A DNA stretch of 64,000 nucleotides from an uncultured Nitrospiraceae bacterium (GTDB taxonomy: Bacteria > Nitrospirota > Thermodesulfovibrionia > Thermodesulfovibrionales > SM23-35), in NCBI GenBank assembly GCA_963727775.1, contig CAVSHB010000002.1:192001-256000 (forward strand), given 5' to 3'. Shown in pieces: positions 1-64,000 of the stretch (the first letter of the stretch is position 1; each line of letters starts with the position of its first letter). Position numbers and translations under genes: made by a program. Under the pieces are notes generated by a model, which was not told the origin of the DNA, did not search any database, and saw nothing but the letters and a program-made list of their open reading frames with translations.

Positions 1-807
1 GGAATTGGTTATGCAAATGGATGACGCATATTCATCGTGCTCGGCCTGACTGAGCAGGTCGGCTGCTATAATTATGGGGCTTGCCGAAGCATCGGCTATA
101 ATCAGTATCTCGCTCGGTCCCGCAACCATATCGATATCGACTACGCCGAAGACTATCTTCTTTGCCGTTGCCACATATATATTTCCGGGACCCACGATCT
201 TATCGACTTTTTTGACAGCTTCTGTGCCATATGCCATCGCCCCTACTGCCTGTGCCCCGCCTATCCTGTATACTTCCCGAACACCGAGCAAGTTTATTGC
301 GGCCATGACATGAGGGTTTATCTCTCCTTTCGGAGTAGGGACGCAGAGGGCTATTTCTCTGACGCCCGCGACCTGTGCCGGAATAACATTCATTAAAACA
401 GTAGATGGGTAAGAGGCTTTGCCGCCCGGTATATATACACCAACCCGCTCCAAGGGCCTGATTATCTGACCCAGGACAGTGCCCTTTTCAGAGAAAGACC
501 ACGAGGACTCTTTCTGTCTCTCGTGAAATGTCCTTATCCTTTGTGCAGAGCGTTTGAGCGCCTTTACGACTTTCGGATCAGCCTTAGCCGCATGCCTCGC
601 GATTTCATCGGGGTCCAGTCGTAAATGATCTATTTTCAGGGAATCAAATTTCCTTGTGTATTTCAGAACGGCCTTATTGCCGTTGTTCCTAACATCCGTA
701 AGGATATCCCGGACTTTTTGCTCGATCTCCTCAACGTCGCCGGCTGCCCGCTTCTGTAAAATATCTAAAAAGGAAGCTAATTCTTTATCATTTTTTAAAA
801 TTCTCAT
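1..807 (-). CDS. hisD: Histidinol dehydrogenase (runs off the window start)
   Basis: Absent from the ORF track. Manual minus-strand translation from ATG at 807 gives MRILKNDKEL...VGVYIPGGKASYPSTVLMN...KVDKIVGPGNIYVATAK...IDMVAGPSEILIIAD...DLLSQAEHD, all canonical HisD motifs. Confidence 0.96.
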   Translation of the reverse strand, partial: MRILKNDKELASFLDILQKRAAGDVEEIEQKVRDILTDVRNNGNKAVLKYTRKFDSLKIDHLRLDPDEIARHAAKADPKVVKALKRSAQRIRTFHERQKESSWSFSEKGTVLGQIIRPLERVGVYIPGGKASYPSTVLMNVIPAQVAGVREIALCVPTPKGEINPHVMAAINLLGVREVYRIGGAQAVGAMAYGTEAVKKVDKIVGPGNIYVATAKKIVFGVVDIDMVAGPSEILIIADASASPIIIAADLLSQAEHDEYASSICITNS

Positions 808-1513
808 TGCGAATAATTCTAACCTGTAGGGGCTGATTAATCAAGAAATCTTTGGTGTGCATATTCCGGGGAACCCTGCCGTTCATTACGCTACAATCCT
901 TCCGCTTCCCGATTTATCCTGCAGTCAAATCCAGAGAGATGCTGTACCGGTCGGCAGGAGAAAGGATAGCGGATATTTGAACCAGCAATATGTTTGGTCT
1001 GCTGCGCAACACGTGTAGTTTGTTTGCGGATAACACCTACTTAATGACACTTTCAGGAAGTCGCAACTTCCTCAACACTACAACTGGAAATGAACACCTT
1101 TGCAAAGAAATAATGACGACATTTCCCCTGGAACTGATAGTTTCGTCAAGTCCTATTTGTTGGCGGTTTAGGTTGGTAACCTTGCGTCCAAATATCTATA
1201 GGCAAGTCTGACTCTGGGGCCAGTGTCAGCGAAACGTGCAAAGCGTAAAGATGAGAACTTTCTGGTAATGATTGTGGATCACCTTTTTTGCCATTCATAT
1301 GTAGGCATGGTCTCCCAGAGCGGAGCAAGGCAGAACATTATGAATAGTTTCCTGATATAATCAGAAAATGCTGTGGTCGTCAAGGATGGTAGAGAATCCG
1401 AATAGAGTATTGTTCAGTTGCATTCGCCTATGATACAATTTTGCCGATCCCAATTTGGGTCAATGACAAGATGATATTCGTTAATCCTCTGAAGGGTAGG
1501 ATTTGATTCCGGG

Positions 1514-2188
1514 ATGAATAAAGTGAAAAGAACATTGAAAGTTATTGCATCAAGAAATCTAATGGCTAAGTTCCCGCGAGAATCCTTATCCTTTTTCAAG
1601 AAATTAGTATTAGAGCCAAATATGGTTACAACTCAAGATATCATGACCTTCAAAAAACAAGCTGAATTTGAAGATGTTTGGATATTTCACGGTATTGCGA
1701 TGGAACGGAAGGGAAAAGCAATTGTCTTGGCAGGACCGCCAGGCATCGGCAAATCAACTCTTTTGCGAAAAATTACCCGTGCGGGTATGGCTAAACCGAT
1801 AGATGACGGAAACGTAGTTGTTGGCAGACGCGACAACTGCTATTACGTCTTAAAGAGCGGTCTTTATTCCACTGTGAGAACGATCTCGATAGTTTCCAAG
1901 GGGCTAAGGATCTTGTTTAGGTATCAGAGTCCTTATCTTAATGCAGACCCTCGCCATAATTTGATTAAGGCTATAAGAAGAGGGGAAATGTTACATAATC
2001 TTGCTGTCTTGACGGGCTCTATTATCGCCAGAAATAGAAGCTCTGAAGAAGTCATAGTAAATCCGGTGAGACTTGAAAGACTTTTGTTGGTGATACATCA
2101 AGAGGACCCTCAGCTGTCAAGAAGAATGTGTGGAGTGTGGAGAAAAAATAGAATCCATCAGCGCAAGGGATACGAAGAATATATTTGA
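1514..2188 (+). CDS. P-loop NTPase, HPr-kinase-like; C-terminus possibly frameshifted
   Basis: FHGIAM...IVLAGPPGIGKSTLL Walker A and an IDDG motif as in HprK-related kinases. A 7-bp tandem duplication lies at 2128-2141. Confidence 0.6.
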   Translation: MNKVKRTLKVIASRNLMAKFPRESLSFFKKLVLEPNMVTTQDIMTFKKQAEFEDVWIFHGIAMERKGKAIVLAGPPGIGKSTLLRKITRAGMAKPIDDGNVVVGRRDNCYYVLKSGLYSTVRTISIVSKGLRILFRYQSPYLNADPRHNLIKAIRRGEMLHNLAVLTGSIIARNRSSEEVIVNPVRLERLLLVIHQEDPQLSRRMCGVWRKNRIHQRKGYEEYI

Positions 2189-2554
2189 TAGGTATTCAAG
2201 CTGTGAAGTCATTGCATCTGCTGGACTGGACCTTAAGAATTACTGCCTGTACTCTTCAGAATGATAAGGTTATGCAAAGGTGCAGGTCCCCGCGAGGATA
2301 AATAACCCTACCCGACTCATATAATTTGTTACTTTGAAATCGTATAAAACAGTTCTCAAAACCTGACATTACTGCGGAAGAGGAAGTTATTGAGAGGGTG
2401 ACTTCATCTACAAGGTCTGATATAGGATAGAAAAAATGGGAGATCGCCCCCCCATCACTGCAACCCCCTAAGATTCGGAAACAGCGGGCACTCCCGTCCC
2501 CAGGAGTGATCTGATAACTGGACATTAAGCTACTGCCCGCAGAATTCTATTAAT

Positions 2555-2680
2555 TTACTTTTGGGACCATATGTTTGATCCTGAAGAGCCTTTTTCTTTC
2601 TTTGCTTGTCTTTTTTCTTTCAGGCTATGCTGTGGTTTTTTCTTCGCATTTGGTTTTTGCTTGTTTTTTTCTTTGCTCAT
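2555..2680 (-). CDS. Small basic 41-aa protein
   Basis: AAGGAGG RBS precedes the ATG; translation MSKEKNKQKPNAKKKPQHSLKEKRQAKKEKGSSGSNIWSQK. Below the ORF-track size cutoff. Confidence 0.6.
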   Translation of the reverse strand: MSKEKNKQKPNAKKKPQHSLKEKRQAKKEKGSSGSNIWSQK

Positions 2681-2753
2681 TAAATGCCTCCTTTATTAAT
2701 AGTAATCGTCACCATTATATCAGGTCGCTCTATTAGTTGTATTTCTACGCAAT

Positions 2754-3200
2754 TTAGGTCTTTGGTGCAAAACCTTTTTTGATAGCCTGTCGCCAACATT
2801 TACCCATATCTTCTTTCTGCTTATCAGTCAGTTGTTTTTCTTCCTTCAGGCTCTTGCTAATCTCATGTGCAAAATTGATCCAATAGCTATTCATTCTCAT
2901 TGTCTCTTCTACCCATTGCGAAAGAGCGAGCCATGTGTTCGAATCTCTTTTTAATTGAAATACCTTGGGGTGGGTTGCAGAACTTTTTTGTTTTTTATGT
3001 TCAGATATTTCTTCGGCAGCTTTCAGGACAGGCTGAAGTTGAACATCATAAACACTTGACTCTTTTTCATATTTAATCAAAAAGGCTCCAGGCCAGCCGT
3101 GGCTGGAAGAAAAATGCTTGTAAAAATAATTGCGATAGAAGAGCGTGAGAGTGGTTCTCTTGTATTTTGATTCTCTTCTGTCACGTATCAATTTTACCAT
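2754..3200 (-). CDS. Hypothetical protein
   Basis: 148-aa ORF with no recognised motif. Confidence 0.45.
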   Translation of the reverse strand: MVKLIRDRRESKYKRTTLTLFYRNYFYKHFSSSHGWPGAFLIKYEKESSVYDVQLQPVLKAAEEISEHKKQKSSATHPKVFQLKRDSNTWLALSQWVEETMRMNSYWINFAHEISKSLKEEKQLTDKQKEDMGKCWRQAIKKGFAPKT

Positions 3201-3403
3201 GTTCTATGTTTTTCTGGTAAGCATGGCAAACTGACCCACTACCGAAAATCGATAAAGACCTTTAAGGAATCACCTTTTTTTAAGCGCAAAATAGATAGGA
3301 AGTGGGCCTGGAAAGCAAGGATGCTCCTAAGAACCCGGTGAACACAATAATTGAGAGTGAACTGCCGGAGGATGAATTGACATTCTAAGCCATATAATTT
3401 AAA

Positions 3404-4720
3404 GTGTTATCAGTGGAAAACGAAGCGAAGACGGAAGAAAAATCAATAATCGATGAGATAAAACAGAAGATCAGGCTCGTAAATGCCATAGCTGTTTTTA
3501 TTATTGTTACACTTCTTGCCGTCATTTTACGTTACCTGTTCAAACCGGTCAGTGAAATGCTGGATTTTCTGCCGGATGTCTCCATCACAGTGGTCATAGT
3601 TATAGTCCTTGCTCTTTCAGTTATGGGATTTTATATGTCATGGGTAGTATCCAGGAGGATCATAAAGAGCATTGAAAAATACAGAAACAGACTTGACCGT
3701 ATCCTTACGATCACGAGAAACCTGAGAGAAGAAAAATATGGAGATATTATACTTGAAAAGTTATTGGATTATTCACTATCTATGACAGGATCTGACGCAG
3801 GCTCTGTCTTTCTCATCGAGGGAGACAGCCTTGTATTTAAGGCGATAGCGGGGGATGAGCAGGAACTCCTCATCGGGACAGCGATACCGAAAGGCAAGGG
3901 TGTTGCGGGACTGGTCGCAGTGAATGGTCGGCCCTTGTGCATTGCAGACATAAAGGAAGATGGGCGGTTTGCCAATGACGCAGATGCGGTCACCGGCTAT
4001 GAGGCGAGGTCTGTGCTCTGTGTTCCGTTGATGATGCGCGCAAATGTCATAGGCGCCATAGAACTGGTGAATAGGAAGGAAGGTTTTTACAGCGACAGGG
4101 ACGCGGAAATGATTACATACCTTGCGGACCAGACGGCTATTTCATTGGTACAGGCGAGGTTTTATGAGGACCAGAAAAATTATGAGATACATATAACGGA
4201 TATCCTCCTTGAGGTTATCGACATACAGGTCCCCGAGAAAGCAGGGCATTCAAAGAGGGTAGCGAGATACAGTAACATTATCGCAAAGGCAATAAATATG
4301 TCCGAGGAAAGTCAGCAAAGATTGTATTATGCCGGCCTCCTTCATGATGTCGGATTTCTGAAGATAAAGACCGATGACAATTTCAAGCGGGAATATTTCA
4401 TGACCCATCCTGTTGTCGGATATGAAATGATAAAGCCGATAAACTTTTATGAAGACATCGCGCACTTCATACTCTATCACCATGAGAGGTATGACGGATC
4501 AGGTTACCCTAAGGGACTCAAAGGGGAGGAAATACCTTTGGGTGCAAGGATAATTGCTATTGCGGAGGCATTTGACTCAATGGTGAGTGAAGAGTCATAT
4601 AAAGTGCCTCTGGATTTTAAATCTGCTGTTGAAGAGCTGCAGCGAAATGCCGGGAGCCAGTTTGACTTCTGGCTTGTCGACGTGTTTGTTAATAATATAA
4701 CCCCTGAACTTCTACAATAG
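3404..4720 (+). CDS. Membrane-anchored GAF + HD-GYP cyclic-dinucleotide phosphodiesterase
   Basis: Two N-terminal TM helices, GAF domain (SVLCVPL...IGAIELVN), GHSKRV, LLHDVG and HHERYDGSGYP. Confidence 0.9.
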   Translation: MLSVENEAKTEEKSIIDEIKQKIRLVNAIAVFIIVTLLAVILRYLFKPVSEMLDFLPDVSITVVIVIVLALSVMGFYMSWVVSRRIIKSIEKYRNRLDRILTITRNLREEKYGDIILEKLLDYSLSMTGSDAGSVFLIEGDSLVFKAIAGDEQELLIGTAIPKGKGVAGLVAVNGRPLCIADIKEDGRFANDADAVTGYEARSVLCVPLMMRANVIGAIELVNRKEGFYSDRDAEMITYLADQTAISLVQARFYEDQKNYEIHITDILLEVIDIQVPEKAGHSKRVARYSNIIAKAINMSEESQQRLYYAGLLHDVGFLKIKTDDNFKREYFMTHPVVGYEMIKPINFYEDIAHFILYHHERYDGSGYPKGLKGEEIPLGARIIAIAEAFDSMVSEESYKVPLDFKSAVEELQRNAGSQFDFWLVDVFVNNITPELLQ

Positions 4721-5782
4721 CCTGCCGAGGATTTCTTTCTCTATCGATTCCGATATATTAGTATTGTTAGATCCGCCTCTGTACAGTGTAAGCAGCTTCT
4801 CAATATAATCTCCGGCAGTCTTATAACCGGCTTTTCTTGCATTTTCAATTAGGTCCCAGTCACCTGTTTCAATGAACAAACGGAATGCCTCGGGTATTTC
4901 AGGGAAGACTATTTTTCTCAAACCCCCGAGAAATACGATATAAAAACCGAGCGAACCTTCTTTCTTGTTTTTAATGATATATCGCAACATGCCGTTTTCA
5001 GAGGTATCCGAAAGGATGTCCTTCACGGACCGGGCAAACAGCTCGGTCCTGTTATGGGAAAGACAAGACAGAAAGGGTTTCCACTCATCCCCGATTTTGT
5101 TGCCCTCAAACGCCTCCCCCAACTCGTGATGTATGTATGTATCCGCCTCAGAGCGCGCAATCAGGGACATCTTCAAGTCCAGGTCTTCCGACGGTTCTTC
5201 TTCGGGAGCAATCCCGTATTTTGAGAACGCGAATAAGAGCGCTCCTTTTAAGCCCCTGCATCTCATCTCCTCGTATCTCGACCACAGAAGAAGCCTGGTC
5301 GGTTCGACCCGCGCAAAGATTGCCTGTCCCTGAAGCATCGCCGGGTGATCGGACAGGTCTCTTGCATATTCATGACCGGCTGTGCGAATATCAAACCCAT
5401 CCACCTTGGTTTTCGATATCATGTCTGCGAGGAAGAAAGAAGGCTTCATATGGATCCCGAACCCTGCGCCGTAAACAAGACCTTTTTTTCCCAGAGCAGC
5501 ATTAATTTTTTCGACATCAAACGGGTTATAGACATCTCCATTCACTCTGATATTTTCAAATTCCTTGCCTTCAAGTTCCCTCCAGAGTTTTTCCCTGTCT
5601 GTTATCCAGTCACCGATATCTTTTTGGATGACCTGCTCCCACGGCTTGATTCCATTTTCGATACGGTATAGTTCCCTTAGTCTGAGGAGCAGGCCGCAAA
5701 GGGAATAAAAACCCCAGAATTGCGCATCTGAAATGTTACAGTTTCTTTTGATTTGCGAAGCGAGTGTATGAATGTCCGTCAT
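4712..5782 (-). CDS. Conserved hypothetical protein (Sfum_1244-like family)
   Basis: NCNISDA...YSLCGLLLRLRELY N-terminus and HHELGE (HExxE) motif resemble this family. Confidence 0.75.
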   Translation of the reverse strand: MTDIHTLASQIKRNCNISDAQFWGFYSLCGLLLRLRELYRIENGIKPWEQVIQKDIGDWITDREKLWRELEGKEFENIRVNGDVYNPFDVEKINAALGKKGLVYGAGFGIHMKPSFFLADMISKTKVDGFDIRTAGHEYARDLSDHPAMLQGQAIFARVEPTRLLLWSRYEEMRCRGLKGALLFAFSKYGIAPEEEPSEDLDLKMSLIARSEADTYIHHELGEAFEGNKIGDEWKPFLSCLSHNRTELFARSVKDILSDTSENGMLRYIIKNKKEGSLGFYIVFLGGLRKIVFPEIPEAFRLFIETGDWDLIENARKAGYKTAGDYIEKLLTLYRGGSNNTNISESIEKEILGRLL

Positions 5783-5915
5783 GTCGGTCCTCTTATATTA
5801 TTCTATCAGATGAAAGAACTGGAACGACAGACCTTGGATTAGACGAGCCTGGTGCGGGAATAAAAAGGAAGCCGGAGATTGCGGTAAACTCGGCATGGTG
5901 ATAATATGTTAGACC

Positions 5916-6683
5916 ATGAGGAAAATAAAGCTGCTTATTGAGTACGACGGCACAGCATACCACGGGTGGCAGATACAGGCAGATAAAACAACCATTCAGG
6001 GACTTATTGAAGAAAGGATTCTGAAGATAACAGGCGAACAATCGAGCGTTCTCGGCGCGAGCAGGACAGATGCGGGGGTACACGCGCTCGGGCAGGTTGC
6101 GGTATTCAGGACTGAATCGAGGCTGGACGCCGGAACGATAAAAAGGGCATTGAATGCGGTGCTCCCCCGGGACATCAGGGTCCTCGACGCATCCGACGCC
6201 GATGATTCGCTTCATCCGAGAGCGGATGCTATAAAGAAGACTTATTTCTATATCATTACAAACCAGAGAAATTCATCGGTTTTTTTTAACCGGTACTCAT
6301 GGTTGGTCCCGCAGAAACTTGAACTGAACTCCATTATAGAAGCGGCGCATACTTTGATAGGCAGATATGATTTTTCTTCATTCATGGGGACCGGAAGCGA
6401 CGTAAAGGATTTTGTGAGAGAGATATATTCGCTTAACGTAGAGAAACTCGGAAGTATAGATTTTATGACCGCTTCTCTAAAGGGTGATTTTATCAAGATA
6501 AGCATAGAAGCGAACGGCTTTCTCAGGCACATGGTTAGGAACATTGTCGGTACCCTCGTCGAGACCGGCAGGGGAAGGATACCTGCCGAAAAGATGCAGG
6601 ACATCCTTGCATCTCACGACAGAAGGCTTGCAGGTCAAAACGCCCCGCCGAACGGCCTTTTTCTTGAGAAGGTTGTTTATTAA
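5916..6683 (+). CDS. truA: tRNA pseudouridine(38-40) synthase
   Basis: IEYDGTAYHGWQ, SRTDAGVHALGQ, FLRHMVRNIVG, APPNGLFL. Confidence 0.97.
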   Translation: MRKIKLLIEYDGTAYHGWQIQADKTTIQGLIEERILKITGEQSSVLGASRTDAGVHALGQVAVFRTESRLDAGTIKRALNAVLPRDIRVLDASDADDSLHPRADAIKKTYFYIITNQRNSSVFFNRYSWLVPQKLELNSIIEAAHTLIGRYDFSSFMGTGSDVKDFVREIYSLNVEKLGSIDFMTASLKGDFIKISIEANGFLRHMVRNIVGTLVETGRGRIPAEKMQDILASHDRRLAGQNAPPNGLFLEKVVY

Positions 6684-7231
6684 GTTCCGAATATCTTCCA
6701 CCACTCATCAAACCGTCTGAGCTTTTCTTCTCCGAATTTTGCAATTCCCTTCCTGACCCTTTCGATGGGTTTTTCTTTCAAAAGAAATTCAGTGTCTTTT
6801 GAAAAAAATTTATCGGCAAAGCATATAATCTGCTCTTCAAGGGTCAAAGGGACCATATCTCTTTGGGGTAATAGGAGATTTCTTTGAACTATATCCTCCA
6901 AAGATATTCCTACGCCGACATGCCTTTCGCAGACAAGGCCGTGCCGCGGGAAGCCTGCCTTTTCAAGGAGTTCCCTGCCTAAATAACCATGACATATATA
7001 AGCCTTGTCGCCGTGACAGCCGATTGCCGGTTCGTTGGTGAAGAATATCCCGATGTCGTGGAGCATCGCCGCCTCATGAATGAAATCCGGATCCGGCTTA
7101 AGATGTATTACCCTTTGGGTAATCTTCAATGCCTTTTCCGCAACCATCCTGCTGTGATGTATAAGGAAATGATATGCCCTTGATTCGGGTCTGTAGTATT
7201 CTTCGATGATCTTTACCGGATCCATTTGCAT
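6680..7231 (-). CDS. HD (HDIG) domain phosphohydrolase
   Basis: HS...LHDIG...HG...ERHVG...ADKFFSK. Confidence 0.88.
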   Translation of the reverse strand: MQMDPVKIIEEYYRPESRAYHFLIHHSRMVAEKALKITQRVIHLKPDPDFIHEAAMLHDIGIFFTNEPAIGCHGDKAYICHGYLGRELLEKAGFPRHGLVCERHVGVGISLEDIVQRNLLLPQRDMVPLTLEEQIICFADKFFSKDTEFLLKEKPIERVRKGIAKFGEEKLRRFDEWWKIFGT

Positions 7232-7315
7232 AATATTTTATTGAGTATAAAATTATAAATGAAGCAATGAAAATTTATTTAAAATATTATCATTAGTCTT
7301 ATCGTAATAAGTCTA

Positions 7316-7344
7316 TTGACAAGAAGCTACTAAAGTTATATGAT
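7316..7344 (+). promoter_or_regulatory. Sigma70-type promoter of dnaJ-hspR-clpB with overlapping HAIR-like imperfect palindromes
   Basis: TTGACA-17 nt-TATGAT ending 10 nt before the ATG at 7355, with no SD. AGTTATATGATATGACTAACT overlaps the -10. Confidence 0.6.
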
Positions 7345-7354
7345 ATGACTAACT

Positions 7355-8443
7355 ATGGCTAACGAAGTAAAAGATTACTATAAGACCCTCGGAGTGGATA
7401 AAAATGCTCAGCCGGATGATATGAAGAAGGCATTCAGGAAGCTTGCGCGCAAATATCATCCTGACCTGAATCCCGGCGACAAAGTCGCGGAACACAAGTT
7501 CAAGGAACTGAACGAAGCATACGAGGTTTTAAGCAACCCCAAGAAAAAGGCCGAATATGACCAGTTCGGCAGTTCTCCGTTCGGGGCCGGCGGGCAGGGA
7601 TTTGAAGGGTTCAGGACATACGATTTCAGGGATACATCCGACTTTGGCGGCGCCGGTGATATTTTTGCTGACCTTTTCGGCTCCAGAGGGGCCCCTGAAT
7701 ATTACTCCAAAGGCCACGATATGGTTATGGGCCTTGAGCTTTCTCTTGAAGAGGCATTTTCAGGCGCAACAAAACCGATCACTTTTAATAGGGAGATTGC
7801 GTGCGCGGCATGTAATGGTTCAGGCGCTGAATCATCCCAGGTCTGTAACGTATGTAAAGGCGCCGGGAGTATTAATACTTCAAAAGGTTTTTTCAAGATG
7901 TCCCAGGCTTGCGCCTCATGCGGCGGCACAGGAAGAAAGACGATAAAAGCCTGTACGATCTGCAGGGGGAAGGGTAAGAATTTCCATGCCGAAACTCTGA
8001 AGGTAAGGATCCCGAGAGGCGCTGATAATGGCTCCAGGGTAAAGCTAAAGGGTATGGGCGGACCGGGGATAGGAGGCGGACCTCCGGGCGACCTCTTCAT
8101 AGAAATTACAGTAAAACCGCACCGGGTATTTAAAAGGAAAGGGAATGATATTTTCCTTGATCTTCCTGTGACCTTTAGCGAGGCGGCCCTCGGCGCAAAG
8201 ATAGAAGTGCCGACAATGGACGGGGTAGCAGCCATGACATTGCCGCCGGGCACGCAAGGCGGACAGCGGTTAAAGCTTTCAGGGAAAGGGTTCCCTTCAG
8301 CGAAGACCGGTGAGAGGGGCAACCAGTATGTGGACATAAAGATTATTGTGCCGAAGGGTCTCGATGAGAAGGCAAAGGACACAATCAGAGAGGTAGAATC
8401 TTTATACAAGGAAAATCCACGAAGGGGGTTATTACAGAAATGA
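7355..8443 (+). CDS. dnaJ: Molecular chaperone DnaJ
   Basis: J-domain with HPD, G/F region, four CxxCxGxG repeats and a C-terminal substrate domain. Confidence 0.93.
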   Translation: MANEVKDYYKTLGVDKNAQPDDMKKAFRKLARKYHPDLNPGDKVAEHKFKELNEAYEVLSNPKKKAEYDQFGSSPFGAGGQGFEGFRTYDFRDTSDFGGAGDIFADLFGSRGAPEYYSKGHDMVMGLELSLEEAFSGATKPITFNREIACAACNGSGAESSQVCNVCKGAGSINTSKGFFKMSQACASCGGTGRKTIKACTICRGKGKNFHAETLKVRIPRGADNGSRVKLKGMGGPGIGGGPPGDLFIEITVKPHRVFKRKGNDIFLDLPVTFSEAALGAKIEVPTMDGVAAMTLPPGTQGGQRLKLSGKGFPSAKTGERGNQYVDIKIIVPKGLDEKAKDTIREVESLYKENPRRGLLQK

Positions 8444-8790
8444 TAAACTCCGGGGATAAAAAACAACCTTTATTTATGATAAGTGTAGTTTCGAAGATAC
8501 TGCGGGTCCATCCTCAAACCCTGCGGCTTTACGAGCGTGAAGGGCTGATTACCCCGCAGAGGACGAAGAGAACGAGACTCTATTCACAGGAGGACATCGA
8601 AAGATTGGCCATGATCCTTCGTCTCACGAGGGAGCTCGGTGTCAACAGATCGGGTGTCGATATAATACTGAGGCTCAGACACAGGCTGGAAACTTTTCAG
8701 AAAGAGATGGAAGAAATGATGAGCTTTCTTGAAGAAGATACAAGAAGAGATTTTATCAGGAGGTTCAGAAAGATTTTTTCAGAGGAGTAA
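8440..8790 (+). CDS. hspR: MerR-family heat-shock repressor, HspR-like
   Basis: ISVVSKILRVHPQTLRLYEREGLITP...RLYS...LTRELGVN; located between dnaJ and clpB. Confidence 0.85.
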   Translation: MINSGDKKQPLFMISVVSKILRVHPQTLRLYEREGLITPQRTKRTRLYSQEDIERLAMILRLTRELGVNRSGVDIILRLRHRLETFQKEMEEMMSFLEEDTRRDFIRRFRKIFSEE

Positions 8791-8872
8791 CCCCACCCAT
8801 CCTGTAACCTCCTTTCATCCCCCTTAATTTAAGGGGGAAAGAGGGGGTTAAGGGAGGAGCGAGGAGGGGTTA
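8788..8872. repeat. REP-like nested palindrome
   Basis: Core CCCCCTTAA-T-TTAAGGGGG (8819-8837) with extended C-rich and G-rich arms, in the hspR-clpB spacer. Confidence 0.55.
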
Positions 8873-8899
8873 TCGTGGAAGTATTAAGGAGGTTTTTCA

Positions 8900-11548
8900 A
8901 TGGATAAATTTACGATAAAGAGCCAGGAGGCTATACAGGAGGCGCAGAAGATTGCCGAGAGAAAAGGCAATCAGCAGATTGACGCCGAGCATCTGCTCTG
9001 GGCGCTCCTCGATGACGAAGAAGGTGTTGCCGCACAGATACTGAAAAGAATAGGGGTTAATACAAAATCTCTTCGACAGGATGTTGAAGAGGCCGTGGAT
9101 AAATTTCCGAAAGTTATCGGCGCAACGCCAGTGGGACAGATTTATATATCGCCAAGGCTGAAACAGGTATTTGAAAACGCGCAGCAAAGCGCAGAGCATC
9201 TAAAAGATGAATATGTAAGCGTGGAGCATTTACTTTTTGCGCTGGTATCAATAGGAGGGCCGTGCTCCGACATCCTGAAGAAATATGGCGTGACCGCCGA
9301 TAAGATGCTTTCGGCCATGAGAGAAATAAGGGGGGCGCAGCGCGTGACGGACCCGAATCCTGAAGAGAAATATCAGGCACTGAAGAGATACAGCCGCGAC
9401 CTTACGGAGCTTGCAAAAAAGGGAAAGCTTGACCCTGTCATCGGCAGGGATGACGAGATACGGCGGATAATACAGGTATTGTCGAGGCGGACTAAGAACA
9501 ACCCCGTGCTTATCGGTGAGCCCGGCGTCGGAAAGACCGCTATCGCGGAAGGGCTTGCGGAGAGGATAGTTGCCGGAGATGTGCCCGAGACGTTGAAAGA
9601 CAAGAAAGTCGTTGCCCTTGATATGGGTGCGATAGTTGCGGGTTCAAAGTTCAGGGGAGAGTTTGAGGAAAGATTAAAGGCGGTCCTGAAGGACATCGAG
9701 CAGGCAGAGGGTAAGGTTATCCTGTTCATAGACGAGCTTCATACTTTGGTCGGCGCCGGGGCTGCGGAAGGCGCTATCGATGCGTCGAACATGCTTAAAC
9801 CCGCACTCGCGAGGGGCGACTTGAGATGCGTTGGAGCAACTACAATCGATGAATACCGAAAACACATTGAAAAAGACCCGGCATTCGAGAGGAGGTTCCA
9901 GCCTATACTTATTAAGGAGCCGAATGTTGAAGATACGATCTCGATCCTGCGCGGTCTCAAGGAAAGATATGAGGTCCATCACGGCGTCAGGATAAAAGAC
10001 TCCGCATTGATTTCCGCCGCGGTATTGTCAAATAGGTATATCACAGACAGGTTCCTTCCGGATAAGGCGATTGACCTTATCGATGAGGCTGCTTCCAAGC
10101 TCAGGATGGAGATAGACAGCATGCCCACTGAGCTTGACGAAATTGAGAGAAAGCTCCGCCAGTACGAGATAGAAAAACAGGCGGTAATGAGAGACGGGAA
10201 GGAATCCAAAGAAAGGCTGGATAAGATTCTAAAAGAAATGGCTGAACTGCAGGGAAAGCGGGATGAATTACGGGCGCAATGGATGAGCGAGAAGGAAATA
10301 ATCTCAAAGATACGGGATTATAAGGAGCGGATCGAAAAGACAAAGATAGAGTCTGAGAGGGCGGAGCGCGAAGGCGACCTGACCAAGGCTTCGGAACTGA
10401 GATATGGAAAGTTACTCGAACTCCAGAGGTACCTTGAAGTAGAGAACAAGCAACTTTCCGAAACCCAGAAAAGAAGGAAGATGTTGAAAGAAGAGGTGGA
10501 TGAAGAGGATATCGCAGAGGTTGTCTCCAAGTGGACGGGCATACCCGTGAGCAGGATGCTCGAGGGAGAGGTGCAGAAGCTGCTCCAGATGGATGACCGC
10601 TTGAAACAAAGGGTGGTCGGCCAGGACGAGGCAATCGAGGCTGTATCAAACGCAGTAAGAAGGGCGCGCGCCGGCATCCAGGACCCTAACAGGCCTATAG
10701 GATCTTTTATCTTCCTGGGGCCTACCGGTGTCGGGAAGACCGAGCTTGCAAGGGCCTTGGCGGAATTCCTGTTTGACGACGAAAACGCTATGATACGGAT
10801 CGACATGACCGAGTATCAAGAGAGACACACAGTGTCGAGGCTTATCGGCGCCCCTCCCGGATATGTAGGTTATGAAGAAGGCGGCCAGCTAACAGAGGCT
10901 GTCAGAAGAAAGCCGTATTCTGTAGTCTTATTCGATGAGGTTGAAAAGGCGCATCCCGAGGTATTCAACCTCCTGTTGCAGTTGCTGGATGACGGAAGAC
11001 TTACTGACAGCCATGGTAGGACCGTCGATTTCAGGAACACTGTTATCATCATGACCTCAAATATAGGCGGCGCGCATATACAGGAGATGCTCGAAGAGCG
11101 GGCCAAGAGACCTGAGGCCTATTGGGTCATCAACAACACAGAATTGAAAGAGAAGATATTCGGAGACCTGAAAGAATTTTTCAGGCCTGAGTTCCTGAAC
11201 AGGGTTGACGAAATTATCGTCTTCAACCCTTTGACAAAAGAGCTTCTCAAACAGATCGTAGAGATACAGGTGAACAGGATGAAGAAATTTATCAAAGAGA
11301 AAAACATCGACATAAAACTTACGGACAGCGCCAAAGAGTATTTTTCAGAAATCGGTTTTGATACCGCTTATGGGGCAAGGCCATTGAAAAGGGCATTGCA
11401 GCGGGAGATTCTGAACCCTTTGGCATTGAAAATTCTTGGTAAGACATTCAGGGATGGTGACACGGTTCTGGTCGAGTTTGAGAATGAAAAAATTACCTTC
11501 ATGAAGGAGATGACTGCCGAGATAGAGGCATATCAAATAGATAAATAG
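8900..11548 (+). CDS. clpB: ATP-dependent chaperone ClpB
   Basis: Two AAA+ modules ([16 protein letters not shown]), coiled-coil middle domain with ASELRYG, 882 aa. Confidence 0.97.
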
Positions 11549-11550
11549 AC

Positions 11551-11570
11551 GGCAGGCATATATGCCTGCC
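11551..11570. terminator. Palindrome between convergent clpB and nrnA
   Basis: Perfect palindrome GGCAGGCATATATGCCTGCC; no U-tract. Confidence 0.4.
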
Positions 11571-11580
11571 ATGCAATGCA

Positions 11581-12534
11581 TTAGGTGATGTCTGCCTGCC
11601 GGATTGCATTTAATAGGAGATTCTTTGCCGATTCAATGCCGCCCTTTATTTTGCAACCTGCAGCATTTTTATGGCCGCCGCCTCCGAAGTGGGCTGCAAT
11701 CGTTGCAACATTTGTATTCCCCTTTGAACGAAGGCTTACCTTCCATTCATACCCGTCTATTTCTCTAAAGAAAGCCGAGATCTTGATATCATTCATCATT
11801 CTCGGGAGGCCGGAAAAATTTTCAGTGTCTTCAGGCCCCGCCCCCGTCTTTTTAAACATTTCTTTGTCGACATATGTAAAAGCAATACTGTCTATTATTT
11901 CAAGGGTATTTAAGGCCATTATAAGCAGGCTAAACCTTTTCTCGGACCATGTCTCGTAAAGGTTATTGGCTATATAGCCCGGTCTCGCGCCTGCTTCAGC
12001 AAGTTCAGATGCAACACTTAAGACCTCGGCTGTTGTGTTCCCGAACCTGAATGTGCCCGTATCAATGGCAATAGCAGTATAAAGGTTGACCGCGATCTCT
12101 TTTGTCAACTCCAGCCCCAGTTCCTTTATGATGTAAAAGACCATTAATCCGGTTGCAGCTGCCTTTGGTTTTATCCATTTTATGTCACCGAATTCGGCCT
12201 CTGTCTCATGGTGGTCTATTACAGCCGAAGATTTGAAATTCAGTCCTTCTATGCCGGCCCTTTCAGGGGTATTGCAATCAAGCAGAACAAGGTTCATATT
12301 TGAAGTCTGAACGCCCTGGACTGACTGGATGACCCTCTCTTGCCCGGGCAGATACTTGTAAATCCCGGGAACTCCGTCGCGGTCATAAACAATTGTTTTT
12401 TCCCCGAGCTTTTCCAGTGCAGTTGAAAGGGCGAGTGAAGAGCCGATCGCATCGCCTTCGGGGTTAATGTGAGTTGCTATAAAAAAGTCGTTTTTATCTG
12501 TCAGATACGAGAGGAGTTCAGTCGGAACCTTCAT
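11581..12534 (-). CDS. nrnA: DHH/DHHA1 nanoRNase / pAp phosphatase
   Basis: THINPEGDAIGS, IDHH, DTGTF, SLRS, GGGGHKNAAG; lies downstream of rbfA. Confidence 0.9.
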   Translation of the reverse strand: MKVPTELLSYLTDKNDFFIATHINPEGDAIGSSLALSTALEKLGEKTIVYDRDGVPGIYKYLPGQERVIQSVQGVQTSNMNLVLLDCNTPERAGIEGLNFKSSAVIDHHETEAEFGDIKWIKPKAAATGLMVFYIIKELGLELTKEIAVNLYTAIAIDTGTFRFGNTTAEVLSVASELAEAGARPGYIANNLYETWSEKRFSLLIMALNTLEIIDSIAFTYVDKEMFKKTGAGPEDTENFSGLPRMMNDIKISAFFREIDGYEWKVSLRSKGNTNVATIAAHFGGGGHKNAAGCKIKGGIESAKNLLLNAIRQADIT

Positions 12535-12877
12535 CTTTACCCTTGATGTCGTTAAGGAGCTTTTCTATCTTGCTCCCGTATTCTATGGAAGTATCAAGCC
12601 GGAAATCTATACTCGGTATGTATCTCAGCTTGACCCTCCTCGAAAGCTCGGAACGGACAAAGCTTTTTGCGGATTTCAGGATATCGAGCGTCGTCTCCCG
12701 CTCTTCTTCTTTAAGAACGCTAATATAGACCAAGGCGATTTTGAGGTCTTCAGTAACGTCAACCCCCGTGACTGTTATGAAGCCGATTCTCGGGTCCTTC
12801 AGTTTGTGCATGATTATATCAGCTATCTCTTCTCGCAGGAGATCGCTGACTCTCTGGGATCTTTTATAAGGAAGCAT
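12518..12877 (-). CDS. rbfA: Ribosome-binding factor A
   Basis: KDPRIGFITVTGVDVTEDLK...LRYIPSIDF; downstream of infB. Confidence 0.96.
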   Translation of the reverse strand: MLPYKRSQRVSDLLREEIADIIMHKLKDPRIGFITVTGVDVTEDLKIALVYISVLKEEERETTLDILKSAKSFVRSELSRRVKLRYIPSIDFRLDTSIEYGSKIEKLLNDIKGKDEGSD

Positions 12878-13016
12878 CTATACTCCTGAAATTCTAAATC
12901 CTGATATCGAAATATTAAATAAGCTCAAAGTAAAATTGAGCAATAAATTGAATTTTGAGCTTTGACATTTAAGCTTGGAATTTCGTATTTCGAATTTAGA
13001 GATTAGAACGTTATTT

Positions 13017-15299
13017 TTATAATTTCGCAGCTATCTTTTCGATAATATAATTTTCAATGATATCCCCGACTTTCAGGTCATTGAAATTTTCTACCATAAT
13101 ACCGCATTCATATCCGGTCTGTACCTCTTTGACATCTTCTTTGAATCTCTTAAGGGAGCTTATCTTGCCTTCATACACCACTATATTGTCTCTTATTATT
13201 CTTACCCCGTCGCTTGACCGGCTTATGGAGCCATCGACTACATAACAGCCCGCGATCGTCCCGATCCTTGAAACAGGAAATAGCTGGCGGACCTCGGCTC
13301 TTCCAAGGATTTTTTCCCTGAGGGTCGGTTCAAGAAGTCCCTCCAACGCTTTCTTGACTTCTTCAATGGCTTCGTATATCACGTTATACAGCCTTATATC
13401 GACGCCTTCTTTATCCGCGACCTGTGAAGCTTTCAACTCAGGTCTTACATTGAACCCTATTATTATCGCGCTTGAAGCGGTAGCAAGCATGACATCCGAT
13501 TCGTTTATCCCGCCCACTGACGAGTGTATGACTTTCACCTTTACCTCTGGGTGTGTAATGTTTTCGAGGGCGTCTTTCATCGCTTCGACAGAGCCTTGAA
13601 CATCACCTTTGATAATAATGTTCAGTTCCCTTATCTCTCCCTCTTTAATTTTTGCATAAAGTTCATCGAGTGTAAGCTTTCTTGTCCTTGCTATCTCGGC
13701 GAGCTTATGTTTCTGCTGACGCGCCAGAGCTATCTGTCTTGCCCTCTTTTCATCTTCAACGGCTGTGAAGATATCTCCCGATGAAGGAACATCAGAAAAT
13801 CCGATGACCTCAACAGGTGTTGAGGGCCCGGCCACTGTCATCCTCTTACCGCTGTCATTGATGAGCGCTCTGACTTTTCCCGCGTGGGGACCTGCAATAA
13901 ATGCGTCCCCGATCTTCAGGGTGCCCGATTGTACGAGCACCGTTGCTACAGGACCTCTCCCTTTATCCAATTTTGCCTCGATTATAGTGCCGCGGGCGGG
14001 TTTATCAGGGTTTGCCTTGAGTTCCATTACCTCGGCCTGGAGCAGGATCATCTCAAGCAGGCGTTCTATCCCCAAACGTTTTTTGGCGGAGACTTCTACA
14101 AAGATGTTCTGTCCGCCCCATTCCTCGGATATTACGCCGCGTTCTGAAAGTTCATTCTTCACCTTAGAAGGATTGGCCTCGGGCTTATCTATCTTATTTA
14201 TCGCTACTACAATAGGAACATTTGCAGCTTTTGCATGGTTAATGGCCTCAACGGTCTGCGGCATAACGCCGTCGTCCGCGGCAACGACAAGGACAACGAT
14301 ATCAGTTACCTTGGCCCCTCTTGCCCTCATAGAGGTAAATGCCTCATGGCCCGGCGTGTCGAGGAATACAATTTCTTTTCCCTTTAGATTGACCCTGTAT
14401 GCGCCGATGTGCTGTGTAATGCCGCCTGCTTCAGTCTCGGTGACCCTCGTCTCCCTGATTGCGTCCAGGAGTGATGTCTTCCCGTGGTCTACGTGTCCCA
14501 TAATGGTTATAACAGGAGGTCGCGGCAACAAAGCAGTCTTGTCTTCAGGCGCTTCTATATCAACCGTGTCTTCTTCAATAGGAGAGAGTTCGAGCTTTAC
14601 GCCAAAGCCCTCTGCAATTAATAGTGCGGCGTCGGTGTCGACAGGCTGGTTTATTGTCGGCATATAGCCAAGTTCCATAAACTTCTTTATAACATCGGAG
14701 AGCTTGACGCTTATCAGTTCGGCAAATTCTTTTACAGTGCTGCCTTCCTGGAGTTTCAGCATTTTTTTTCTTGGCACTACAAGCTGTGTCTGGGGTTTGC
14801 GTTCCTCTGAATGGAATGACCTGCCCCTCCCGTGCCTCTGACCTGGCCGCTGCTCCCATCTCTTCGGCTCTATCTTTCTGATAGTCTGGAAAGCCCTCTG
14901 CATTCCCGGTTTAGCTTTGAATTTTTCTATTTTTTCTACCTCGATCTCTTTTTTGAACCTGTCGGGTATCTTCAGCTCTTCTTCCTCTAATGCCGTTTTT
15001 ACGACCGTTTCAGGTTTTTTGTCTTCCACTGGAGGCTTAGTTTCAAGGTGTTCTTCGGGGGATGTCTCAACAGAAGTTTTGATGGGTTCTCCTTTCAATT
15101 GTGTTTTTTCAGGAGAAGGTACTTTCGCTGGTCCGACAACTTTCTTGCGCATCATGTTTTCTATTTTTTGGGCGAGTTCGGGTTCGATACTTGAGGAATG
15201 GGTCTTGCCTTCCACACCGAGCTTTAAAAGCTCTCCCAGGATAACCTTGTTTGCTACTCCCAATTTTTTAGCCAGTTCATAAATTCTTATTTTATTCAT
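13017..15299 (-). CDS. infB: Translation initiation factor IF-2
   Basis: [32 protein letters not shown] and the IF2 C-terminal domains. Confidence 0.98.
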
Positions 15300-15426
15300 G
15301 TATTCTCAGCCTTTATCCTAAAACCATGTTTGTCATTGAGATTCTTCGGTAGTTACTCTTGTCACAAAAGCAACTAAATGTTATCATATTAAACCTGTTT
15401 AATGCAACGAGTAAAGGAGGATAAAT

Positions 15427-15615
15427 ATGGCAAGTTGTGCTGTATGCGGGAAACAGAGATCGATGGGCAATAATGTCAGCCACGCCAACAATAGATCAAA
15501 GAAGGTGATAATGCCTAACCTGCAAAGGATGCGCATAGTGATCGGCAAGAGTATAAAGAAGGTCTATGTTTGCACAAGATGTCTCCGGTCGAAATCAGTT
15601 AAGAAAGCTGTTTAA
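15427..15615 (+). CDS. rpmB: 50S ribosomal protein L28
   Basis: CAVCGK...GNNVSHAN...PNLQ...[16 protein letters not shown]. Confidence 0.96.
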
Positions 15616-16079
15616 TGAAAAGGGTAGCTTCACTACTGTCACCGTTTATTAAGGAATTAGGTATCGTGGATGGTGTGAAGCTCTCTGAAATTAAAAGGGA
15701 TTGGTACGTCCTGTTTCAAAAACCCCTTTCATTTCATATGTATCCTTCCGTGCTTTCCAAAGGAGAGCTTCTCCTCAACGTTGATTCACCTGTCTGGCTC
15801 CAGGAGCTGAATTTTTTCAGGGGAGAGATACTGAAGAAGCTGAGTTCTTATAATGTTAAAGCGCTGCGGTTCAGACTCGGCAGGGTTTCAGCAGACATAA
15901 AGCCGGAAGACAGCAGCGGGACGACGACCCGGGAAAAGCCGAAAGGGAAAATACTTACCGCAGAGGAACAGTCTTATATTCAGCAAACGGTTTTAAGAAT
16001 AAACGATGACGCGCTGAGGGTGGCCGTAAAAACCGTGATCGAGAAAGCTGTTACCTGCGGGAGAACAAAACTGAATTAA
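15615..16079 (+). CDS. DUF721 / DciA-like protein
   Basis: W...L...P...GELLLNVDSPVWLQELNF...ILKKL pattern. Confidence 0.75.
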   Translation: MKRVASLLSPFIKELGIVDGVKLSEIKRDWYVLFQKPLSFHMYPSVLSKGELLLNVDSPVWLQELNFFRGEILKKLSSYNVKALRFRLGRVSADIKPEDSSGTTTREKPKGKILTAEEQSYIQQTVLRINDDALRVAVKTVIEKAVTCGRTKLN

Positions 16080-16148
16080 GAGTCGAAAATTAATACTGAT
16101 AATTTGATGCATATATTTTCAGACTCTTAATCCTTAACTTTTGTTCTA

Positions 16149-17390
16149 TTAAGCCGATTCCGCCTTCTTTTCGAAAACAAGGATAGGTTTCTCCCTGTTT
16201 ACAATAGTATCTTCCGTGATCATACACTCCTTGATCCCGCTTTGCGAAGGTATCTCATACATTACGTCAAGCATGATTTCTTCAAGTATTGACCTTAACC
16301 CACGTGCGCCGCTTTTCCGCTTAATGGCCTTTTTTGCTATTGCCGACAGCGCGCTCTCGGTAAATTTCAGCCTGACATTATCAAACGAGAGGAGCTTCTG
16401 ATATTGTTTCATTAATGCGTTTTTGGGCTCTGTCAGTATCTTTATCAGGGCCGGTTCATCAAGTTCGTCAAGGGCCGCCACAACGGGCATCCTTCCGACA
16501 AACTCAGGTATGAGTCCATATTTAATAAGATCCGCGGGCTCGACAAGACTGAGAATCTCTCCGATCTTTCTTTCTTTTCTTTGAACGGTATCGGAGATAA
16601 ATCCTACTGTCTTTTTCCCGATTCTCTGCTCTATCACAGTGTCCAATCCTATAAAGGCCCCGCCGCATATAAACAGGATATTCGTAGTGTCTACCTGGAT
16701 ATATTCCTGCTGCGGGTGTTTTCTGCCGCCCTGGGGAGGGATATTCGCCGTTGTCCCCTCGATCAATTTGAGCAATGCCTGTTGCACACCTTCACCTGAT
16801 ACGTCCCTCGTGATAGATGGGTTTTCTGTTTTCCTGCTGATCTTGTCAATTTCATCGATATAGACAATTCCCCTTTGGGCTTTTTCGGTGTCGTAATCAG
16901 CCGCCTGCAATAATTTCAGTATTATATTTTCGACATCTTCTCCAACATATCCGGCCTCAGTAAGAGTTGTAGCGTCAGCTATGGCAAATGGGACATCGAG
17001 TATCTTAGCCAATGTCTGGGCAAACAATGTCTTGCCTGTGCCTGTGGGTCCCGCAAGGAGGATGTTGCTTTTCTGCAATTCCACGTCTGATGTAACAGGA
17101 CTGTATATCCTCTTGTAGTGGTTATGCACGGCTACCGCCAATATCTTCTTTGCCCTCTCCTGTCCTATAACATACTCACTCAGGAACTGATATATCTCCT
17201 TCGGTGTAGGGAGCCTGGGGAAAGAGGGGACCTTCACCTCTTCATGCAGCGTGTCCGCAATGATCTCATTGCATAACTCTACACACTCATTACATATATA
17301 AACGGTGGGGCCCGCGATCAGCTTCTTGACCTCTGCATGGCCTTTCCCGCAGAACGAGCATTTCAGCGCATTCTCGTCTTTTTTAGCCAT
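16149..17390 (-). CDS. clpX: ATP-dependent Clp protease ATP-binding subunit ClpX
   Basis: C4 zinc finger CSFCGK...[29 protein letters not shown]. Confidence 0.98.
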
Positions 17391-17985
17391 TGGGCCTCCC
17401 GTCCTTAATGCTGCTGATCACTTCATCTACTACCCCGTATTCTTTTGCCTCCTGTCCCGACATAAAGAAATCCCTGTCTGTATCCGCCTGTATCTTTTTG
17501 AGTGTCTGCCCGGTGTGCGTTGAGATTATCTTATTCAATGTATCCTTCATCTTCAGTATCTCGCGCGCATGGATTTCGATATCAGTAGCCTGACCTTGAA
17601 ACCCCCCCATAGGCTGGTGCAGCATAATCCGTGAATTCGGCAAAGCAAATCTCTTGCCTTTTGTCCCTGCCGCAAGCAGCAGCGCCCCCATGCTGGCCGC
17701 CTGACCTATGCAATATGTTGCAATATCAGGCTTCACATATTGCATTGTATCGTATATCGCGAGACCGGATGATACAATGCCGCCCGGAGAGTTAATGTAC
17801 AGGTGTATGTCTTTGCCCGGGTCTTCTGTTTGGAGAAACAGCAACTGGGCAATGACTATGTTTGCAATATTGTCGTCTATCGCAGTCCCTGCAAAAATAA
17901 TCCGGTCTTTGAGCAGTCTTGAATAAATATCATAGGCCCTTTCAGTACGGCCTGTCTGCTCTATTACAATGGGAATAATACTCAT
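17383..17985 (-). CDS. clpP: ATP-dependent Clp protease proteolytic subunit
   Basis: [29 protein letters not shown]. Confidence 0.98.
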
Positions 17986-19311
17986 CTATTCTCCTTTTTC
18001 AATTCTGGCCTTGGACAACAGCAGATCCATGACCTTCTCTTCAAATATTGAATGCTTGAATTCGTCCAGAGACCCCTGTTTATACATATAGAAACTTTTA
18101 ACGGCCTCGGGCGTTGCCGAGAGTCTTTTTGCGAGTAAGGCCATCCCTTCATCTACTTCCTTGTCTGTTACTATAACGCCTTCTTTCCGGCCGATTGTAT
18201 CGATGATGATAGATGCCTGAACATTCTTCACCGCTTTATGTTTCAGTTTGACCTGTGGGTCTTCGGTTTCTTCCTTGCCTTCGGTTTTCTCTCCTGCCGT
18301 CGTTTCTATTATATCCGATACGGATTCAACTAATGCCGTGTCATCCTGCGCATCAGAAACGCTCTGCTGCATCGAGAGCGCCTGGAGTTCTCTGTCCAAT
18401 AACGTTTCAGGCACATCAAAATTGTAAGATTCAAGCATCTTGTTGATGATCTCAGCCTTCTGTATCTTTTGAATCTGTTGTTTTTTAGCCGTGTATATTT
18501 TTTCTTTCAACTTCTCTCTCAGGTCGGACATATTCTCAAACCCGAGGTCCTTTGCGAACTCATCATCGATCCCCGGCAGTTTTTTCTTCTTTACCTCGCT
18601 TATGCTTACTTTTATATCGGCTGTTTTCCCTGCAAGTTCTTTCGGTTTGCTCTCATCGAATGCAACGTTGAACTCTACGATATCGCCCTTTTGCTTGCCC
18701 AATACTTTTTCCATTATGTCATGAGGAAATATCTCTTTGTCCATCTTTGATATCAATTCTTTGACGGAAGGTCCAGCTTCTTCGCCGTTTATTTCGCTTC
18801 CCACATGTTCAAACGATACAAGGTCATCCATTTCGACGTTCTTCTCAGCAACCTCGTATACAGCCTTCTGGTTCTGGAATCTTTTAATCAAGTCTTCTAC
18901 GTCGGAATCCTCAACGGTAAAAGGGATATCCTTTGCGCTGATGTTTTGATAATCAAGGTTTTCTATCTTCGGCACTACCTCGACTAAAAATGTCAGGTTG
19001 AGGGGACTGTTTCTCCTAAACTCCAATTTTTCTTCCAGGACCGGCATCGCTATCGGTTCGAGCGCAGCTTCTTTCAAAGCTGTGCCGAAGTATTCAGGGA
19101 CCAGCTTTTCGAGTACTTCTGCCTCCACATCTTTCCCAAAACGCTTTTCAATGAGATTAGTCGGGGCCTTGCCGGGTCTGAACCCAGGTATTCGCACCTG
19201 TTGTTTAAGTCTTTCGAGGGAACCGCTTATCTCCCTTTCGATCACATCTGCCGGTATTTCTATGCTGACACGTTTTTTTGTTGTGTTGATCTCTTCCACT
19301 GACTTAAGCAA
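17986..19311 (-). CDS. tig: Trigger factor
   Basis: IPGFRPGKAP ribosome-binding motif and tig-clpP-clpX synteny. TTG start at 19311 chosen because it follows a GGAGG (track ORF starts at 19326). Confidence 0.93.
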   Translation of the reverse strand: MLKSVEEINTTKKRVSIEIPADVIEREISGSLERLKQQVRIPGFRPGKAPTNLIEKRFGKDVEAEVLEKLVPEYFGTALKEAALEPIAMPVLEEKLEFRRNSPLNLTFLVEVVPKIENLDYQNISAKDIPFTVEDSDVEDLIKRFQNQKAVYEVAEKNVEMDDLVSFEHVGSEINGEEAGPSVKELISKMDKEIFPHDIMEKVLGKQKGDIVEFNVAFDESKPKELAGKTADIKVSISEVKKKKLPGIDDEFAKDLGFENMSDLREKLKEKIYTAKKQQIQKIQKAEIINKMLESYNFDVPETLLDRELQALSMQQSVSDAQDDTALVESVSDIIETTAGEKTEGKEETEDPQVKLKHKAVKNVQASIIIDTIGRKEGVIVTDKEVDEGMALLAKRLSATPEAVKSFYMYKQGSLDEFKHSIFEEKVMDLLLSKARIEKGE

Positions 19312-19554
19312 AATTACCCCTCCCATTCTTTATTTTACTGTAAAATACGCGTCGGAGCTTTGTCAATTTTGGGCAAGGCCTTGGATACATGTGCAACAGT
19401 TGACCGGAATTTGAAGTTAATGTGTGATAGCGGCTTGGCCTACGAAATAAAGATCGGCAAGCAAAAAACAAGATATGAACAGAAATTCGGGCAGGAGCAT
19501 CACGTTGAGCTTCCTTAATTCCATCGTTTTAAAGTCACAGCATTACCTAAATGT

Positions 19555-20412
19555 TTAAGGGAGCTGCTCCTGTGTTGCCGTGACAACGAGGACCGCACAT
19601 TGTGCAAGTCCGATGACCTTCTCGGTTGAACTCCCCATAAGGACCTTTTTCAGCCCTGTTTTCCCATATGCTCCCATGACGATCAAATCGACACCTCTTC
19701 CCCCGGCTATTTCAATTATAACGTTAAAAGATCTGCCGGTCGGGGTGAGAGCCTCAGCCGAAACACCTTCCTTTTGCGCCAACTCGACTACCTTGTTGAC
19801 ATTTGCAGTTGCTTCGTCCAATTCTCTCTCATCACGCATTGCCGATACAGCAAGCAGATGGCTTCCGCAACGCTTCGCAATCTCAATCGCCTCCGCAACC
19901 GCTGCAATGCTGTGCACCGATCCATCGGTGGCAACGAGTATTTTATTGTATTCCACCCTGGCCGCCTTCGGGACGACGAGTACCTTGCAGGGAGCAAGGC
20001 CGATGACTTTTGCGGCAACTTCTCCCATAAGAAGCTTTGTCAACCCTTTACGCCCGTGCTTTCCGACAACGATAATATCGACTTTTCTCTCGGCAGCTTC
20101 ATCAATAATGTATTGGTACACGTTATCCCCATGGTAGAAGATAATCTCGCAGTCAAGCCCTTCCTTTGCAGCTCTTTCTTTTATAGACCTAAGATACTTG
20201 ATGACTTCTTGCTCTTCCTGCTCATAGGCCTTGGCCCCGATCGTCTCATATTCAGGATTTATCTCAAGCACCGATAATGCATAAAGCCTGCTTGAGCATT
20301 TCCCGGCGAAGCTTATCGCCTCACTAACTGCCCCTTCGCTGAATTCGGACCTATCTACCGCCAGAAGTATTTTCTCAAGTTTTGCTACCGGACAGAACCC
20401 TGTGTTTTCCAT
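19555..20412 (-). CDS. Tandem universal stress protein
   Basis: Two USP domains: KILLAVD...IVVGKHG and KILVATD...IVMGAYG...GSSTEKV. Confidence 0.92.
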   Translation of the reverse strand: MENTGFCPVAKLEKILLAVDRSEFSEGAVSEAISFAGKCSSRLYALSVLEINPEYETIGAKAYEQEEQEVIKYLRSIKERAAKEGLDCEIIFYHGDNVYQYIIDEAAERKVDIIVVGKHGRKGLTKLLMGEVAAKVIGLAPCKVLVVPKAARVEYNKILVATDGSVHSIAAVAEAIEIAKRCGSHLLAVSAMRDERELDEATANVNKVVELAQKEGVSAEALTPTGRSFNVIIEIAGGRGVDLIVMGAYGKTGLKKVLMGSSTEKVIGLAQCAVLVVTATQEQLP

Positions 20413-20890
20413 ATTGCCCTCCCTTTTTTGACGTGACGCAATGCATCACTGGTAAACTTTTGTATACTGAAAGGCCGCGATCCCCCCATCGATAAAATAA
20501 ACACAATTCTCATTAGTGGCCGTATCGTCATGATGGTGCATCCTCTTTCATCTTTGCGCCCCTTATAAACAGAGGGACCGCGTACACGATGGCCGCAGCC
20601 CGTTGCACAGAAACATCTAAGATAATCATATCGCGCTATCAGGAAGCCTGCAAGTATCGAGATAGTCGCACAATTATGAAAGAAACATCTTCCATATAAA
20701 CCTCGCTAATGCTGACGCGATAATCAGAAAGATTTTCAAAGGGCTTCTCTGGTACTCCTGACTGTCTTTCATATTCTTATAAGAATATCACGACAAACAA
20801 CTTTTCCCGCATCGCCCAACTCAAGATTTACGTTTTTTCTATTTTGTCGGTGCGGGTATCGCAAGGGACTGTTTTAGGGTATAATCTTCC

Positions 20891-23533
20891 ATGAACCTCT
20901 ATCTTATTGACGGGCATTCCTATGTCTATCGCGCCTATTACGCTATCCGGGAGCTCTCGAATTCTAAGGGCTTTCCCACGAACGCGATCTATGGCTTTAC
21001 CAACATGCTTCTTAAGATTATTAGGGAGAAAAAGCCCGACGGTATTGCGGTATCTTTTGACTCACCCGTACCCACAGAGAGACACAGGATATATGAAGGA
21101 TACAAAGCCCAGAGACCTGAAACACCGGGAGACCTCATCGAACAGATACCTTATATCAGACGGATGATTTCAGCATTCAATATTAAGATATTCGAAGTCC
21201 CGGGTTACGAGGCGGACGATATACTCGGCGCTATAGCAAAAAAAGCATCCTCAGAAGGAATGGACGTATTCATTGTTACCGGGGACAAGGATATGCTTCA
21301 GCTTGTCGGTAATAAGATAAAAGTATATGACCCTATGAAAGATACAGTGCTTGATGAGGAATTCGTAAAGAAAAAATTCGGCGTCGGCCCGGAAAGAGTT
21401 ACAGAGTTTATGGCGCTCACAGGTGATGCGGTCGATAACATTCCTGGGATCAAAGGGGTCGGTGAAAAGACGGCAAGGGAGTTGCTTTCTGAATTTGAAA
21501 GTCTTGATGCGATGCTGAGTAATACCGATAGGATCAAGAAAGAAAAGTTGAGGGTCCTTGTCTCCGAAAATGCCGATGTCGTTAGATTGAGCAAGAAGCT
21601 CGCAACCCTAGATACGGACGTCCCCATTGATATCAATACTGAAGAATTCCGGCTGAGAGAACCCGAATGGTCTTCGCTCCTTTCCCTCTTCAGAGAGCTT
21701 GAATTCGGGAGCCTAATGAAGCTTATTCCTTCAGGATCTCTAAGAAAGACCCATTACGAGGCGGTCTTTTCCATGGAAAGAGTTAAGGAGATATCTTCAC
21801 TCATCAAAGGCGATTTTGCGTTTGACACCGAGGCAACAAGCAGGGACCCGATGGTCGGAAGTCTTGTAGGGCTTTCTTTGTGTTTGGAAAACGGACACGC
21901 GTTTTATATCCCTGTCTCCCATTCATATCCGGGAGCGCCTGTGCAGATAAACAAGAAAGAAGTATTACAAGCGCTTTCAGAGTTTTTTGAAGCTGAATGG
22001 GTTGCAAAGACGGGGCATAACCTTAAATATGACATAATGATACTTGCACAGGACGGTGTTCATGTGCGGGGGACTCTCTACGACACAATGATAGCATCAT
22101 ATCTGATCAATCCCAACAAACCGAACCACGGTCTCGCTGAACTTGCGCTGGAATATCTGTCTTACAGGAAAAAAACGTTTGTGGAGGTCATCAGGAAACG
22201 GGCTTCTTTCTCTGAGGTGCCTTTGGAAGAGGCAGTTATCTATTCAGGTGACGACGCCAGCCTCAGCCTTGAATTAAAAAAACTGCTTTTTAATAAATTA
22301 AGAGAAACCGGCCTTGAGGATCTTTATCTAAATATAGAGATGCCGTTGATTTACGTGCTTGCCGGCATGGAAACCGAAGGCCTGAAGATTGATGTTCTCA
22401 AGCTTAAAGGAATTTCAACAGAGCTTGATAAGGAACTCGATGCGCTGAAAAGAAGGATTTTTTTCCTCGCAGGCGAAGAGTTTAACATCAATTCACCTAA
22501 ACAACTGAGTGTTGTTCTTTTTCACAGTCTCGGCTTGCAGCCGGGCAAGAAAACGAAGACAGGTTTTTCCACCGAGATGAGTGTCCTCGAAGAGCTTGCT
22601 GAAAGTCACGAGCTCCCAAGGGAGATACTCAATTACAGGAGCTTCCATAAACTGAAAACAACTTATATAGACGTGCTTCCGGCGTTGATAAATCCAAAGA
22701 CGGGTCGTATCCATACATCGTTTAACCAGACGGTAACAGCCACCGGAAGGTTGAGCAGCAGCGAGCCTAATCTGCAGAATATCCCGATCAAAGGAGAGTG
22801 GGGCAGGCGTATAAGAGAGACTTTTATTGCTGAAGGAAATAATCTCCTCCTTTCAGCAGATTATTCACAGATTGAACTGAGGATACTTGCCCATTTGAGT
22901 AATGACGAGGGTCTTATTTCTGCATTCATGAGCGGCCTCGATATCCATGCGAGGACCGCATCCGAAATATTCGGCGTGCCTATCGATAAAGTGTCCGCTG
23001 AAATAAGGAGAGTCGCAAAAACAGTGAACTTCGGAGTTATTTACGGGATATCGCCGTTCGGCCTGTCGGAAACTCTGAGCATATCGCGGGAAGATGCGAA
23101 AAAATATATCGAGCAGTATTTTAAAAGGCACCCGGGTGTTCAAAGCTATATCGAAAAATGCCTCGCAAAGGCAAAGCATGATGGTTACGTTTCTACCCTT
23201 TTCGGGAGAAGGCGCGCTGTCCCGGAAATCAGAAGTAAGAACACCGGCACGAGACAACTGGGTGAAAGGCTTGCAATAAATTCTCCTATTCAAGGGACGG
23301 CTGCGGATGTTATTAAAATCGCAATGATAAATATAGCGAAGAAATTAAGATCCGATAATTTGGAAACAAGGTTGATCCTTCAGGTTCACGATGAGCTATT
23401 ATTCGAACTTCCGGAAAAGGAGCTTGAAGCAGTAATGGATATTGTTAAGACCGAGATGGAGGGGGTGATGGCTCTGTCTGTCCCTTTGAGCGTCAGTATA
23501 AACTATGGAAAGAACTGGGCGGAAGCACACTGA
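20891..23533 (+). CDS. polA: DNA polymerase I
   Basis: 5'-3' exonuclease (LIDGHS, EADD), 3'-5' exonuclease (FDTE), polymerase motifs DYSQIELR, KTVNFGVIYG, QVHDEL. Confidence 0.98.
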   Translation: MNLYLIDGHSYVYRAYYAIRELSNSKGFPTNAIYGFTNMLLKIIREKKPDGIAVSFDSPVPTERHRIYEGYKAQRPETPGDLIEQIPYIRRMISAFNIKIFEVPGYEADDILGAIAKKASSEGMDVFIVTGDKDMLQLVGNKIKVYDPMKDTVLDEEFVKKKFGVGPERVTEFMALTGDAVDNIPGIKGVGEKTARELLSEFESLDAMLSNTDRIKKEKLRVLVSENADVVRLSKKLATLDTDVPIDINTEEFRLREPEWSSLLSLFRELEFGSLMKLIPSGSLRKTHYEAVFSMERVKEISSLIKGDFAFDTEATSRDPMVGSLVGLSLCLENGHAFYIPVSHSYPGAPVQINKKEVLQALSEFFEAEWVAKTGHNLKYDIMILAQDGVHVRGTLYDTMIASYLINPNKPNHGLAELALEYLSYRKKTFVEVIRKRASFSEVPLEEAVIYSGDDASLSLELKKLLFNKLRETGLEDLYLNIEMPLIYVLAGMETEGLKIDVLKLKGISTELDKELDALKRRIFFLAGEEFNINSPKQLSVVLFHSLGLQPGKKTKTGFSTEMSVLEELAESHELPREILNYRSFHKLKTTYIDVLPALINPKTGRIHTSFNQTVTATGRLSSSEPNLQNIPIKGEWGRRIRETFIAEGNNLLLSADYSQIELRILAHLSNDEGLISAFMSGLDIHARTASEIFGVPIDKVSAEIRRVAKTVNFGVIYGISPFGLSETLSISREDAKKYIEQYFKRHPGVQSYIEKCLAKAKHDGYVSTLFGRRRAVPEIRSKNTGTRQLGERLAINSPIQGTAADVIKIAMINIAKKLRSDNLETRLILQVHDELLFELPEKELEAVMDIVKTEMEGVMALSVPLSVSINYGKNWAEAH

Positions 23534-23590
23534 ATAAATAAGCAACTTCTTTTAATTTCAGGTAAAATATGCGCTGATGGAGGGCAGGTT

Positions 23591-24376
23591 ATGGAGAAGA
23601 AAGCAACCACCAAGAAAATTTCCGACAAGTCAGAGAAAAAAGAAACGAAGAAAAAGCTAATAGCAGTCCCCCGATCCCCTAAGAAAATTGCTTCAAAAAA
23701 GAAAGGGACAAAAAAGATTGAGGAAAAGACTGTCAAAAAGGTAAAGGCAGAGACAAAGGTAGAGAAAAAGCCTATAAAGATTAAGGAAGAAGAAAAACGG
23801 AAAACAACAAAAAAGAAGGGGCCTGCAAAAGGAAGGGAAAAAACTGAACAAAGCAAAAAGAAACCTGCCGTAAAAAGGACAGAGAAACGCGGCCTTAAAT
23901 CCTTAAAAAAAGCTGAAACAGGGAAGAATGCTGAGAAGCCCGCGAAAAAGGTCAAGCCTAAGGTCAAAAGAAAGGCCGAATTGAAGGAAACATTGCCGGC
24001 CGGCTATGAGGAAAACGGGATAACCCTCATGACCGTTGACCCGCTTAAGATTTTTACCTTCTGGGAAGTGCGGGAAGATACCCTGTCCAAATTTAAGGGC
24101 GATCTTGCCGTTAGGGTATATGATATGACAAACGCCGGTTTCGACAAGATGAATGAATGTAGCCATTTTGACCTGACTGTAAGCGAAAGGATAGGGGGAA
24201 TGTATATAGATGCCGCCCCCGAAAAGGAATTTGTTGCGGACATCGGAATTGTCTGCGAAGGTGTTTTCATTTCGATAACGAGGTCTAACAAAGTCTCAAC
24301 ACCACGGGCAACAGCTTCAGAAACAGAGGCATTGTCTTTAAGCTTCTTCGCCTCCGGCTTCCGCATAGGTTATTGA
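23591..24376 (+). CDS. DUF4912-domain protein with Lys-rich, histone-H1-like N-terminus
   Basis: LPAGYEENGITLMTVDP...FTFWEV...VRVYD...ADIG...RSNKVSTP; first about 130 aa are low-complexity K/E. Confidence 0.75.
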   Translation: MEKKATTKKISDKSEKKETKKKLIAVPRSPKKIASKKKGTKKIEEKTVKKVKAETKVEKKPIKIKEEEKRKTTKKKGPAKGREKTEQSKKKPAVKRTEKRGLKSLKKAETGKNAEKPAKKVKPKVKRKAELKETLPAGYEENGITLMTVDPLKIFTFWEVREDTLSKFKGDLAVRVYDMTNAGFDKMNECSHFDLTVSERIGGMYIDAAPEKEFVADIGIVCEGVFISITRSNKVSTPRATASETEALSLSFFASGFRIGY

Positions 24377-24487
24377 AAAGCAATAAATAGTTTCTGCGCA
24401 ACTATATGTTGCACTGCTTTATTATTTACAAATCTTAATTATATCCCAGTGTTTGCACCGTACAATTGCATCATTTAATTAATCTCC

Positions 24488-24615
24488 ATACCCCGCCGTC
24501 TCTGCGGCGGGCACCTTACGTCGTCGGGGTGCAGGGCGTCGGAGCGAAGCGCAGACCCTTGCCGACCCACGGGGTCTAATACCCCGTGGTGTCGTGCCGA
24601 GCAAAGCGAGGTTTA
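24488..24615. repeat. GC-rich hairpin cluster (REP-like or IS200/IS605-end-like)
   Basis: CCCGCCG-6-CGGCGGG (24492-24511) and CCACGGGGT-5-ACCCCGTGG (24567-24589) embedded in AT-rich intergenic DNA. Confidence 0.5.
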
Positions 24616-24896
24616 GTTTATTGCAGCGTTTCTTTCATAAAGAAATAATCTTATTAAATATCAAGGTGTTAAATATTTGGCATATGTATTGCTTTAATAA
24701 TAAAGATTATAAAGACATGAAATAATAAGCATATTAAGGACAAAAATATAATAAAATGGTAAAATGGTTCACAAATGTTTTTTGGTTTTCTTAAAGATAA
24801 AAAAAATGTTGAGATTTTTAAAACAATACGATATTTTAGAGAGTCTGTTTTTAATAACACCACACTAAAAGAATCTTAAAAAAAGGAGGGAAGGTT

Positions 24897-26423
24897 ATGA
24901 AGAAAGTAAGTGTGTTGTTTTTCGCTGTTGTTTTTCTGTTGTGCATGACTGCCGCGCCTATTTTGGCTGCCGACACGTCCAAGGAAGTAGAACAACTGAA
25001 AGGTGAGGTGCAGAAACTGCTCAACAGGATCCAAGACCTGGAAAAGAAGCAGAAAGAAAGTGATAAGAAGTTGGACAGCGTGAAAGTAACAACAACGAAG
25101 ATCGAGAAGGAAGAAGCGGCGTTAGAACAGGAAGGTAAACAAAGGGCGATGGCTTATTGGAGGGATGCTTTCGTAATTGAAACTGGAGACAAACGCTTCA
25201 GGTTACAGATGGGCGGACAAATACAGTTCGATACGAGGGTATTCGGTGATGGATCGAATAGTCCGAGTTCGTTCGACGTGCGGAGGGCCCGCTATGATAT
25301 GAGGGGTAATATGCTTACCGGTAGCATAAATAACGAGTTCCGCCTCACTCTAGAGATGGCTGGATCGAACGCCCCGCTGCTCCAGAACGCCTACTGGGTA
25401 TTTAAGTTCGCTCCCGAATTCAACCTCATGGTCGGGCAATTCAAGCCGCCGGTCAATTCATCCGACAGGTTGACAGAAGAAGTACATATTAACTTCATAG
25501 AGTATGCAGCTGATACCCCCGTAACGGGTTATTATGATCGCGGGTTCAATATTATCAGCAAATTTTTCAACGAAAAAGTCCAGACCTGTGTAGGTATGAT
25601 CGACGGAGTAGGCGCGTCGGCCGATGTAAATACGGGTGACCTCGATAATAACAAGGACGTTTTTGTGCGTGTCCTCCTGAATCCTTTCAAGGACACGGAT
25701 ATCGATGCACTGAAGAAGTTATATTTGGTTGGCAGTTATCAGGATGGTCTCCAGTCGATTAAGACTGCAAGGAGTGAAACAAATTTTAAGACTGAGGACT
25801 ACGAATCTCAGTGGTTCGCGTGGAACCCTACTAATTTAAGGATCCATCAACTCGAACGCTTCGGCGGTGAAGCACATTATATATATGGACCGCTATCGGC
25901 GAGTTATGAGTTTAATCGCGTTCAATGGGAAGGTATCGACGTGTATAAATCAGATGGCAAAACGCTGGACTATCGTATGCCTGGTTCTTATCATGCCGAT
26001 GTGCACGAAGCATGGATTAGTTATTTCCTTACAGGTGAATCGAAGAACTATCAGGATATCTTCGCTGCTTGGAGACAACCGAAACCCAAGAAGAATCTTA
26101 ATCTGAAAGATGGAACATGGGGCGCTTGGGAAGTTATTGCAAGGTATACCTATCTCGATAGCTCTGCGAAACTTTTCGCACAGCAGGTGAAGAGTGAAAG
26201 TACTTCCTCGATACTTACTGGAGTGCAAAGAGGGGAAGCAGTGACCGCTGGACTACGCTGGTTGTGGAACCCTAAAGTTAGGTTGATGCTGGATGCGAAC
26301 TACCTTAAGAATGAGACAGGAAAAGGCATTATCGGCACAAACTCGTATGTAACATCAGGCGATACGAAAAAATACATGAAGGATGAAACCGCATTGCTTT
26401 TAAAGTTCATCCTGCAAATATAA
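24897..26423 (+). CDS. OprO/OprP-family (phosphate-selective-type) outer membrane porin
   Basis: Signal peptide, coiled coil, GGQIQFD, FDVRRAR, GQFKPP, YFLTGE, GAWEVIARY, GLRWLWN; AAGGAGG RBS. Confidence 0.85.
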   Translation: MKKVSVLFFAVVFLLCMTAAPILAADTSKEVEQLKGEVQKLLNRIQDLEKKQKESDKKLDSVKVTTTKIEKEEAALEQEGKQRAMAYWRDAFVIETGDKRFRLQMGGQIQFDTRVFGDGSNSPSSFDVRRARYDMRGNMLTGSINNEFRLTLEMAGSNAPLLQNAYWVFKFAPEFNLMVGQFKPPVNSSDRLTEEVHINFIEYAADTPVTGYYDRGFNIISKFFNEKVQTCVGMIDGVGASADVNTGDLDNNKDVFVRVLLNPFKDTDIDALKKLYLVGSYQDGLQSIKTARSETNFKTEDYESQWFAWNPTNLRIHQLERFGGEAHYIYGPLSASYEFNRVQWEGIDVYKSDGKTLDYRMPGSYHADVHEAWISYFLTGESKNYQDIFAAWRQPKPKKNLNLKDGTWGAWEVIARYTYLDSSAKLFAQQVKSESTSSILTGVQRGEAVTAGLRWLWNPKVRLMLDANYLKNETGKGIIGTNSYVTSGDTKKYMKDETALLLKFILQI

Positions 26424-26434
26424 GAAAACATTCT

Positions 26435-26468
26435 GCATAAAGCGTCTTCGGGCGCTTATGCTTTTTTT
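26435..26468 (+). terminator. Rho-independent terminator of the porin gene
   Basis: GCATAAAGCGTC-TTCG-GGCGCTTATGC followed by T7. Confidence 0.8.
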
Positions 26469-26508
26469 GTTTAGTAATGGTTGTATCTCTCGGGTTTCTT
26501 CACTTGCG

Positions 26509-26538
26509 GAAGGCCGCCAAATGGCGGCCTTCTTTTTT
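26509..26538 (+). terminator. Second Rho-independent terminator
   Basis: GAAGGCCGCC-AAAT-GGCGGCCTTC followed by T6. Confidence 0.8.
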
Positions 26539-27026
26539 GATTTAAAATAATTGGCGCATCTGGGTTCTTCATGGGTCTATGCAATATATAGTGGTTTGAG
26601 TATCCTATGTTCATGGATGAAAAAGTGTTTTATACAAAGATATTGGGAATCAAGCTGCCTTGGTTTGTAAAACAGGTTATTATGGACGAAGCAACTCAGC
26701 GAATCGACATTTATATGGAGCATGAGAAAGATATACGCGTCAGGTGTCCGGAATGTGGTGCGTTTTACGGCATGTACGATCACGCACCTGAGCGCGTTTA
26801 TCGTCATTTGAACACCTGCCAAATGGAAACCTACATTCATGTTCGGCCACCGCGAGTAAACTGCCCTACGCATGGAGTTAAGCAGATAGAATCGGCGGTT
26901 GGTGAGAACGGCTCGGATATGAGTCATGCCTTTGAGAGTCTGGTCATTCGTGTTGCTCAAGAGTGCAGCATCGAGGGTACGGCCCGGCTTTGTGGATTGA
27001 GTTGGGATAAAGGATGGAATGCTCTG

Positions 27027-28872
27027 CGTATTTTCTTTTTAAAAACTACGAGGAACTCCATATGCTGCAATGATTTGAAGGCGATTTCTAATTTCAAGAA
27101 AATGGCTACAATTTTACCTTGAGCAGATCAAGAATCTTTTGCTGACTGTTATCCGGGGTGCAAACAATTCGGCACGAAGAGCCCTGCACTTGAAGTCTCT
27201 GCCTTCTCAGGCTCTTTAATCTCTCAATCACATACTCAAATGTCCATCTGCGGTGTTTATTTTTTCCGTCAGACTGAAACAGAGGCTTTAGTCTCTGATT
27301 CATATGCCACTGCAAGTAGTAGGCAAGCATGCAAAGAAACACATGACAGCGGATTCGGTCGTCGGTCTTGTGATAAACGGGCCGCACCTCAAGCTGTACG
27401 CTCTTTAAGTTCCGAAACGCCTGTTCTACAAGAGCAAGCTTTTTATATGATGCCACTATTGCCTGCTTTGCCATCAGCCCGGCAGGAACATCGGAGGCAA
27501 TGATGTAACAGCCGTCAATCAATTCCTCAGTCTCGATCTTCTCTGTTTTTAATTTCCATGTGAGACGTCCATCCTGTACTGACCACTCTACAAATTTACC
27601 TGTCTTCCACTTTCCCAGAACCTTCCCCACCCTTGCCGCTATCTTCTCGTTTGACGACTTCCGTTTTGATTGGGCTATGCTATCCAATGCCTTTCTGGTG
27701 ACCTCAATCAAGCCTTTGCGTGTCACAGCTTCCCTTGTAGCGGTCTTTGGATTGCGGCATAAGCAGTATCGCCGTCCTATCGCCTCAGGATCCACTACTT
27801 CAATAATCTCCTTTTCATCAAACATATCGATCTGAATCACCTTGCGTTCCAGTAGCTCTTTTATCTGGTGGTGTGTTAATGCCGATATTATATTGAGCCC
27901 TTTTACATCCTTAACCTTTTCGTAATTGGCATGAGTAACCATTCCACGATCACCTACAAAGATTATCTCCTGGATCCCATATTTTTTCTGCACCTCAGCT
28001 ATTTTATCGGGTACCGTTTGAGCATCCTGAGTATTCCCAGGGAAAACTTCCACACCCACAGGGCACCCCTCGGGACTGCAAAGCAGCCCTATCACCATCT
28101 GTTCATGCCCCCGCTTGCCGTCCCGGTTATATCCGAATTTAACGATCTCACTGTCTTCATACTCGCCCTCAAAATAACTGCTGGTTATATCGTAAAGCAC
28201 AAGCGCGCCGTTTCGGAGATGCTTTTTCGCCAATGTACTTTGGATGGCATCCTGCCTCTGTAAAAGACGATCCATAGGCTCATAACAATGCTTATCTACG
28301 TCAACCGGCCCTTCTATCCCGCAGAGTTCCCATAATGCCGTGTCCTCCCATCTGTGCGATAAAGCCAGCTTGCTGCCGCTATATACTAAACGGCCGATTA
28401 TCATGGCAAGACAGTCTTTAACCCACTGCTCGGAATATCTCGAATAAATCATCTTGTCCAACTCTAATTCCTTCGCCAACTGCAATACCGCATAGGAAGC
28501 GCCGTACTCTTTCGATTCCGCGATTTTGTGAGCGTCGGCTGAACCCTTTACCAGCACATCGCCCCTGAAGGCGGCCTGTATGAGCTTTAGTTGTTCAAGA
28601 CTCATATCCTTAATGGTCCCATGTGTCGTGTGCCTGATTTCGCCCTTCTCACGGAAGGTAGTGCGAATAACGCCGTAGTGCTTATTGCCGGAAGTCTGTA
28701 TTTCGAGATGGGGGCGTGGCTTCTTTTTAAATGGCATGGCTACTATTATAGGATATGATTACCACTATGTCAACTATAAAATGCTATATTATATGGCTAC
28801 ATTTGAAAGCCAAATACACGGTAATCTATTGTAATATAAGCATTTATGGGTGTTTTCATAAAAGAAAATACG
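27027..28872 (-). mobile_element. IS1634-family insertion sequence
   Basis: Terminal IRs CGTATTTTCTTTT / AAAAGAAAATACG; 4-bp target duplication TCTG at 27023-27026 and 28873-28876. Confidence 0.9.
27106..28737 (-). CDS. IS1634-family DDE transposase
   Basis: LVLYDITSSYFEG, FGYNRDGK, VGDRGM, VEQAFRNLKS...RPVYH...RIRCHVFLCMLAYY. Confidence 0.93.
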   Translation of the reverse strand: MPFKKKPRPHLEIQTSGNKHYGVIRTTFREKGEIRHTTHGTIKDMSLEQLKLIQAAFRGDVLVKGSADAHKIAESKEYGASYAVLQLAKELELDKMIYSRYSEQWVKDCLAMIIGRLVYSGSKLALSHRWEDTALWELCGIEGPVDVDKHCYEPMDRLLQRQDAIQSTLAKKHLRNGALVLYDITSSYFEGEYEDSEIVKFGYNRDGKRGHEQMVIGLLCSPEGCPVGVEVFPGNTQDAQTVPDKIAEVQKKYGIQEIIFVGDRGMVTHANYEKVKDVKGLNIISALTHHQIKELLERKVIQIDMFDEKEIIEVVDPEAIGRRYCLCRNPKTATREAVTRKGLIEVTRKALDSIAQSKRKSSNEKIAARVGKVLGKWKTGKFVEWSVQDGRLTWKLKTEKIETEELIDGCYIIASDVPAGLMAKQAIVASYKKLALVEQAFRNLKSVQLEVRPVYHKTDDRIRCHVFLCMLAYYLQWHMNQRLKPLFQSDGKNKHRRWTFEYVIERLKSLRRQRLQVQGSSCRIVCTPDNSQQKILDLLKVKL

Positions 28873-29853
28873 TCTGGAGCGAGCGGTTAATCGTGGTCGC
28901 GGACGCAAGGTGCATCGCATCCCAAGCCGTATCGGAGTGGATGAGAAGTCCATTGCGAAGGGACACAAATACGAGTCTCTGGTTTACGATCTTGATGCAG
29001 GGACTGTTGAGTTTGTATGGGATGATCGTGGCCAGGAAAGTCTTGAAAGCTATTACCGGCAGTTTAGCAAGGAAGAACTGTCTGACGTTAAAGCTGTGGC
29101 AATGGACATGTGGGACCCGTATATTGCGGCTACAAAAGCTTATGTACCTGGTGCGGAAAGGAAGATCGTCTTTGATCGTTTTCATGTGATGAAGCATGTT
29201 CTGGCTGCGGTGGATGAGGTCAGAAAGAGAGAACATCGTGAACTTTCGGAGTGCGGAGAGCAAACTTTGAAGGGAACCAGATATCTGTGGTTGTGGAGCG
29301 AGGAGAATATTCCATCGTGGCGACGTGGAGAGTTTGAGGCATTGCGAGCCAAAGACTTGCAGATATGCCGGGCGTGGGCTATAAAAGAGAACCTTCGGCA
29401 TCTGTGGGAGTATCGGTATGAGGCCCATATGAGAAACTATTTCAAGCGCTGGTATTTTTGGGCAACTCATTCTCGACTTGAGCCTATTAAGAAAGCGGCT
29501 AAGACGGTTAAGTCCCATATAGACAATATCGTTACTTACGCACGGCATCGCATTACCAACGCCTTGGGCAAGGCAATCAACGGCAAGATTGAGAAAGTTA
29601 AACGAATGGCTTGTGGTTTTCGCAATCGCTCCCATTATAGAACCGCCATTTATTTTCATTGCGGCGGACTGGACTTGTTTCCCAAACCGCCTGCTCAACC
29701 AACACTATGCTTTCGAGCAACTTAAACACTATCTGTTGGGGGTATCCATTAAAATGTCTGTTCCGGCAAATAATTAAGAAGCTTTATCTCTAAAACCTGT
29801 TCAATGCACTTGCAAGGGAATCGAAAAATACATTAGAATCAATCTTATAATTT

Positions 29854-29928
29854 GCCGGTGTAGCTCAGAGGCAGAGCAGCTGATTCGTAATCAGCAGGTC
29901 GTCGGTTCAACTCCGACCACCGGCTCCA
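29854..29928 (+). tRNA. tRNA-Thr (CGT)
   Basis: GCCGGTG/CACCGGC acceptor stem, GCTGA-TTCGTAA-TCAGC anticodon arm, GGTTCAACTCC T-arm, encoded CCA. Confidence 0.97.
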
Positions 29929-29984
29929 ATTTTTCTTTTATAATTCATGCAGTTAGACATAGCCTAAAAATCACGCTGTAAGCC

Positions 29985-30016
29985 GTTCTAAAATTGTTCT
30001 AAAATTGTTCTAAAAT
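29985..30016 (+). repeat. Three tandem GTTCTAAAAT(T) repeats, putative integrase arm-type sites
   Basis: 11-bp tandem unit between the tRNA 3' end and the integrase stop codon. Confidence 0.6.
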
Positions 30017-30087
30017 CCAGAGATTCCGCGTCAGCTGCTCCGTGAAAAATAGATTTCAGATTTTCGCGGTTTCCTTATAGGATGAGG

Positions 30088-31245
30088 TTAAAATTTTTCG
30101 GGGCAAAAACGGGACAAAGCCCTACCACAAACCACGGTATCAGTCCCAGTAGGGTGAGTGTATATCTCGTTGGCTTGGTTCGTCTCGTGCCCGGTCATGG
30201 CACGACGCTTGTCGGCGCTGATGTTGGCATCCTTTAGGAGCGTGTTTGCCAAGTGTCTAATCTCCTTGAATTTAAACTGCGGCACACCGTTCTCGTCCAG
30301 ATACCCCGCCTTGTCCAGAGCGTTCCCCCACATGCTACGGAAGTGACTGTAGGGAACCCACCCTTTTGGCGACGCATGGCAAATGAGCCATGGGCTGAGT
30401 TCACGCCGATTTATTTTAAGATGTTCCAGGAAAGCCATAAAAGTAGGGTTCTCTGAATAGTCGATGACGATCGGTTTATCGGTTTTCTGACGTAAGAATG
30501 ATACGCGCTGCTTCTTCATATCAAAATCTGTCCATTTAAGGCTCTTCACTTCGTTCTCATGCTGGACGAGATGGAAGGCCAGCATGATTGCTCTCTTCAG
30601 CATCGGAGCGGCAAAAGGATAAATTTTTTTAAACAGGACTTCCTCTTCAAGCCTCAAGTTGTGTTTCTTCTCTTTGAACTTTTTTATTCCATCCGCTGGG
30701 TTGATATTTATATAGCCTTCATCTTTAGCAAACTGCAATATTACATGTAAGAGGGCAAGCCTCCTGTTTGCCTCATATGGTGTTTTTTTCAAAGATCGAT
30801 GGTACCTGATGATTTCTTGCCTGCTGATTTTAGAGGTAGGTTTATTGTTGAATTTCTTTTTAAGTTCTCCAGACATGCGTAGATAATTTCTGTTGGTGCT
30901 ATCAGCAAGTGTCTTGGCGTCCTCATCGGCAGTCGCTTCGGTATCATTCTGAACTTCATCTTTAAAATACTGTTCTACGAGTGCGGAAAAGGCTATTGTC
31001 CTCTTATTGGTTCTTTCAATCTTTGAGATATCAAATCCCAATTCTTGGTTCAGATGGGCCTCTATCTCGGCCCATCTCCGCAAAGCTACACTCTCATCTT
31101 GCGTCCTTAGCGCGAACCATTTCGGTGGGCAGGCTTCTTCCACGACCCGGACGTAGTAAAACCAACCTTTTTTTAATATAAGGTGTCTCGGGTAATGCTT
31201 ATTAAATTTCCTTTTCCTTCCCATCCTTAAAGAATTATATTTCAT
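30088..31245 (-). CDS. Tyrosine recombinase / phage-type integrase
   Basis: 385 aa with an N-terminal arm-binding-like region (GWFYYVRV), KEIRH, TGH and terminal IYTH; adjacent to a tRNA. Confidence 0.88.
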   Translation of the reverse strand: MKYNSLRMGRKRKFNKHYPRHLILKKGWFYYVRVVEEACPPKWFALRTQDESVALRRWAEIEAHLNQELGFDISKIERTNKRTIAFSALVEQYFKDEVQNDTEATADEDAKTLADSTNRNYLRMSGELKKKFNNKPTSKISRQEIIRYHRSLKKTPYEANRRLALLHVILQFAKDEGYININPADGIKKFKEKKHNLRLEEEVLFKKIYPFAAPMLKRAIMLAFHLVQHENEVKSLKWTDFDMKKQRVSFLRQKTDKPIVIDYSENPTFMAFLEHLKINRRELSPWLICHASPKGWVPYSHFRSMWGNALDKAGYLDENGVPQFKFKEIRHLANTLLKDANISADKRRAMTGHETNQANEIYTHPTGTDTVVCGRALSRFCPEKF

Positions 31246-31492
31246 CCTGGTCTCCGTTTGCCAATTTTTTTATGTTATCGATAATATTCTGTGCTACGTT
31301 ATCATCGCTGGATATGGAGACATACCACCGCCCGAAGATCTTCTTGACCCTGCCTGCAAGCGGACCACGATTGTGGAAATAGGCTTCGGTTGCCCAAAAG
31401 TGAATAGTGCTTTTGGGGGTCATCGGGAACTCAATCCCGCAATATTTCTGTAATGGTATTGTTGCCAAAGTTTTAGTGGTGGATTCCTTCAT
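31235..31492 (-). CDS. Small protein, possible excisionase-like DNA-binding protein
   Basis: 85 aa, overlaps the integrase start; KSTIHFW...KKIFGRWYV resembles a winged-helix Xis. Confidence 0.5.
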   Translation of the reverse strand: MKESTTKTLATIPLQKYCGIEFPMTPKSTIHFWATEAYFHNRGPLAGRVKKIFGRWYVSISSDDNVAQNIIDNIKKLANGDQDEI

Positions 31493-32291
31493 TTTTGAAT
31501 TTGTTAAATTTCTGAGACATCTTACTTGAAAACTCCCATAATTCTTCTATCGTATTTATTGCCTCTTTTTTTTGTTTGTCACTGAGTTCATCGAACAAAT
31601 CCATCAGCTTATGCCCGATTGGCATAAGCTCTCGTTTAGCAGCCCATCTGAATCTTTTGATGAAACTTTCTATATTGTCGCCTATATTTTTGGATTTCTT
31701 TTGACAAATTTCGTTGTAAATTGCGTTTATGGATGCTCCAGTTTCCAAACGCTTTTTTTGGCCTTCAGAGGCGCTTCTAAAGATGCGATCTGCTCTCGCA
31801 ACCGTATCAGATGAAACGCCAGCAATTTTGGAGAGTTCCTTGTTAGTATCGATAGGGTGAATCGCCTTTTCAGAATTCTGACAAAGCGATTTTCCGGGTG
31901 CGGTCTGTCCGTGCCCCTGGTTTTTCTTGGCCTTCTCCCCATAAAGGTGCTTCAACTGAAGAGCTAACTTTATACGTGTTAATGGATCCAAGTTTCGGCG
32001 AGCTACTTGGTTAGTTAATATCCATATTTTCGCATCAGACTTGTTTCTTACCTCTGGCGCCTCCATTAATTCAAAATGCAGTTTATATTGCATGCAAATC
32101 GCAAATCGATTATGCCCGTCTACCAAGATATTGTCCCCGTCGCTTTCATAATATACGAGAGGCATTTTACAGCCATTTGCTAAAATATCTTTTTCCAGCC
32201 TGTCATATTCGTCTGTAGTCAATTTTGGCAACAAATTCTTCAGCTCTTTGTCGACAGTTATTTCACGCGTTGCGATTGCGGGAATCTTCAT
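31473..32291 (-). CDS. ParB/Srx-like N-terminal domain protein with HTH
   Basis: LLPKLTTDEYDRLEKDILANG...ILVDGHNR...NQVARRNL...LSKIAGVSSDTV. ATG at 32291 follows a GGAGG. Confidence 0.8.
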   Translation of the reverse strand: MKIPAIATREITVDKELKNLLPKLTTDEYDRLEKDILANGCKMPLVYYESDGDNILVDGHNRFAICMQYKLHFELMEAPEVRNKSDAKIWILTNQVARRNLDPLTRIKLALQLKHLYGEKAKKNQGHGQTAPGKSLCQNSEKAIHPIDTNKELSKIAGVSSDTVARADRIFRSASEGQKKRLETGASINAIYNEICQKKSKNIGDNIESFIKRFRWAAKRELMPIGHKLMDLFDELSDKQKKEAINTIEELWEFSSKMSQKFNKFKNEGIHH

Positions 32292-33036
32292 CCAATGCCT
32301 CCTGAATGACCAGTTGAGAGAACAGTGTTTCTTCGCATTTGATAACACTAATGCCATTGCGGATGGTATGTATGGGTATTCCCATTCGCTCAGCCAAATC
32401 ATAATAGATCCTTCTCACAAAACGAGTTAAATTTTCATGTGATAATCCTTTTTCTTTCGCAACGTTCTTGATGCGCACACCTTTTGTGCATATCGCGCGA
32501 AACACGAATAGTTTATTGAAGTCACAAAGGTTTCGAAGATGCAAAAGGTAGGCATTTATTTGGGCAATAAACCACTGAGCAACTTCTTCAGCGTCAGGAT
32601 CGCCTTGATTCAATTCTTTTTCAGTCTGCAGGATATGCGATTCTAAATCGTTTGTATCCGGATACTCTTCGATGCCGTGCTCATGGCCAGAGTTGTCAAT
32701 TCTTGTGACGCCGGCAGGTATCTCTATTTGTACCCAGATTTTTTCTATATTTTCGGTGATTTGAGTCTTATCGGTGTTATTGGTTGTCTTACTCCAACCA
32801 GAGGCAAGTTGCTCCTTCGCAGAAGCGCTTTTCAGAATACCATAGACATAATTACTAAATGCACTACGCTTCCCTCTTTTGCCAGTGATTGTCTGAAAAT
32901 CTGGATTGAATGTTCCTGAATCAAGTGCGCATAGGAACGCACGATGAAGCACTGACTCCCCTTTGTCTCCCCAAACCCTAATGCAATGCCTTCTGAGGTG
33001 GGCATACTCTTCATCGTCTATCAGGTTGCTTAGCAT
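32263..33036 (-). CDS. Sigma-factor-like / HTH protein of the integrated element
   Basis: Region-2-like segment (FSNYVYGIL) and C-terminal HTH-like segment (IKNVAKEKGLSHENLTR). Confidence 0.5.
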   Translation of the reverse strand: MLSNLIDDEEYAHLRRHCIRVWGDKGESVLHRAFLCALDSGTFNPDFQTITGKRGKRSAFSNYVYGILKSASAKEQLASGWSKTTNNTDKTQITENIEKIWVQIEIPAGVTRIDNSGHEHGIEEYPDTNDLESHILQTEKELNQGDPDAEEVAQWFIAQINAYLLHLRNLCDFNKLFVFRAICTKGVRIKNVAKEKGLSHENLTRFVRRIYYDLAERMGIPIHTIRNGISVIKCEETLFSQLVIQEALDEDSRNRNA

Positions 33037-33168
33037 GGTTTAAGCAGAAATACTTTTATACATTAGTGTATGAATCATAGTATTCATATAAGGATTATAA
33101 GATATGATTCACAATAAGTCAACTGTTATTTACTTTTATTTTACAAGTAAAGATACTATAATATATTC

Positions 33169-33777
33169 ATGTATGTGGACATAGATTTTATAAGAAAAGT
33201 GCGGGAACTGCAGAATCTGAGCTTCTCTGACATAGCGCGAATGACAGGCCATACAAAGGCCACAATTGGTCAGATCGAAAAATACAACACTAAAGCGCTC
33301 TCTGAAGAAAATCTAAAAAGGGTTCTTCGCATAATAGGGATAGAGTGCACAAAAAACGAATGCTATTTTGCCCCTCAAGCATATATACAGTTTTTTCTAG
33401 ATGAAGTGATACCTCTACTGTCCATTGATTATGAACCCCTTCTCTGGACACTAAACATTCTAATAAGTAAAATGAATTGTCCCAACATATATATTTATAA
33501 ATATGTGGATACAAACCGTATGTGGATCGACCGAGCCGTATTCGGCAATCCCTGCAAAGCTCTCATTCTGTGCGAGCCCACATTAGAAATAAAAATCCTT
33601 TTTAGACGAAAAATATTGAGCGGATATTTGGCAGATATCAGACTCTTTGAACCAGAATTACAACGTATATATGGAGCAGGTATCAGCTATTCCGAAATAC
33701 AAGGTAACTACAACCTCACTGAAAGAAACATCCCAGTAGAATTGATCAATCAAATTCTGGAGACTCCTCGAAGCTAA
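33169..33777 (+). CDS. XRE-family HTH regulator, divergent repressor-like gene
   Basis: IRKVRELQNLSFSDIARMTGHTKATIGQIE. Confidence 0.75.
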   Translation: MYVDIDFIRKVRELQNLSFSDIARMTGHTKATIGQIEKYNTKALSEENLKRVLRIIGIECTKNECYFAPQAYIQFFLDEVIPLLSIDYEPLLWTLNILISKMNCPNIYIYKYVDTNRMWIDRAVFGNPCKALILCEPTLEIKILFRRKILSGYLADIRLFEPELQRIYGAGISYSEIQGNYNLTERNIPVELINQILETPRS

Positions 33778-33797
33778 TTGGAGTAACCGATCTTGAG

Positions 33798-33934
33798 TGT
33801 TGATCGGCTTCGAAGTTTGACCTGGCATCGGCGCTCATTTTGACCTTCACTGCCTTTAACTATTAGGGCAAATTAACAGTCGGTGATGTCACGCTTAGGT
33901 ACCGATGGTGGCCACAATTGAAAGCCGATTCACA
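33798..33934. mobile_element. IS21-family-like miniature remnant (ends only)
   Basis: TGTTGATCGGC...TTTGACC...ATCGGCG...TTTTGACC at the left and GCCGATTCACA at the right. TG...CA termini with internal repeats are typical of IS21 ends. Confidence 0.55.
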
Positions 33935-34051
33935 AATTATGAGTCTATCGTCCCTCGTTATGCAGCTTTTCAGATAACCAGTAGGTGCAATTGGTACTGC
34001 TCATGAATTTTGTTCAAAACAGAAAAACCTATTCTGTTCACTTTTATTAAA

Positions 34052-34163
34052 GTTCATTATTAATGAACAGTATTATTTGTTGAACAAAAGATAATTCCAA
34101 GGTTGACTTTTGTCCAATTATTTGCTATGTTCATTAATAGTGAACATGTAATAATAGTGAACA
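34052..34163 (+). promoter_or_regulatory. AbiE promoter with GTTCA-N7-TGAAC operator palindromes
   Basis: TTGACT(34103)-17-TATGTT; palindromes at 34052-34068 and 34127-34147, the latter covering the -10. Confidence 0.65.
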
Positions 34164-34178
34164 CTGAAGGTTAGAGTC

Positions 34179-35216
34179 ATGGTAAGAGAAGACATAGATA
34201 ATGAAATCATCCAACAAGCAGTAGAGGCACTGAAGAAGAATGTCCCATGGGAAATTGATATACAGACAAGGGAACAAGAGGCGAATCTTGCCTTCAAGGC
34301 AGACTTTGAAGTCCGCATGGTATTGCAGAACGAGGAGATATTGTTCTATGCCGAGGTAAAGGCAAATGTTACAAACGCAGGCAAAGCCTTGGCCCTGATG
34401 CTAAAACGAGAGACGCCCCATCCGTTTCTTCTGGTTACCAGATACGTCAACCCTCAAATGGCAGAACAGTTAAGACAAGATGGGATAGAGTTCATCGATA
34501 CAGCTGGGAATGCATATATCAATCACCTGCCCACCTATATTTTTATTAAAGGAAACAGACCTATGGAAATCGACCGAACTGTTCGCGTAAGACGAGCTTT
34601 TCAACCGACGGGGCTAAAGATGATTTACGCTTTTTTATGCCATCCCGGGTTGGAGGATAAAGCTTATCGGGAAATTGCAAACATTGCAGATATTGCACTT
34701 GGCGCTGTCGGATGGGTGACGAGAGACCTGAGAGATCTTGGATATATGATTGATATGGGTAAAAAAGGTAAGAAAATAATTAAGAAGGAAGAGCTATTGA
34801 AACGGTGGGTGATTGAATATGCAGAAAAAATGAGACCCAAGCTCTTTCTGGGGCGATTCAGAGGGCATGAAGGTTGGTGGCAACAAAAAACCTTGGACCC
34901 AAATGTTGCACAATGGGGGGGAGAAGTGGCTGCTGCCAGAATGACCCAATACTTGAAGCCAGAAATCGTGACTGTTTATACCATAAAGGAGAATTTGGAA
35001 CGATTCCTTATTGAAAACAGGCTCACGAAAGACCACAATGGAGATGTGGAAATTCTCGAAAGATTTTGGAAGCCAATACAGAATAACCTCTACGAGGATA
35101 AAGTTCATCCGATACTTGTTTATGCTGATCTGTTGGCAACAGGCAATCAGAGGAACATGGAAACTGCAAAGGTAATTTATGAGCGAGATATTATTCGACT
35201 TATCAGGGAAACTTAG
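34179..35216 (+). CDS. Type IV toxin-antitoxin antitoxin, AbiEi family
   Basis: FIDTAGNAYI, YREIANIADIALGAV HTH, WGGEVAA, VHPILVYADLL; upstream of an NTase. Confidence 0.85.
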   Translation: MVREDIDNEIIQQAVEALKKNVPWEIDIQTREQEANLAFKADFEVRMVLQNEEILFYAEVKANVTNAGKALALMLKRETPHPFLLVTRYVNPQMAEQLRQDGIEFIDTAGNAYINHLPTYIFIKGNRPMEIDRTVRVRRAFQPTGLKMIYAFLCHPGLEDKAYREIANIADIALGAVGWVTRDLRDLGYMIDMGKKGKKIIKKEELLKRWVIEYAEKMRPKLFLGRFRGHEGWWQQKTLDPNVAQWGGEVAAARMTQYLKPEIVTVYTIKENLERFLIENRLTKDHNGDVEILERFWKPIQNNLYEDKVHPILVYADLLATGNQRNMETAKVIYERDIIRLIRET

Positions 35217-36042
35217 TCCCCCTATTATCGATGCCGTCTATAATTTGAAGAAAGTAGCTGATTCTTTGAATATCCCATTGATCATTGTTGGGGCAACAGC
35301 GAGGGATATAATATTCGAACATCGTTATAAAATAAAATCTTCCCGCGCGACAAAAGACATAGATTTGGGGATAGAAGTCGCTGATTGGGATCAGTTCCAC
35401 ATGTTCTCAAAAGCTCTTCTTGAAACAGGGAAATTCTCCTCAACGGAAGAGAAGCAGCGATTTCAATTCGGAGCTACCATTATTGATATAATTCCTTTTG
35501 GTTCTATAACTGACGAGCATAAAAAAATAAGCTGGCCTCCAGAACATGAGATCATCATGAGTATGCTCGGATTCAAAGAGGCATATGAGTATTGTCTATC
35601 AGTAAGATTAAACACAGAGCCTGAACTTATTGTGAAACTTTCATCCCTGCCTGGGTTAGCGCTTTTGAAAATTATTTCATGGCAGGACAATTATCCAAAT
35701 CGCAGGAAAGATGCAGAAGATTTGCTGTTTATCATGAAGAAGTATTCACAAGCAGGAAATGAACCGAGGCTTTATGAGGAAGAATTACCACTTCTTCAAG
35801 AAGAAGGCGCCGATCCGATTTTAGCTGGAATTCGATTGCTTGGGAGGGATATGGCAAAGATATCTGATAGAGATACCATGCATACCATTAGTGAAATTCT
35901 GAAAAATGAAACAGGGGAACAGTCCAGATACAGATTAGTCGAAGACATGATAAGCAGTGTCCCATCAAAATATGATTTTGATGAGATCTTGAACGATGTA
36001 GAAAAGTTGAAACAAGGATTTTTTGAAACTGTAACAACGTGA
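35179..36042 (+). CDS. Nucleotidyltransferase toxin, AbiEii family
   Basis: IVGATARD, RATKDIDLG, IDIIPFG, LLKIISW...KDAEDL. Confidence 0.85.
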   Translation: MSEILFDLSGKLSPPIIDAVYNLKKVADSLNIPLIIVGATARDIIFEHRYKIKSSRATKDIDLGIEVADWDQFHMFSKALLETGKFSSTEEKQRFQFGATIIDIIPFGSITDEHKKISWPPEHEIIMSMLGFKEAYEYCLSVRLNTEPELIVKLSSLPGLALLKIISWQDNYPNRRKDAEDLLFIMKKYSQAGNEPRLYEEELPLLQEEGADPILAGIRLLGRDMAKISDRDTMHTISEILKNETGEQSRYRLVEDMISSVPSKYDFDEILNDVEKLKQGFFETVTT

Positions 36043-36287
36043 CAAGAAACTGCTCACGTTGTCCATAAAACAACTCTCTTGTAGATGAGGAAGCTTAGGC
36101 AGAATCTGTCCTTGGCGCATAGTTACCCGGGAGCGTCCACACTTCTCCATCATTTCGTCACTAAAGGCATATTCATCGTCCTCAAGTGAAGTGGCGTTCT
36201 TCAAATGTTTGTCTTCGGGTACTAACATTCATGCCACTCTTCCAATCAAGAATAATTATCCTATCACTGAATCACCCTTGAGCTTAA

Positions 36288-37908
36288 CCCGAAAAGTGCA
36301 ATTGGAAAAGACATGCCTATAGATCCAAGCCTATCAAGGCATTCTCGGAATTAGCGTTAGCAAAGCTAATCTTTACACTGTTTTTTGACATACCTCCTTT
36401 TGAAGTTTATTGTCATCATCCAACTGCAGTGCAATTATCAAGACCTGGCGGAAAGTATTGTCTTATGCGGTTAAAGAGGTATAACAGTTTTGATCGTACT
36501 TTCTGTGTAAAGACGGAGATCCGCAATACCAGCCTTCTGCCATCTCCTCCCAATTGGGCGGGGAGGACAAAATACTTATACCGCAAGGTCTTCAGGCGTT
36601 CTATCTTTTCTTTCTGCCCCAGTATCTGATGTCGAAACAGGACAAACAGATTGTAGATGAATACCCGAATAAGCATTGCCGCCTCTGTTGAATAGAAATA
36701 CTTCATCGAGAACCCTCCAAGCGCAAAATCCTCTTTCAGTTCCTTGATGGTATTCTCATCGTTCGCCCTCGGCCTGCACTGCTTCCATACCTCATATGCG
36801 GGATCATGTGAATTGGTTATCCATACGCTGTAACGATAATTCCCTGTATCAAACTCATCTCTAAAAAGAGATAACTCCTTCCCCATCGCATGCGGCCTCT
36901 TCTTTATATCCTGCCGGACTGCAATGAATCTCCTGTCGGTTATCCAATCGACATGCTGGAAAAAGAACTCCGTGATCCATATCCCCTCTTCTATCCGCTT
37001 CCAGTTTTGTTGTGCATAAACCATCCTCTGCAAAGGACGGTATAGGCGAGCGGCTATGATATAGATTAATTTTCTCTTCTCAAGCAGTTCGATGAACTCC
37101 CTAAGATAAAATCCACTGTCTGCAATAATGCCCTTGATATCGATATGACCGTTGATCCTCTGCCATGTGGATTCAAAAAATCCAATAATGTTGTTCCATG
37201 ACATCACGTTGCCGGGGCGGTTCCAAAGATTTATCACATACTTGTTTCTGTTAAGAAATGCCAGAAGCGGGCTGTGGCTACCACGGCCCTTCTTCTTCGG
37301 GTTATATCCCCTCTTGACTCCCTCCTGTTTTCCGTATCGCTCAAGGACTGTAGAATCGAACGTCAACCAGTCCTCTTTGAGCTCTTTCCAGGGGATCAAT
37401 CTCTTCAAGTATCCCCATAATCCCTCCGACATCTCTTCCACTTCCTTCAGTTTTCTGATCTTCCTGAAAAGCCTGCCCAATGTCGTCGAGGCGATAGGAA
37501 GCCTCTTCACTGCAAAAAGATCGGTGAAAATCTCCTGCCAACCAAGATAAAGTAGATGAGAAAACCTGCTGCCTCCCGCATAGATCAGAAGGATGTATGC
37601 CAATACCTTGCTGTATATCCCCATTCCATTGGGTGAACTCTCATGGATCGGAATCACCTCTTGCAAAATTCCTCTCAATTTGATCTTTTCAAAAAATGCA
37701 GCCAATAAACTGAATCCCCCATATGCCGTCATCTTCTTCTCCGTAAATCCAATCCTTACTTTATTTATTTCGATCTTTGTGCTACATTTTGACTGCATAT
37801 TTCTATTCTCCTTTCGTTTAGAGTTGATGGTCGCTTAAACCTATTGATTCTAATACGAAAGGAGAATTTCTTCGGGGATATTATTTTAGGTCAACTGCAC
37901 TTTTTGGG
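36288..37908 (-). mobile_element. IS1380-family insertion sequence
   Basis: IRs CCCGAAAAGTGCAATTG / CAACTGCACTTTTTGGG, flanked by TTAA at 36284-36287 and 37909-37912. Confidence 0.85.
36416..37798 (-). CDS. IS1380-family transposase
   Basis: TAYGG, TFDSTVLERYGKQEG...GYNP, RPGN, ADSGFY, RANDENTIKELK. Confidence 0.92.
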   Translation of the reverse strand: MQSKCSTKIEINKVRIGFTEKKMTAYGGFSLLAAFFEKIKLRGILQEVIPIHESSPNGMGIYSKVLAYILLIYAGGSRFSHLLYLGWQEIFTDLFAVKRLPIASTTLGRLFRKIRKLKEVEEMSEGLWGYLKRLIPWKELKEDWLTFDSTVLERYGKQEGVKRGYNPKKKGRGSHSPLLAFLNRNKYVINLWNRPGNVMSWNNIIGFFESTWQRINGHIDIKGIIADSGFYLREFIELLEKRKLIYIIAARLYRPLQRMVYAQQNWKRIEEGIWITEFFFQHVDWITDRRFIAVRQDIKKRPHAMGKELSLFRDEFDTGNYRYSVWITNSHDPAYEVWKQCRPRANDENTIKELKEDFALGGFSMKYFYSTEAAMLIRVFIYNLFVLFRHQILGQKEKIERLKTLRYKYFVLPAQLGGDGRRLVLRISVFTQKVRSKLLYLFNRIRQYFPPGLDNCTAVG

Positions 37909-38046
37909 TTAATGTGGGTTAGACGAATTGTTATCACACAATTGACCTCCCAATAATGACTGCTCAGCACTCATGACATGGGGAAGTAGAGGCTCAGCCG
38001 AAAGAAAATACTCAAAAAGATATAGCAGAACTGATAAAATAAGGCT

Positions 38047-38358
38047 ATGAAACAGGCAGTGAAAAATGTCGAAGAAGTCAAGGCAATACTTTCAGCTCAC
38101 AAAGACGAAGTTACCCGAAAGTATCGCGTGACCGAGATAGGTATTTTCGGTTCTTTTGCTCGCGGCGAACAGAGACACAGAAGCGATATCGATATCCTTG
38201 TAGAATTTGAGCAGAGGAATATCCCAGGACTCCTAAAGTTGATTGAGTTGGAGAGATATCTCGAGAAGATCCTTAGAAAAAGGGTGGACCTCGTGAGAAA
38301 GGGCGGCATACGGCCTGAACTCAGGAAAAGCATTCTTAGAGAGGTTGTTTACATATGA
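38047..38358 (+). CDS. Minimal nucleotidyltransferase (MNT) antitoxin
   Basis: GIFGSFARGEQ...SDIDILVEF...VDLV. Confidence 0.9.
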   Translation: MKQAVKNVEEVKAILSAHKDEVTRKYRVTEIGIFGSFARGEQRHRSDIDILVEFEQRNIPGLLKLIELERYLEKILRKRVDLVRKGGIRPELRKSILREVVYI

Positions 38359-38723
38359 TGAGAGAGTGGAAGCTCTTTATACAGGATATATATCAGGCGA
38401 TACAGCACATAAAAGAGTTTGTCGGCACAATGAAGCGCAGGGAGTTTCTTGCCGATGAGAAGACCAGAAGCGCCGTCGCCTTCAAGATTGAGAATATCGG
38501 GGAAGCATCAAAGAATGTACCCAAGGAGATAAGGGCAAAATACAAGGAACTTCCGTGGACCAACATGGCGAGGATGAGAGATAAGATTACGCATTTTTAT
38601 TTCGGCATCGATTACAAAGTCGTCTGGTCTGTAGTCAAGAAAGAGTTGCCCGCTATAGAACCTGCTCTTACGAAAGTCCTGAGCGACCTGAAAGTTTCTG
38701 CGCCCAAGAAGAAGAAATCATAA
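38355..38723 (+). CDS. HEPN/DUF86 ribonuclease toxin (HepT-like)
   Basis: IGEASKN...PW...MRDKITHFYFGID (Rx4H motif); overlaps the MNT stop. Confidence 0.9.
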   Translation: MMREWKLFIQDIYQAIQHIKEFVGTMKRREFLADEKTRSAVAFKIENIGEASKNVPKEIRAKYKELPWTNMARMRDKITHFYFGIDYKVVWSVVKKELPAIEPALTKVLSDLKVSAPKKKKS

Positions 38724-39558
38724 ATGGATCTTTATACCCTCAGCCTGGAAAGAGAGGTTAAGTAATAACAGCTGCTATTATCATCGCAGGTGTGTTCTTC
38801 ATCCTCAGCTTAGTCGTTTTAGCCCTGGACAAGAAGGCCGGGAAGAAGCGCAACTGCGGACACTAGTTTGTAATTCCTGTCTGTTTCCCACAGAGCCAAA
38901 TATCGCCGTTTTAATTTCCTATTTCCATCATTGTGTTATTGCCCTAACCGGTTCTTTCTTTTTCCAATGTTGCGGAGAGCAGACAATACCTGGAGGCACA
39001 CTTGATAGCACAGGTGGATTGAGGGATCTTCAGTAGCGGACACGAAATCCGGTGATAGAGTTCAACGTCTATTTCTTGGTTCCCAAGAAGAATGTCTCGT
39101 TCCTACTATTATTCGTCCATTAAACAACTCTTTTATGAACAGAAGGGACGCTCACACTAAAACCCTTCTCTGTCTGTCTTTCCTGTCCTCAAAAGTGATA
39201 GGGTTTTGTGAACAGTGCTGGGCTTTTGCTTTGTCTGGTTCGCAATCTGACGAACTGATAGTCTAGAATTCTGCTCATGGACCTCGATGATCTTACGCCG
39301 ATATATCGGAGAGAGTCCCCCCTGCCGATTTGCTTTCCCTATACTGCTTCTCCGATCGTACCAAAGATCGATTCATCAATTCGGTAATGGGCGCTCAAGA
39401 AGAAGGTCGTTGGGCGTCGTAGTGACTGTCTTCTCCCTGCAGTTAGGCGCTTGACGGAAGCACTGCATCCAGCAAATGAATGCGAAATGGCTCAGGGTAG
39501 GTACAACTGCTGTGACGATAAAGATAGCGGCAGCCTATAAACATCGACAACCCAAAAC

Positions 39559-40044
39559 TCACGAAAGGACGCCGTGCTCTATGCGGCCAATGAGATCCTC
39601 GACTTCATCAGCACCCACTTGTGTATCGAGCAGTTCAAGCGGGATTCTCTCGCCGAGTCCATATTGAGGCTGTTTCAACCACGAGCGAGCATTCTCTTCG
39701 TCTCCTGTCAGTTCTATCGCTAAAGCGAGTATTCTTGCGATCCTATAGAGGCGGTCACTGGCCACAAGGGGCAGGCGAGCTGATAGCTTTCTTATTGAGC
39801 TAAGCTTCCTCTGGCTAATACCTAAGACATAGGACAAATCCTCTTTTGACATATCTAAAGCTTTCATGACACGCTCGCATGCGGTAAAGGACATACCTCT
39901 GCGTATAAGCCGATCAATACTTATAAAATCAACTTTTTTCATTCTTGTGCCAAGAATTGCCAATATTCTTAGGTTTAATCGTAATTCCATGTTTACATGT
40001 TTCATTTTCAATCCGGAGTAAAAGTATTTTGCTAAGTATATCAC
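39559..40044 (-). CDS. Xre/MbcA/ParS-type antitoxin (DUF2384), apparently orphan; start uncertain
   Basis: LGISQRKL...SDRLYRIARILALA...ARSWL...PLELLDT.VGADEVEDLIGRIEHGV. Confidence 0.8.
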   Translation of the reverse strand: MIYLAKYFYSGLKMKHVNMELRLNLRILAILGTRMKKVDFISIDRLIRRGMSFTACERVMKALDMSKEDLSYVLGISQRKLSSIRKLSARLPLVASDRLYRIARILALAIELTGDEENARSWLKQPQYGLGERIPLELLDTQVGADEVEDLIGRIEHGVLS

Positions 40045-40344
40045 GCGCGTAAATAGTCACAGAAATAGAAAACAGAATTCAACTTGTCAAATAATATCTG
40101 TGCTATATCAAGGGCCATCTATACCCCTATCCCATTCTTTCACGGAAAGCGTTCAATACCCGCCATACAAAACTCTCCTTGGATCTTCCTCGAAGAGCAA
40201 CAGTCAACCTGATACTAAACACCCAGGACATTTCGGCGAGACCGTTGGTTTCCGATTATAACCTTGCGTCGTGCATGCAGCCTCAGTCATTTCCGGTCCT
40301 TCCTGAAATAAACGATTGATAGTGACTCCCCAACGGCCACGAAT

Positions 40345-40803
40345 TCATTTATTTGGTATGGGTACCGTGGACACTATTACGATTACTTTCACTAGAAAAA
40401 TCATCACAACCAGAGTTAAATAAAAGGGCCAAACTGAAAACGACCCCAAAGCAGCAAAAAAGTTTTTGATCTTATTGCCAGAAGGACGCACACAATAAAG
40501 GTCAGTGGCCACCACCTTGCCACCATGTAATTTCTCGATAAATAAACTGTAAGAATCGCGGAACCTTTTTTCCAGCGATAGGTAAGAGGCATCGAGAAAA
40601 CAAAATAAGGCCGTTGGTATAAGGGCTATAAGGGCAAATTGAGGCTTCCCCTTGTCAGCTACGATAACCAAAATTGCAGAAACTAGAGTAATACACCATG
40701 CCTTGCATGACGTACTGTTGGAAGCCATCCGATTAATTACAGATTGCGTAATGCTGAGATGTGCCTGTACAGACGGAGAATCCTCTTTGAAATTATCGAC
40801 CAT
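40345..40803 (-). CDS. Small multi-TM membrane protein, putative effector of the adjacent TIR
   Basis: HLSITQSVINRMASNS...KAW...LDASYLSLEKRFR...SVWPFY; three hydrophobic segments; starts 4 nt after the TIR stop. Confidence 0.75.
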   Translation of the reverse strand: MVDNFKEDSPSVQAHLSITQSVINRMASNSTSCKAWCITLVSAILVIVADKGKPQFALIALIPTALFCFLDASYLSLEKRFRDSYSLFIEKLHGGKVVATDLYCVRPSGNKIKNFFAALGSFSVWPFYLTLVVMIFLVKVIVIVSTVPIPNK

Positions 40804-40807
40804 AGCT

Positions 40808-41314
40808 TCACTTTCTCTGAGCGGCCGCTTCTATCCAATCTTCAATATTGTCTTTTATATCATTATATGCATCCGTACTCTTTGGGTTATAGCACTTCAC
40901 CACGGTTGATAACTTTTTGCCCTTATTGGGGCCATCCGAAAAGGTGAAATCGTCAAATGGATTTTTGCCTTGGTTACATGTTCCAGTCCCAGTATCTTTT
41001 TTCTTCTTCGGGCAGCTTAAATTATGGATATAAATTCCCAAAAGCCCCCTTTTATCGTTCCAAGCTTTTTCTATTTCATACTTAACCAAAGGCCGACCTG
41101 CTGTTTTTTCACCTACAAGCACAATAACACAAGACCTGTACTGCATGTTGTCATCGATCCATTTTTTTACCCCGCCTTCTTTTTTTTGTAGCTTTTCCCA
41201 TTCATTCGGGGAAACAGGTTCATCCCCTTCTATAACGCCCATATTTCTAATTTGTTGCACTCTAAATACATCGTTGTCGAAATGAAAACTGTAAAATACT
41301 TGTTTCTTTGCCAT
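40808..41314 (-). CDS. TIR domain protein, ThsB/DUF1863-like
   Basis: VFYSFHFDND.FRVQQIRN, WIDDNM...SCVIVLVG..T, KYEI (catalytic Glu), GLLGIYIH, NPF. Confidence 0.88.
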   Translation of the reverse strand: MAKKQVFYSFHFDNDVFRVQQIRNMGVIEGDEPVSPNEWEKLQKKEGGVKKWIDDNMQYRSCVIVLVGEKTAGRPLVKYEIEKAWNDKRGLLGIYIHNLSCPKKKKDTGTGTCNQGKNPFDDFTFSDGPNKGKKLSTVVKCYNPKSTDAYNDIKDNIEDWIEAAAQRK

Positions 41315-41476
41315 TTGGTTACCCCCCTTTTGAGTAACAACCGCAAGCCCTATAAAACATTCTTGTCCGAAGTCAAAAGTTGGCTACGGACTTTTGAAAT
41401 TGAACTTCCCGCCGACCCAGAGCTGTGAAGTTTTTAAGCTTCATAGGAACGCTCCATTGCTTGCTCTTGCATGAAG

Positions 41477-41695
41477 TCACTTTTTTTTCAAAAGTTGATC
41501 GAGGGTTTCCACACCCTCGTTTTTCAAGACAGTACCGAGTTTAGTATTGGATCGATAACCCGTCGCGAACTTTTCTCCATATTCATCTCGTAATGTCCCG
41601 ACCAATGTATCGTCCCGTTTTTTGCGGATCTGGCCGTCATTGTCTCGCATCCGGTCGTCGAGGCCTGTAGGGAAATGCTTCTGCTTCTTCGTCAT
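41477..41695 (-). CDS. Conserved-looking small protein (72 aa)
   Basis: AAGGAGG RBS; GLDDRMRDNDGQIRKKRDDTLVGTLRDEYG...GYRSNTKLGTVL. Confidence 0.7.
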   Translation of the reverse strand: MTKKQKHFPTGLDDRMRDNDGQIRKKRDDTLVGTLRDEYGEKFATGYRSNTKLGTVLKNEGVETLDQLLKKK

Positions 41696-42042
41696 GTGTT
41701 GTCCTCCTTTTTTGCATCTGTGAAGGAAGAGCCTATTGGCCTCCTTCATCCATCTGTTGCTGCTCTACCTTAAATAGCACCTGAGCGTCAAATCAAAACC
41801 TATTTGCCGCATTTGTGGTCGACCGTGGATGCGACTTATAACATTCACAGTCTTCGGCCCGGGCTTGCCTTACCTCACGGGACGGTATTTGACATTAGCC
41901 AAATGAAACTCCTCCCTTAAGGCGATTAATGACCGCCTCTGTCGTTTCGATATAATGGGCCTGAATATGGGAGTGCTCATGTGCCATTTAAAGCAGAGCA
42001 TTTTATGTCGAACCTACATCCAAGCGTTTCATGGTTTTTGTC

Positions 42043-42315
42043 TTATTCCATGCCAAAATTTCTGTACTCTCCTCTATCATAATCATATACCTCAATTTCA
42101 ACGGATCCGCCACTTCTGCTTATCGATTCCACTTCAACATCCTTATAGTCTCCCGTGTCATAGTCATATATCTCAATATCATTGCCCGACCTTACGAGAT
42201 TCCCTTTATCAATCTCAATATAATTTCCCCTGTCATAATCGTACCCGTCCTATGCTATTGCGCCGATAGGAAATAAAAGGAAACCGATTATTAACAATAA
42301 GGTTGTTTTTTTCAT
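42043..42315 (-). pseudogene. DUF5334-like secreted protein with an internal amber codon
   Basis: Absent from the ORF track. GGAG RBS; MKKTTLLLIIGFLLFPIGAIA*DGYDYDRGNYIEIDKGNLVRSGNDIEIYDY...; TAG at 42250-42252. Confidence 0.7.
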
Positions 42316-42338
42316 AAATCTCTCCTTCTGACATTTTT

Positions 42339-42608
42339 TTATTTTGTGTTTCTGCGATTATAGTAACGCTCCAAATATTTGTCGGGATTCCCCCGTGTTA
42401 TTTTGCCTTTGTTTGGGTTGAAATTACCGGGGAAGCTATAGTTCTTATAAGGATTGCTGGAAGGCTGCGTTCTCTGATACTGGCTGACATACGTGCCATT
42501 ACTTCTGAAATAACCTCTGACCGCTCCTGCGTCGGAAGACCTGGCAACGGTAAAGAAAAATATGAAAATTAAAGCGCTCATCAGTAAAACTGTTTTCATT
42601 GTCCTCAT
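42339..42608 (-). CDS. Small secreted basic protein (VRGYxRSNGTYV family)
   Basis: Signal peptide, then VRGYFRSNGTYVSQYQRT.P...NYSFPGNFNP; AGGAGGGG RBS. Confidence 0.75.
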   Translation of the reverse strand: MRTMKTVLLMSALIFIFFFTVARSSDAGAVRGYFRSNGTYVSQYQRTQPSSNPYKNYSFPGNFNPNKGKITRGNPDKYLERYYNRRNTK

Positions 42609-42639
42609 TTGTCCCCTCCTAAATTTTTTCTTATTACAA

Positions 42640-42666
42640 AGACTGCTGGAAAAGGATTTTTCTTCC
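42640..42666 (-). promoter_or_regulatory. Putative ECF-sigma promoter, copy 1
   Basis: GGAAGAAAAA-tccttttcc-AGCAGTCT, ending 31 nt upstream of the ATG at 42608. Confidence 0.65.
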
Positions 42667-42761
42667 ATTGGAAAGTCAACTTTTTGATAATTAAAAAATT
42701 CTATTAAGAATCAAGAAATTAATGTTTTAAAAGTTTCCTTAAAATCCTTATAATTCAATTT

Positions 42762-43364
42762 ATGTCAGATAATGTGCTTCAGATCATTAATGATTGCCTG
42801 TCCGATAAGGAGGGCGGCTGGGATCTTTTTTTTAAAGAGTACGCTTCCGTCGCCATGAACATTCTGAATCACCACTTCCCAAGCTTCTCGCAGGCCGATA
42901 AAGACGACGTTATTCAAAATATTTTTTCAAAACTGCTAAAGGGCGGTCTCAAAAATTTCCAAGGCACCAATAAATATGAGTTTCTTGCTTATTTCAAGAA
43001 AATCGCGACTAATGAGGCGCGAACTTATCTTGAATATGCGGGGAAATGGAAGACCTCTGTATCTCTTGACCAGGGTAAAAATTGTGCTGACGACATATTG
43101 CCACCCTTGGAAATCCCCGATAATAAGCCCTTGCCTGACGTAGAAATGGAAGGTAATGAATTGGTAAAGTTAATCCATACGGTTCTGGACGGCGTCCCGG
43201 TAGAAACCAAACAAATATTTCTAATGAAGGCTGAGGGATACAAGGACAAGGAGGTTTCCGACATATTGGGGATATCTATGGGTACTGTGGCATCTCGGTA
43301 CTCACGAATCAGAGAAAAGTTGCGGCGCTTACTGGGCAACAATAATACGGAAGAAAAACACTAA
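42762..43364 (+). CDS. ECF RNA polymerase sigma factor
   Basis: Region 2 DDVIQNIFSKL...FLAYFKKIATN; region 4 EGYKDKEVSDILGISMGTVASRYSR. Confidence 0.9.
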   Translation: MSDNVLQIINDCLSDKEGGWDLFFKEYASVAMNILNHHFPSFSQADKDDVIQNIFSKLLKGGLKNFQGTNKYEFLAYFKKIATNEARTYLEYAGKWKTSVSLDQGKNCADDILPPLEIPDNKPLPDVEMEGNELVKLIHTVLDGVPVETKQIFLMKAEGYKDKEVSDILGISMGTVASRYSRIREKLRRLLGNNNTEEKH

Positions 43365-43375
43365 AAAAGCAGTCT
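43349..43375 (+). promoter_or_regulatory. Putative ECF-sigma promoter, copy 2
   Basis: GGAAGAAAAA-cactaaaaa-AGCAGTCT, overlapping the sigma stop and ending 13 nt before the anti-sigma ATG. Confidence 0.65.
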
Positions 43376-43388
43376 ATAAAGAAGAGAA

Positions 43389-44867
43389 ATGAATATACCT
43401 CTTAAAGAAAAGATAGAGAATCTCCTGCAAGACATCGATAGTCTGAAGACACCGGCATGTGTCGATATCAATACTATTGGTTTGTATGCCGAAAACAAGC
43501 TTTCGAACAAAGAAGAACAGAAAGCAGAGAACCACTTGCAATCTTGCCTTTATTGTCTAAAGCAGTTAAATGACATGAAGGAGATGCTTTATTTCCAAGA
43601 ACAGAAGACTTCTATCTCTCCTGAACTTATTAAAAAACTTAGTGGGTTATGTCTGAAACAGGAAGAAACAATCCGAAAAACCGGCTTTCTTACGTTATTC
43701 GTCGGCAAGATAAAAGACTTTCTTGCTTTTCCGTTCAGGCAATGGCGATATTCGGTAGTCGGCCTTGCGAGCGCATGTATGACAAGCCTGTTTATTTTGT
43801 TCTTTTTAAGGACTGAAACCCATAATGTTTTGGTGCCGCACATCGATTCAAACTCTTTCGTCAATATTAGAGCACTCAGCGACAGCGGTAAAGTGTTAAA
43901 CGAGGCGCAAGGCGTTGTTATTAATTCCAAGGGGCTTGTAGCTTCCAATCTTTACCAGCTAGCCGGTGCTAGTTCCATTCAGGTTACTCTACGCGACGGC
44001 CGTACCTATCAGACAAGAAATATCTGGAAGGACGAGGACAAAAACCTTGCCGTTATGAAGATCAATAACGAATCACTTCCTTCTATACCTATCGCTGATA
44101 TAAAGCAGGTTAATATTGGGCAGAGCGTTTTTGTTGTCACGGACCCTACCATGGCAAAAAAAGGGTTCAAGGAATCGTTAGTAAGCGATTTCAAGCAGAT
44201 GCCCGGCAGGCGTAAAGAGAGCACGGTACAGTATATCCAGCTTGCGACATTTACTACAAACACCACAAAAGGGGCACTGATTGATGGACAAGGGAAACTG
44301 GTAGGCCTTCTCATAACCGAAGAGAAGAATATTAATCTTGCCGTTCCGATCGCCGATGCCGAACGGATAGTAAAAGAAGGCAAAGCAATTCCCGTGAGCG
44401 AACTAAAACGAAACAAATTCTCTGCCGATGCGCTAAATTTCTATATGAAAGGCATTCTCGCCCGTGATGCGCAACGGTGGAACGAAGCAATGGAGTTTTA
44501 TAAGAAGGCGCTGAAGCTTAACCCAAATTTGGTGGGCGCTCACATCGAGCTAGGATATGTATATTATATAAAGCATTTATATGATCTTGAAGCGCGGGAA
44601 TATGAGGATGTTCTTAAGATCGACCCTCAAAACAAGGATGCTCTGTATTCATTGGGAACAAACTTGGAAACGAGGGGATTATTTAAAGAGGCAATAAATA
44701 AATATGAAGAAGTAATTGCGCTTGATCCAGAGGATGCGGAGACAATTTTTGAATTGGGGCTGGCTTACCTAGCTCTGGGGCAGAAAGATAAGGCCATGAC
44801 GCTTTATCCTAAATTAAAGGCAATAGATCCCGGATATGGCGAGGTATTGAGGCGCTTAGGTAAATAA
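43389..44867 (+). CDS. Anti-sigma factor: ZAS zinc finger, TM helix, trypsin-like pseudoprotease, TPR repeats
   Basis: ENHLQSCLYC (HxxxCxxC), one TM, HtrA-like fold lacking the His/Asp/Ser triad, about four TPRs. Confidence 0.8.
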   Translation: MNIPLKEKIENLLQDIDSLKTPACVDINTIGLYAENKLSNKEEQKAENHLQSCLYCLKQLNDMKEMLYFQEQKTSISPELIKKLSGLCLKQEETIRKTGFLTLFVGKIKDFLAFPFRQWRYSVVGLASACMTSLFILFFLRTETHNVLVPHIDSNSFVNIRALSDSGKVLNEAQGVVINSKGLVASNLYQLAGASSIQVTLRDGRTYQTRNIWKDEDKNLAVMKINNESLPSIPIADIKQVNIGQSVFVVTDPTMAKKGFKESLVSDFKQMPGRRKESTVQYIQLATFTTNTTKGALIDGQGKLVGLLITEEKNINLAVPIADAERIVKEGKAIPVSELKRNKFSADALNFYMKGILARDAQRWNEAMEFYKKALKLNPNLVGAHIELGYVYYIKHLYDLEAREYEDVLKIDPQNKDALYSLGTNLETRGLFKEAINKYEEVIALDPEDAETIFELGLAYLALGQKDKAMTLYPKLKAIDPGYGEVLRRLGK

Positions 44868-45045
44868 CGTGTTTTGAATGGTCCGGCTGCAAACGTCTCG
44901 CCAGCTGCGTTGGTTTTCGATAGGAATATTCCTCCGGTCGTCGTAAAATGAATTGGATCTTATTTGTGGAGGGGCATTCGATGCCATTTTGTCCAAATCC
45001 TGAACGCCCATATCCCAAAATTTGTTATATTTGAATCAGGGGATC

Positions 45046-45411
45046 ATGAAACAAGGGATTATCTCTAAAAAAGAAAATGGCAAGGTAATTGTAAGGCTTG
45101 CCAATGAGTACTATGAACGACAAGCCGTCTCCGCTGCGGCGCACAAACTGACTGATCGGTTTGTTGTTGTGATAGACCCCATAGATGACCGCGCTGTCGG
45201 CGTATACCTTGAACCGAAAGGAGATGCCAACCTTAATGAGCAAAGCATTGATGATGCGATTTCTGCATTCTGCAATGACATTTTGGATGAGCAGGTCAGG
45301 CTTGATCTCGACAGGCAGTATGGCAGCTTGCGTGACTTAATAGTCAGACAGGCTTTTACTCCCCTCACTTCTTCTGAATTATCAAACGAAGTCAAGGGAC
45401 TCAAGAAATAA
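45046..45411 (+). CDS. hxsD: His-Xaa-Ser system protein HxsD
   Basis: YYERQAVSAAAHKLTDRF...FCNDILDEQVRLDL...LRDLIVRQAF; directly upstream of hxsB. Confidence 0.85.
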   Translation: MKQGIISKKENGKVIVRLANEYYERQAVSAAAHKLTDRFVVVIDPIDDRAVGVYLEPKGDANLNEQSIDDAISAFCNDILDEQVRLDLDRQYGSLRDLIVRQAFTPLTSSELSNEVKGLKK

Positions 45412-45417
45412 GCCAGG

Positions 45418-46902
45418 ATGTCTTTTATACCTCAAACCAATACCTCACCCTATAACTTTTTGCCTTTCAAGTTTATGCGTTTCCATCACGAAAAGATACT
45501 CCTTGTCAATGAGGCTGGTGAGTATCTTTTTCTTAGTGTGGAGGACTTTAACGGTTTCCTCAACTTTGGGCTACCTGCAGATTCCAACACTTATCAGGAC
45601 CTGAAGGCGAAACATTTTTTATACGCCTCTGATAAAGCTCTTGTGCCAACGATAGAGATGCTTTCAACCAAGTATCGTACTAAAAAAGCTTTCCTCAGAA
45701 ATTTTACTACCCTGCATATGGTGGTTACAACTCTTAGATGCAATCACCGCTGCAATTATTGCCATGCATCAAGCCAGGATGCGAATGCACAGAAGTTTGA
45801 TATGTCTATCGAAACAGCCCAGCGTGTAACAGAGGTCATCTTTGAGACCCCCTCTCCGATTATTAAGATTGAGTTCCAGGGAGGAGAGTCGCTCCTGAAT
45901 TTTAATGCAGTCAAAGAAATTGTAAGATACGCCGAACGCCTCAACAAAAAACGGCATAAACAGCTCAGCTTTGTGCTGTGCACGAACCTCACACTGATTG
46001 ACAAGGATAACTTACAGTTTCTCAAAGAGCATGATATCCTGATCTCCACATCCCTTGATGGCCCTCATGAACTCCATAATGCCAATAGGATAATGAGGGA
46101 CGGTGGAGACAGCTATAACACCTTTATTGAGAAACTGGAACTTTCGAGGGGTATGCTCGGGCATGATCGAATATCGGCGCTCTTGACGGTAACCAAAGGT
46201 AATCTTTCCCTACTTCGGAATGTTGTCGATGAATATGTGAGACTGGGGTTTAACGGCGTATTTCTGAGGTCTCTGAACCCTTACGGATATGCGAAGAAAG
46301 AAAGCGGACGGCTGCTTCAGTATTCTATGGAAGAGTTTATTGAGGCATACAAACAGACTCTCGCATACATAATCGAGCTGAATCTGAAGGGCAGGTTCTT
46401 TTCAGAATATTTCGCCACTATCCTGCTTTCGAGAATCATGACTCCTTTTTCTACGGGCTTCATGGATCTCCAGTCTCCGGCCGGTGCCGGCATCCTTGGC
46501 GTGATATATAACCATAATGGTGATGTCTACCCTACGGACGAGGCAAGAATGCTCGCAAATACTGGGGATACCCACTTCAGGCTGGGCAACGTCCACCATG
46601 ATACCCATAATGAAATCTTCGGGAGTGCCCTCTTAAGGAAAATTACAAGGAACTCCTGCACGGAAACGATACCGGGCTGCCATGACTGTGCATTCCAAAT
46701 GTACTGTGGGGCTGATCCGATTCGTGCCTATTCACAACAGAATGACAATACATATATTGGGCACATCCCGAGCAGTGAGTTTTGCAAGAAGCATAAGACC
46801 ATAATTGCCTTCCTTTTTGACATCATAGAGAACAATCCCGACGCCTGTGATGTCTTCTGGTCCTGGATCACAAAGCGCAACCTGAAGGAAGTCAGAGTAT
46901 GA
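45418..46902 (+). CDS. hxsB: His-Xaa-Ser system radical SAM/SPASM maturase HxsB
   Basis: FLPFKF..., LHMVVTTLRCNHRCNYC, IEFQGGE, DLQSPAGAG, YPTDEARM, and SPASM cysteines CHDC...YCGADP...FC. Confidence 0.92.
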   Translation: MSFIPQTNTSPYNFLPFKFMRFHHEKILLVNEAGEYLFLSVEDFNGFLNFGLPADSNTYQDLKAKHFLYASDKALVPTIEMLSTKYRTKKAFLRNFTTLHMVVTTLRCNHRCNYCHASSQDANAQKFDMSIETAQRVTEVIFETPSPIIKIEFQGGESLLNFNAVKEIVRYAERLNKKRHKQLSFVLCTNLTLIDKDNLQFLKEHDILISTSLDGPHELHNANRIMRDGGDSYNTFIEKLELSRGMLGHDRISALLTVTKGNLSLLRNVVDEYVRLGFNGVFLRSLNPYGYAKKESGRLLQYSMEEFIEAYKQTLAYIIELNLKGRFFSEYFATILLSRIMTPFSTGFMDLQSPAGAGILGVIYNHNGDVYPTDEARMLANTGDTHFRLGNVHHDTHNEIFGSALLRKITRNSCTETIPGCHDCAFQMYCGADPIRAYSQQNDNTYIGHIPSSEFCKKHKTIIAFLFDIIENNPDACDVFWSWITKRNLKEVRV

Positions 46903-48077
46903 AGACATTCAGCGGCATTCCAACAAATCTAACAAGAACTCTGGTTGCGAAAGTTGTTAAGCATCCAAAAAGTCGATGGATGTCTTGGGTCCCTGAGCCA
47001 ACGGCCTATGTAGCGGACACTCCTCCCAAGAGACTTCCGAAGGCCTCCGTTTATATATTCTCGGGACACGAGAATCTTAGTACAATCCCTGGCAAATCTC
47101 CAGTTGTTCATGGTGTCCCGCGGGATGTAGTTGCCCAGCTCAATGATGGTGACGTGGTAAAGATTGAAAAGGACGGGCAGGTGCAAGTGCTTTATGAGGT
47201 AGCATCCCAACAGAACGTGATTTTTGTAACCAACCGCTGTAATTTGCACTGCGTGATGTGCCCACAGCCGTCCAAAGCAGATGAGGAGGGGATGCTGGGG
47301 AATACCTTAAGACTCATTCGTATGATGTCCCCCGAAAGCACAAAGAACATTGCCATCACCGGCGGAGAACCTACCCTGCTTGGGCAGGGATTACAGACTC
47401 TCATTAAATCTTGCAAGGACAACCTTCCGAGAACTTCACTTATTGTTCTTACAAACGGCACCAGACTCAAAGACTTAGAGTTGGTAAGGCAGCTGACCAT
47501 GGTCGGGCATCCCGCCCTTACGTTTGCTATCCCGCTTTATTCCGATGTAGACGTAATCCATGACAAGATCGTAGGTACCCCGGGGAGCTTTCATGCGGCC
47601 ATCAGGGGGCTACACAATCTGGCCCTTTTCCGACATTTCGTCGAAATAAGAACCGTTGTCACCGCGATGAACTACACAAGGCTTCCCAAACTGGCCGAAT
47701 TTATCTATCGGAACTTACCTTTTGCTGCCCATATTGCCATCATGGCACTTGAAATGACAGGAAATGCCAGAGAGAACTCCGAGGCCATATGGATAGATCC
47801 ATTCGATTATACCCGTGAACTGGAGATGGCAGTGCGTATATTGAATAGGGCAGGGCTGAATGTCTCCATCTATAATCACCAACTCTGTGTTGTCCCTCAA
47901 AACATGTGGCGCTTCTGCAGACAGTCAATATCAGCCTGGAAAAACTCCTATATTGGGCAATGTGGCGAATGTCTGGTAAAACAAAAATGCGGCGGTTTTT
48001 TTACTACTGGCGGGCAATACATCAGCCAGCATATCAACCCTATATCGCATCTGTATGACCAACCTTTTGCGCCTTGA
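46899..48077 (+). CDS. hxsC: His-Xaa-Ser system radical SAM maturase HxsC
   Basis: FVTNRCNLHCVMCPQP, ITGGEPT, LTNG, SIYNHQLC, SISAWKN...C..C..K..CGGFF. Confidence 0.92.
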   Translation: MKTFSGIPTNLTRTLVAKVVKHPKSRWMSWVPEPTAYVADTPPKRLPKASVYIFSGHENLSTIPGKSPVVHGVPRDVVAQLNDGDVVKIEKDGQVQVLYEVASQQNVIFVTNRCNLHCVMCPQPSKADEEGMLGNTLRLIRMMSPESTKNIAITGGEPTLLGQGLQTLIKSCKDNLPRTSLIVLTNGTRLKDLELVRQLTMVGHPALTFAIPLYSDVDVIHDKIVGTPGSFHAAIRGLHNLALFRHFVEIRTVVTAMNYTRLPKLAEFIYRNLPFAAHIAIMALEMTGNARENSEAIWIDPFDYTRELEMAVRILNRAGLNVSIYNHQLCVVPQNMWRFCRQSISAWKNSYIGQCGECLVKQKCGGFFTTGGQYISQHINPISHLYDQPFAP

Positions 48078-48095
48078 CATTGCGCCTTGCTTTTG

Positions 48096-48124
48096 TTGAC
48101 AAACACTCGTCTGTGTGATATAAA
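48096..48124 (+). promoter_or_regulatory. Sigma70-type promoter of the HxS precursor gene
   Basis: TTGACA-17 nt-TATAAA with an extended -10 TG. Confidence 0.6.
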
Positions 48125-48156
48125 CTAAATAAGAGTACGATTTAAGAGGTGTATTT

Positions 48157-48432
48157 ATGAAATCATGGATTAAGAAAACAGCGTTAGGTCTAGTTGCCGC
48201 CCTTTCCTTTTTTGGCGTTAATGTTGGCTCGACCAATGCCTCCCTTCAGAGCGATACGGTAAAGATCAAGGAAAACACGCCGCTGTATCTCGAACACGCG
48301 TCAAACATCCTCACACATGCTCAGGAGAGAAACAATTTTTTGGCAGATCACGAATCGCACTACTCTCATGACAGCCATTCTTCCCACTCCTCTCATGACT
48401 CACATTACTCACATTATAGTTCACGCGATTAG
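48157..48432 (+). CDS. hxsA: His-Xaa-Ser repeat precursor peptide (HxsA-type)
   Basis: Signal-like leader and C-terminal core HES-HYS-HDS-HSS-HSS-HDS-HYS-HYS-SRD; GAGG RBS. Confidence 0.9.
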   Translation: MKSWIKKTALGLVAALSFFGVNVGSTNASLQSDTVKIKENTPLYLEHASNILTHAQERNNFLADHESHYSHDSHSSHSSHDSHYSHYSSRD

Positions 48433-48789
48433 TTAGGAACGGAAAAGAGCATGGGATAGACATAAGGCAGGTCTGGGCCTATTTATAATTTTCATGATGT
48501 CCAGCCCAGAACCGCCTTTATTTTGTCAGTCCACCTGAAAGTCCGCAGTGCGGACTTCTATCGTATGGTGTCGAATACGGGTACAAACATAGATTTGCAA
48601 CCATTTTGCCAGTTCACTTCTTTCTTCATCAAAGTCGCAAAGCAGATGATTTTATTGTTATGCAAGTTTCTTCTCCAAATAAACGAATCTGCGTCACATT
48701 AATCAGGATTATATAACTTAACTAAAGTCTTTCTTTTCAAACCCGGACCGAACTACGCGACCATTGCTCCCGCAGGAGCAGCCCAAACC

Positions 48790-49308
48790 TACAGGCCTAT
48801 ATGTGCGAGGGCATTGAGCAGTGAAGCACAGGAAACCTTGATCATCCCCCAGAATCAGAAAGAGTGAACTTGAGGCCGCCAAAGCGCAGACGAACAAGAC
48901 AGCAATGACCTTGTATTGCGAGTGGTGAGCAGGCCAAAGCTGGAAAAGATGGCAAGCCAGAAAACCAACAACACCAAGGGCGGCATAGGGAACGAGCGCT
49001 GCCCTAACTGCTGCGAGAGAAGCCAACGCATATCGTAAATTTCAGCTCTGATCTGCAGGGCTTGAGACTGAAGCCGGCGCCGGTCGTCGTTTCTTCGGTC
49101 CCGCTCTCCGCCTGGCCAACCTTCTTTGCTGCAATCGTGTTTTTCTCTTCCGGACGCACCCGTTCAATCGAGGCAATGAGAGAGCGATGCAGAATATCCC
49201 TGGCTTCTCTCGTCTCCAGCCTGTATCGTATCGCGCCATGGTGTTGTCAAGCATAACAATCTTCAAGACCGTTTGTTTGATCTCGCTGTTCATTGTAATC
49301 TGGCTCAT
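48790..49308 (-). pseudogene. Decayed DUF4239/bestrophin-like membrane protein gene
   Basis: Pieces in different frames: KIVMLDNTMARY|RLETREARDILHRSL, MRWLLSQQ...FPMPPLVLLVFWLAIFSSFGL, VIAVLFVCALAASSSLFLIL. A 5-bp CGATA duplication causes the first frameshift. Confidence 0.6.
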
Positions 49309-49362
49309 GATTCACTTTCATTTCTTCATGAGTCCAAATTACAGCGCCACCTGCTATGAAAC

Positions 49363-49902
49363 CTACGGCAAATAGACTCCGGAGCCTATGAAATAGTCTG
49401 TTCCCGGGATGGGCTCTACATACCCAAGCTTTTTGAACTCCTCTTTGGATCCGGGTTTGACCCAATAAAACTCAACAAACCCGCCGCCCTTCTTTGCAGC
49501 GGCGCTCAGCTCCCGGATGACAAATTTCCCCTTTACGTCTTTGTGATCGTAGAGGTTCTTTCCCTGGAGATTCTTTTGGGTCCCGTGGGCAATATTCAGA
49601 CAGCTGTAATCATAGACATAAAAATACCCTGACTTATCTGCATAAAAACGTATGGGGTCGACAAAGGAACATATCATATCAACGCGCTCATTTTCGTTCT
49701 TTACCCCCTTGAGGATCTCTCCCAGTCCGACAGCAGTCGCGTGAACCACTGTCTTTGCTGTTTCCTTGTAACACTCCATGGATGTCTTATCATTTCCATA
49801 GCCGACCCCGGCGCCCATGATAACTACTGCCACGGCGATAATCAATATTGCCAATAGCTGCCCCGAAGTGTTTCTCACCTTTTCTTTCTTACAATAAGTC
49901 AT
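49363..49902 (-). CDS. Exported single Cache-domain protein
   Basis: Signal/TM segment, then SGYFYVYD...IAHG...GKNLYDHKDVKGKFVIREL...GGGFVEFYWVKP...KKLGYV...FIGSGVY. Confidence 0.85.
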   Translation of the reverse strand: MTYCKKEKVRNTSGQLLAILIIAVAVVIMGAGVGYGNDKTSMECYKETAKTVVHATAVGLGEILKGVKNENERVDMICSFVDPIRFYADKSGYFYVYDYSCLNIAHGTQKNLQGKNLYDHKDVKGKFVIRELSAAAKKGGGFVEFYWVKPGSKEEFKKLGYVEPIPGTDYFIGSGVYLP

Positions 49903-49963
49903 TGCCAATCCTCCTTTTATTTATTACGAATAGGACGCTCCTGCAAAACGTCCGTAAAGACTG

Positions 49964-51439
49964 TCAAAAGTGAGGAGCCTTGACCGGCAGCTTCGCGGAA
50001 TCGATGCCTTCGCACAGCGCGTTATCCACCGTCAGGTTGCCCTTGTCGTCAAGCCTCACCGTCCAGATAGTGTCGTAGTCGCTGCTCGGCCAAGCGGGCG
50101 CCTTTGGGCCTACATAGGTCGGGAAATGGGTCGAGATGAGCGCATCTATTATCGGCGGGAAGTGAGCGTGCTCCCACGCGAGCAGCACGGTCTGGTTGGA
50201 GAATTTGCCGCCTTTGAAGAAAAAATCGCTGGTGAGCTGGGGCAAGTTCGTATCGAATATCTCCAAACCTGCAACCAGATAATAGGGCAAGTTGTTCGCT
50301 ATTGCATATGGCTGGACCGTTAACGAGGGTCTGACATACGAAAAATCGGAATTACCCAGAATGGCCTCAGCGCCCGGGGAAACCTGTGCGGGGTCGATCG
50401 AATAAACCTGCGTGGGACTGATTTTGCCTCGCAGGGCATTTGGAAGATACAGCGCGCGCCATTGCCCCGCAGCCACAAAGTTGCCGTCGTCCCATCCGCG
50501 CACCGGATGCGCCTCCGCGTGCCGGATCATGTAAACCGTCTCGTTGGTGTTGATGGCATTGATCCCCCCCGTCGCCGAGATTTTGAAAAGCGAAGGCGTC
50601 GTATCCGGGCCCGGGCATGATGCGCCGGCTGCCGGTGAGGGCAGCACGGGGTATGTGGAAGGCGGGTCCAGATTGCTGTTGTAGGTAACCAGGCCGGCGC
50701 TTCCGGACGGCGAGATTGAGATCGCATAGACATAGTTGGGGCCCATATAGGTCGCAGGGAGATCCAGGTTGTAATTCTTGAGATTTTTGATATTTTCCAT
50801 CAGGGCGTGGATGGTCTCCCACGGCGCAGAGAAGACATAAAAACCCGGCAGGGTTGTATTGATAAGACCGGCTGCCAAGGTTTCGTTGTTGCCGTCTGTA
50901 TCGTTGAAATCCAGTCCCTGGCAACCCTGGCAGACTACCAACGGCGCAGCAACTCCGCCGGGTACAGTCCCTGACGCATACGATGCATTAAGCGGGTAGC
51001 TATTGCCGGTAATTAAGGGCGAGCCCGCACCGCCCGCACCGGTTAGACTTATATGGTTGAGAAGGGCGAACTGCTGGATGGTCATCAGCGCCGCCATATC
51101 GGGATAGTTGTTTTCGGTCTGCAGATGGGTCATCGGCTCAAGCGCATAGATGCGGTTTACATTCCTTGTCCCCAATACTCGCTGCTTCAGATACCCGGCC
51201 ATGAGGAGCGTCCGCTGTAAACCCTGACTGGTGAGATTTGCGGTGCCCGGATCGACGTCACCGGACGCATGGTAAGCCAAATCATCGCTTACCACGAAGA
51301 TCAGATTGATATTGTCGGCCTTCAACGGAGCTGGATGTTTATTATCGCCGGAAGATCCTCCTCCACATCCCGATAAAAGGGAAATCAGTAGCGCCGTTAT
51401 AAAGACGCCTGTTCGCAGAACAGAAATCATTTGCTTCAT
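49964..51439 (-). CDS. Lipoprotein with a histidine-phosphatase-like domain
   Basis: Lipobox LSGC; VYMIRHAE...GQWRA...RP..TV...LAWEH. The N-half looks like a degenerate second copy. Confidence 0.7.
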   Translation of the reverse strand: MKQMISVLRTGVFITALLISLLSGCGGGSSGDNKHPAPLKADNINLIFVVSDDLAYHASGDVDPGTANLTSQGLQRTLLMAGYLKQRVLGTRNVNRIYALEPMTHLQTENNYPDMAALMTIQQFALLNHISLTGAGGAGSPLITGNSYPLNASYASGTVPGGVAAPLVVCQGCQGLDFNDTDGNNETLAAGLINTTLPGFYVFSAPWETIHALMENIKNLKNYNLDLPATYMGPNYVYAISISPSGSAGLVTYNSNLDPPSTYPVLPSPAAGASCPGPDTTPSLFKISATGGINAINTNETVYMIRHAEAHPVRGWDDGNFVAAGQWRALYLPNALRGKISPTQVYSIDPAQVSPGAEAILGNSDFSYVRPSLTVQPYAIANNLPYYLVAGLEIFDTNLPQLTSDFFFKGGKFSNQTVLLAWEHAHFPPIIDALISTHFPTYVGPKAPAWPSSDYDTIWTVRLDDKGNLTVDNALCEGIDSAKLPVKAPHF

Positions 51440-51470
51440 CTGTCATATCCTTCTGTTTTGCATATGAACA

Positions 51471-52901
51471 TCAATAGGAGTTCACACAATCGATAAGCTC
51501 TTGTTTCCCCATATATCCAATACCGCACCAGTAAACCGGCCAGGTTGTGTCGGTAATTGGATTAAAAGTATTCGTAATGGGAATAGAGTAATTGTGCCCT
51601 GAGAAATAGTGCCCTCTGTAAAATGCCTGTTTTGCGCTATTCGTGGCAAGAACCGGAAAAAGATGTGACAGGGAATCGTTCAGAAGACCATGTACGGAAT
51701 ACGCTTTTGAAAAAGTATAATAGCTATTGAACTGTTCCGGGTTAGCAGCGAGGTCATAGTTGAAGGAGGTATAGTCCGTGGCCTTCAAGGTGGCGCGGGA
51801 AAACGTAAAGACCTTGAATGCCGGGTTATTGCCGAAATAGGGAGCAATGCTGGGCGTTGTCACAGCCGGATTGCCGGGCGACATGATGCGATACTCGTCC
51901 ATATGGGTATGGGCGATAAACGTCTGGGTTATAAGACCCGGATATTTTGCAAGTATTTTCAAAAAACTTTCTTGATAGTCCTCATTCCACATCATTATGG
52001 CAGTTGAAATGTGACCGTTGGAATCAACAGCTTGTGCGGTTGAATATTTATCCGCGCCCGGAGGCACGTGCATTAAGAGCCATACCTTCTTGCCCCCGGC
52101 CTGGGCTGAAGCAAGCGTTAAATCAAACCAGTGAAGTTCAGCGGTTACCGCACTCGAAGTGGTGTCGCCGAAATAAGGGGAAAACTCGAATGTGTTGAGT
52201 CCTATAACCATCAAATCTGTGCCGGTCGGCTCTGCGGAATAATATCCTCCGCTCGTAAACGCATCAAGAAATGTCTGATGATCTACAGTGCCGTTCACAA
52301 AGTTTGTGTAATAGAGTTCCGCAGTATCGGAAAGAAAACTGCTGTCGGGTCCGAGGCCTGTGTATGAATCGCTATTTCCAACGGCGAACATGACGGGAAT
52401 GTTTCCCACATACGACCTCACCTGCTGCATAAAAAAGGCAATAGTCTTGTCGGTAAAGGCCTTCATGGCAGCGACGTCTGCAGGGGTTGGGTTTTGGGCG
52501 TTTGCGGGGTCGTAAAGTCCGTAGAACGTTTGAGGAAGGTAATGCCCCAGCATGTCGCCGGTAAAGATAATCAGCGGACTGGCTCCCATATTCTGCCTTA
52601 TGCTTGAGAGAGCGATCGCAAGCAAAGGGTAGTTGGTATCGCCGCCCCATACCGAAGGCGCTGATATGCCCGATGACTTAAAAATACTCTCCCACTCGCC
52701 GGCATCCGCAGCGACAAGCTTCGGAAAAAGAGACGGGTCATAGAAAGGATTGAAATGGACATCCGAGAAAACAAGCACCGGGAAGTCTTTGTTGCTGGTG
52801 TTGTTGGGCCCGCTGTCACCACCGCACGCAGCCAGTTGCAATTGGAGTATCAGGGCCAAAATCAAACCGAAAAGTCTTATATTTCTATAGCACGTGTTCA
52901 T
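51471..52901 (-). CDS. Lipoprotein metallophosphoesterase, acid-sphingomyelinase-like
   Basis: Lipobox LAAC; SDVH, TGD, GNSD, MHVPP, HTH, NNPAF motifs. Confidence 0.85.
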   Translation of the reverse strand: MNTCYRNIRLFGLILALILQLQLAACGGDSGPNNTSNKDFPVLVFSDVHFNPFYDPSLFPKLVAADAGEWESIFKSSGISAPSVWGGDTNYPLLAIALSSIRQNMGASPLIIFTGDMLGHYLPQTFYGLYDPANAQNPTPADVAAMKAFTDKTIAFFMQQVRSYVGNIPVMFAVGNSDSYTGLGPDSSFLSDTAELYYTNFVNGTVDHQTFLDAFTSGGYYSAEPTGTDLMVIGLNTFEFSPYFGDTTSSAVTAELHWFDLTLASAQAGGKKVWLLMHVPPGADKYSTAQAVDSNGHISTAIMMWNEDYQESFLKILAKYPGLITQTFIAHTHMDEYRIMSPGNPAVTTPSIAPYFGNNPAFKVFTFSRATLKATDYTSFNYDLAANPEQFNSYYTFSKAYSVHGLLNDSLSHLFPVLATNSAKQAFYRGHYFSGHNYSIPITNTFNPITDTTWPVYWCGIGYMGKQELIDCVNSY

Positions 52902-53453
52902 AACTGCCTCCCATAATGTTATTGAGCGCTAAAACCCGGCTAATATTTTATGCGTCAGTTCTTTTTGTCCGGTGGCTCTTTTCCCCCATGTTTAGAACAC
53001 TATCAGATTCTGCTTCAAGTAGCAACTCATCGAAAGCGCAAAGCGCACCTTGCCTTTTGGGTCTCCCGAACCTATCCGTTGTCAAAGGAATAACATCGTG
53101 CCTGAGAAGTTGCGCAAGACAGCAGGCAGTCCGCTCATTGAAGGTTATGACAGAAGACAGCACACCACTGAGCGATGTCGTTTTACGCTTCAGCCCGCAT
53201 CCCGGCATGACTATACTGCCACGGGATGCGGACTCCCGCCTGATCTTCAGCTATTGAAAAGGTTAGGGTAAAATCTTCATTGTTGATAATTGATTTTCAA
53301 AAGAAACACGCATACTTGTCGCGTTCAATAATTGGGAGGACTTCTGTGAGCAGTTCAAACTTGCACCAGGCTCAGACATTGCTGTATCCTAAAACTCAGA
53401 CATACTGCATAAGATCTGCTCACTGAAATCCCCATTCATAGGAGAGAACGCTA

Positions 53454-53871
53454 ATGAAGAAAAAGCCTGTTTTCGGGTTTCTTTTTTTTGTTTTGATGGT
53501 TTCGGCGGCACTATGGCCCATAAGGTCTGCGCGAGCCGAGGAGGTAGTGCGGGCAAAGCTTACCAACGGCCTCAGGGTAGTGATCGTCCGGAATCCGCTT
53601 GTGCCGGTAGCCACGACAGTGGTCAATTACCTTGTCGGTTCCGATGAGGCTCCCGCTGGATTCCCTGGTATGGCTCACGCACAGGAACATATGATGTTCC
53701 GTGGAACCCCCGGGCTCACAGCCGACCAGCTTGCGCGCATTACGGCGGAGATGGGGGGCAATTTTGACGCTGACACCCAGCAGAATGTAACACAGTATTT
53801 TTTTACCGTGCCGGTCGAAGACCTGGATGTGGCCTTGCACATAGAAGCAATACGGATGAAAGGCGTCCTAG
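53454..53871 (+). pseudogene. M16 (pitrilysin-family) zinc peptidase, 5' fragment cut by IS1182
   Basis: Signal peptide, LTNGLRV, GSDE, HAQEH (HxxEH); the frame runs into the IS end (LGVCRT*). Confidence 0.85.
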
Positions 53872-55574
53872 GAGTCTGTCGGACTTGAATTGCTGTTTTT
53901 GACAGCGGTTGGAATCCGAGAGAGTCGATTGTAGTTATTTTTCATGATTTGATCGTCTGTCATCGGTTCTTTCCTGCCGGTGTTTTGTTGGATACATTAT
54001 GCCATCGCCATTTTCAGGCGCCTACCTGGCTGTTCCTCAATGCATGCAGCCTTTTGATGTTCCATGCAATGCAGATCATATCCCACTCGCCATTGACTGC
54101 AGTAAAACCACGCAACAGGAATCGGTCAAATCCCATAGCTGCCTTGATTACCCCAAACGCCGGCTCCACAGTACTCTTGCGTATCGCATAAATTGCCTTA
54201 CCGGCAACTGTCTTCAACCGATGTTTCATTCTTGTCACTGCATCAGCATCAACCGGCAATGGAGGCGGTTCGACGAATCGCTCCCATAAAGGCTGATTAT
54301 GACTCTGCCGATCTACTGCTATATATGGCTCTATTCCTTTGCTCTCACATTCTTGCACATTTGCTTCGCTGTAATACCCGCTGTCGGCTATTATAGTTTT
54401 TACTTTGCCAAGTTGTTCGGGCAGATATGTAAGCGCTTCAAGCGCTGGTTTCATCTGCTGTTTGTCATTGGATTGTTGTGTTACATGCGTTGCGACAATA
54501 AGCATTGTTTCTGTATCCACGGCTGCTTGAGCATTATAAGCCTGCTTGAATCCTCCACCCGATGCCGGCATTATGCGAGATTCTTCATCGGTCAGATTGA
54601 CCTGATCTTTGTCAGTTGGCCCGGCTGCAGGCGGCTTGGGTCCTTTGCCTCGGGGTTTCTTGCCGCTCTGCTTTTGTTTGGCTACACGCTCTGCCTGTTT
54701 CTTTTCACTGTCGGCTTGTTCCATTGCATGCCGCTCTGCCGCACGGCGCTCTATCTCAGCTTTTGCTTCAGCTATCATTTTCAGCCGCTTCTCTCGCCGC
54801 TCCAGCTCTTCCGGGATGTTCATGCCGTCAGGAATGTCAGCTTTGTCAGCAGCCTCAGCTTTCTTCATCAGTTCCGCCACTTCCACTTTCAACTTATTCT
54901 CTATTTTGCATGCATGCCCGTAGCTCAACGCCTTGTGCTTTGAGGCATTGGCTTTCATTTTGGTCCCATCCAAGCTGACCGTGCCTAACTTCAATACCCC
55001 GGTTTCTGCTGCTATCATTAGTATCTGCACAAACAGTTCTTTCAGCTTAGGCAAAAACCGACGTCGAAAGGTTGCTATTGTGTCATGGTCAGGGTGACTG
55101 TTGGCTGCCACATACCGGAATGCTACAGAGTCGTACGTGCTACGCTCTAATTGCCTGCTCGAAAAGACTCCCGTCGCATATCCGTAAAATAATAATGCCA
55201 CCAGCATCTCAGGGCTGTATGCCTCACTGCCTCGTCCTGCATAATCATTTTTCAACCGGTCAAGATTAAGCTGATCCACTATCTCTACGACAAATCTCGC
55301 CAAGTGACCCTCGGGCAACCATTCCTGCACCGACGGCGGAAATAAATATATCGTCTCTCTGTCACATTGTTTGAACATTATGCTGATCTCCTGTTGTTCA
55401 TTCTTATGCCGCTTGTCTATTATGCCATAAGGAACGCCCATGCAGGTCTGTCGGACTTAGATAATTACAGGCCGAAAAGATTTCTGCTGCCCAGTTTGCA
55501 ATAAAGGTTCTTAAGAGACTGCCGTGTCCTTCAAGAAGTAAACTTTTCAGAAATGTTGAAAGTCCGACAGACTC
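53872..55574 (-). mobile_element. IS1182-family insertion sequence
   Basis: IRs GAGTCTGTCGGACTT / AAGTCCGACAGACTC, flanked by CTAG at 53868-53871 and 55575-55578. Confidence 0.88.
54014..55378 (-). CDS. IS1182-family transposase
   Basis: LFPPSVQEWLPEGHLARF, SSRQLE, PDHDTIATFR, LDGTKMKANAS, NLTDEESRIM, ADSGY, RKSTVEPAFG. Confidence 0.93.
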   Translation of the reverse strand: MFKQCDRETIYLFPPSVQEWLPEGHLARFVVEIVDQLNLDRLKNDYAGRGSEAYSPEMLVALLFYGYATGVFSSRQLERSTYDSVAFRYVAANSHPDHDTIATFRRRFLPKLKELFVQILMIAAETGVLKLGTVSLDGTKMKANASKHKALSYGHACKIENKLKVEVAELMKKAEAADKADIPDGMNIPEELERREKRLKMIAEAKAEIERRAAERHAMEQADSEKKQAERVAKQKQSGKKPRGKGPKPPAAGPTDKDQVNLTDEESRIMPASGGGFKQAYNAQAAVDTETMLIVATHVTQQSNDKQQMKPALEALTYLPEQLGKVKTIIADSGYYSEANVQECESKGIEPYIAVDRQSHNQPLWERFVEPPPLPVDADAVTRMKHRLKTVAGKAIYAIRKSTVEPAFGVIKAAMGFDRFLLRGFTAVNGEWDMICIAWNIKRLHALRNSQVGA

Positions 55575-55851
55575 CTAGGTGGAATCGTATATTACTTAGA
55601 ACCCCCCTGGCTATGAGGTCACTGATAGACCAAAATTCTTTACTGGCATTGCGAGCCTTACACTGCTGTGCCTGACGAACACCATTCTTTTGAATGATCC
55701 AAAGATCGACTCCTTGCTCGTCATCACCGACGCCCTCAATGGTGACAGATTTAATTTTCTCTTCAAGAAGGGAAAGAAGTTGAGTGGCAACCCATCGGCC
55801 TTCATACCGGTTGCCAAGTTTATCCGCCAATCCTCCTGATTCAAATGGCAT
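55575..55851 (-). pseudogene. 5' fragment of a PD-(D/E)xK nuclease-led gene (typical N-terminus of large STAND/AVAST-like proteins), cut by IS1182
   Basis: GGLADKLGNRYEGRW...E...GVDLW...QQCK; the frame runs into the IS end (LGVCRT...). Confidence 0.65.
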
Positions 55852-56116
55852 AGTTTGTTAATGATAATATGACCGCTTTGCTGAATACAAGAAGGCAACT
55901 CTTTTGTCGGCGATTAGGTCAAAGTGCAAACGCAGTCCGTGGGATCAGGTGTTTATTCTTTTCTGACAAAGCTTGTTGAGTGTGCCCCTGTAACAATTTC
56001 CGTTTCTAACCTGCAGCGTGGTCACGGTGCTCTGAAGGTTCGATTACTGTGAGCAAGTAGCACCGCCACACCTGAAAGCCCGCATCAGTGTAAGATAAGA
56101 ATCCTTTTTCTACTAT

Positions 56117-56449
56117 TCAACGGTAATATTCGCTGATTAGCTGATTTTGATAAGAGCGGGCTTTTCTTTCTTTTCTCCTCTCCCGTGTAATAACCCCCAC
56201 AAGAATTCCCATTCTCCCTAAGAATAATATTACGAACGCCCAGCGCATAGTGGTATTTATATCGTATGGGTCTCGTTCAGCCTGGGTAAAATCTACGTTC
56301 ATGTGTTTAAAGCCTCTGTCCATCTTTTCTTCGAGCCTCACCATCTCAGTTTCGATGTCGCTATCCTTGGGACGATCCGCGGCAAATAAAAGCGAAGGGT
56401 AAAAAACTAAGTAACTCAATAATAAAACAAATGTTGTTTTCGTAACCAT
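56117..56449 (-). CDS. Hypothetical exported/membrane protein
   Basis: Signal peptide, coiled coil and a C-terminal hydrophobic segment. Confidence 0.5.
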   Translation of the reverse strand: MVTKTTFVLLLSYLVFYPSLLFAADRPKDSDIETEMVRLEEKMDRGFKHMNVDFTQAERDPYDINTTMRWAFVILFLGRMGILVGVITRERRKERKARSYQNQLISEYYR

Positions 56450-56595
56450 ATCCTATATACATAAATATTCCACTCCAGCCGAAACAAACAAATAAATTTC
56501 AATTTCGGCGAAAAAGTGGGTGTAAGTAACTTGACAAATGGTCTGCCCCAATTTATATACAGCAAGGACAAAAAAAGACATAAGAAGGAGACACC

Positions 56596-56661
56596 ATGAA
56601 GGCTCAGTTAAGAGGTGCATTTATCCAGGGATACATGTTGGGTGAAGATAAAAAGCCTTGA
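56596..56661 (+). CDS. Possible 21-aa leader peptide
   Basis: AAGGAG RBS; MKAQLRGAFIQGYMLGEDKKP; downstream of a TTGACA at 56531. Confidence 0.3.
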   Translation: MKAQLRGAFIQGYMLGEDKKP

Positions 56662-56701
56662 GCCCGCGCATAGCCCCAAAAGAGAAAGGAGACTTTTATA
56701 G

Positions 56702-57163
56702 ATGAAGAAAAAGACATATGTGATTGACACATGCGTTTTGATCGATGATCCGGATGCCTTTTCCAAGCTCGGCAAAAACCAGATTGTTATTCCCGGCGCG
56801 GTTATGAAGGAGCTTGATGGTCTGAAGAGAAGCTGGGATCCCGATAGGGCTAAGCCCGCCAGACAGGTTACAAGGATTCTCGACAGGCTGAGCAGACGTC
56901 AGGACATTAAATTGGGGGCCACAACGTCTGCAGGATCTATTGTAAGAATATACAACAGTCACGCGGTAATAGATGACCTTGCCAGCGGCGCCGACAATAG
57001 GATTGTGGGTACGGCAATACAGCTAACAATGGATGGAGATTATGTGATTCTCCTGACCAACGATGGGAACATGAGGAATATTGCAAGATCTTATGGCGTA
57101 ACGGCAGAAGGTTACCCTCTCAGTCCAGATACTCTGATTAATAAATCAAAGAGGGCAGCTTAA
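56702..57163 (+). CDS. Stand-alone PIN-domain ribonuclease (PhoH2-type PIN without the ATPase)
   Basis: YVIDTCVLIDDP, VIPGAVMKELDGLK, ADNRIV, LLTNDGNMR. Confidence 0.85.
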   Translation: MKKKTYVIDTCVLIDDPDAFSKLGKNQIVIPGAVMKELDGLKRSWDPDRAKPARQVTRILDRLSRRQDIKLGATTSAGSIVRIYNSHAVIDDLASGADNRIVGTAIQLTMDGDYVILLTNDGNMRNIARSYGVTAEGYPLSPDTLINKSKRAA

Positions 57164-57302
57164 AAGAATACCATGATGGATCCTTTATGTGGCAGCGGAG
57201 GCCTTTAGTCTTATCCCTGGTTAGACTGATTGTCCGTAGCCCAAAGAAACCAGGATGGCTATCGATAAAAATAACTTATAGATCCCAAAAGGAAGGAGGG
57301 AA

Positions 57303-58295
57303 ATGAAACAGATGAAATCAGACCTTAAACCTTATGAGCAAGTTAAAACCTTCTTTGTCCTTGATTCCTCCGATATGAGGAAGACCAGAGACCAACGGTC
57401 TTTTCTTGCCCTAAACTTGTCCGACAAGAGCGGCCAAATCAAGGGATACATCTGGGATGACCCCGAAGAGAAGGCGGAAGATCTGCGGGGCGTGTCATAC
57501 GTATATGTAGAAGGAAAGACGAAACCGCATAACGGTACACTGATATTGTCGATCGAAGAGATAAGGTCGGCCCGCGAAGAGGAAATTGTTACAGCAGATT
57601 TTTTGGAGGTGGTTCCGGGAGGGGTGGATCTTTGGATGAACTCCTTACATGAGAAGATCGAGACGATCGAAGATATGAATTGCCGATTGATTCTGGATTC
57701 GCTGTTTTCGGATCAAAAGTTTCTGGAAGACTTCAGAATCGCGCCGGCCGCTATGACCGTGCATCACAATTATGTGGGCGGGCTGGTTGAACATTCAGTT
57801 AACACCATGTCACATGCAGCATACATGTCTGATAAATATCCTGCGCTGCTGGACAGGGATCTGCTTCTGACAGGGTCTCTCCTGCATGACATCGGAAAAA
57901 CAAGGGAGTTGACCTCCGGAATAACAAGGTCGTATACCACGGAAGGCAAACTCCTAGGACATATTTCGCTTGGGGTCATGATCCTCGATGAGAAGCTTCG
58001 TCTCATGAAAAGATTCCCGGAGGATCTCGGGCTGCTCCTGACGCATATGATCCTATCTCACCATGGAAGTCTCGAGTTTGGCAGCCCTGTCAAGCCGGCA
58101 ACTCCAGAGGCTGTTGCGCTTCATCATATTGAAAACACGGACGCTAAAATGAACCACCTTTTCTGCCATCTGAAGGACTCCGACCCGGAAGGCGCATGGA
58201 GTTCCTATGACAAGTACCTCGCATCAGAAATCTATCAAAGAAAACCGAAGAAGGAAATTGCTGACCGGTTAAGGGAGGTGGGCGCGTATGAGTAG
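57303..58295 (+). CDS. YhaM/Cbf1-family 3'-5' exoribonuclease (OB fold + HD)
   Basis: LSDKSGQI OB fold; HHNYVGGLVEHS, LHDIGK, YTTEGKLLGHI, SHHG..EFGSP...PEA. Confidence 0.9.
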   Translation: MKQMKSDLKPYEQVKTFFVLDSSDMRKTRDQRSFLALNLSDKSGQIKGYIWDDPEEKAEDLRGVSYVYVEGKTKPHNGTLILSIEEIRSAREEEIVTADFLEVVPGGVDLWMNSLHEKIETIEDMNCRLILDSLFSDQKFLEDFRIAPAAMTVHHNYVGGLVEHSVNTMSHAAYMSDKYPALLDRDLLLTGSLLHDIGKTRELTSGITRSYTTEGKLLGHISLGVMILDEKLRLMKRFPEDLGLLLTHMILSHHGSLEFGSPVKPATPEAVALHHIENTDAKMNHLFCHLKDSDPEGAWSSYDKYLASEIYQRKPKKEIADRLREVGAYE

Positions 58296-58575
58296 TCGCG
58301 GCAGAGAGCAAAGGAAGGTAACAATGCAAAAGGTAAATGCGGAAGATACGCTGGAAAATAAACCGGAAGTGATTTGGCACCTGAATATAGATCAGATCGA
58401 CGAGATCAGTGGTAATGTGAGTTTTACCATTGCTGTTCTGGATGCTATTAGTGTAATGGGTACCGCCTGTGGGAATCTTGAGATTAAAGGGCGAACATTG
58501 CTGCGTCTCGCGTCTGAAGCAGAAAAAAGAATGGAGCGCGTCAAAGAAATCATGACTGCCAGTAAAATTTACTGA
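58288..58575 (+). CDS. Hypothetical protein
   Basis: 95 aa, overlaps the yhaM-like stop, GGAGG RBS. Confidence 0.55.
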   Translation: MSSRGREQRKVTMQKVNAEDTLENKPEVIWHLNIDQIDEISGNVSFTIAVLDAISVMGTACGNLEIKGRTLLRLASEAEKRMERVKEIMTASKIY

Positions 58576-58723
58576 AAACACGGATGCTAAACGGAGGAAC
58601 TCTCAAAAGAATTATTTTCCGGGATAGGCTGACTATTCACAGGAGTGTTGGTAATAATTGGCATCTGCTTCCCTGGGATGCATGTCAGTTTATAAGTGAA
58701 AAAGGATTGATGGAGGAGAGAAC

Positions 58724-59338
58724 TTGAAAGTTGCTATTTACGGGAGAGTCAGCACTATAGACAAGGGGCAGGACCCTGAGATGCAGATGAAACCCCTTCG
58801 GGAGTATCGTTTGGCACGAGGATGGGAACTTGAGGGGGAGTATGTTGATTATATTACCGGCGTCAAGGATCGCAGGCCCAAGCTCGACTTGCTCATGGAC
58901 GCTGCAAGGAAAAGACAGATCGATGGCGTCCTTGTGTGGAAACTGGATCGCTTCGGGAGATCTCTGAAGCATCTTATTGCCACCGTTGATGAGCTTAATA
59001 GCCTGGGAGTCGGGTTTGTGTCCTACCAGGAGAACATTGACCTTACGACTCCTGTGGGCAAGCTTATGTTTCATATTATTGGTGCGATGGCCGAGTTTGA
59101 ACGCGAATTAATCAGGGAAAGAGTTCGTGCAGGCATTGCAAACGCAAGAACAAAAGGAAAGCAGATCGGCAGGAGGGTACTTTCTCCGATAAACCGGCGT
59201 AAAATCATCGAGGCCTATGAGCAGAATCCCGGTCTATCAATTCGGCAGATTGCAAAGGAGACAAAGCAAAAGCCCAGCACTGTTCACAAAACCCTATCAC
59301 TTTTGAGAGCAGGAAAGATAGACAGAGAAGGGTTTTAG
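58724..59338 (+). CDS. Serine recombinase (resolvase/invertase)
   Basis: IYGRVST, RPKL, VWKLDRFGRS, AEFERELIRERV.AG and a C-terminal HTH. Confidence 0.93.
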   Translation: MKVAIYGRVSTIDKGQDPEMQMKPLREYRLARGWELEGEYVDYITGVKDRRPKLDLLMDAARKRQIDGVLVWKLDRFGRSLKHLIATVDELNSLGVGFVSYQENIDLTTPVGKLMFHIIGAMAEFERELIRERVRAGIANARTKGKQIGRRVLSPINRRKIIEAYEQNPGLSIRQIAKETKQKPSTVHKTLSLLRAGKIDREGF

Positions 59339-59423
59339 TGTGAGTGTTTCTTCTGTCCACAAAAGAAATGTTTTATAGACAAAGAATAAACACTGAGTTA
59401 ACTTCATAGGATAAGGAGGACAC

Positions 59424-59750
59424 ATGAGAGAACGCTATCAAAATGAAGAATATGTCACTTGGCCTGAATTTATTGTCTTAGCGGTTTTCAATACCTTGGC
59501 CATGATTCCTAACAACCTCACCGGCATCATCATGTTTTCAATCATCGGCAGTATAGGCGGTTGGCTTTTAGGGCTATCACCCGTAGGAACGTGGATTGCA
59601 GGCGGACTTAAATTGATTCACGTGGAGGCGCAGGCAGTCGATATCTACAAGCTTGGTGCGCTGCTTGGCTTCACAAAAGGATTTTTGCTGAGAGAGCCTG
59701 GCACAAATGTGAAGCGGTATACGGTGGCAGGAACCAGAAAGCTGTGGTAA
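59424..59750 (+). CDS. Hypothetical membrane protein
   Basis: AAGGAGG RBS; two or three hydrophobic helices. Confidence 0.6.
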   Translation: MRERYQNEEYVTWPEFIVLAVFNTLAMIPNNLTGIIMFSIIGSIGGWLLGLSPVGTWIAGGLKLIHVEAQAVDIYKLGALLGFTKGFLLREPGTNVKRYTVAGTRKLW

Positions 59751-59992
59751 AAAGGTTATAGTGGATAATTTGTGAATCGGCATGCACCTGGTCGCCTTGA
59801 ATTTTGAAGCCGTCGCTCAATATCCAGTGACTTCAAAACCCATCTGGTATGCCTCTTATGCCGTTCATTGGATCGAACGGCCATTTGTTAAATCTCTCAA
59901 CCATTTTCTCATATGCCCCGGTCTTATTTCCGGAAATAAAGATTTTTTGGCGAGATAAACCATCCCACCCGCACTTTACAAAAAATACTATA

Positions 59993-60045
59993 TTGACTGG
60001 TTTGTTTAAATTTAATATCATATAGCTAAAATAGCCATATTAGCT
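59993..60045 (+). promoter_or_regulatory. Promoter/operator of the phd-relE pair
   Basis: TTGACT-17-TATCAT, followed by the palindrome AGCTAA-N10-TTAGCT. Confidence 0.55.
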
Positions 60046-60059
60046 GAGAGGTGATTATA

Positions 60060-60323
60060 GTGAAAGAAGCAGCAGCAACAGAAGCGAAAAACAGATTTGG
60101 GCATCTGATAGAAATGGCGATGACTGAACCAGTAGCCATCGAAAAAAAAGGCAGACCTGTCGCAGTGCTTATGTCAGTTGCCGAATATCAAAGACTAACT
60201 GAGCTTGAAGACCGCTATTGGGGTGAAAGAGCCGCGAAGTCCCTGAAAGGTGGGTTCTTGACCCAAAAAGAAACAACTAAGTGGTTAAAAGGAAAGCTTA
60301 GTGCTGAAACTGCAGATAAGTAG
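60060..60323 (+). CDS. Phd/YefM-family antitoxin
   Basis: ATEAKNRFG.LIE.A..EPV.I.KKGRPVAVLMS; GTG start after GAGG. Confidence 0.9.
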   Translation: MKEAAATEAKNRFGHLIEMAMTEPVAIEKKGRPVAVLMSVAEYQRLTELEDRYWGERAAKSLKGGFLTQKETTKWLKGKLSAETADK

Positions 60324-60564
60324 GGAGGCACACAAGTTTCTCGATAACCTGCCCGCGAAGCAATTTCGTCAGATCGTCCACAAAATCTTTGATCTTCTCG
60401 ATGACCCTCGGCCCCATGATTCAAAGGAATTGCGAGGCTATCCTTTCCTGAGGAACGACGTTGGAGAATACCGGATAGTCTATGACATCCAAGTAGATAC
60501 GTTAAGACTCATTCTTGTCGGTAAACGCAACGATGCCGAAGTATACAAGAAGTTAAAAGGATAA
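60301..60564 (+). CDS. RelE/ParE-family toxin
   Basis: AHKFLDNLP.KQ...DPRP.DSKEL.G...R.DVGEYRIVY...VGKRND.EVY. Confidence 0.9.
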   Translation: MLKLQISREAHKFLDNLPAKQFRQIVHKIFDLLDDPRPHDSKELRGYPFLRNDVGEYRIVYDIQVDTLRLILVGKRNDAEVYKKLKG

Positions 60565-61108
60565 AGCAGATAAGGAAGATTTAATCCTTTATTGAGATTT
60601 GATGAGTACCGTTCCTACTCAACACTTTCGGAAAATGAGAGCGGATGTTCATTTCTCCCTCTAATTACGTCTCACACGTCATAGTTCCGTCTGAGTTGAA
60701 GAGTTCATCCCGAAATGATTGATCCGCCGCTGACGCATACATCTCGTATTAAACAGCCTTGAGATTTTCCGAAGGGGATACTTTCAAAGCGAAATAGATG
60801 ACTGTTTCTTGGATTGCCAGTATTTGTTTGTATTGAAAACAAGCGGGCTGCTGCATAAATCTATCGACAATATATTTTTCAATGCTACATCTGAAGGGTA
60901 TCGAATATCGACTGCACTTGAAATTATTGAATCCGAGGGATTGAATTAATCGGAGAACTCCTTCATCAAGTGTGCAAATTAAAAAACTGTCATGGACAAC
61001 ATATTTCTTTTGCAAATATATATTTTGAAGATAGGATACTTTTGATGATTTCTGATTGAACTGATCGTCGATTCCTGATTAGGCATATCTTCAATAAGGG
61101 TGGGGCTC

Positions 61109-64000
61109 TTATTCCTTCTTAAAAAACATTTCAATTTCCACTGCTGGCAGAGGTTTGCTCAAGTAGAAACCCTGTCCCATATCGCACCTTAAAAGGCGCA
61201 GAAAATTCCATTGCTCCTCTGTCTCTATCCCCTCTGCAATTGTTTTTAAATTCAGGGTATGTGCCATGTTGATAATAGCCATGACGATTGAGGCAGAATC
61301 AGGATCTCGTACCACTTCCCTTATAAAGGATATATCAATCTTCAGGTTATCAACCGGAAACCTCTTCAGATATGCCAAAGATGAATACCCTGTCCCAAAA
61401 TCATCAATAGATACTGAACACCCTATCTCTTTCATTGCCGTAAGCACCGATCTGGTAAATTCTATGTCCTGCATAAATGCGCTTTCTGTTATCTCCAGGG
61501 TAAGGTGTGATGGATAAAACCCAAATTCTCCCATTATCCTTTTTACCATTTCTGCCAAATTCTTTTGCCTAAACTGAACTAATGACATATTCACAGAGAC
61601 GGGAACTACCGGATATCCATTGTTCTGCCATTCCTTGACCTGTCTCAGGGCTTCCCTTAATATCCATTCCCCCACCTCTATAATCATTCCCGTGTCCTCA
61701 AGCACAGGAATAAACTTCCCCGGGGGCACTAATCCCTTGTCCTTGCTTTGCCATCTGATAAGGGCCTCCATGCCGACCATCTTTTTTGTATTGATATCCC
61801 AGTAAGGCTGATAGTGGAGGATAAATTCCTTTTTAGTAATAGCCTTGTGAAGACCTTTTTCCATCAAAATGAGTTCCGATGCTTTAATATTTAAGTCTTC
61901 AGTGAAAAACTGGTAGGGTTTCATCCTCTCTTTCTTAGCTGTCCCAAGCGCCAATCCTGCAGCCTTCAGCAGTTCAGAAGCGCTCTTTCCGTCATTAGGA
62001 TATAGTGAGACGCCGGTGCTGAAGGTCAGTACCAACTCATCTCTATCGACCTTTAAAGGGTAAGATATATCCTTTATGATCTTCTCTAAAACCATAACAA
62101 TATCATCGGCATGGGCAACATCGAGAAGCGCTATCCCGAATTCATCGTTTGAAAGACGGGCGATGGTATCTCCTTTTCGGACAGAGGTTGAAAGTCTTCC
62201 TGCGATCTCCTTTAAAACTCTGTCCCCGATCTCAGATCCATAGGTATCGTTTATGGACTTAAACCTGTCGATATTAGTGATTAAAACTGCGACAATCCTT
62301 GAAGTATATTCAGCTCGTGCTATGGCCTGGTTGACCCTGTCAAAAAAGAGGTTTCTGTTTGGAAGGTCTGTCAAAGAATCATAATACGCAAGATACTGGA
62401 GTTTTTCTGCCATTTTCTTGCGTTCGGTAATGTCTCTGAAATTTACAACAGCTCCAATAATTTTGCCTTCATCCATAATAGGATTACTTGAGTATGCAAC
62501 AGAAAAGTTTGTGCCATCCTTTCTCCAGAAAACTTCGTCCCTTACGTTATGATTAACAGAGCCGTCTTTCAAAGTCGCATAGATAGGACACTTGTCTTCA
62601 GGATATGTGCTTCCATCGTCTATCGAATGATGCCAGATTGCGTGACTGTGTTTCCCTATCAACTCTTTAGATTCATATCCGAGCATGCCAGCAGCTGATG
62701 GATTTATAAATGTGTGGTTTCCCTGAAAATCCAACCCAATGATTCCTTCTCCTGTAGAGTTCAGGATCAATTCGTTGTGATGACGGAGATTTTGCATCAT
62801 TTCCTCTGCTTGCTTTCGCTCGGTGATGTCCCTGCCAATACCACAAATTGCTACAGGTTTGCCTTCGAGGTTTTTGAGCAACGTACCGGAGAACTCATAT
62901 GGAATGTTTCTCCCGTCCTTGGTCAAAACTCTTGCCTCAAGACCGGCATAACCATTCCTAACCGCCATCTCAATAGCCTCCAATACTCGCCGGACATCTT
63001 CCTTTAAAAAGAAATCTACTGGCTGCATAGAAGATATATCGGCATCACTGTATCCTAAAACTGTATTTAATTTTTTATTCCACCTCAGAAACTTACCGTT
63101 AAAATCAAAAATGAAGAAGACGTCGGATAGAGAATTCAATGCGTTTTCTGTAAAGGTTTTCTCACTTCGAAGGTCCTCTTCTGCCCGCTTTCGCTCAGTG
63201 ATGTCGCGGAAGTACCAGACTCTGCCATAGTACCTCCCGTCAACCCCAAACATCGGAGCAGAGTAACGGTCAAAGATCCTACCGTCACGTAGAGAAATCT
63301 CATCCCGGCTGGTCTCCTGCCGGTGTTCATATAGGTAACGGACTTTCTGCAAAAAATTGTCGGGATCAACAATATTATCCAACACCGACTGCAATGTACG
63401 CTCGTCGGATCTCGTTTCCAGTATCTCAGAAGGAATGTTCCACAGCTCACGGAATCGCCGATTGAACGAAAGTATCCTGCCGCTTTCATCAACCACGAGG
63501 ATTCCATCAATAGAAGCTTCCTGCTGTGTAGACAGGATAACGTTTCGAAATGTTAACTCCTCCTCAGCCCTTCGGATCGCATCACGTTCTTTTTCAAGTT
63601 CCCGCACCTTTTTGTCCAGTTTCCGGGCGTAGACTTCCATCTGCATCCTGTCAAGTTCCGTCATCTCCGCAGGAAGTTGGTCCGGCACGGGAAGATGCCC
63701 GGCCCGCTGCTCTTTAATTACTTTTCTGATGGCACGGAAAAATTTCTCCGGTTCCATCGGCTTTATAAGAAAAAGCGACGCCCCGATCGCGATCGCCAGC
63801 TTTTCATCTTTCTGATCAATATAGGTGGCAGTATAAAAAACAAAGGGGATGGTTCGAAACCGCTCATCTGTCTTTACCCTGCGGCACAGCTCAAAACCAT
63901 CCATTTTCGGCATCATGATGTCCGAAATAATCAGATCAGGAGGCGATAGAGAAGCTTTTTCCAGCGCCTGTAGACCATTGGCAGCGCTCTCAACGGTATA
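61109..64000 (-). CDS. REC-PAS(x3)-GGDEF-EAL signalling protein (5' end beyond the window)
   Basis: Frame stays open to 64000 (..PDLIISDIMMPKMDG); three PAS domains ending RDITERK; degenerate SNDEF; intact EAL and DDFGTGYSS. Confidence 0.92.
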   Translation of the reverse strand, partial: YTVESAANGLQALEKASLSPPDLIISDIMMPKMDGFELCRRVKTDERFRTIPFVFYTATYIDQKDEKLAIAIGASLFLIKPMEPEKFFRAIRKVIKEQRAGHLPVPDQLPAEMTELDRMQMEVYARKLDKKVRELEKERDAIRRAEEELTFRNVILSTQQEASIDGILVVDESGRILSFNRRFRELWNIPSEILETRSDERTLQSVLDNIVDPDNFLQKVRYLYEHRQETSRDEISLRDGRIFDRYSAPMFGVDGRYYGRVWYFRDITERKRAEEDLRSEKTFTENALNSLSDVFFIFDFNGKFLRWNKKLNTVLGYSDADISSMQPVDFFLKEDVRRVLEAIEMAVRNGYAGLEARVLTKDGRNIPYEFSGTLLKNLEGKPVAICGIGRDITERKQAEEMMQNLRHHNELILNSTGEGIIGLDFQGNHTFINPSAAGMLGYESKELIGKHSHAIWHHSIDDGSTYPEDKCPIYATLKDGSVNHNVRDEVFWRKDGTNFSVAYSSNPIMDEGKIIGAVVNFRDITERKKMAEKLQYLAYYDSLTDLPNRNLFFDRVNQAIARAEYTSRIVAVLITNIDRFKSINDTYGSEIGDRVLKEIAGRLSTSVRKGDTIARLSNDEFGIALLDVAHADDIVMVLEKIIKDISYPLKVDRDELVLTFSTGVSLYPNDGKSASELLKAAGLALGTAKKERMKPYQFFTEDLNIKASELILMEKGLHKAITKKEFILHYQPYWDINTKKMVGMEALIRWQSKDKGLVPPGKFIPVLEDTGMIIEVGEWILREALRQVKEWQNNGYPVVPVSVNMSLVQFRQKNLAEMVKRIMGEFGFYPSHLTLEITESAFMQDIEFTRSVLTAMKEIGCSVSIDDFGTGYSSLAYLKRFPVDNLKIDISFIREVVRDPDSASIVMAIINMAHTLNLKTIAEGIETEEQWNFLRLLRCDMGQGFYLSKPLPAVEIEMFFKKE

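Follow-up and report, generated by a model that had tools for sequence, protein, structure and literature searches.

Can a His-Xaa-Ser (HXS) system act in phage defence when its precursor peptide carries neither a wall anchor nor basic repeats? The question is raised by a cluster of four hxs genes in the window, i.e. the 64,000-nucleotide stretch of DNA from an uncultured Nitrospiraceae bacterium that was analysed here. According to the accessible text of Li et al. (Nat Commun 2026, PMC13128918), on which all statements about the E. coli system are based, HXS of E. coli is an anti-phage system that blocks DNA entry. The original prediction for this locus had regarded the biological role of such systems as not established; for the long form this has been overtaken by that paper, which bears out defence, one of the roles proposed at the time, as a candidate role by analogy. 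The E. coli effector HxsA has 214 amino acids with five basic repeats, and the published model relies on these repeats together with the wall anchor. Mutations in its peptidoglycan (PG)-binding domain abolish defence, which is also lost on mutating two CxxC pairs per enzyme, the tyrosine and D-x3-R motif of HxsD, or the S/H/S of the last repeat (PMC13128918). This paper and its preprint were the only functional literature on HXS that turned up. The search found no experiment on any short HxsA form and no printed function for any short HxsA type; the figures and parts of the supplement of PMC13128918, which lay outside it, may mention some.

The cluster lies on the forward strand (45046-48432), arranged as hxsD-hxsB-hxsC-hxsA, with all reading frames and catalytic motifs intact. 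Genes, order and coordinates were confirmed as originally described, HxsB and HxsC passing their NCBIfam cut-offs. The first gene, hxsD (45046..45411), encodes a 121-aa accessory protein, the partner of HxsC in E. coli. Scored without its initial Met, HxsD reached 48.2 bits against TIGR03976 (cut-off 50, E 1e-12), its sole family match. In a family marked by an LLNDYxLRE-type motif, it carries Tyr22-Tyr23 and D81-x3-R85, and the D and R of the latter are at least 90% conserved among 59 homologues; the gene also sits at the expected place in the cluster. The structure model (pLDDT 92.7) consists of a small alpha/beta domain and a long helix, with RPB11/ACT-like alpha/beta folds as the best structural matches (top Z 8.6, rmsd 2.2, 80 aligned); no PqqD chain, the leader-binder fold, was among the matches listed.

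The radical SAM/SPASM maturase HxsB (45418..46902, 494 aa) scored 581.2 bits against TIGR03978 (cut-off 370), and its cysteines C108/C112/C115 and C421/C424/C430 are invariant in 57 sequences. In its model (pLDDT 92.1), residues 17-89 form three strands followed by three helices, a predicted N-terminal RRE-like leader-recognition domain. The nearest structures are those of anSME and of three maturases of peptides, CteB, ChlB and TigE; CteB (5wgg) aligns over residues 15-474 (Z 34.9, rmsd 4.2, 410 aligned) and ChlB (9gm3) with Z 33.7 (rmsd 2.8, 351 aligned). The second radical SAM maturase, HxsC (46899..48077, 392 aa), scored 358 bits against TIGR03977 (cut-off 267.9) and is the one copy above cut-off in the whole genome; C114/C118/C121 and C330/C355/C358/C364 are invariant in 56 sequences. 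Both enzymes share about 30-32% identity with those of Klebsiella (TIGR03979-type).

The last gene, hxsA (48157..48432, forward strand), encodes a 91-aa precursor with a signal-like N-terminus (about residues 1-28), a TPLYL leader motif and the end SRD. The N-terminus is basic and then hydrophobic (11-residue hydropathy up to 2.3), and Gly20 is at least 90% conserved. Residues 65-88 are eight tandem H-x-S units with SHYSS at the end, so spaced that a His recurs every three residues with Asp, Glu, Tyr or Ser in between. The array is devoid of Lys and Arg, and the whole peptide of Cys. The core (65-91) is acidic, with a net charge of -3, a pI of 6.2 and a charge of -2.5 at pH 7. HxsA had no Pfam match of any kind and has no PG-binding domain; its chain stops three residues past the last repeat. 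The main distinction of this precursor is that it is without PG-binding domain and without basic charge. A split arrangement, with PG binding encoded in a gene of its own, was considered and not found: no such gene lies beside the cluster, the genome's two sit on other contigs, and among the short loci L189 is the single one to have it.

It was found that 350 clusters (50% identity) match the short HxsA at E<=1e-10 in a search without length limit; of the 150 top-scoring ones, 148 have a length of 76-108 aa. Among 106 short homologues drawn from 50-160-aa proteins, the chain ends at the core in 105, the terminus is SHYSS in 85 and SHYS-S/G in 99, and the array is free of Lys and Arg in 93. The short form is a large conserved family and most probably no remnant. 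The window peptide is below every curated HxsA cut-off (TIGR03979 22.8/121.65, NF038296 20.8/48 and NF038313 29/55 bits) and unmatched by the HxsA3 model NF038309; since 18 of the 19 homologues tested also fall below all HxsA cut-offs, a TPLYL...SHYSS subfamily lies outside the curated models. On the HxsB tree, a quick version covering 61 of 75 loci, short precursors are interspersed with long ones, so that the starred branches need at least 4-6 changes. Both kinds also occur within three locus groups; hence one machinery serves both. As PG_binding_1 is present in just 10 of 28 long HxsA, the anchor is modular. The repeat pattern overlooked a divergent short precursor with H-x-N/A units (L123), and short loci are therefore undercounted by at least one.

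A gap of 79 nt between hxsC and hxsA holds a sigma-70-type promoter-like site (48096..48124, forward strand), composed of TTGACA, 17 nt and TATAAA with an extended TG. The string TTGACA-N14-TG-N-TATAA has a single occurrence in the genome, at this site, which the consensus promoter scanner leaves unlisted because it requires T at position 6. Of the 32 loci in which hxsC is followed by hxsA, 7 have TTGACA shortly upstream of hxsA (1.2 expected); it is also present in six of the seven short-precursor loci whose C-A gap measures at least 70 nt, a subset chosen post hoc. In genome G468, an identical TTGACA-17-TATAAA precedes an inverted long hxsA. A putative promoter of the precursor's own, as had been proposed, was found and recurs in relatives.

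Upstream of hxsD are genes for an ECF sigma factor and an anti-sigma-like membrane protein that contains TPRs and an inactive trypsin domain (42762..44867, forward strand), which are context and no conserved part of the system. The gene directly upstream encodes a trypsin-like domain in which all three residues of the catalytic triad are exchanged (H>Y, D>N, S>T), which rules the domain out as a leader protease. The earlier statement that no protease is adjacent holds for function, but such a domain is present. In a survey of 120 hxs loci, which omits L033 (3.6-kb contig), neither the sigma factor nor the anti-sigma protein (whole or N-terminus) had a phmmer match in the other 119 loci, and no Sigma70 domain occurred in 130 scanned proteins, nearly all of them hxs neighbours; the expected recurring association with ECF genes was not seen. 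No dedicated transporter or immunity gene is present at the cluster, as had been noted, and none recurs among neighbours.

The cluster is contained in an att-bounded island of about 68 kb at a tRNA-Thr gene. The left end (29854..31245) comprises tRNA-Thr(CGT) with the left copy of att at 29883-29928, as well as a tyrosine integrase; att is a 46-bp perfect repeat with its other copy at G000:C2:289576-289621. In the left arm are AbiEi/AbiEii-like type IV and MntA/HepT-like type VII toxin-antitoxin pairs with a transposase between them (34179..38723, forward strand), a lone Xre antitoxin, and a pair of TIR (ThsB-like) and membrane-protein genes (40345..41314, reverse strand), a candidate defence system PDC-M50 (PADLOC: PDC-M50A 2.2e-28, ThsB1 3.1e-67, PDC-M50B 4e-56; Pfam ThsB_TIR). 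The description as a defence-rich island is apt in part: the island and its left arm bear it out, and the right arm by eye resembles IS copies and mixed cargo.

In the phylum, hxs was found in 7 of 401 genomes. A precursor-profile search at order level gave 5 of 251 genomes; G376 has a precursor-profile match but no hxs genes in the stretch examined. This patchy distribution is a pattern as for defence cargo and was counted for defence. Short-precursor loci occur on viral contigs and in a Leptospira phage, and some adjoin Gabija, type I RM, AbiE, Tiamat-like or Pycsar genes; that of the closest relative (L034) adjoins an integrase. Occurrences of hxs on plasmids were also seen, as were gut-metagenome loci next to integrase and mobilisation-like genes. 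The predicted enrichment of hxs near defence genes was not found in this sample: 4 of 33 hxs loci had defence neighbours vs 2 of 25 controls (Fisher p 0.69), the control being a weak one of neighbours of unrelated radical SAM genes, with fewer neighbours per locus obtained from hxs contigs. The count was made at E<=1e-20 (raw 6/33 vs 3/25, before generic HEAT, FtsH and DinG matches were dropped) and omits two hand-added Pycsar genes. A single-sequence scan with HxsC gave zero matches on viral contigs and 79 loci on genome contigs, one of them true hxs and the other 78 used as controls. Staphylococcal-nuclease genes were observed near 11 of 75 hxs loci vs none of the 78 controls; there is none beside the window cluster.

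On balance, the locus is an intact, island-borne short-precursor HXS system whose product is probably an exported, radical-SAM-modified His peptide that serves phage defence. By analogy with E. coli (PMC13128918), HxsB, HxsC and HxsD would modify the eight His-x-Ser units of HxsA, in line with the modification by HxsB and HxsC first proposed. From its model, HxsB would hold the TPLYL leader via the RRE-like domain. The chemistry on the terminal SHYSS may consist of His(i)-Ser(i+2) cyclophane-type links or of a +C/-4H change. Modified HxsA would be exported, as originally suggested from its signal-like leader, trimmed to a small His-rich periplasmic peptide, and would then hinder phage DNA entry. 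Orthology, the D-B-C-A order and the defence-essential motif types that the locus appears to share with the tested system were counted for defence, as were the machinery common to short and long forms, the modular anchor and the viral, phage, integrase and defence-gene settings of other short-precursor loci; the absence of the anchor and basic repeats needed in E. coli, the missing separate PG-binding gene, the lack of defence-neighbour enrichment and the modest enzyme identity were counted against it. Without a PG anchor and with a neutral-to-acidic core, HxsA would not use the published anchor-plus-charge route. It may be speculated that the array of modified His does the work itself and is kept in place through abundance, self-association or metal bridging.

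A more specific proposal, put forward tentatively and in our view possible rather than probable, is that a modified His-x-Ser peptide of 27-45 residues, with no anchor and no positive charge, alone stops phage DNA at the periplasm. If so, the modified His array would act as the warhead, long HxsA would carry PG-binding, SH3 and other C-terminal domains as exchangeable accessories, and the electrostatic DNA-capture model in print would be incomplete. It would also mean that a small RiPP serves as an anti-phage barrier in hundreds of diverse sequence clusters. HXS has already been described as a system and is widespread; by itself the locus is therefore no discovery. Its value is that of a natural deletion experiment, having neither wall anchor nor basic repeats, yet belonging to a large conserved family. 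As the short core is easy for mass spectrometry and NMR, it offers a direct route to the chemistry of HxsB and HxsC and a test of the electrostatic model.

The main rival, unlikely in our estimate, is that short HxsA is a periplasmic Cu/Ni/Zn-binding peptide resembling bufferins, with Sec export, enzyme-made ligands and a role in stress protection. The spacing of the eight His and the residues between them suit metal binding, as do the missing anchor and positive charge, the promoter-like site of hxsA and the ECF sigma/anti-sigma pair directly upstream, as described for bufferins (PMC11626156, accessible text). However, the ECF pair does not recur, metal-transport and metal-resistance families are not prominent among the hxs neighbours scanned, an MNIO enzyme is absent from the cluster and Cys from HxsA, and maturation of a proven anti-phage effector relies on the same enzymes. 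It is decidedly unlikely that the cell releases the product as a diffusible modified peptide with a signalling, antimicrobial or competitive role instead of using it as an entry barrier. The precursor has the classic leader-plus-core form, ending at the core in nearly all homologues, and the HxsB model is structurally nearest to anSME, CteB, ChlB and TigE, but a dedicated transporter, active protease or immunity gene is found neither here nor recurrently among neighbours, and long forms with cell-wall domains share the machinery and leader. We consider it very unlikely that the system serves mobile-element entry exclusion, keeping out conjugative or superinfecting DNA on behalf of the island or a prophage with no broad host defence. 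The integrated island, the viral-contig and plasmid loci, the adjoining integrase and mobilisation-like genes and the nuclease genes near other hxs loci are consistent with it; against it, the E. coli long form gives protection from 110 of the 113 coliphages tested, and 77% of the copies in E. coli do not lie in prophages (PMC13128918), and the window cluster has no adjoining nuclease gene. That a truncated long-form HXS has left an inactive remnant at this locus, as the missing domain required in E. coli and the many IS elements of the island might suggest, is highly improbable given the intact frames and catalytic motifs, the 350 matching clusters of mostly 76-108 aa, the fixed SHYS-S/G C-terminus and the recurring promoter-like site.

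Among known families, HxsA2 (NF038296, 96 positions) and HxsA4 (NF038313, 93 positions) are short precursor families in NCBIfam, and the window HxsA is like them in being short, with leader and repeats and no C-terminal domain; three short relatives tested (P0095, L032 and L155) passed the HxsA2 cut-off. Bufferins are described in the accessible text of PMC11626156 as Sec-exported RiPP copper chelators, Cys peptides modified by MNIO, with ECF sigma/anti-sigma genes nearby. The window cluster resembles them in its precursor of about 90 aa, the signal-like N-terminus and the nearby ECF genes. HxsA, unlike bufferins, contains no Cys, nor is there a conserved ECF link among hxs loci; no Pfam or NCBIfam match to MNIO (DUF692) was obtained in 19 proteins at and around the cluster. 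Triceptides are three-residue cyclophanes, for which MscB (Phe-x-Ser), HaaB (His-x-Ala) and YhhB are described in the accessible text of PMC11002830. The likeness lies in an aromatic-x-x motif whose first residue is His and whose third is Ser, and in the SPASM-type enzyme. HxsB, by contrast, is far under the maturase cut-offs (YhhB 73.9/445, AmcB 59.2/425, GrrM/OscB 56.1/310). The -2 Da steps typical of triceptides, which had also been expected here, differ from the sole HXS mass change measured in the available text, +8 Da (+C/-4H), whose chemistry is unexplained there and for which two enzymes and HxsD are needed (PMC13128918). By calculation, +C/-4H amounts to +7.969, the balance of a CH2 gained and three H2 lost. 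Compared with E. coli HXS, the window HxsA has 91 vs 214 aa, eight vs five repeats and no PG-binding domain, and the 79-nt gap with its promoter-like site ahead of hxsA is a further difference; the core pI also differs from that of a Klebsiella plasmid HxsA (12.0). The two systems are nevertheless alike in gene order, in the intact radical SAM and second-cluster cysteine motif types, in the Tyr and D-x3-R of HxsD, in an N-terminus of HxsA that may be a signal peptide here, and in an array that ends in S-H-x-S-S, SHYSS here and SHRSS in E. coli.

All four genes of the hxsD-hxsB-hxsC-hxsA cluster were confirmed at the positions originally predicted, and it is the only cluster of this kind in the window's genome. 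HxsB (45418-46902) scores 581 bits against a cut-off of 370 for TIGR03978 and HxsC (46899-48077) scores 358 bits against 268 for TIGR03977; HxsD (45046-45411), with 48.2 bits, is just below the cut-off of 50 for TIGR03976 and retains the Tyr and the D-x3-R motif. Across 57 aligned HxsB and 56 aligned HxsC sequences, the cysteines of the radical SAM and second clusters do not vary. The predicted structure of HxsB (pLDDT 92.1) has an N-terminus of three strands and three helices, and its residues 15-474 align with the peptide maturase CteB (Z 34.9, rmsd 4.2, 410 aligned residues); further alignments were obtained with ChlB, TigE and anSME. The N-terminal domain of CteB is an RRE, and hence HxsB is likely to be the leader binder. 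The HxsD model consists of a small alpha/beta domain plus a long helix, and its structural comparison gave no informative match.

The precursor HxsA (48157-48432) has 91 amino acids and matches three HxsA models, each below its cut-off; a Pfam scan of it gave no family match. It consists of a basic and then hydrophobic N-terminus, a TPLYL motif, eight tandem H-x-S units and a three-residue tail, with no peptidoglycan-binding domain. Residues 65-91 have a pI of 6.2 and a charge of -2.5 at pH 7; in an HxsA from a Klebsiella plasmid, the core values are 12.0 and +3.2. A homologue search restricted to 50-160 aa gave 106 proteins, the window's HxsA among them; 105 of these end at most 10 residues past the last repeat, 93 have neither Lys nor Arg in the array, 84 carry the leader motif, and the C-terminus is SHYSS in 85 and SHYSG in 14. 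Without the length limit, a profile search found 1419 clusters reaching E<=0.001, of which 350 reached E<=1e-10, and 148 of the best 150 had a size of 76-108 aa. Judged by sequence, the short form, which has no C-terminal domain, is a family and not the result of damage. NCBIfam models for short precursors already exist (HxsA2, HxsA4), but 18 of 19 tested homologues score below all HxsA cut-offs. A divergent short precursor, in which H-x-N and H-x-A replace several H-x-S units so that the His spacing is retained and the Ser is not, was seen in two surveyed loci (L123:7054-7380 and L127:3008-3388), with a close relative in G413, a genome of the window's family.

The survey covered 120 hxs loci; they come from genomes, plasmids, phages, metagenomes and viral contigs and form 75 groups at 85% HxsB identity. 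Short precursors only were found in 31 groups, long ones only in 27, mixed or other types in 4 and none in 13, many of the last lying on short or cut contigs; since the metagenome loci were the best 80 of 589 matches, these proportions lean toward the window's clade. In a quickly computed HxsB tree covering 61 loci, the short and the long type are interleaved, with 12 and 9 changes, at least 6 and 4 of which are forced by the starred branches; the window's HxsB falls in a group of nine short loci and one mixed locus (support 89). PG_binding_1 is present in just 10 of 28 long precursors and SH3 in one. The mean core charge is higher in long (+1.35, n=34) than in short precursors (+0.38, n=52; p 0.002, the sequences being non-independent). 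A separate peptidoglycan-binding gene adjoins only one short locus among those surveyed, and the two such genes of the window genome are both on contigs other than the cluster's. Among 401 genomes of the phylum, 7 have an HxsC above cut-off, none of them belonging to the 13 same-family genomes within this sample; two further same-family genomes (G406, G413) carry partial loci, in different genomic surroundings. Two or three H-x-S proteins per locus occur in L038 (6288-6827), L135, L140, L144, L125, L142 and L159, including proteins of 140-190 aa with N- or C-terminal repeats inserted between hxsD, hxsB and hxsC; several cargo proteins are therefore tagged by one machinery. Loci L121, L220-L223 and L226 have the order D-C-B-A, with a membrane protein of ~350 aa, which we take to resemble a prepilin-type peptidase, between hxsD and hxsC; in L121 the precursor exceeds the HxsA3 cut-off.

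Upstream of hxsA lies a promoter-like site, TTGACA (48096), 17 nt and TG-n-TATAAA, a pattern that occurs once in the whole genome. Of 32 loci, 7 have TTGACA ahead of hxsA, where 1.2 would be expected; among the 7 short loci whose gap is 70 nt or longer, a subset defined post hoc, 6 have it. The site was found again in another genome (G443), and ahead of an inverted long hxsA in a further one (G468). This suggests that peptide output exceeds that of the modifying enzymes. This accords with the main text of the E. coli study, where HxsA was detected and HxsB, HxsC and HxsD were not (Li et al. 2026; PMC13128918).

At 29883-29928 lies a 46-bp repeat that copies the 3' end of tRNA-Thr, and it is found again at 289576-289621 of the contig (G000:C2); the two copies delimit an island of ~68 kb, whose left end carries an integrase. 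The 34-42 kb region of the window contains AbiEi/AbiEii, MntA/HepT, a pair of TIR and membrane proteins that matches PDC-M50, and an Xre antitoxin. The Xre/MbcA-type antitoxin (39559-40044) has no adjacent RES toxin among the called ORFs. Two small genes on the minus strand (41477-41749 and 42339-42668) had no library matches; their homologues (L122:5964-6173, L034:11756-12046) lie one beside each of the two closest hxs relatives, which suggests a common pool of island cargo. At 53454-55851, an IS1182 copy (13 genome matches) is flanked by an M16 peptidase N-terminal stub and by the 106-aa start of another gene, which had no library match; both look truncated by the insertion. The recurring ECF association raised in the original prediction was not borne out, as the upstream ECF sigma and anti-sigma genes are unmatched in the other surveyed hxs loci. 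Behind the ECF sigma gene, 43389-44867 encodes a membrane protein of anti-sigma-like type; it has a CxxC segment at the N-terminus, TPRs and a trypsin-like domain missing all three catalytic residues. Among 33 short-form or close loci, 4 had a defence gene no more than three genes away, as did 2 of 25 control loci, i.e. neighbourhoods of unrelated radical SAM genes (p 0.69); hence, enrichment near defence genes is not shown. In a set of gut-metagenome and viral-contig loci that are closely related to one another (L155:10918-11547, L161:11554-12498), the short hxsA is followed immediately by a Pycsar effector and cyclase pair. Of 75 non-redundant hxs loci, 11 (L032, L035, L036, L118, L119, L143, L152, L158, L176, L188, L191) have a staphylococcal-nuclease gene nearby, often directly adjoining the cluster, compared with none of 78 control loci; there is none by the window's cluster. 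A secreted nuclease could be a partner of a DNA-entry block.

The statement that the biological role of these systems is not established is outdated for the long form, because an anti-phage role has been published for E. coli HXS. As described in the main text of that study, the system delays DNA entry and thereby restricts 110 of 113 phages, and none of its four genes is dispensable (PMC13128918). Its HxsA is a 214-aa protein made up of a signal peptide, five H-x-S repeats of basic character and a peptidoglycan-binding domain; when this last domain is mutated, defence is lost. The protein undergoes cleavage and export, its SHRSS bears a mass shift of +8 Da (+C/-4H), and HxsD is bound by HxsC (PMC13128918). 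In the window's system, the leader would be bound by HxsB, the array modified by HxsB and HxsC-HxsD, and the peptide exported, trimmed and accumulated in the periplasm, where it would hinder the entry of phage DNA; modification, export and defence are inferred from the E. coli orthologues. We consider this course of events somewhat better than an even bet. That the short HxsA is instead a metal-binding peptide, for which bufferins offer a precedent (PMC11626156), is unlikely; a diffusible RiPP as the product is more doubtful, and entry exclusion serving mobile elements is slightly less probable again. An inactive remnant is very improbable, given the conserved short family and its narrow size range.

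The H-x-S unit conforms to the aromatic-x-x pattern of triceptides (PMC11002830), although the triceptide enzyme families do not include HxsB. The sole measured HXS change, +7.969 Da, equals one CH2 minus three H2 by mass arithmetic. The window locus offers a compact test of HXS chemistry and of the electrostatic model. In the E. coli study, 99.7% of HXS systems were assigned to Pseudomonadota, and the main text, as far as covered, makes no mention of short precursors (PMC13128918). E. coli HxsA has a peptidoglycan-binding domain and basic repeats, whereas the window's HxsA has neither, and with neither anchor nor charge the published route is inapplicable as written. Since these two defining effector features fail, the cluster belongs to the His-Xaa-Ser system family without being of the characterised E. 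coli type; it is an already catalogued variant of a known system.
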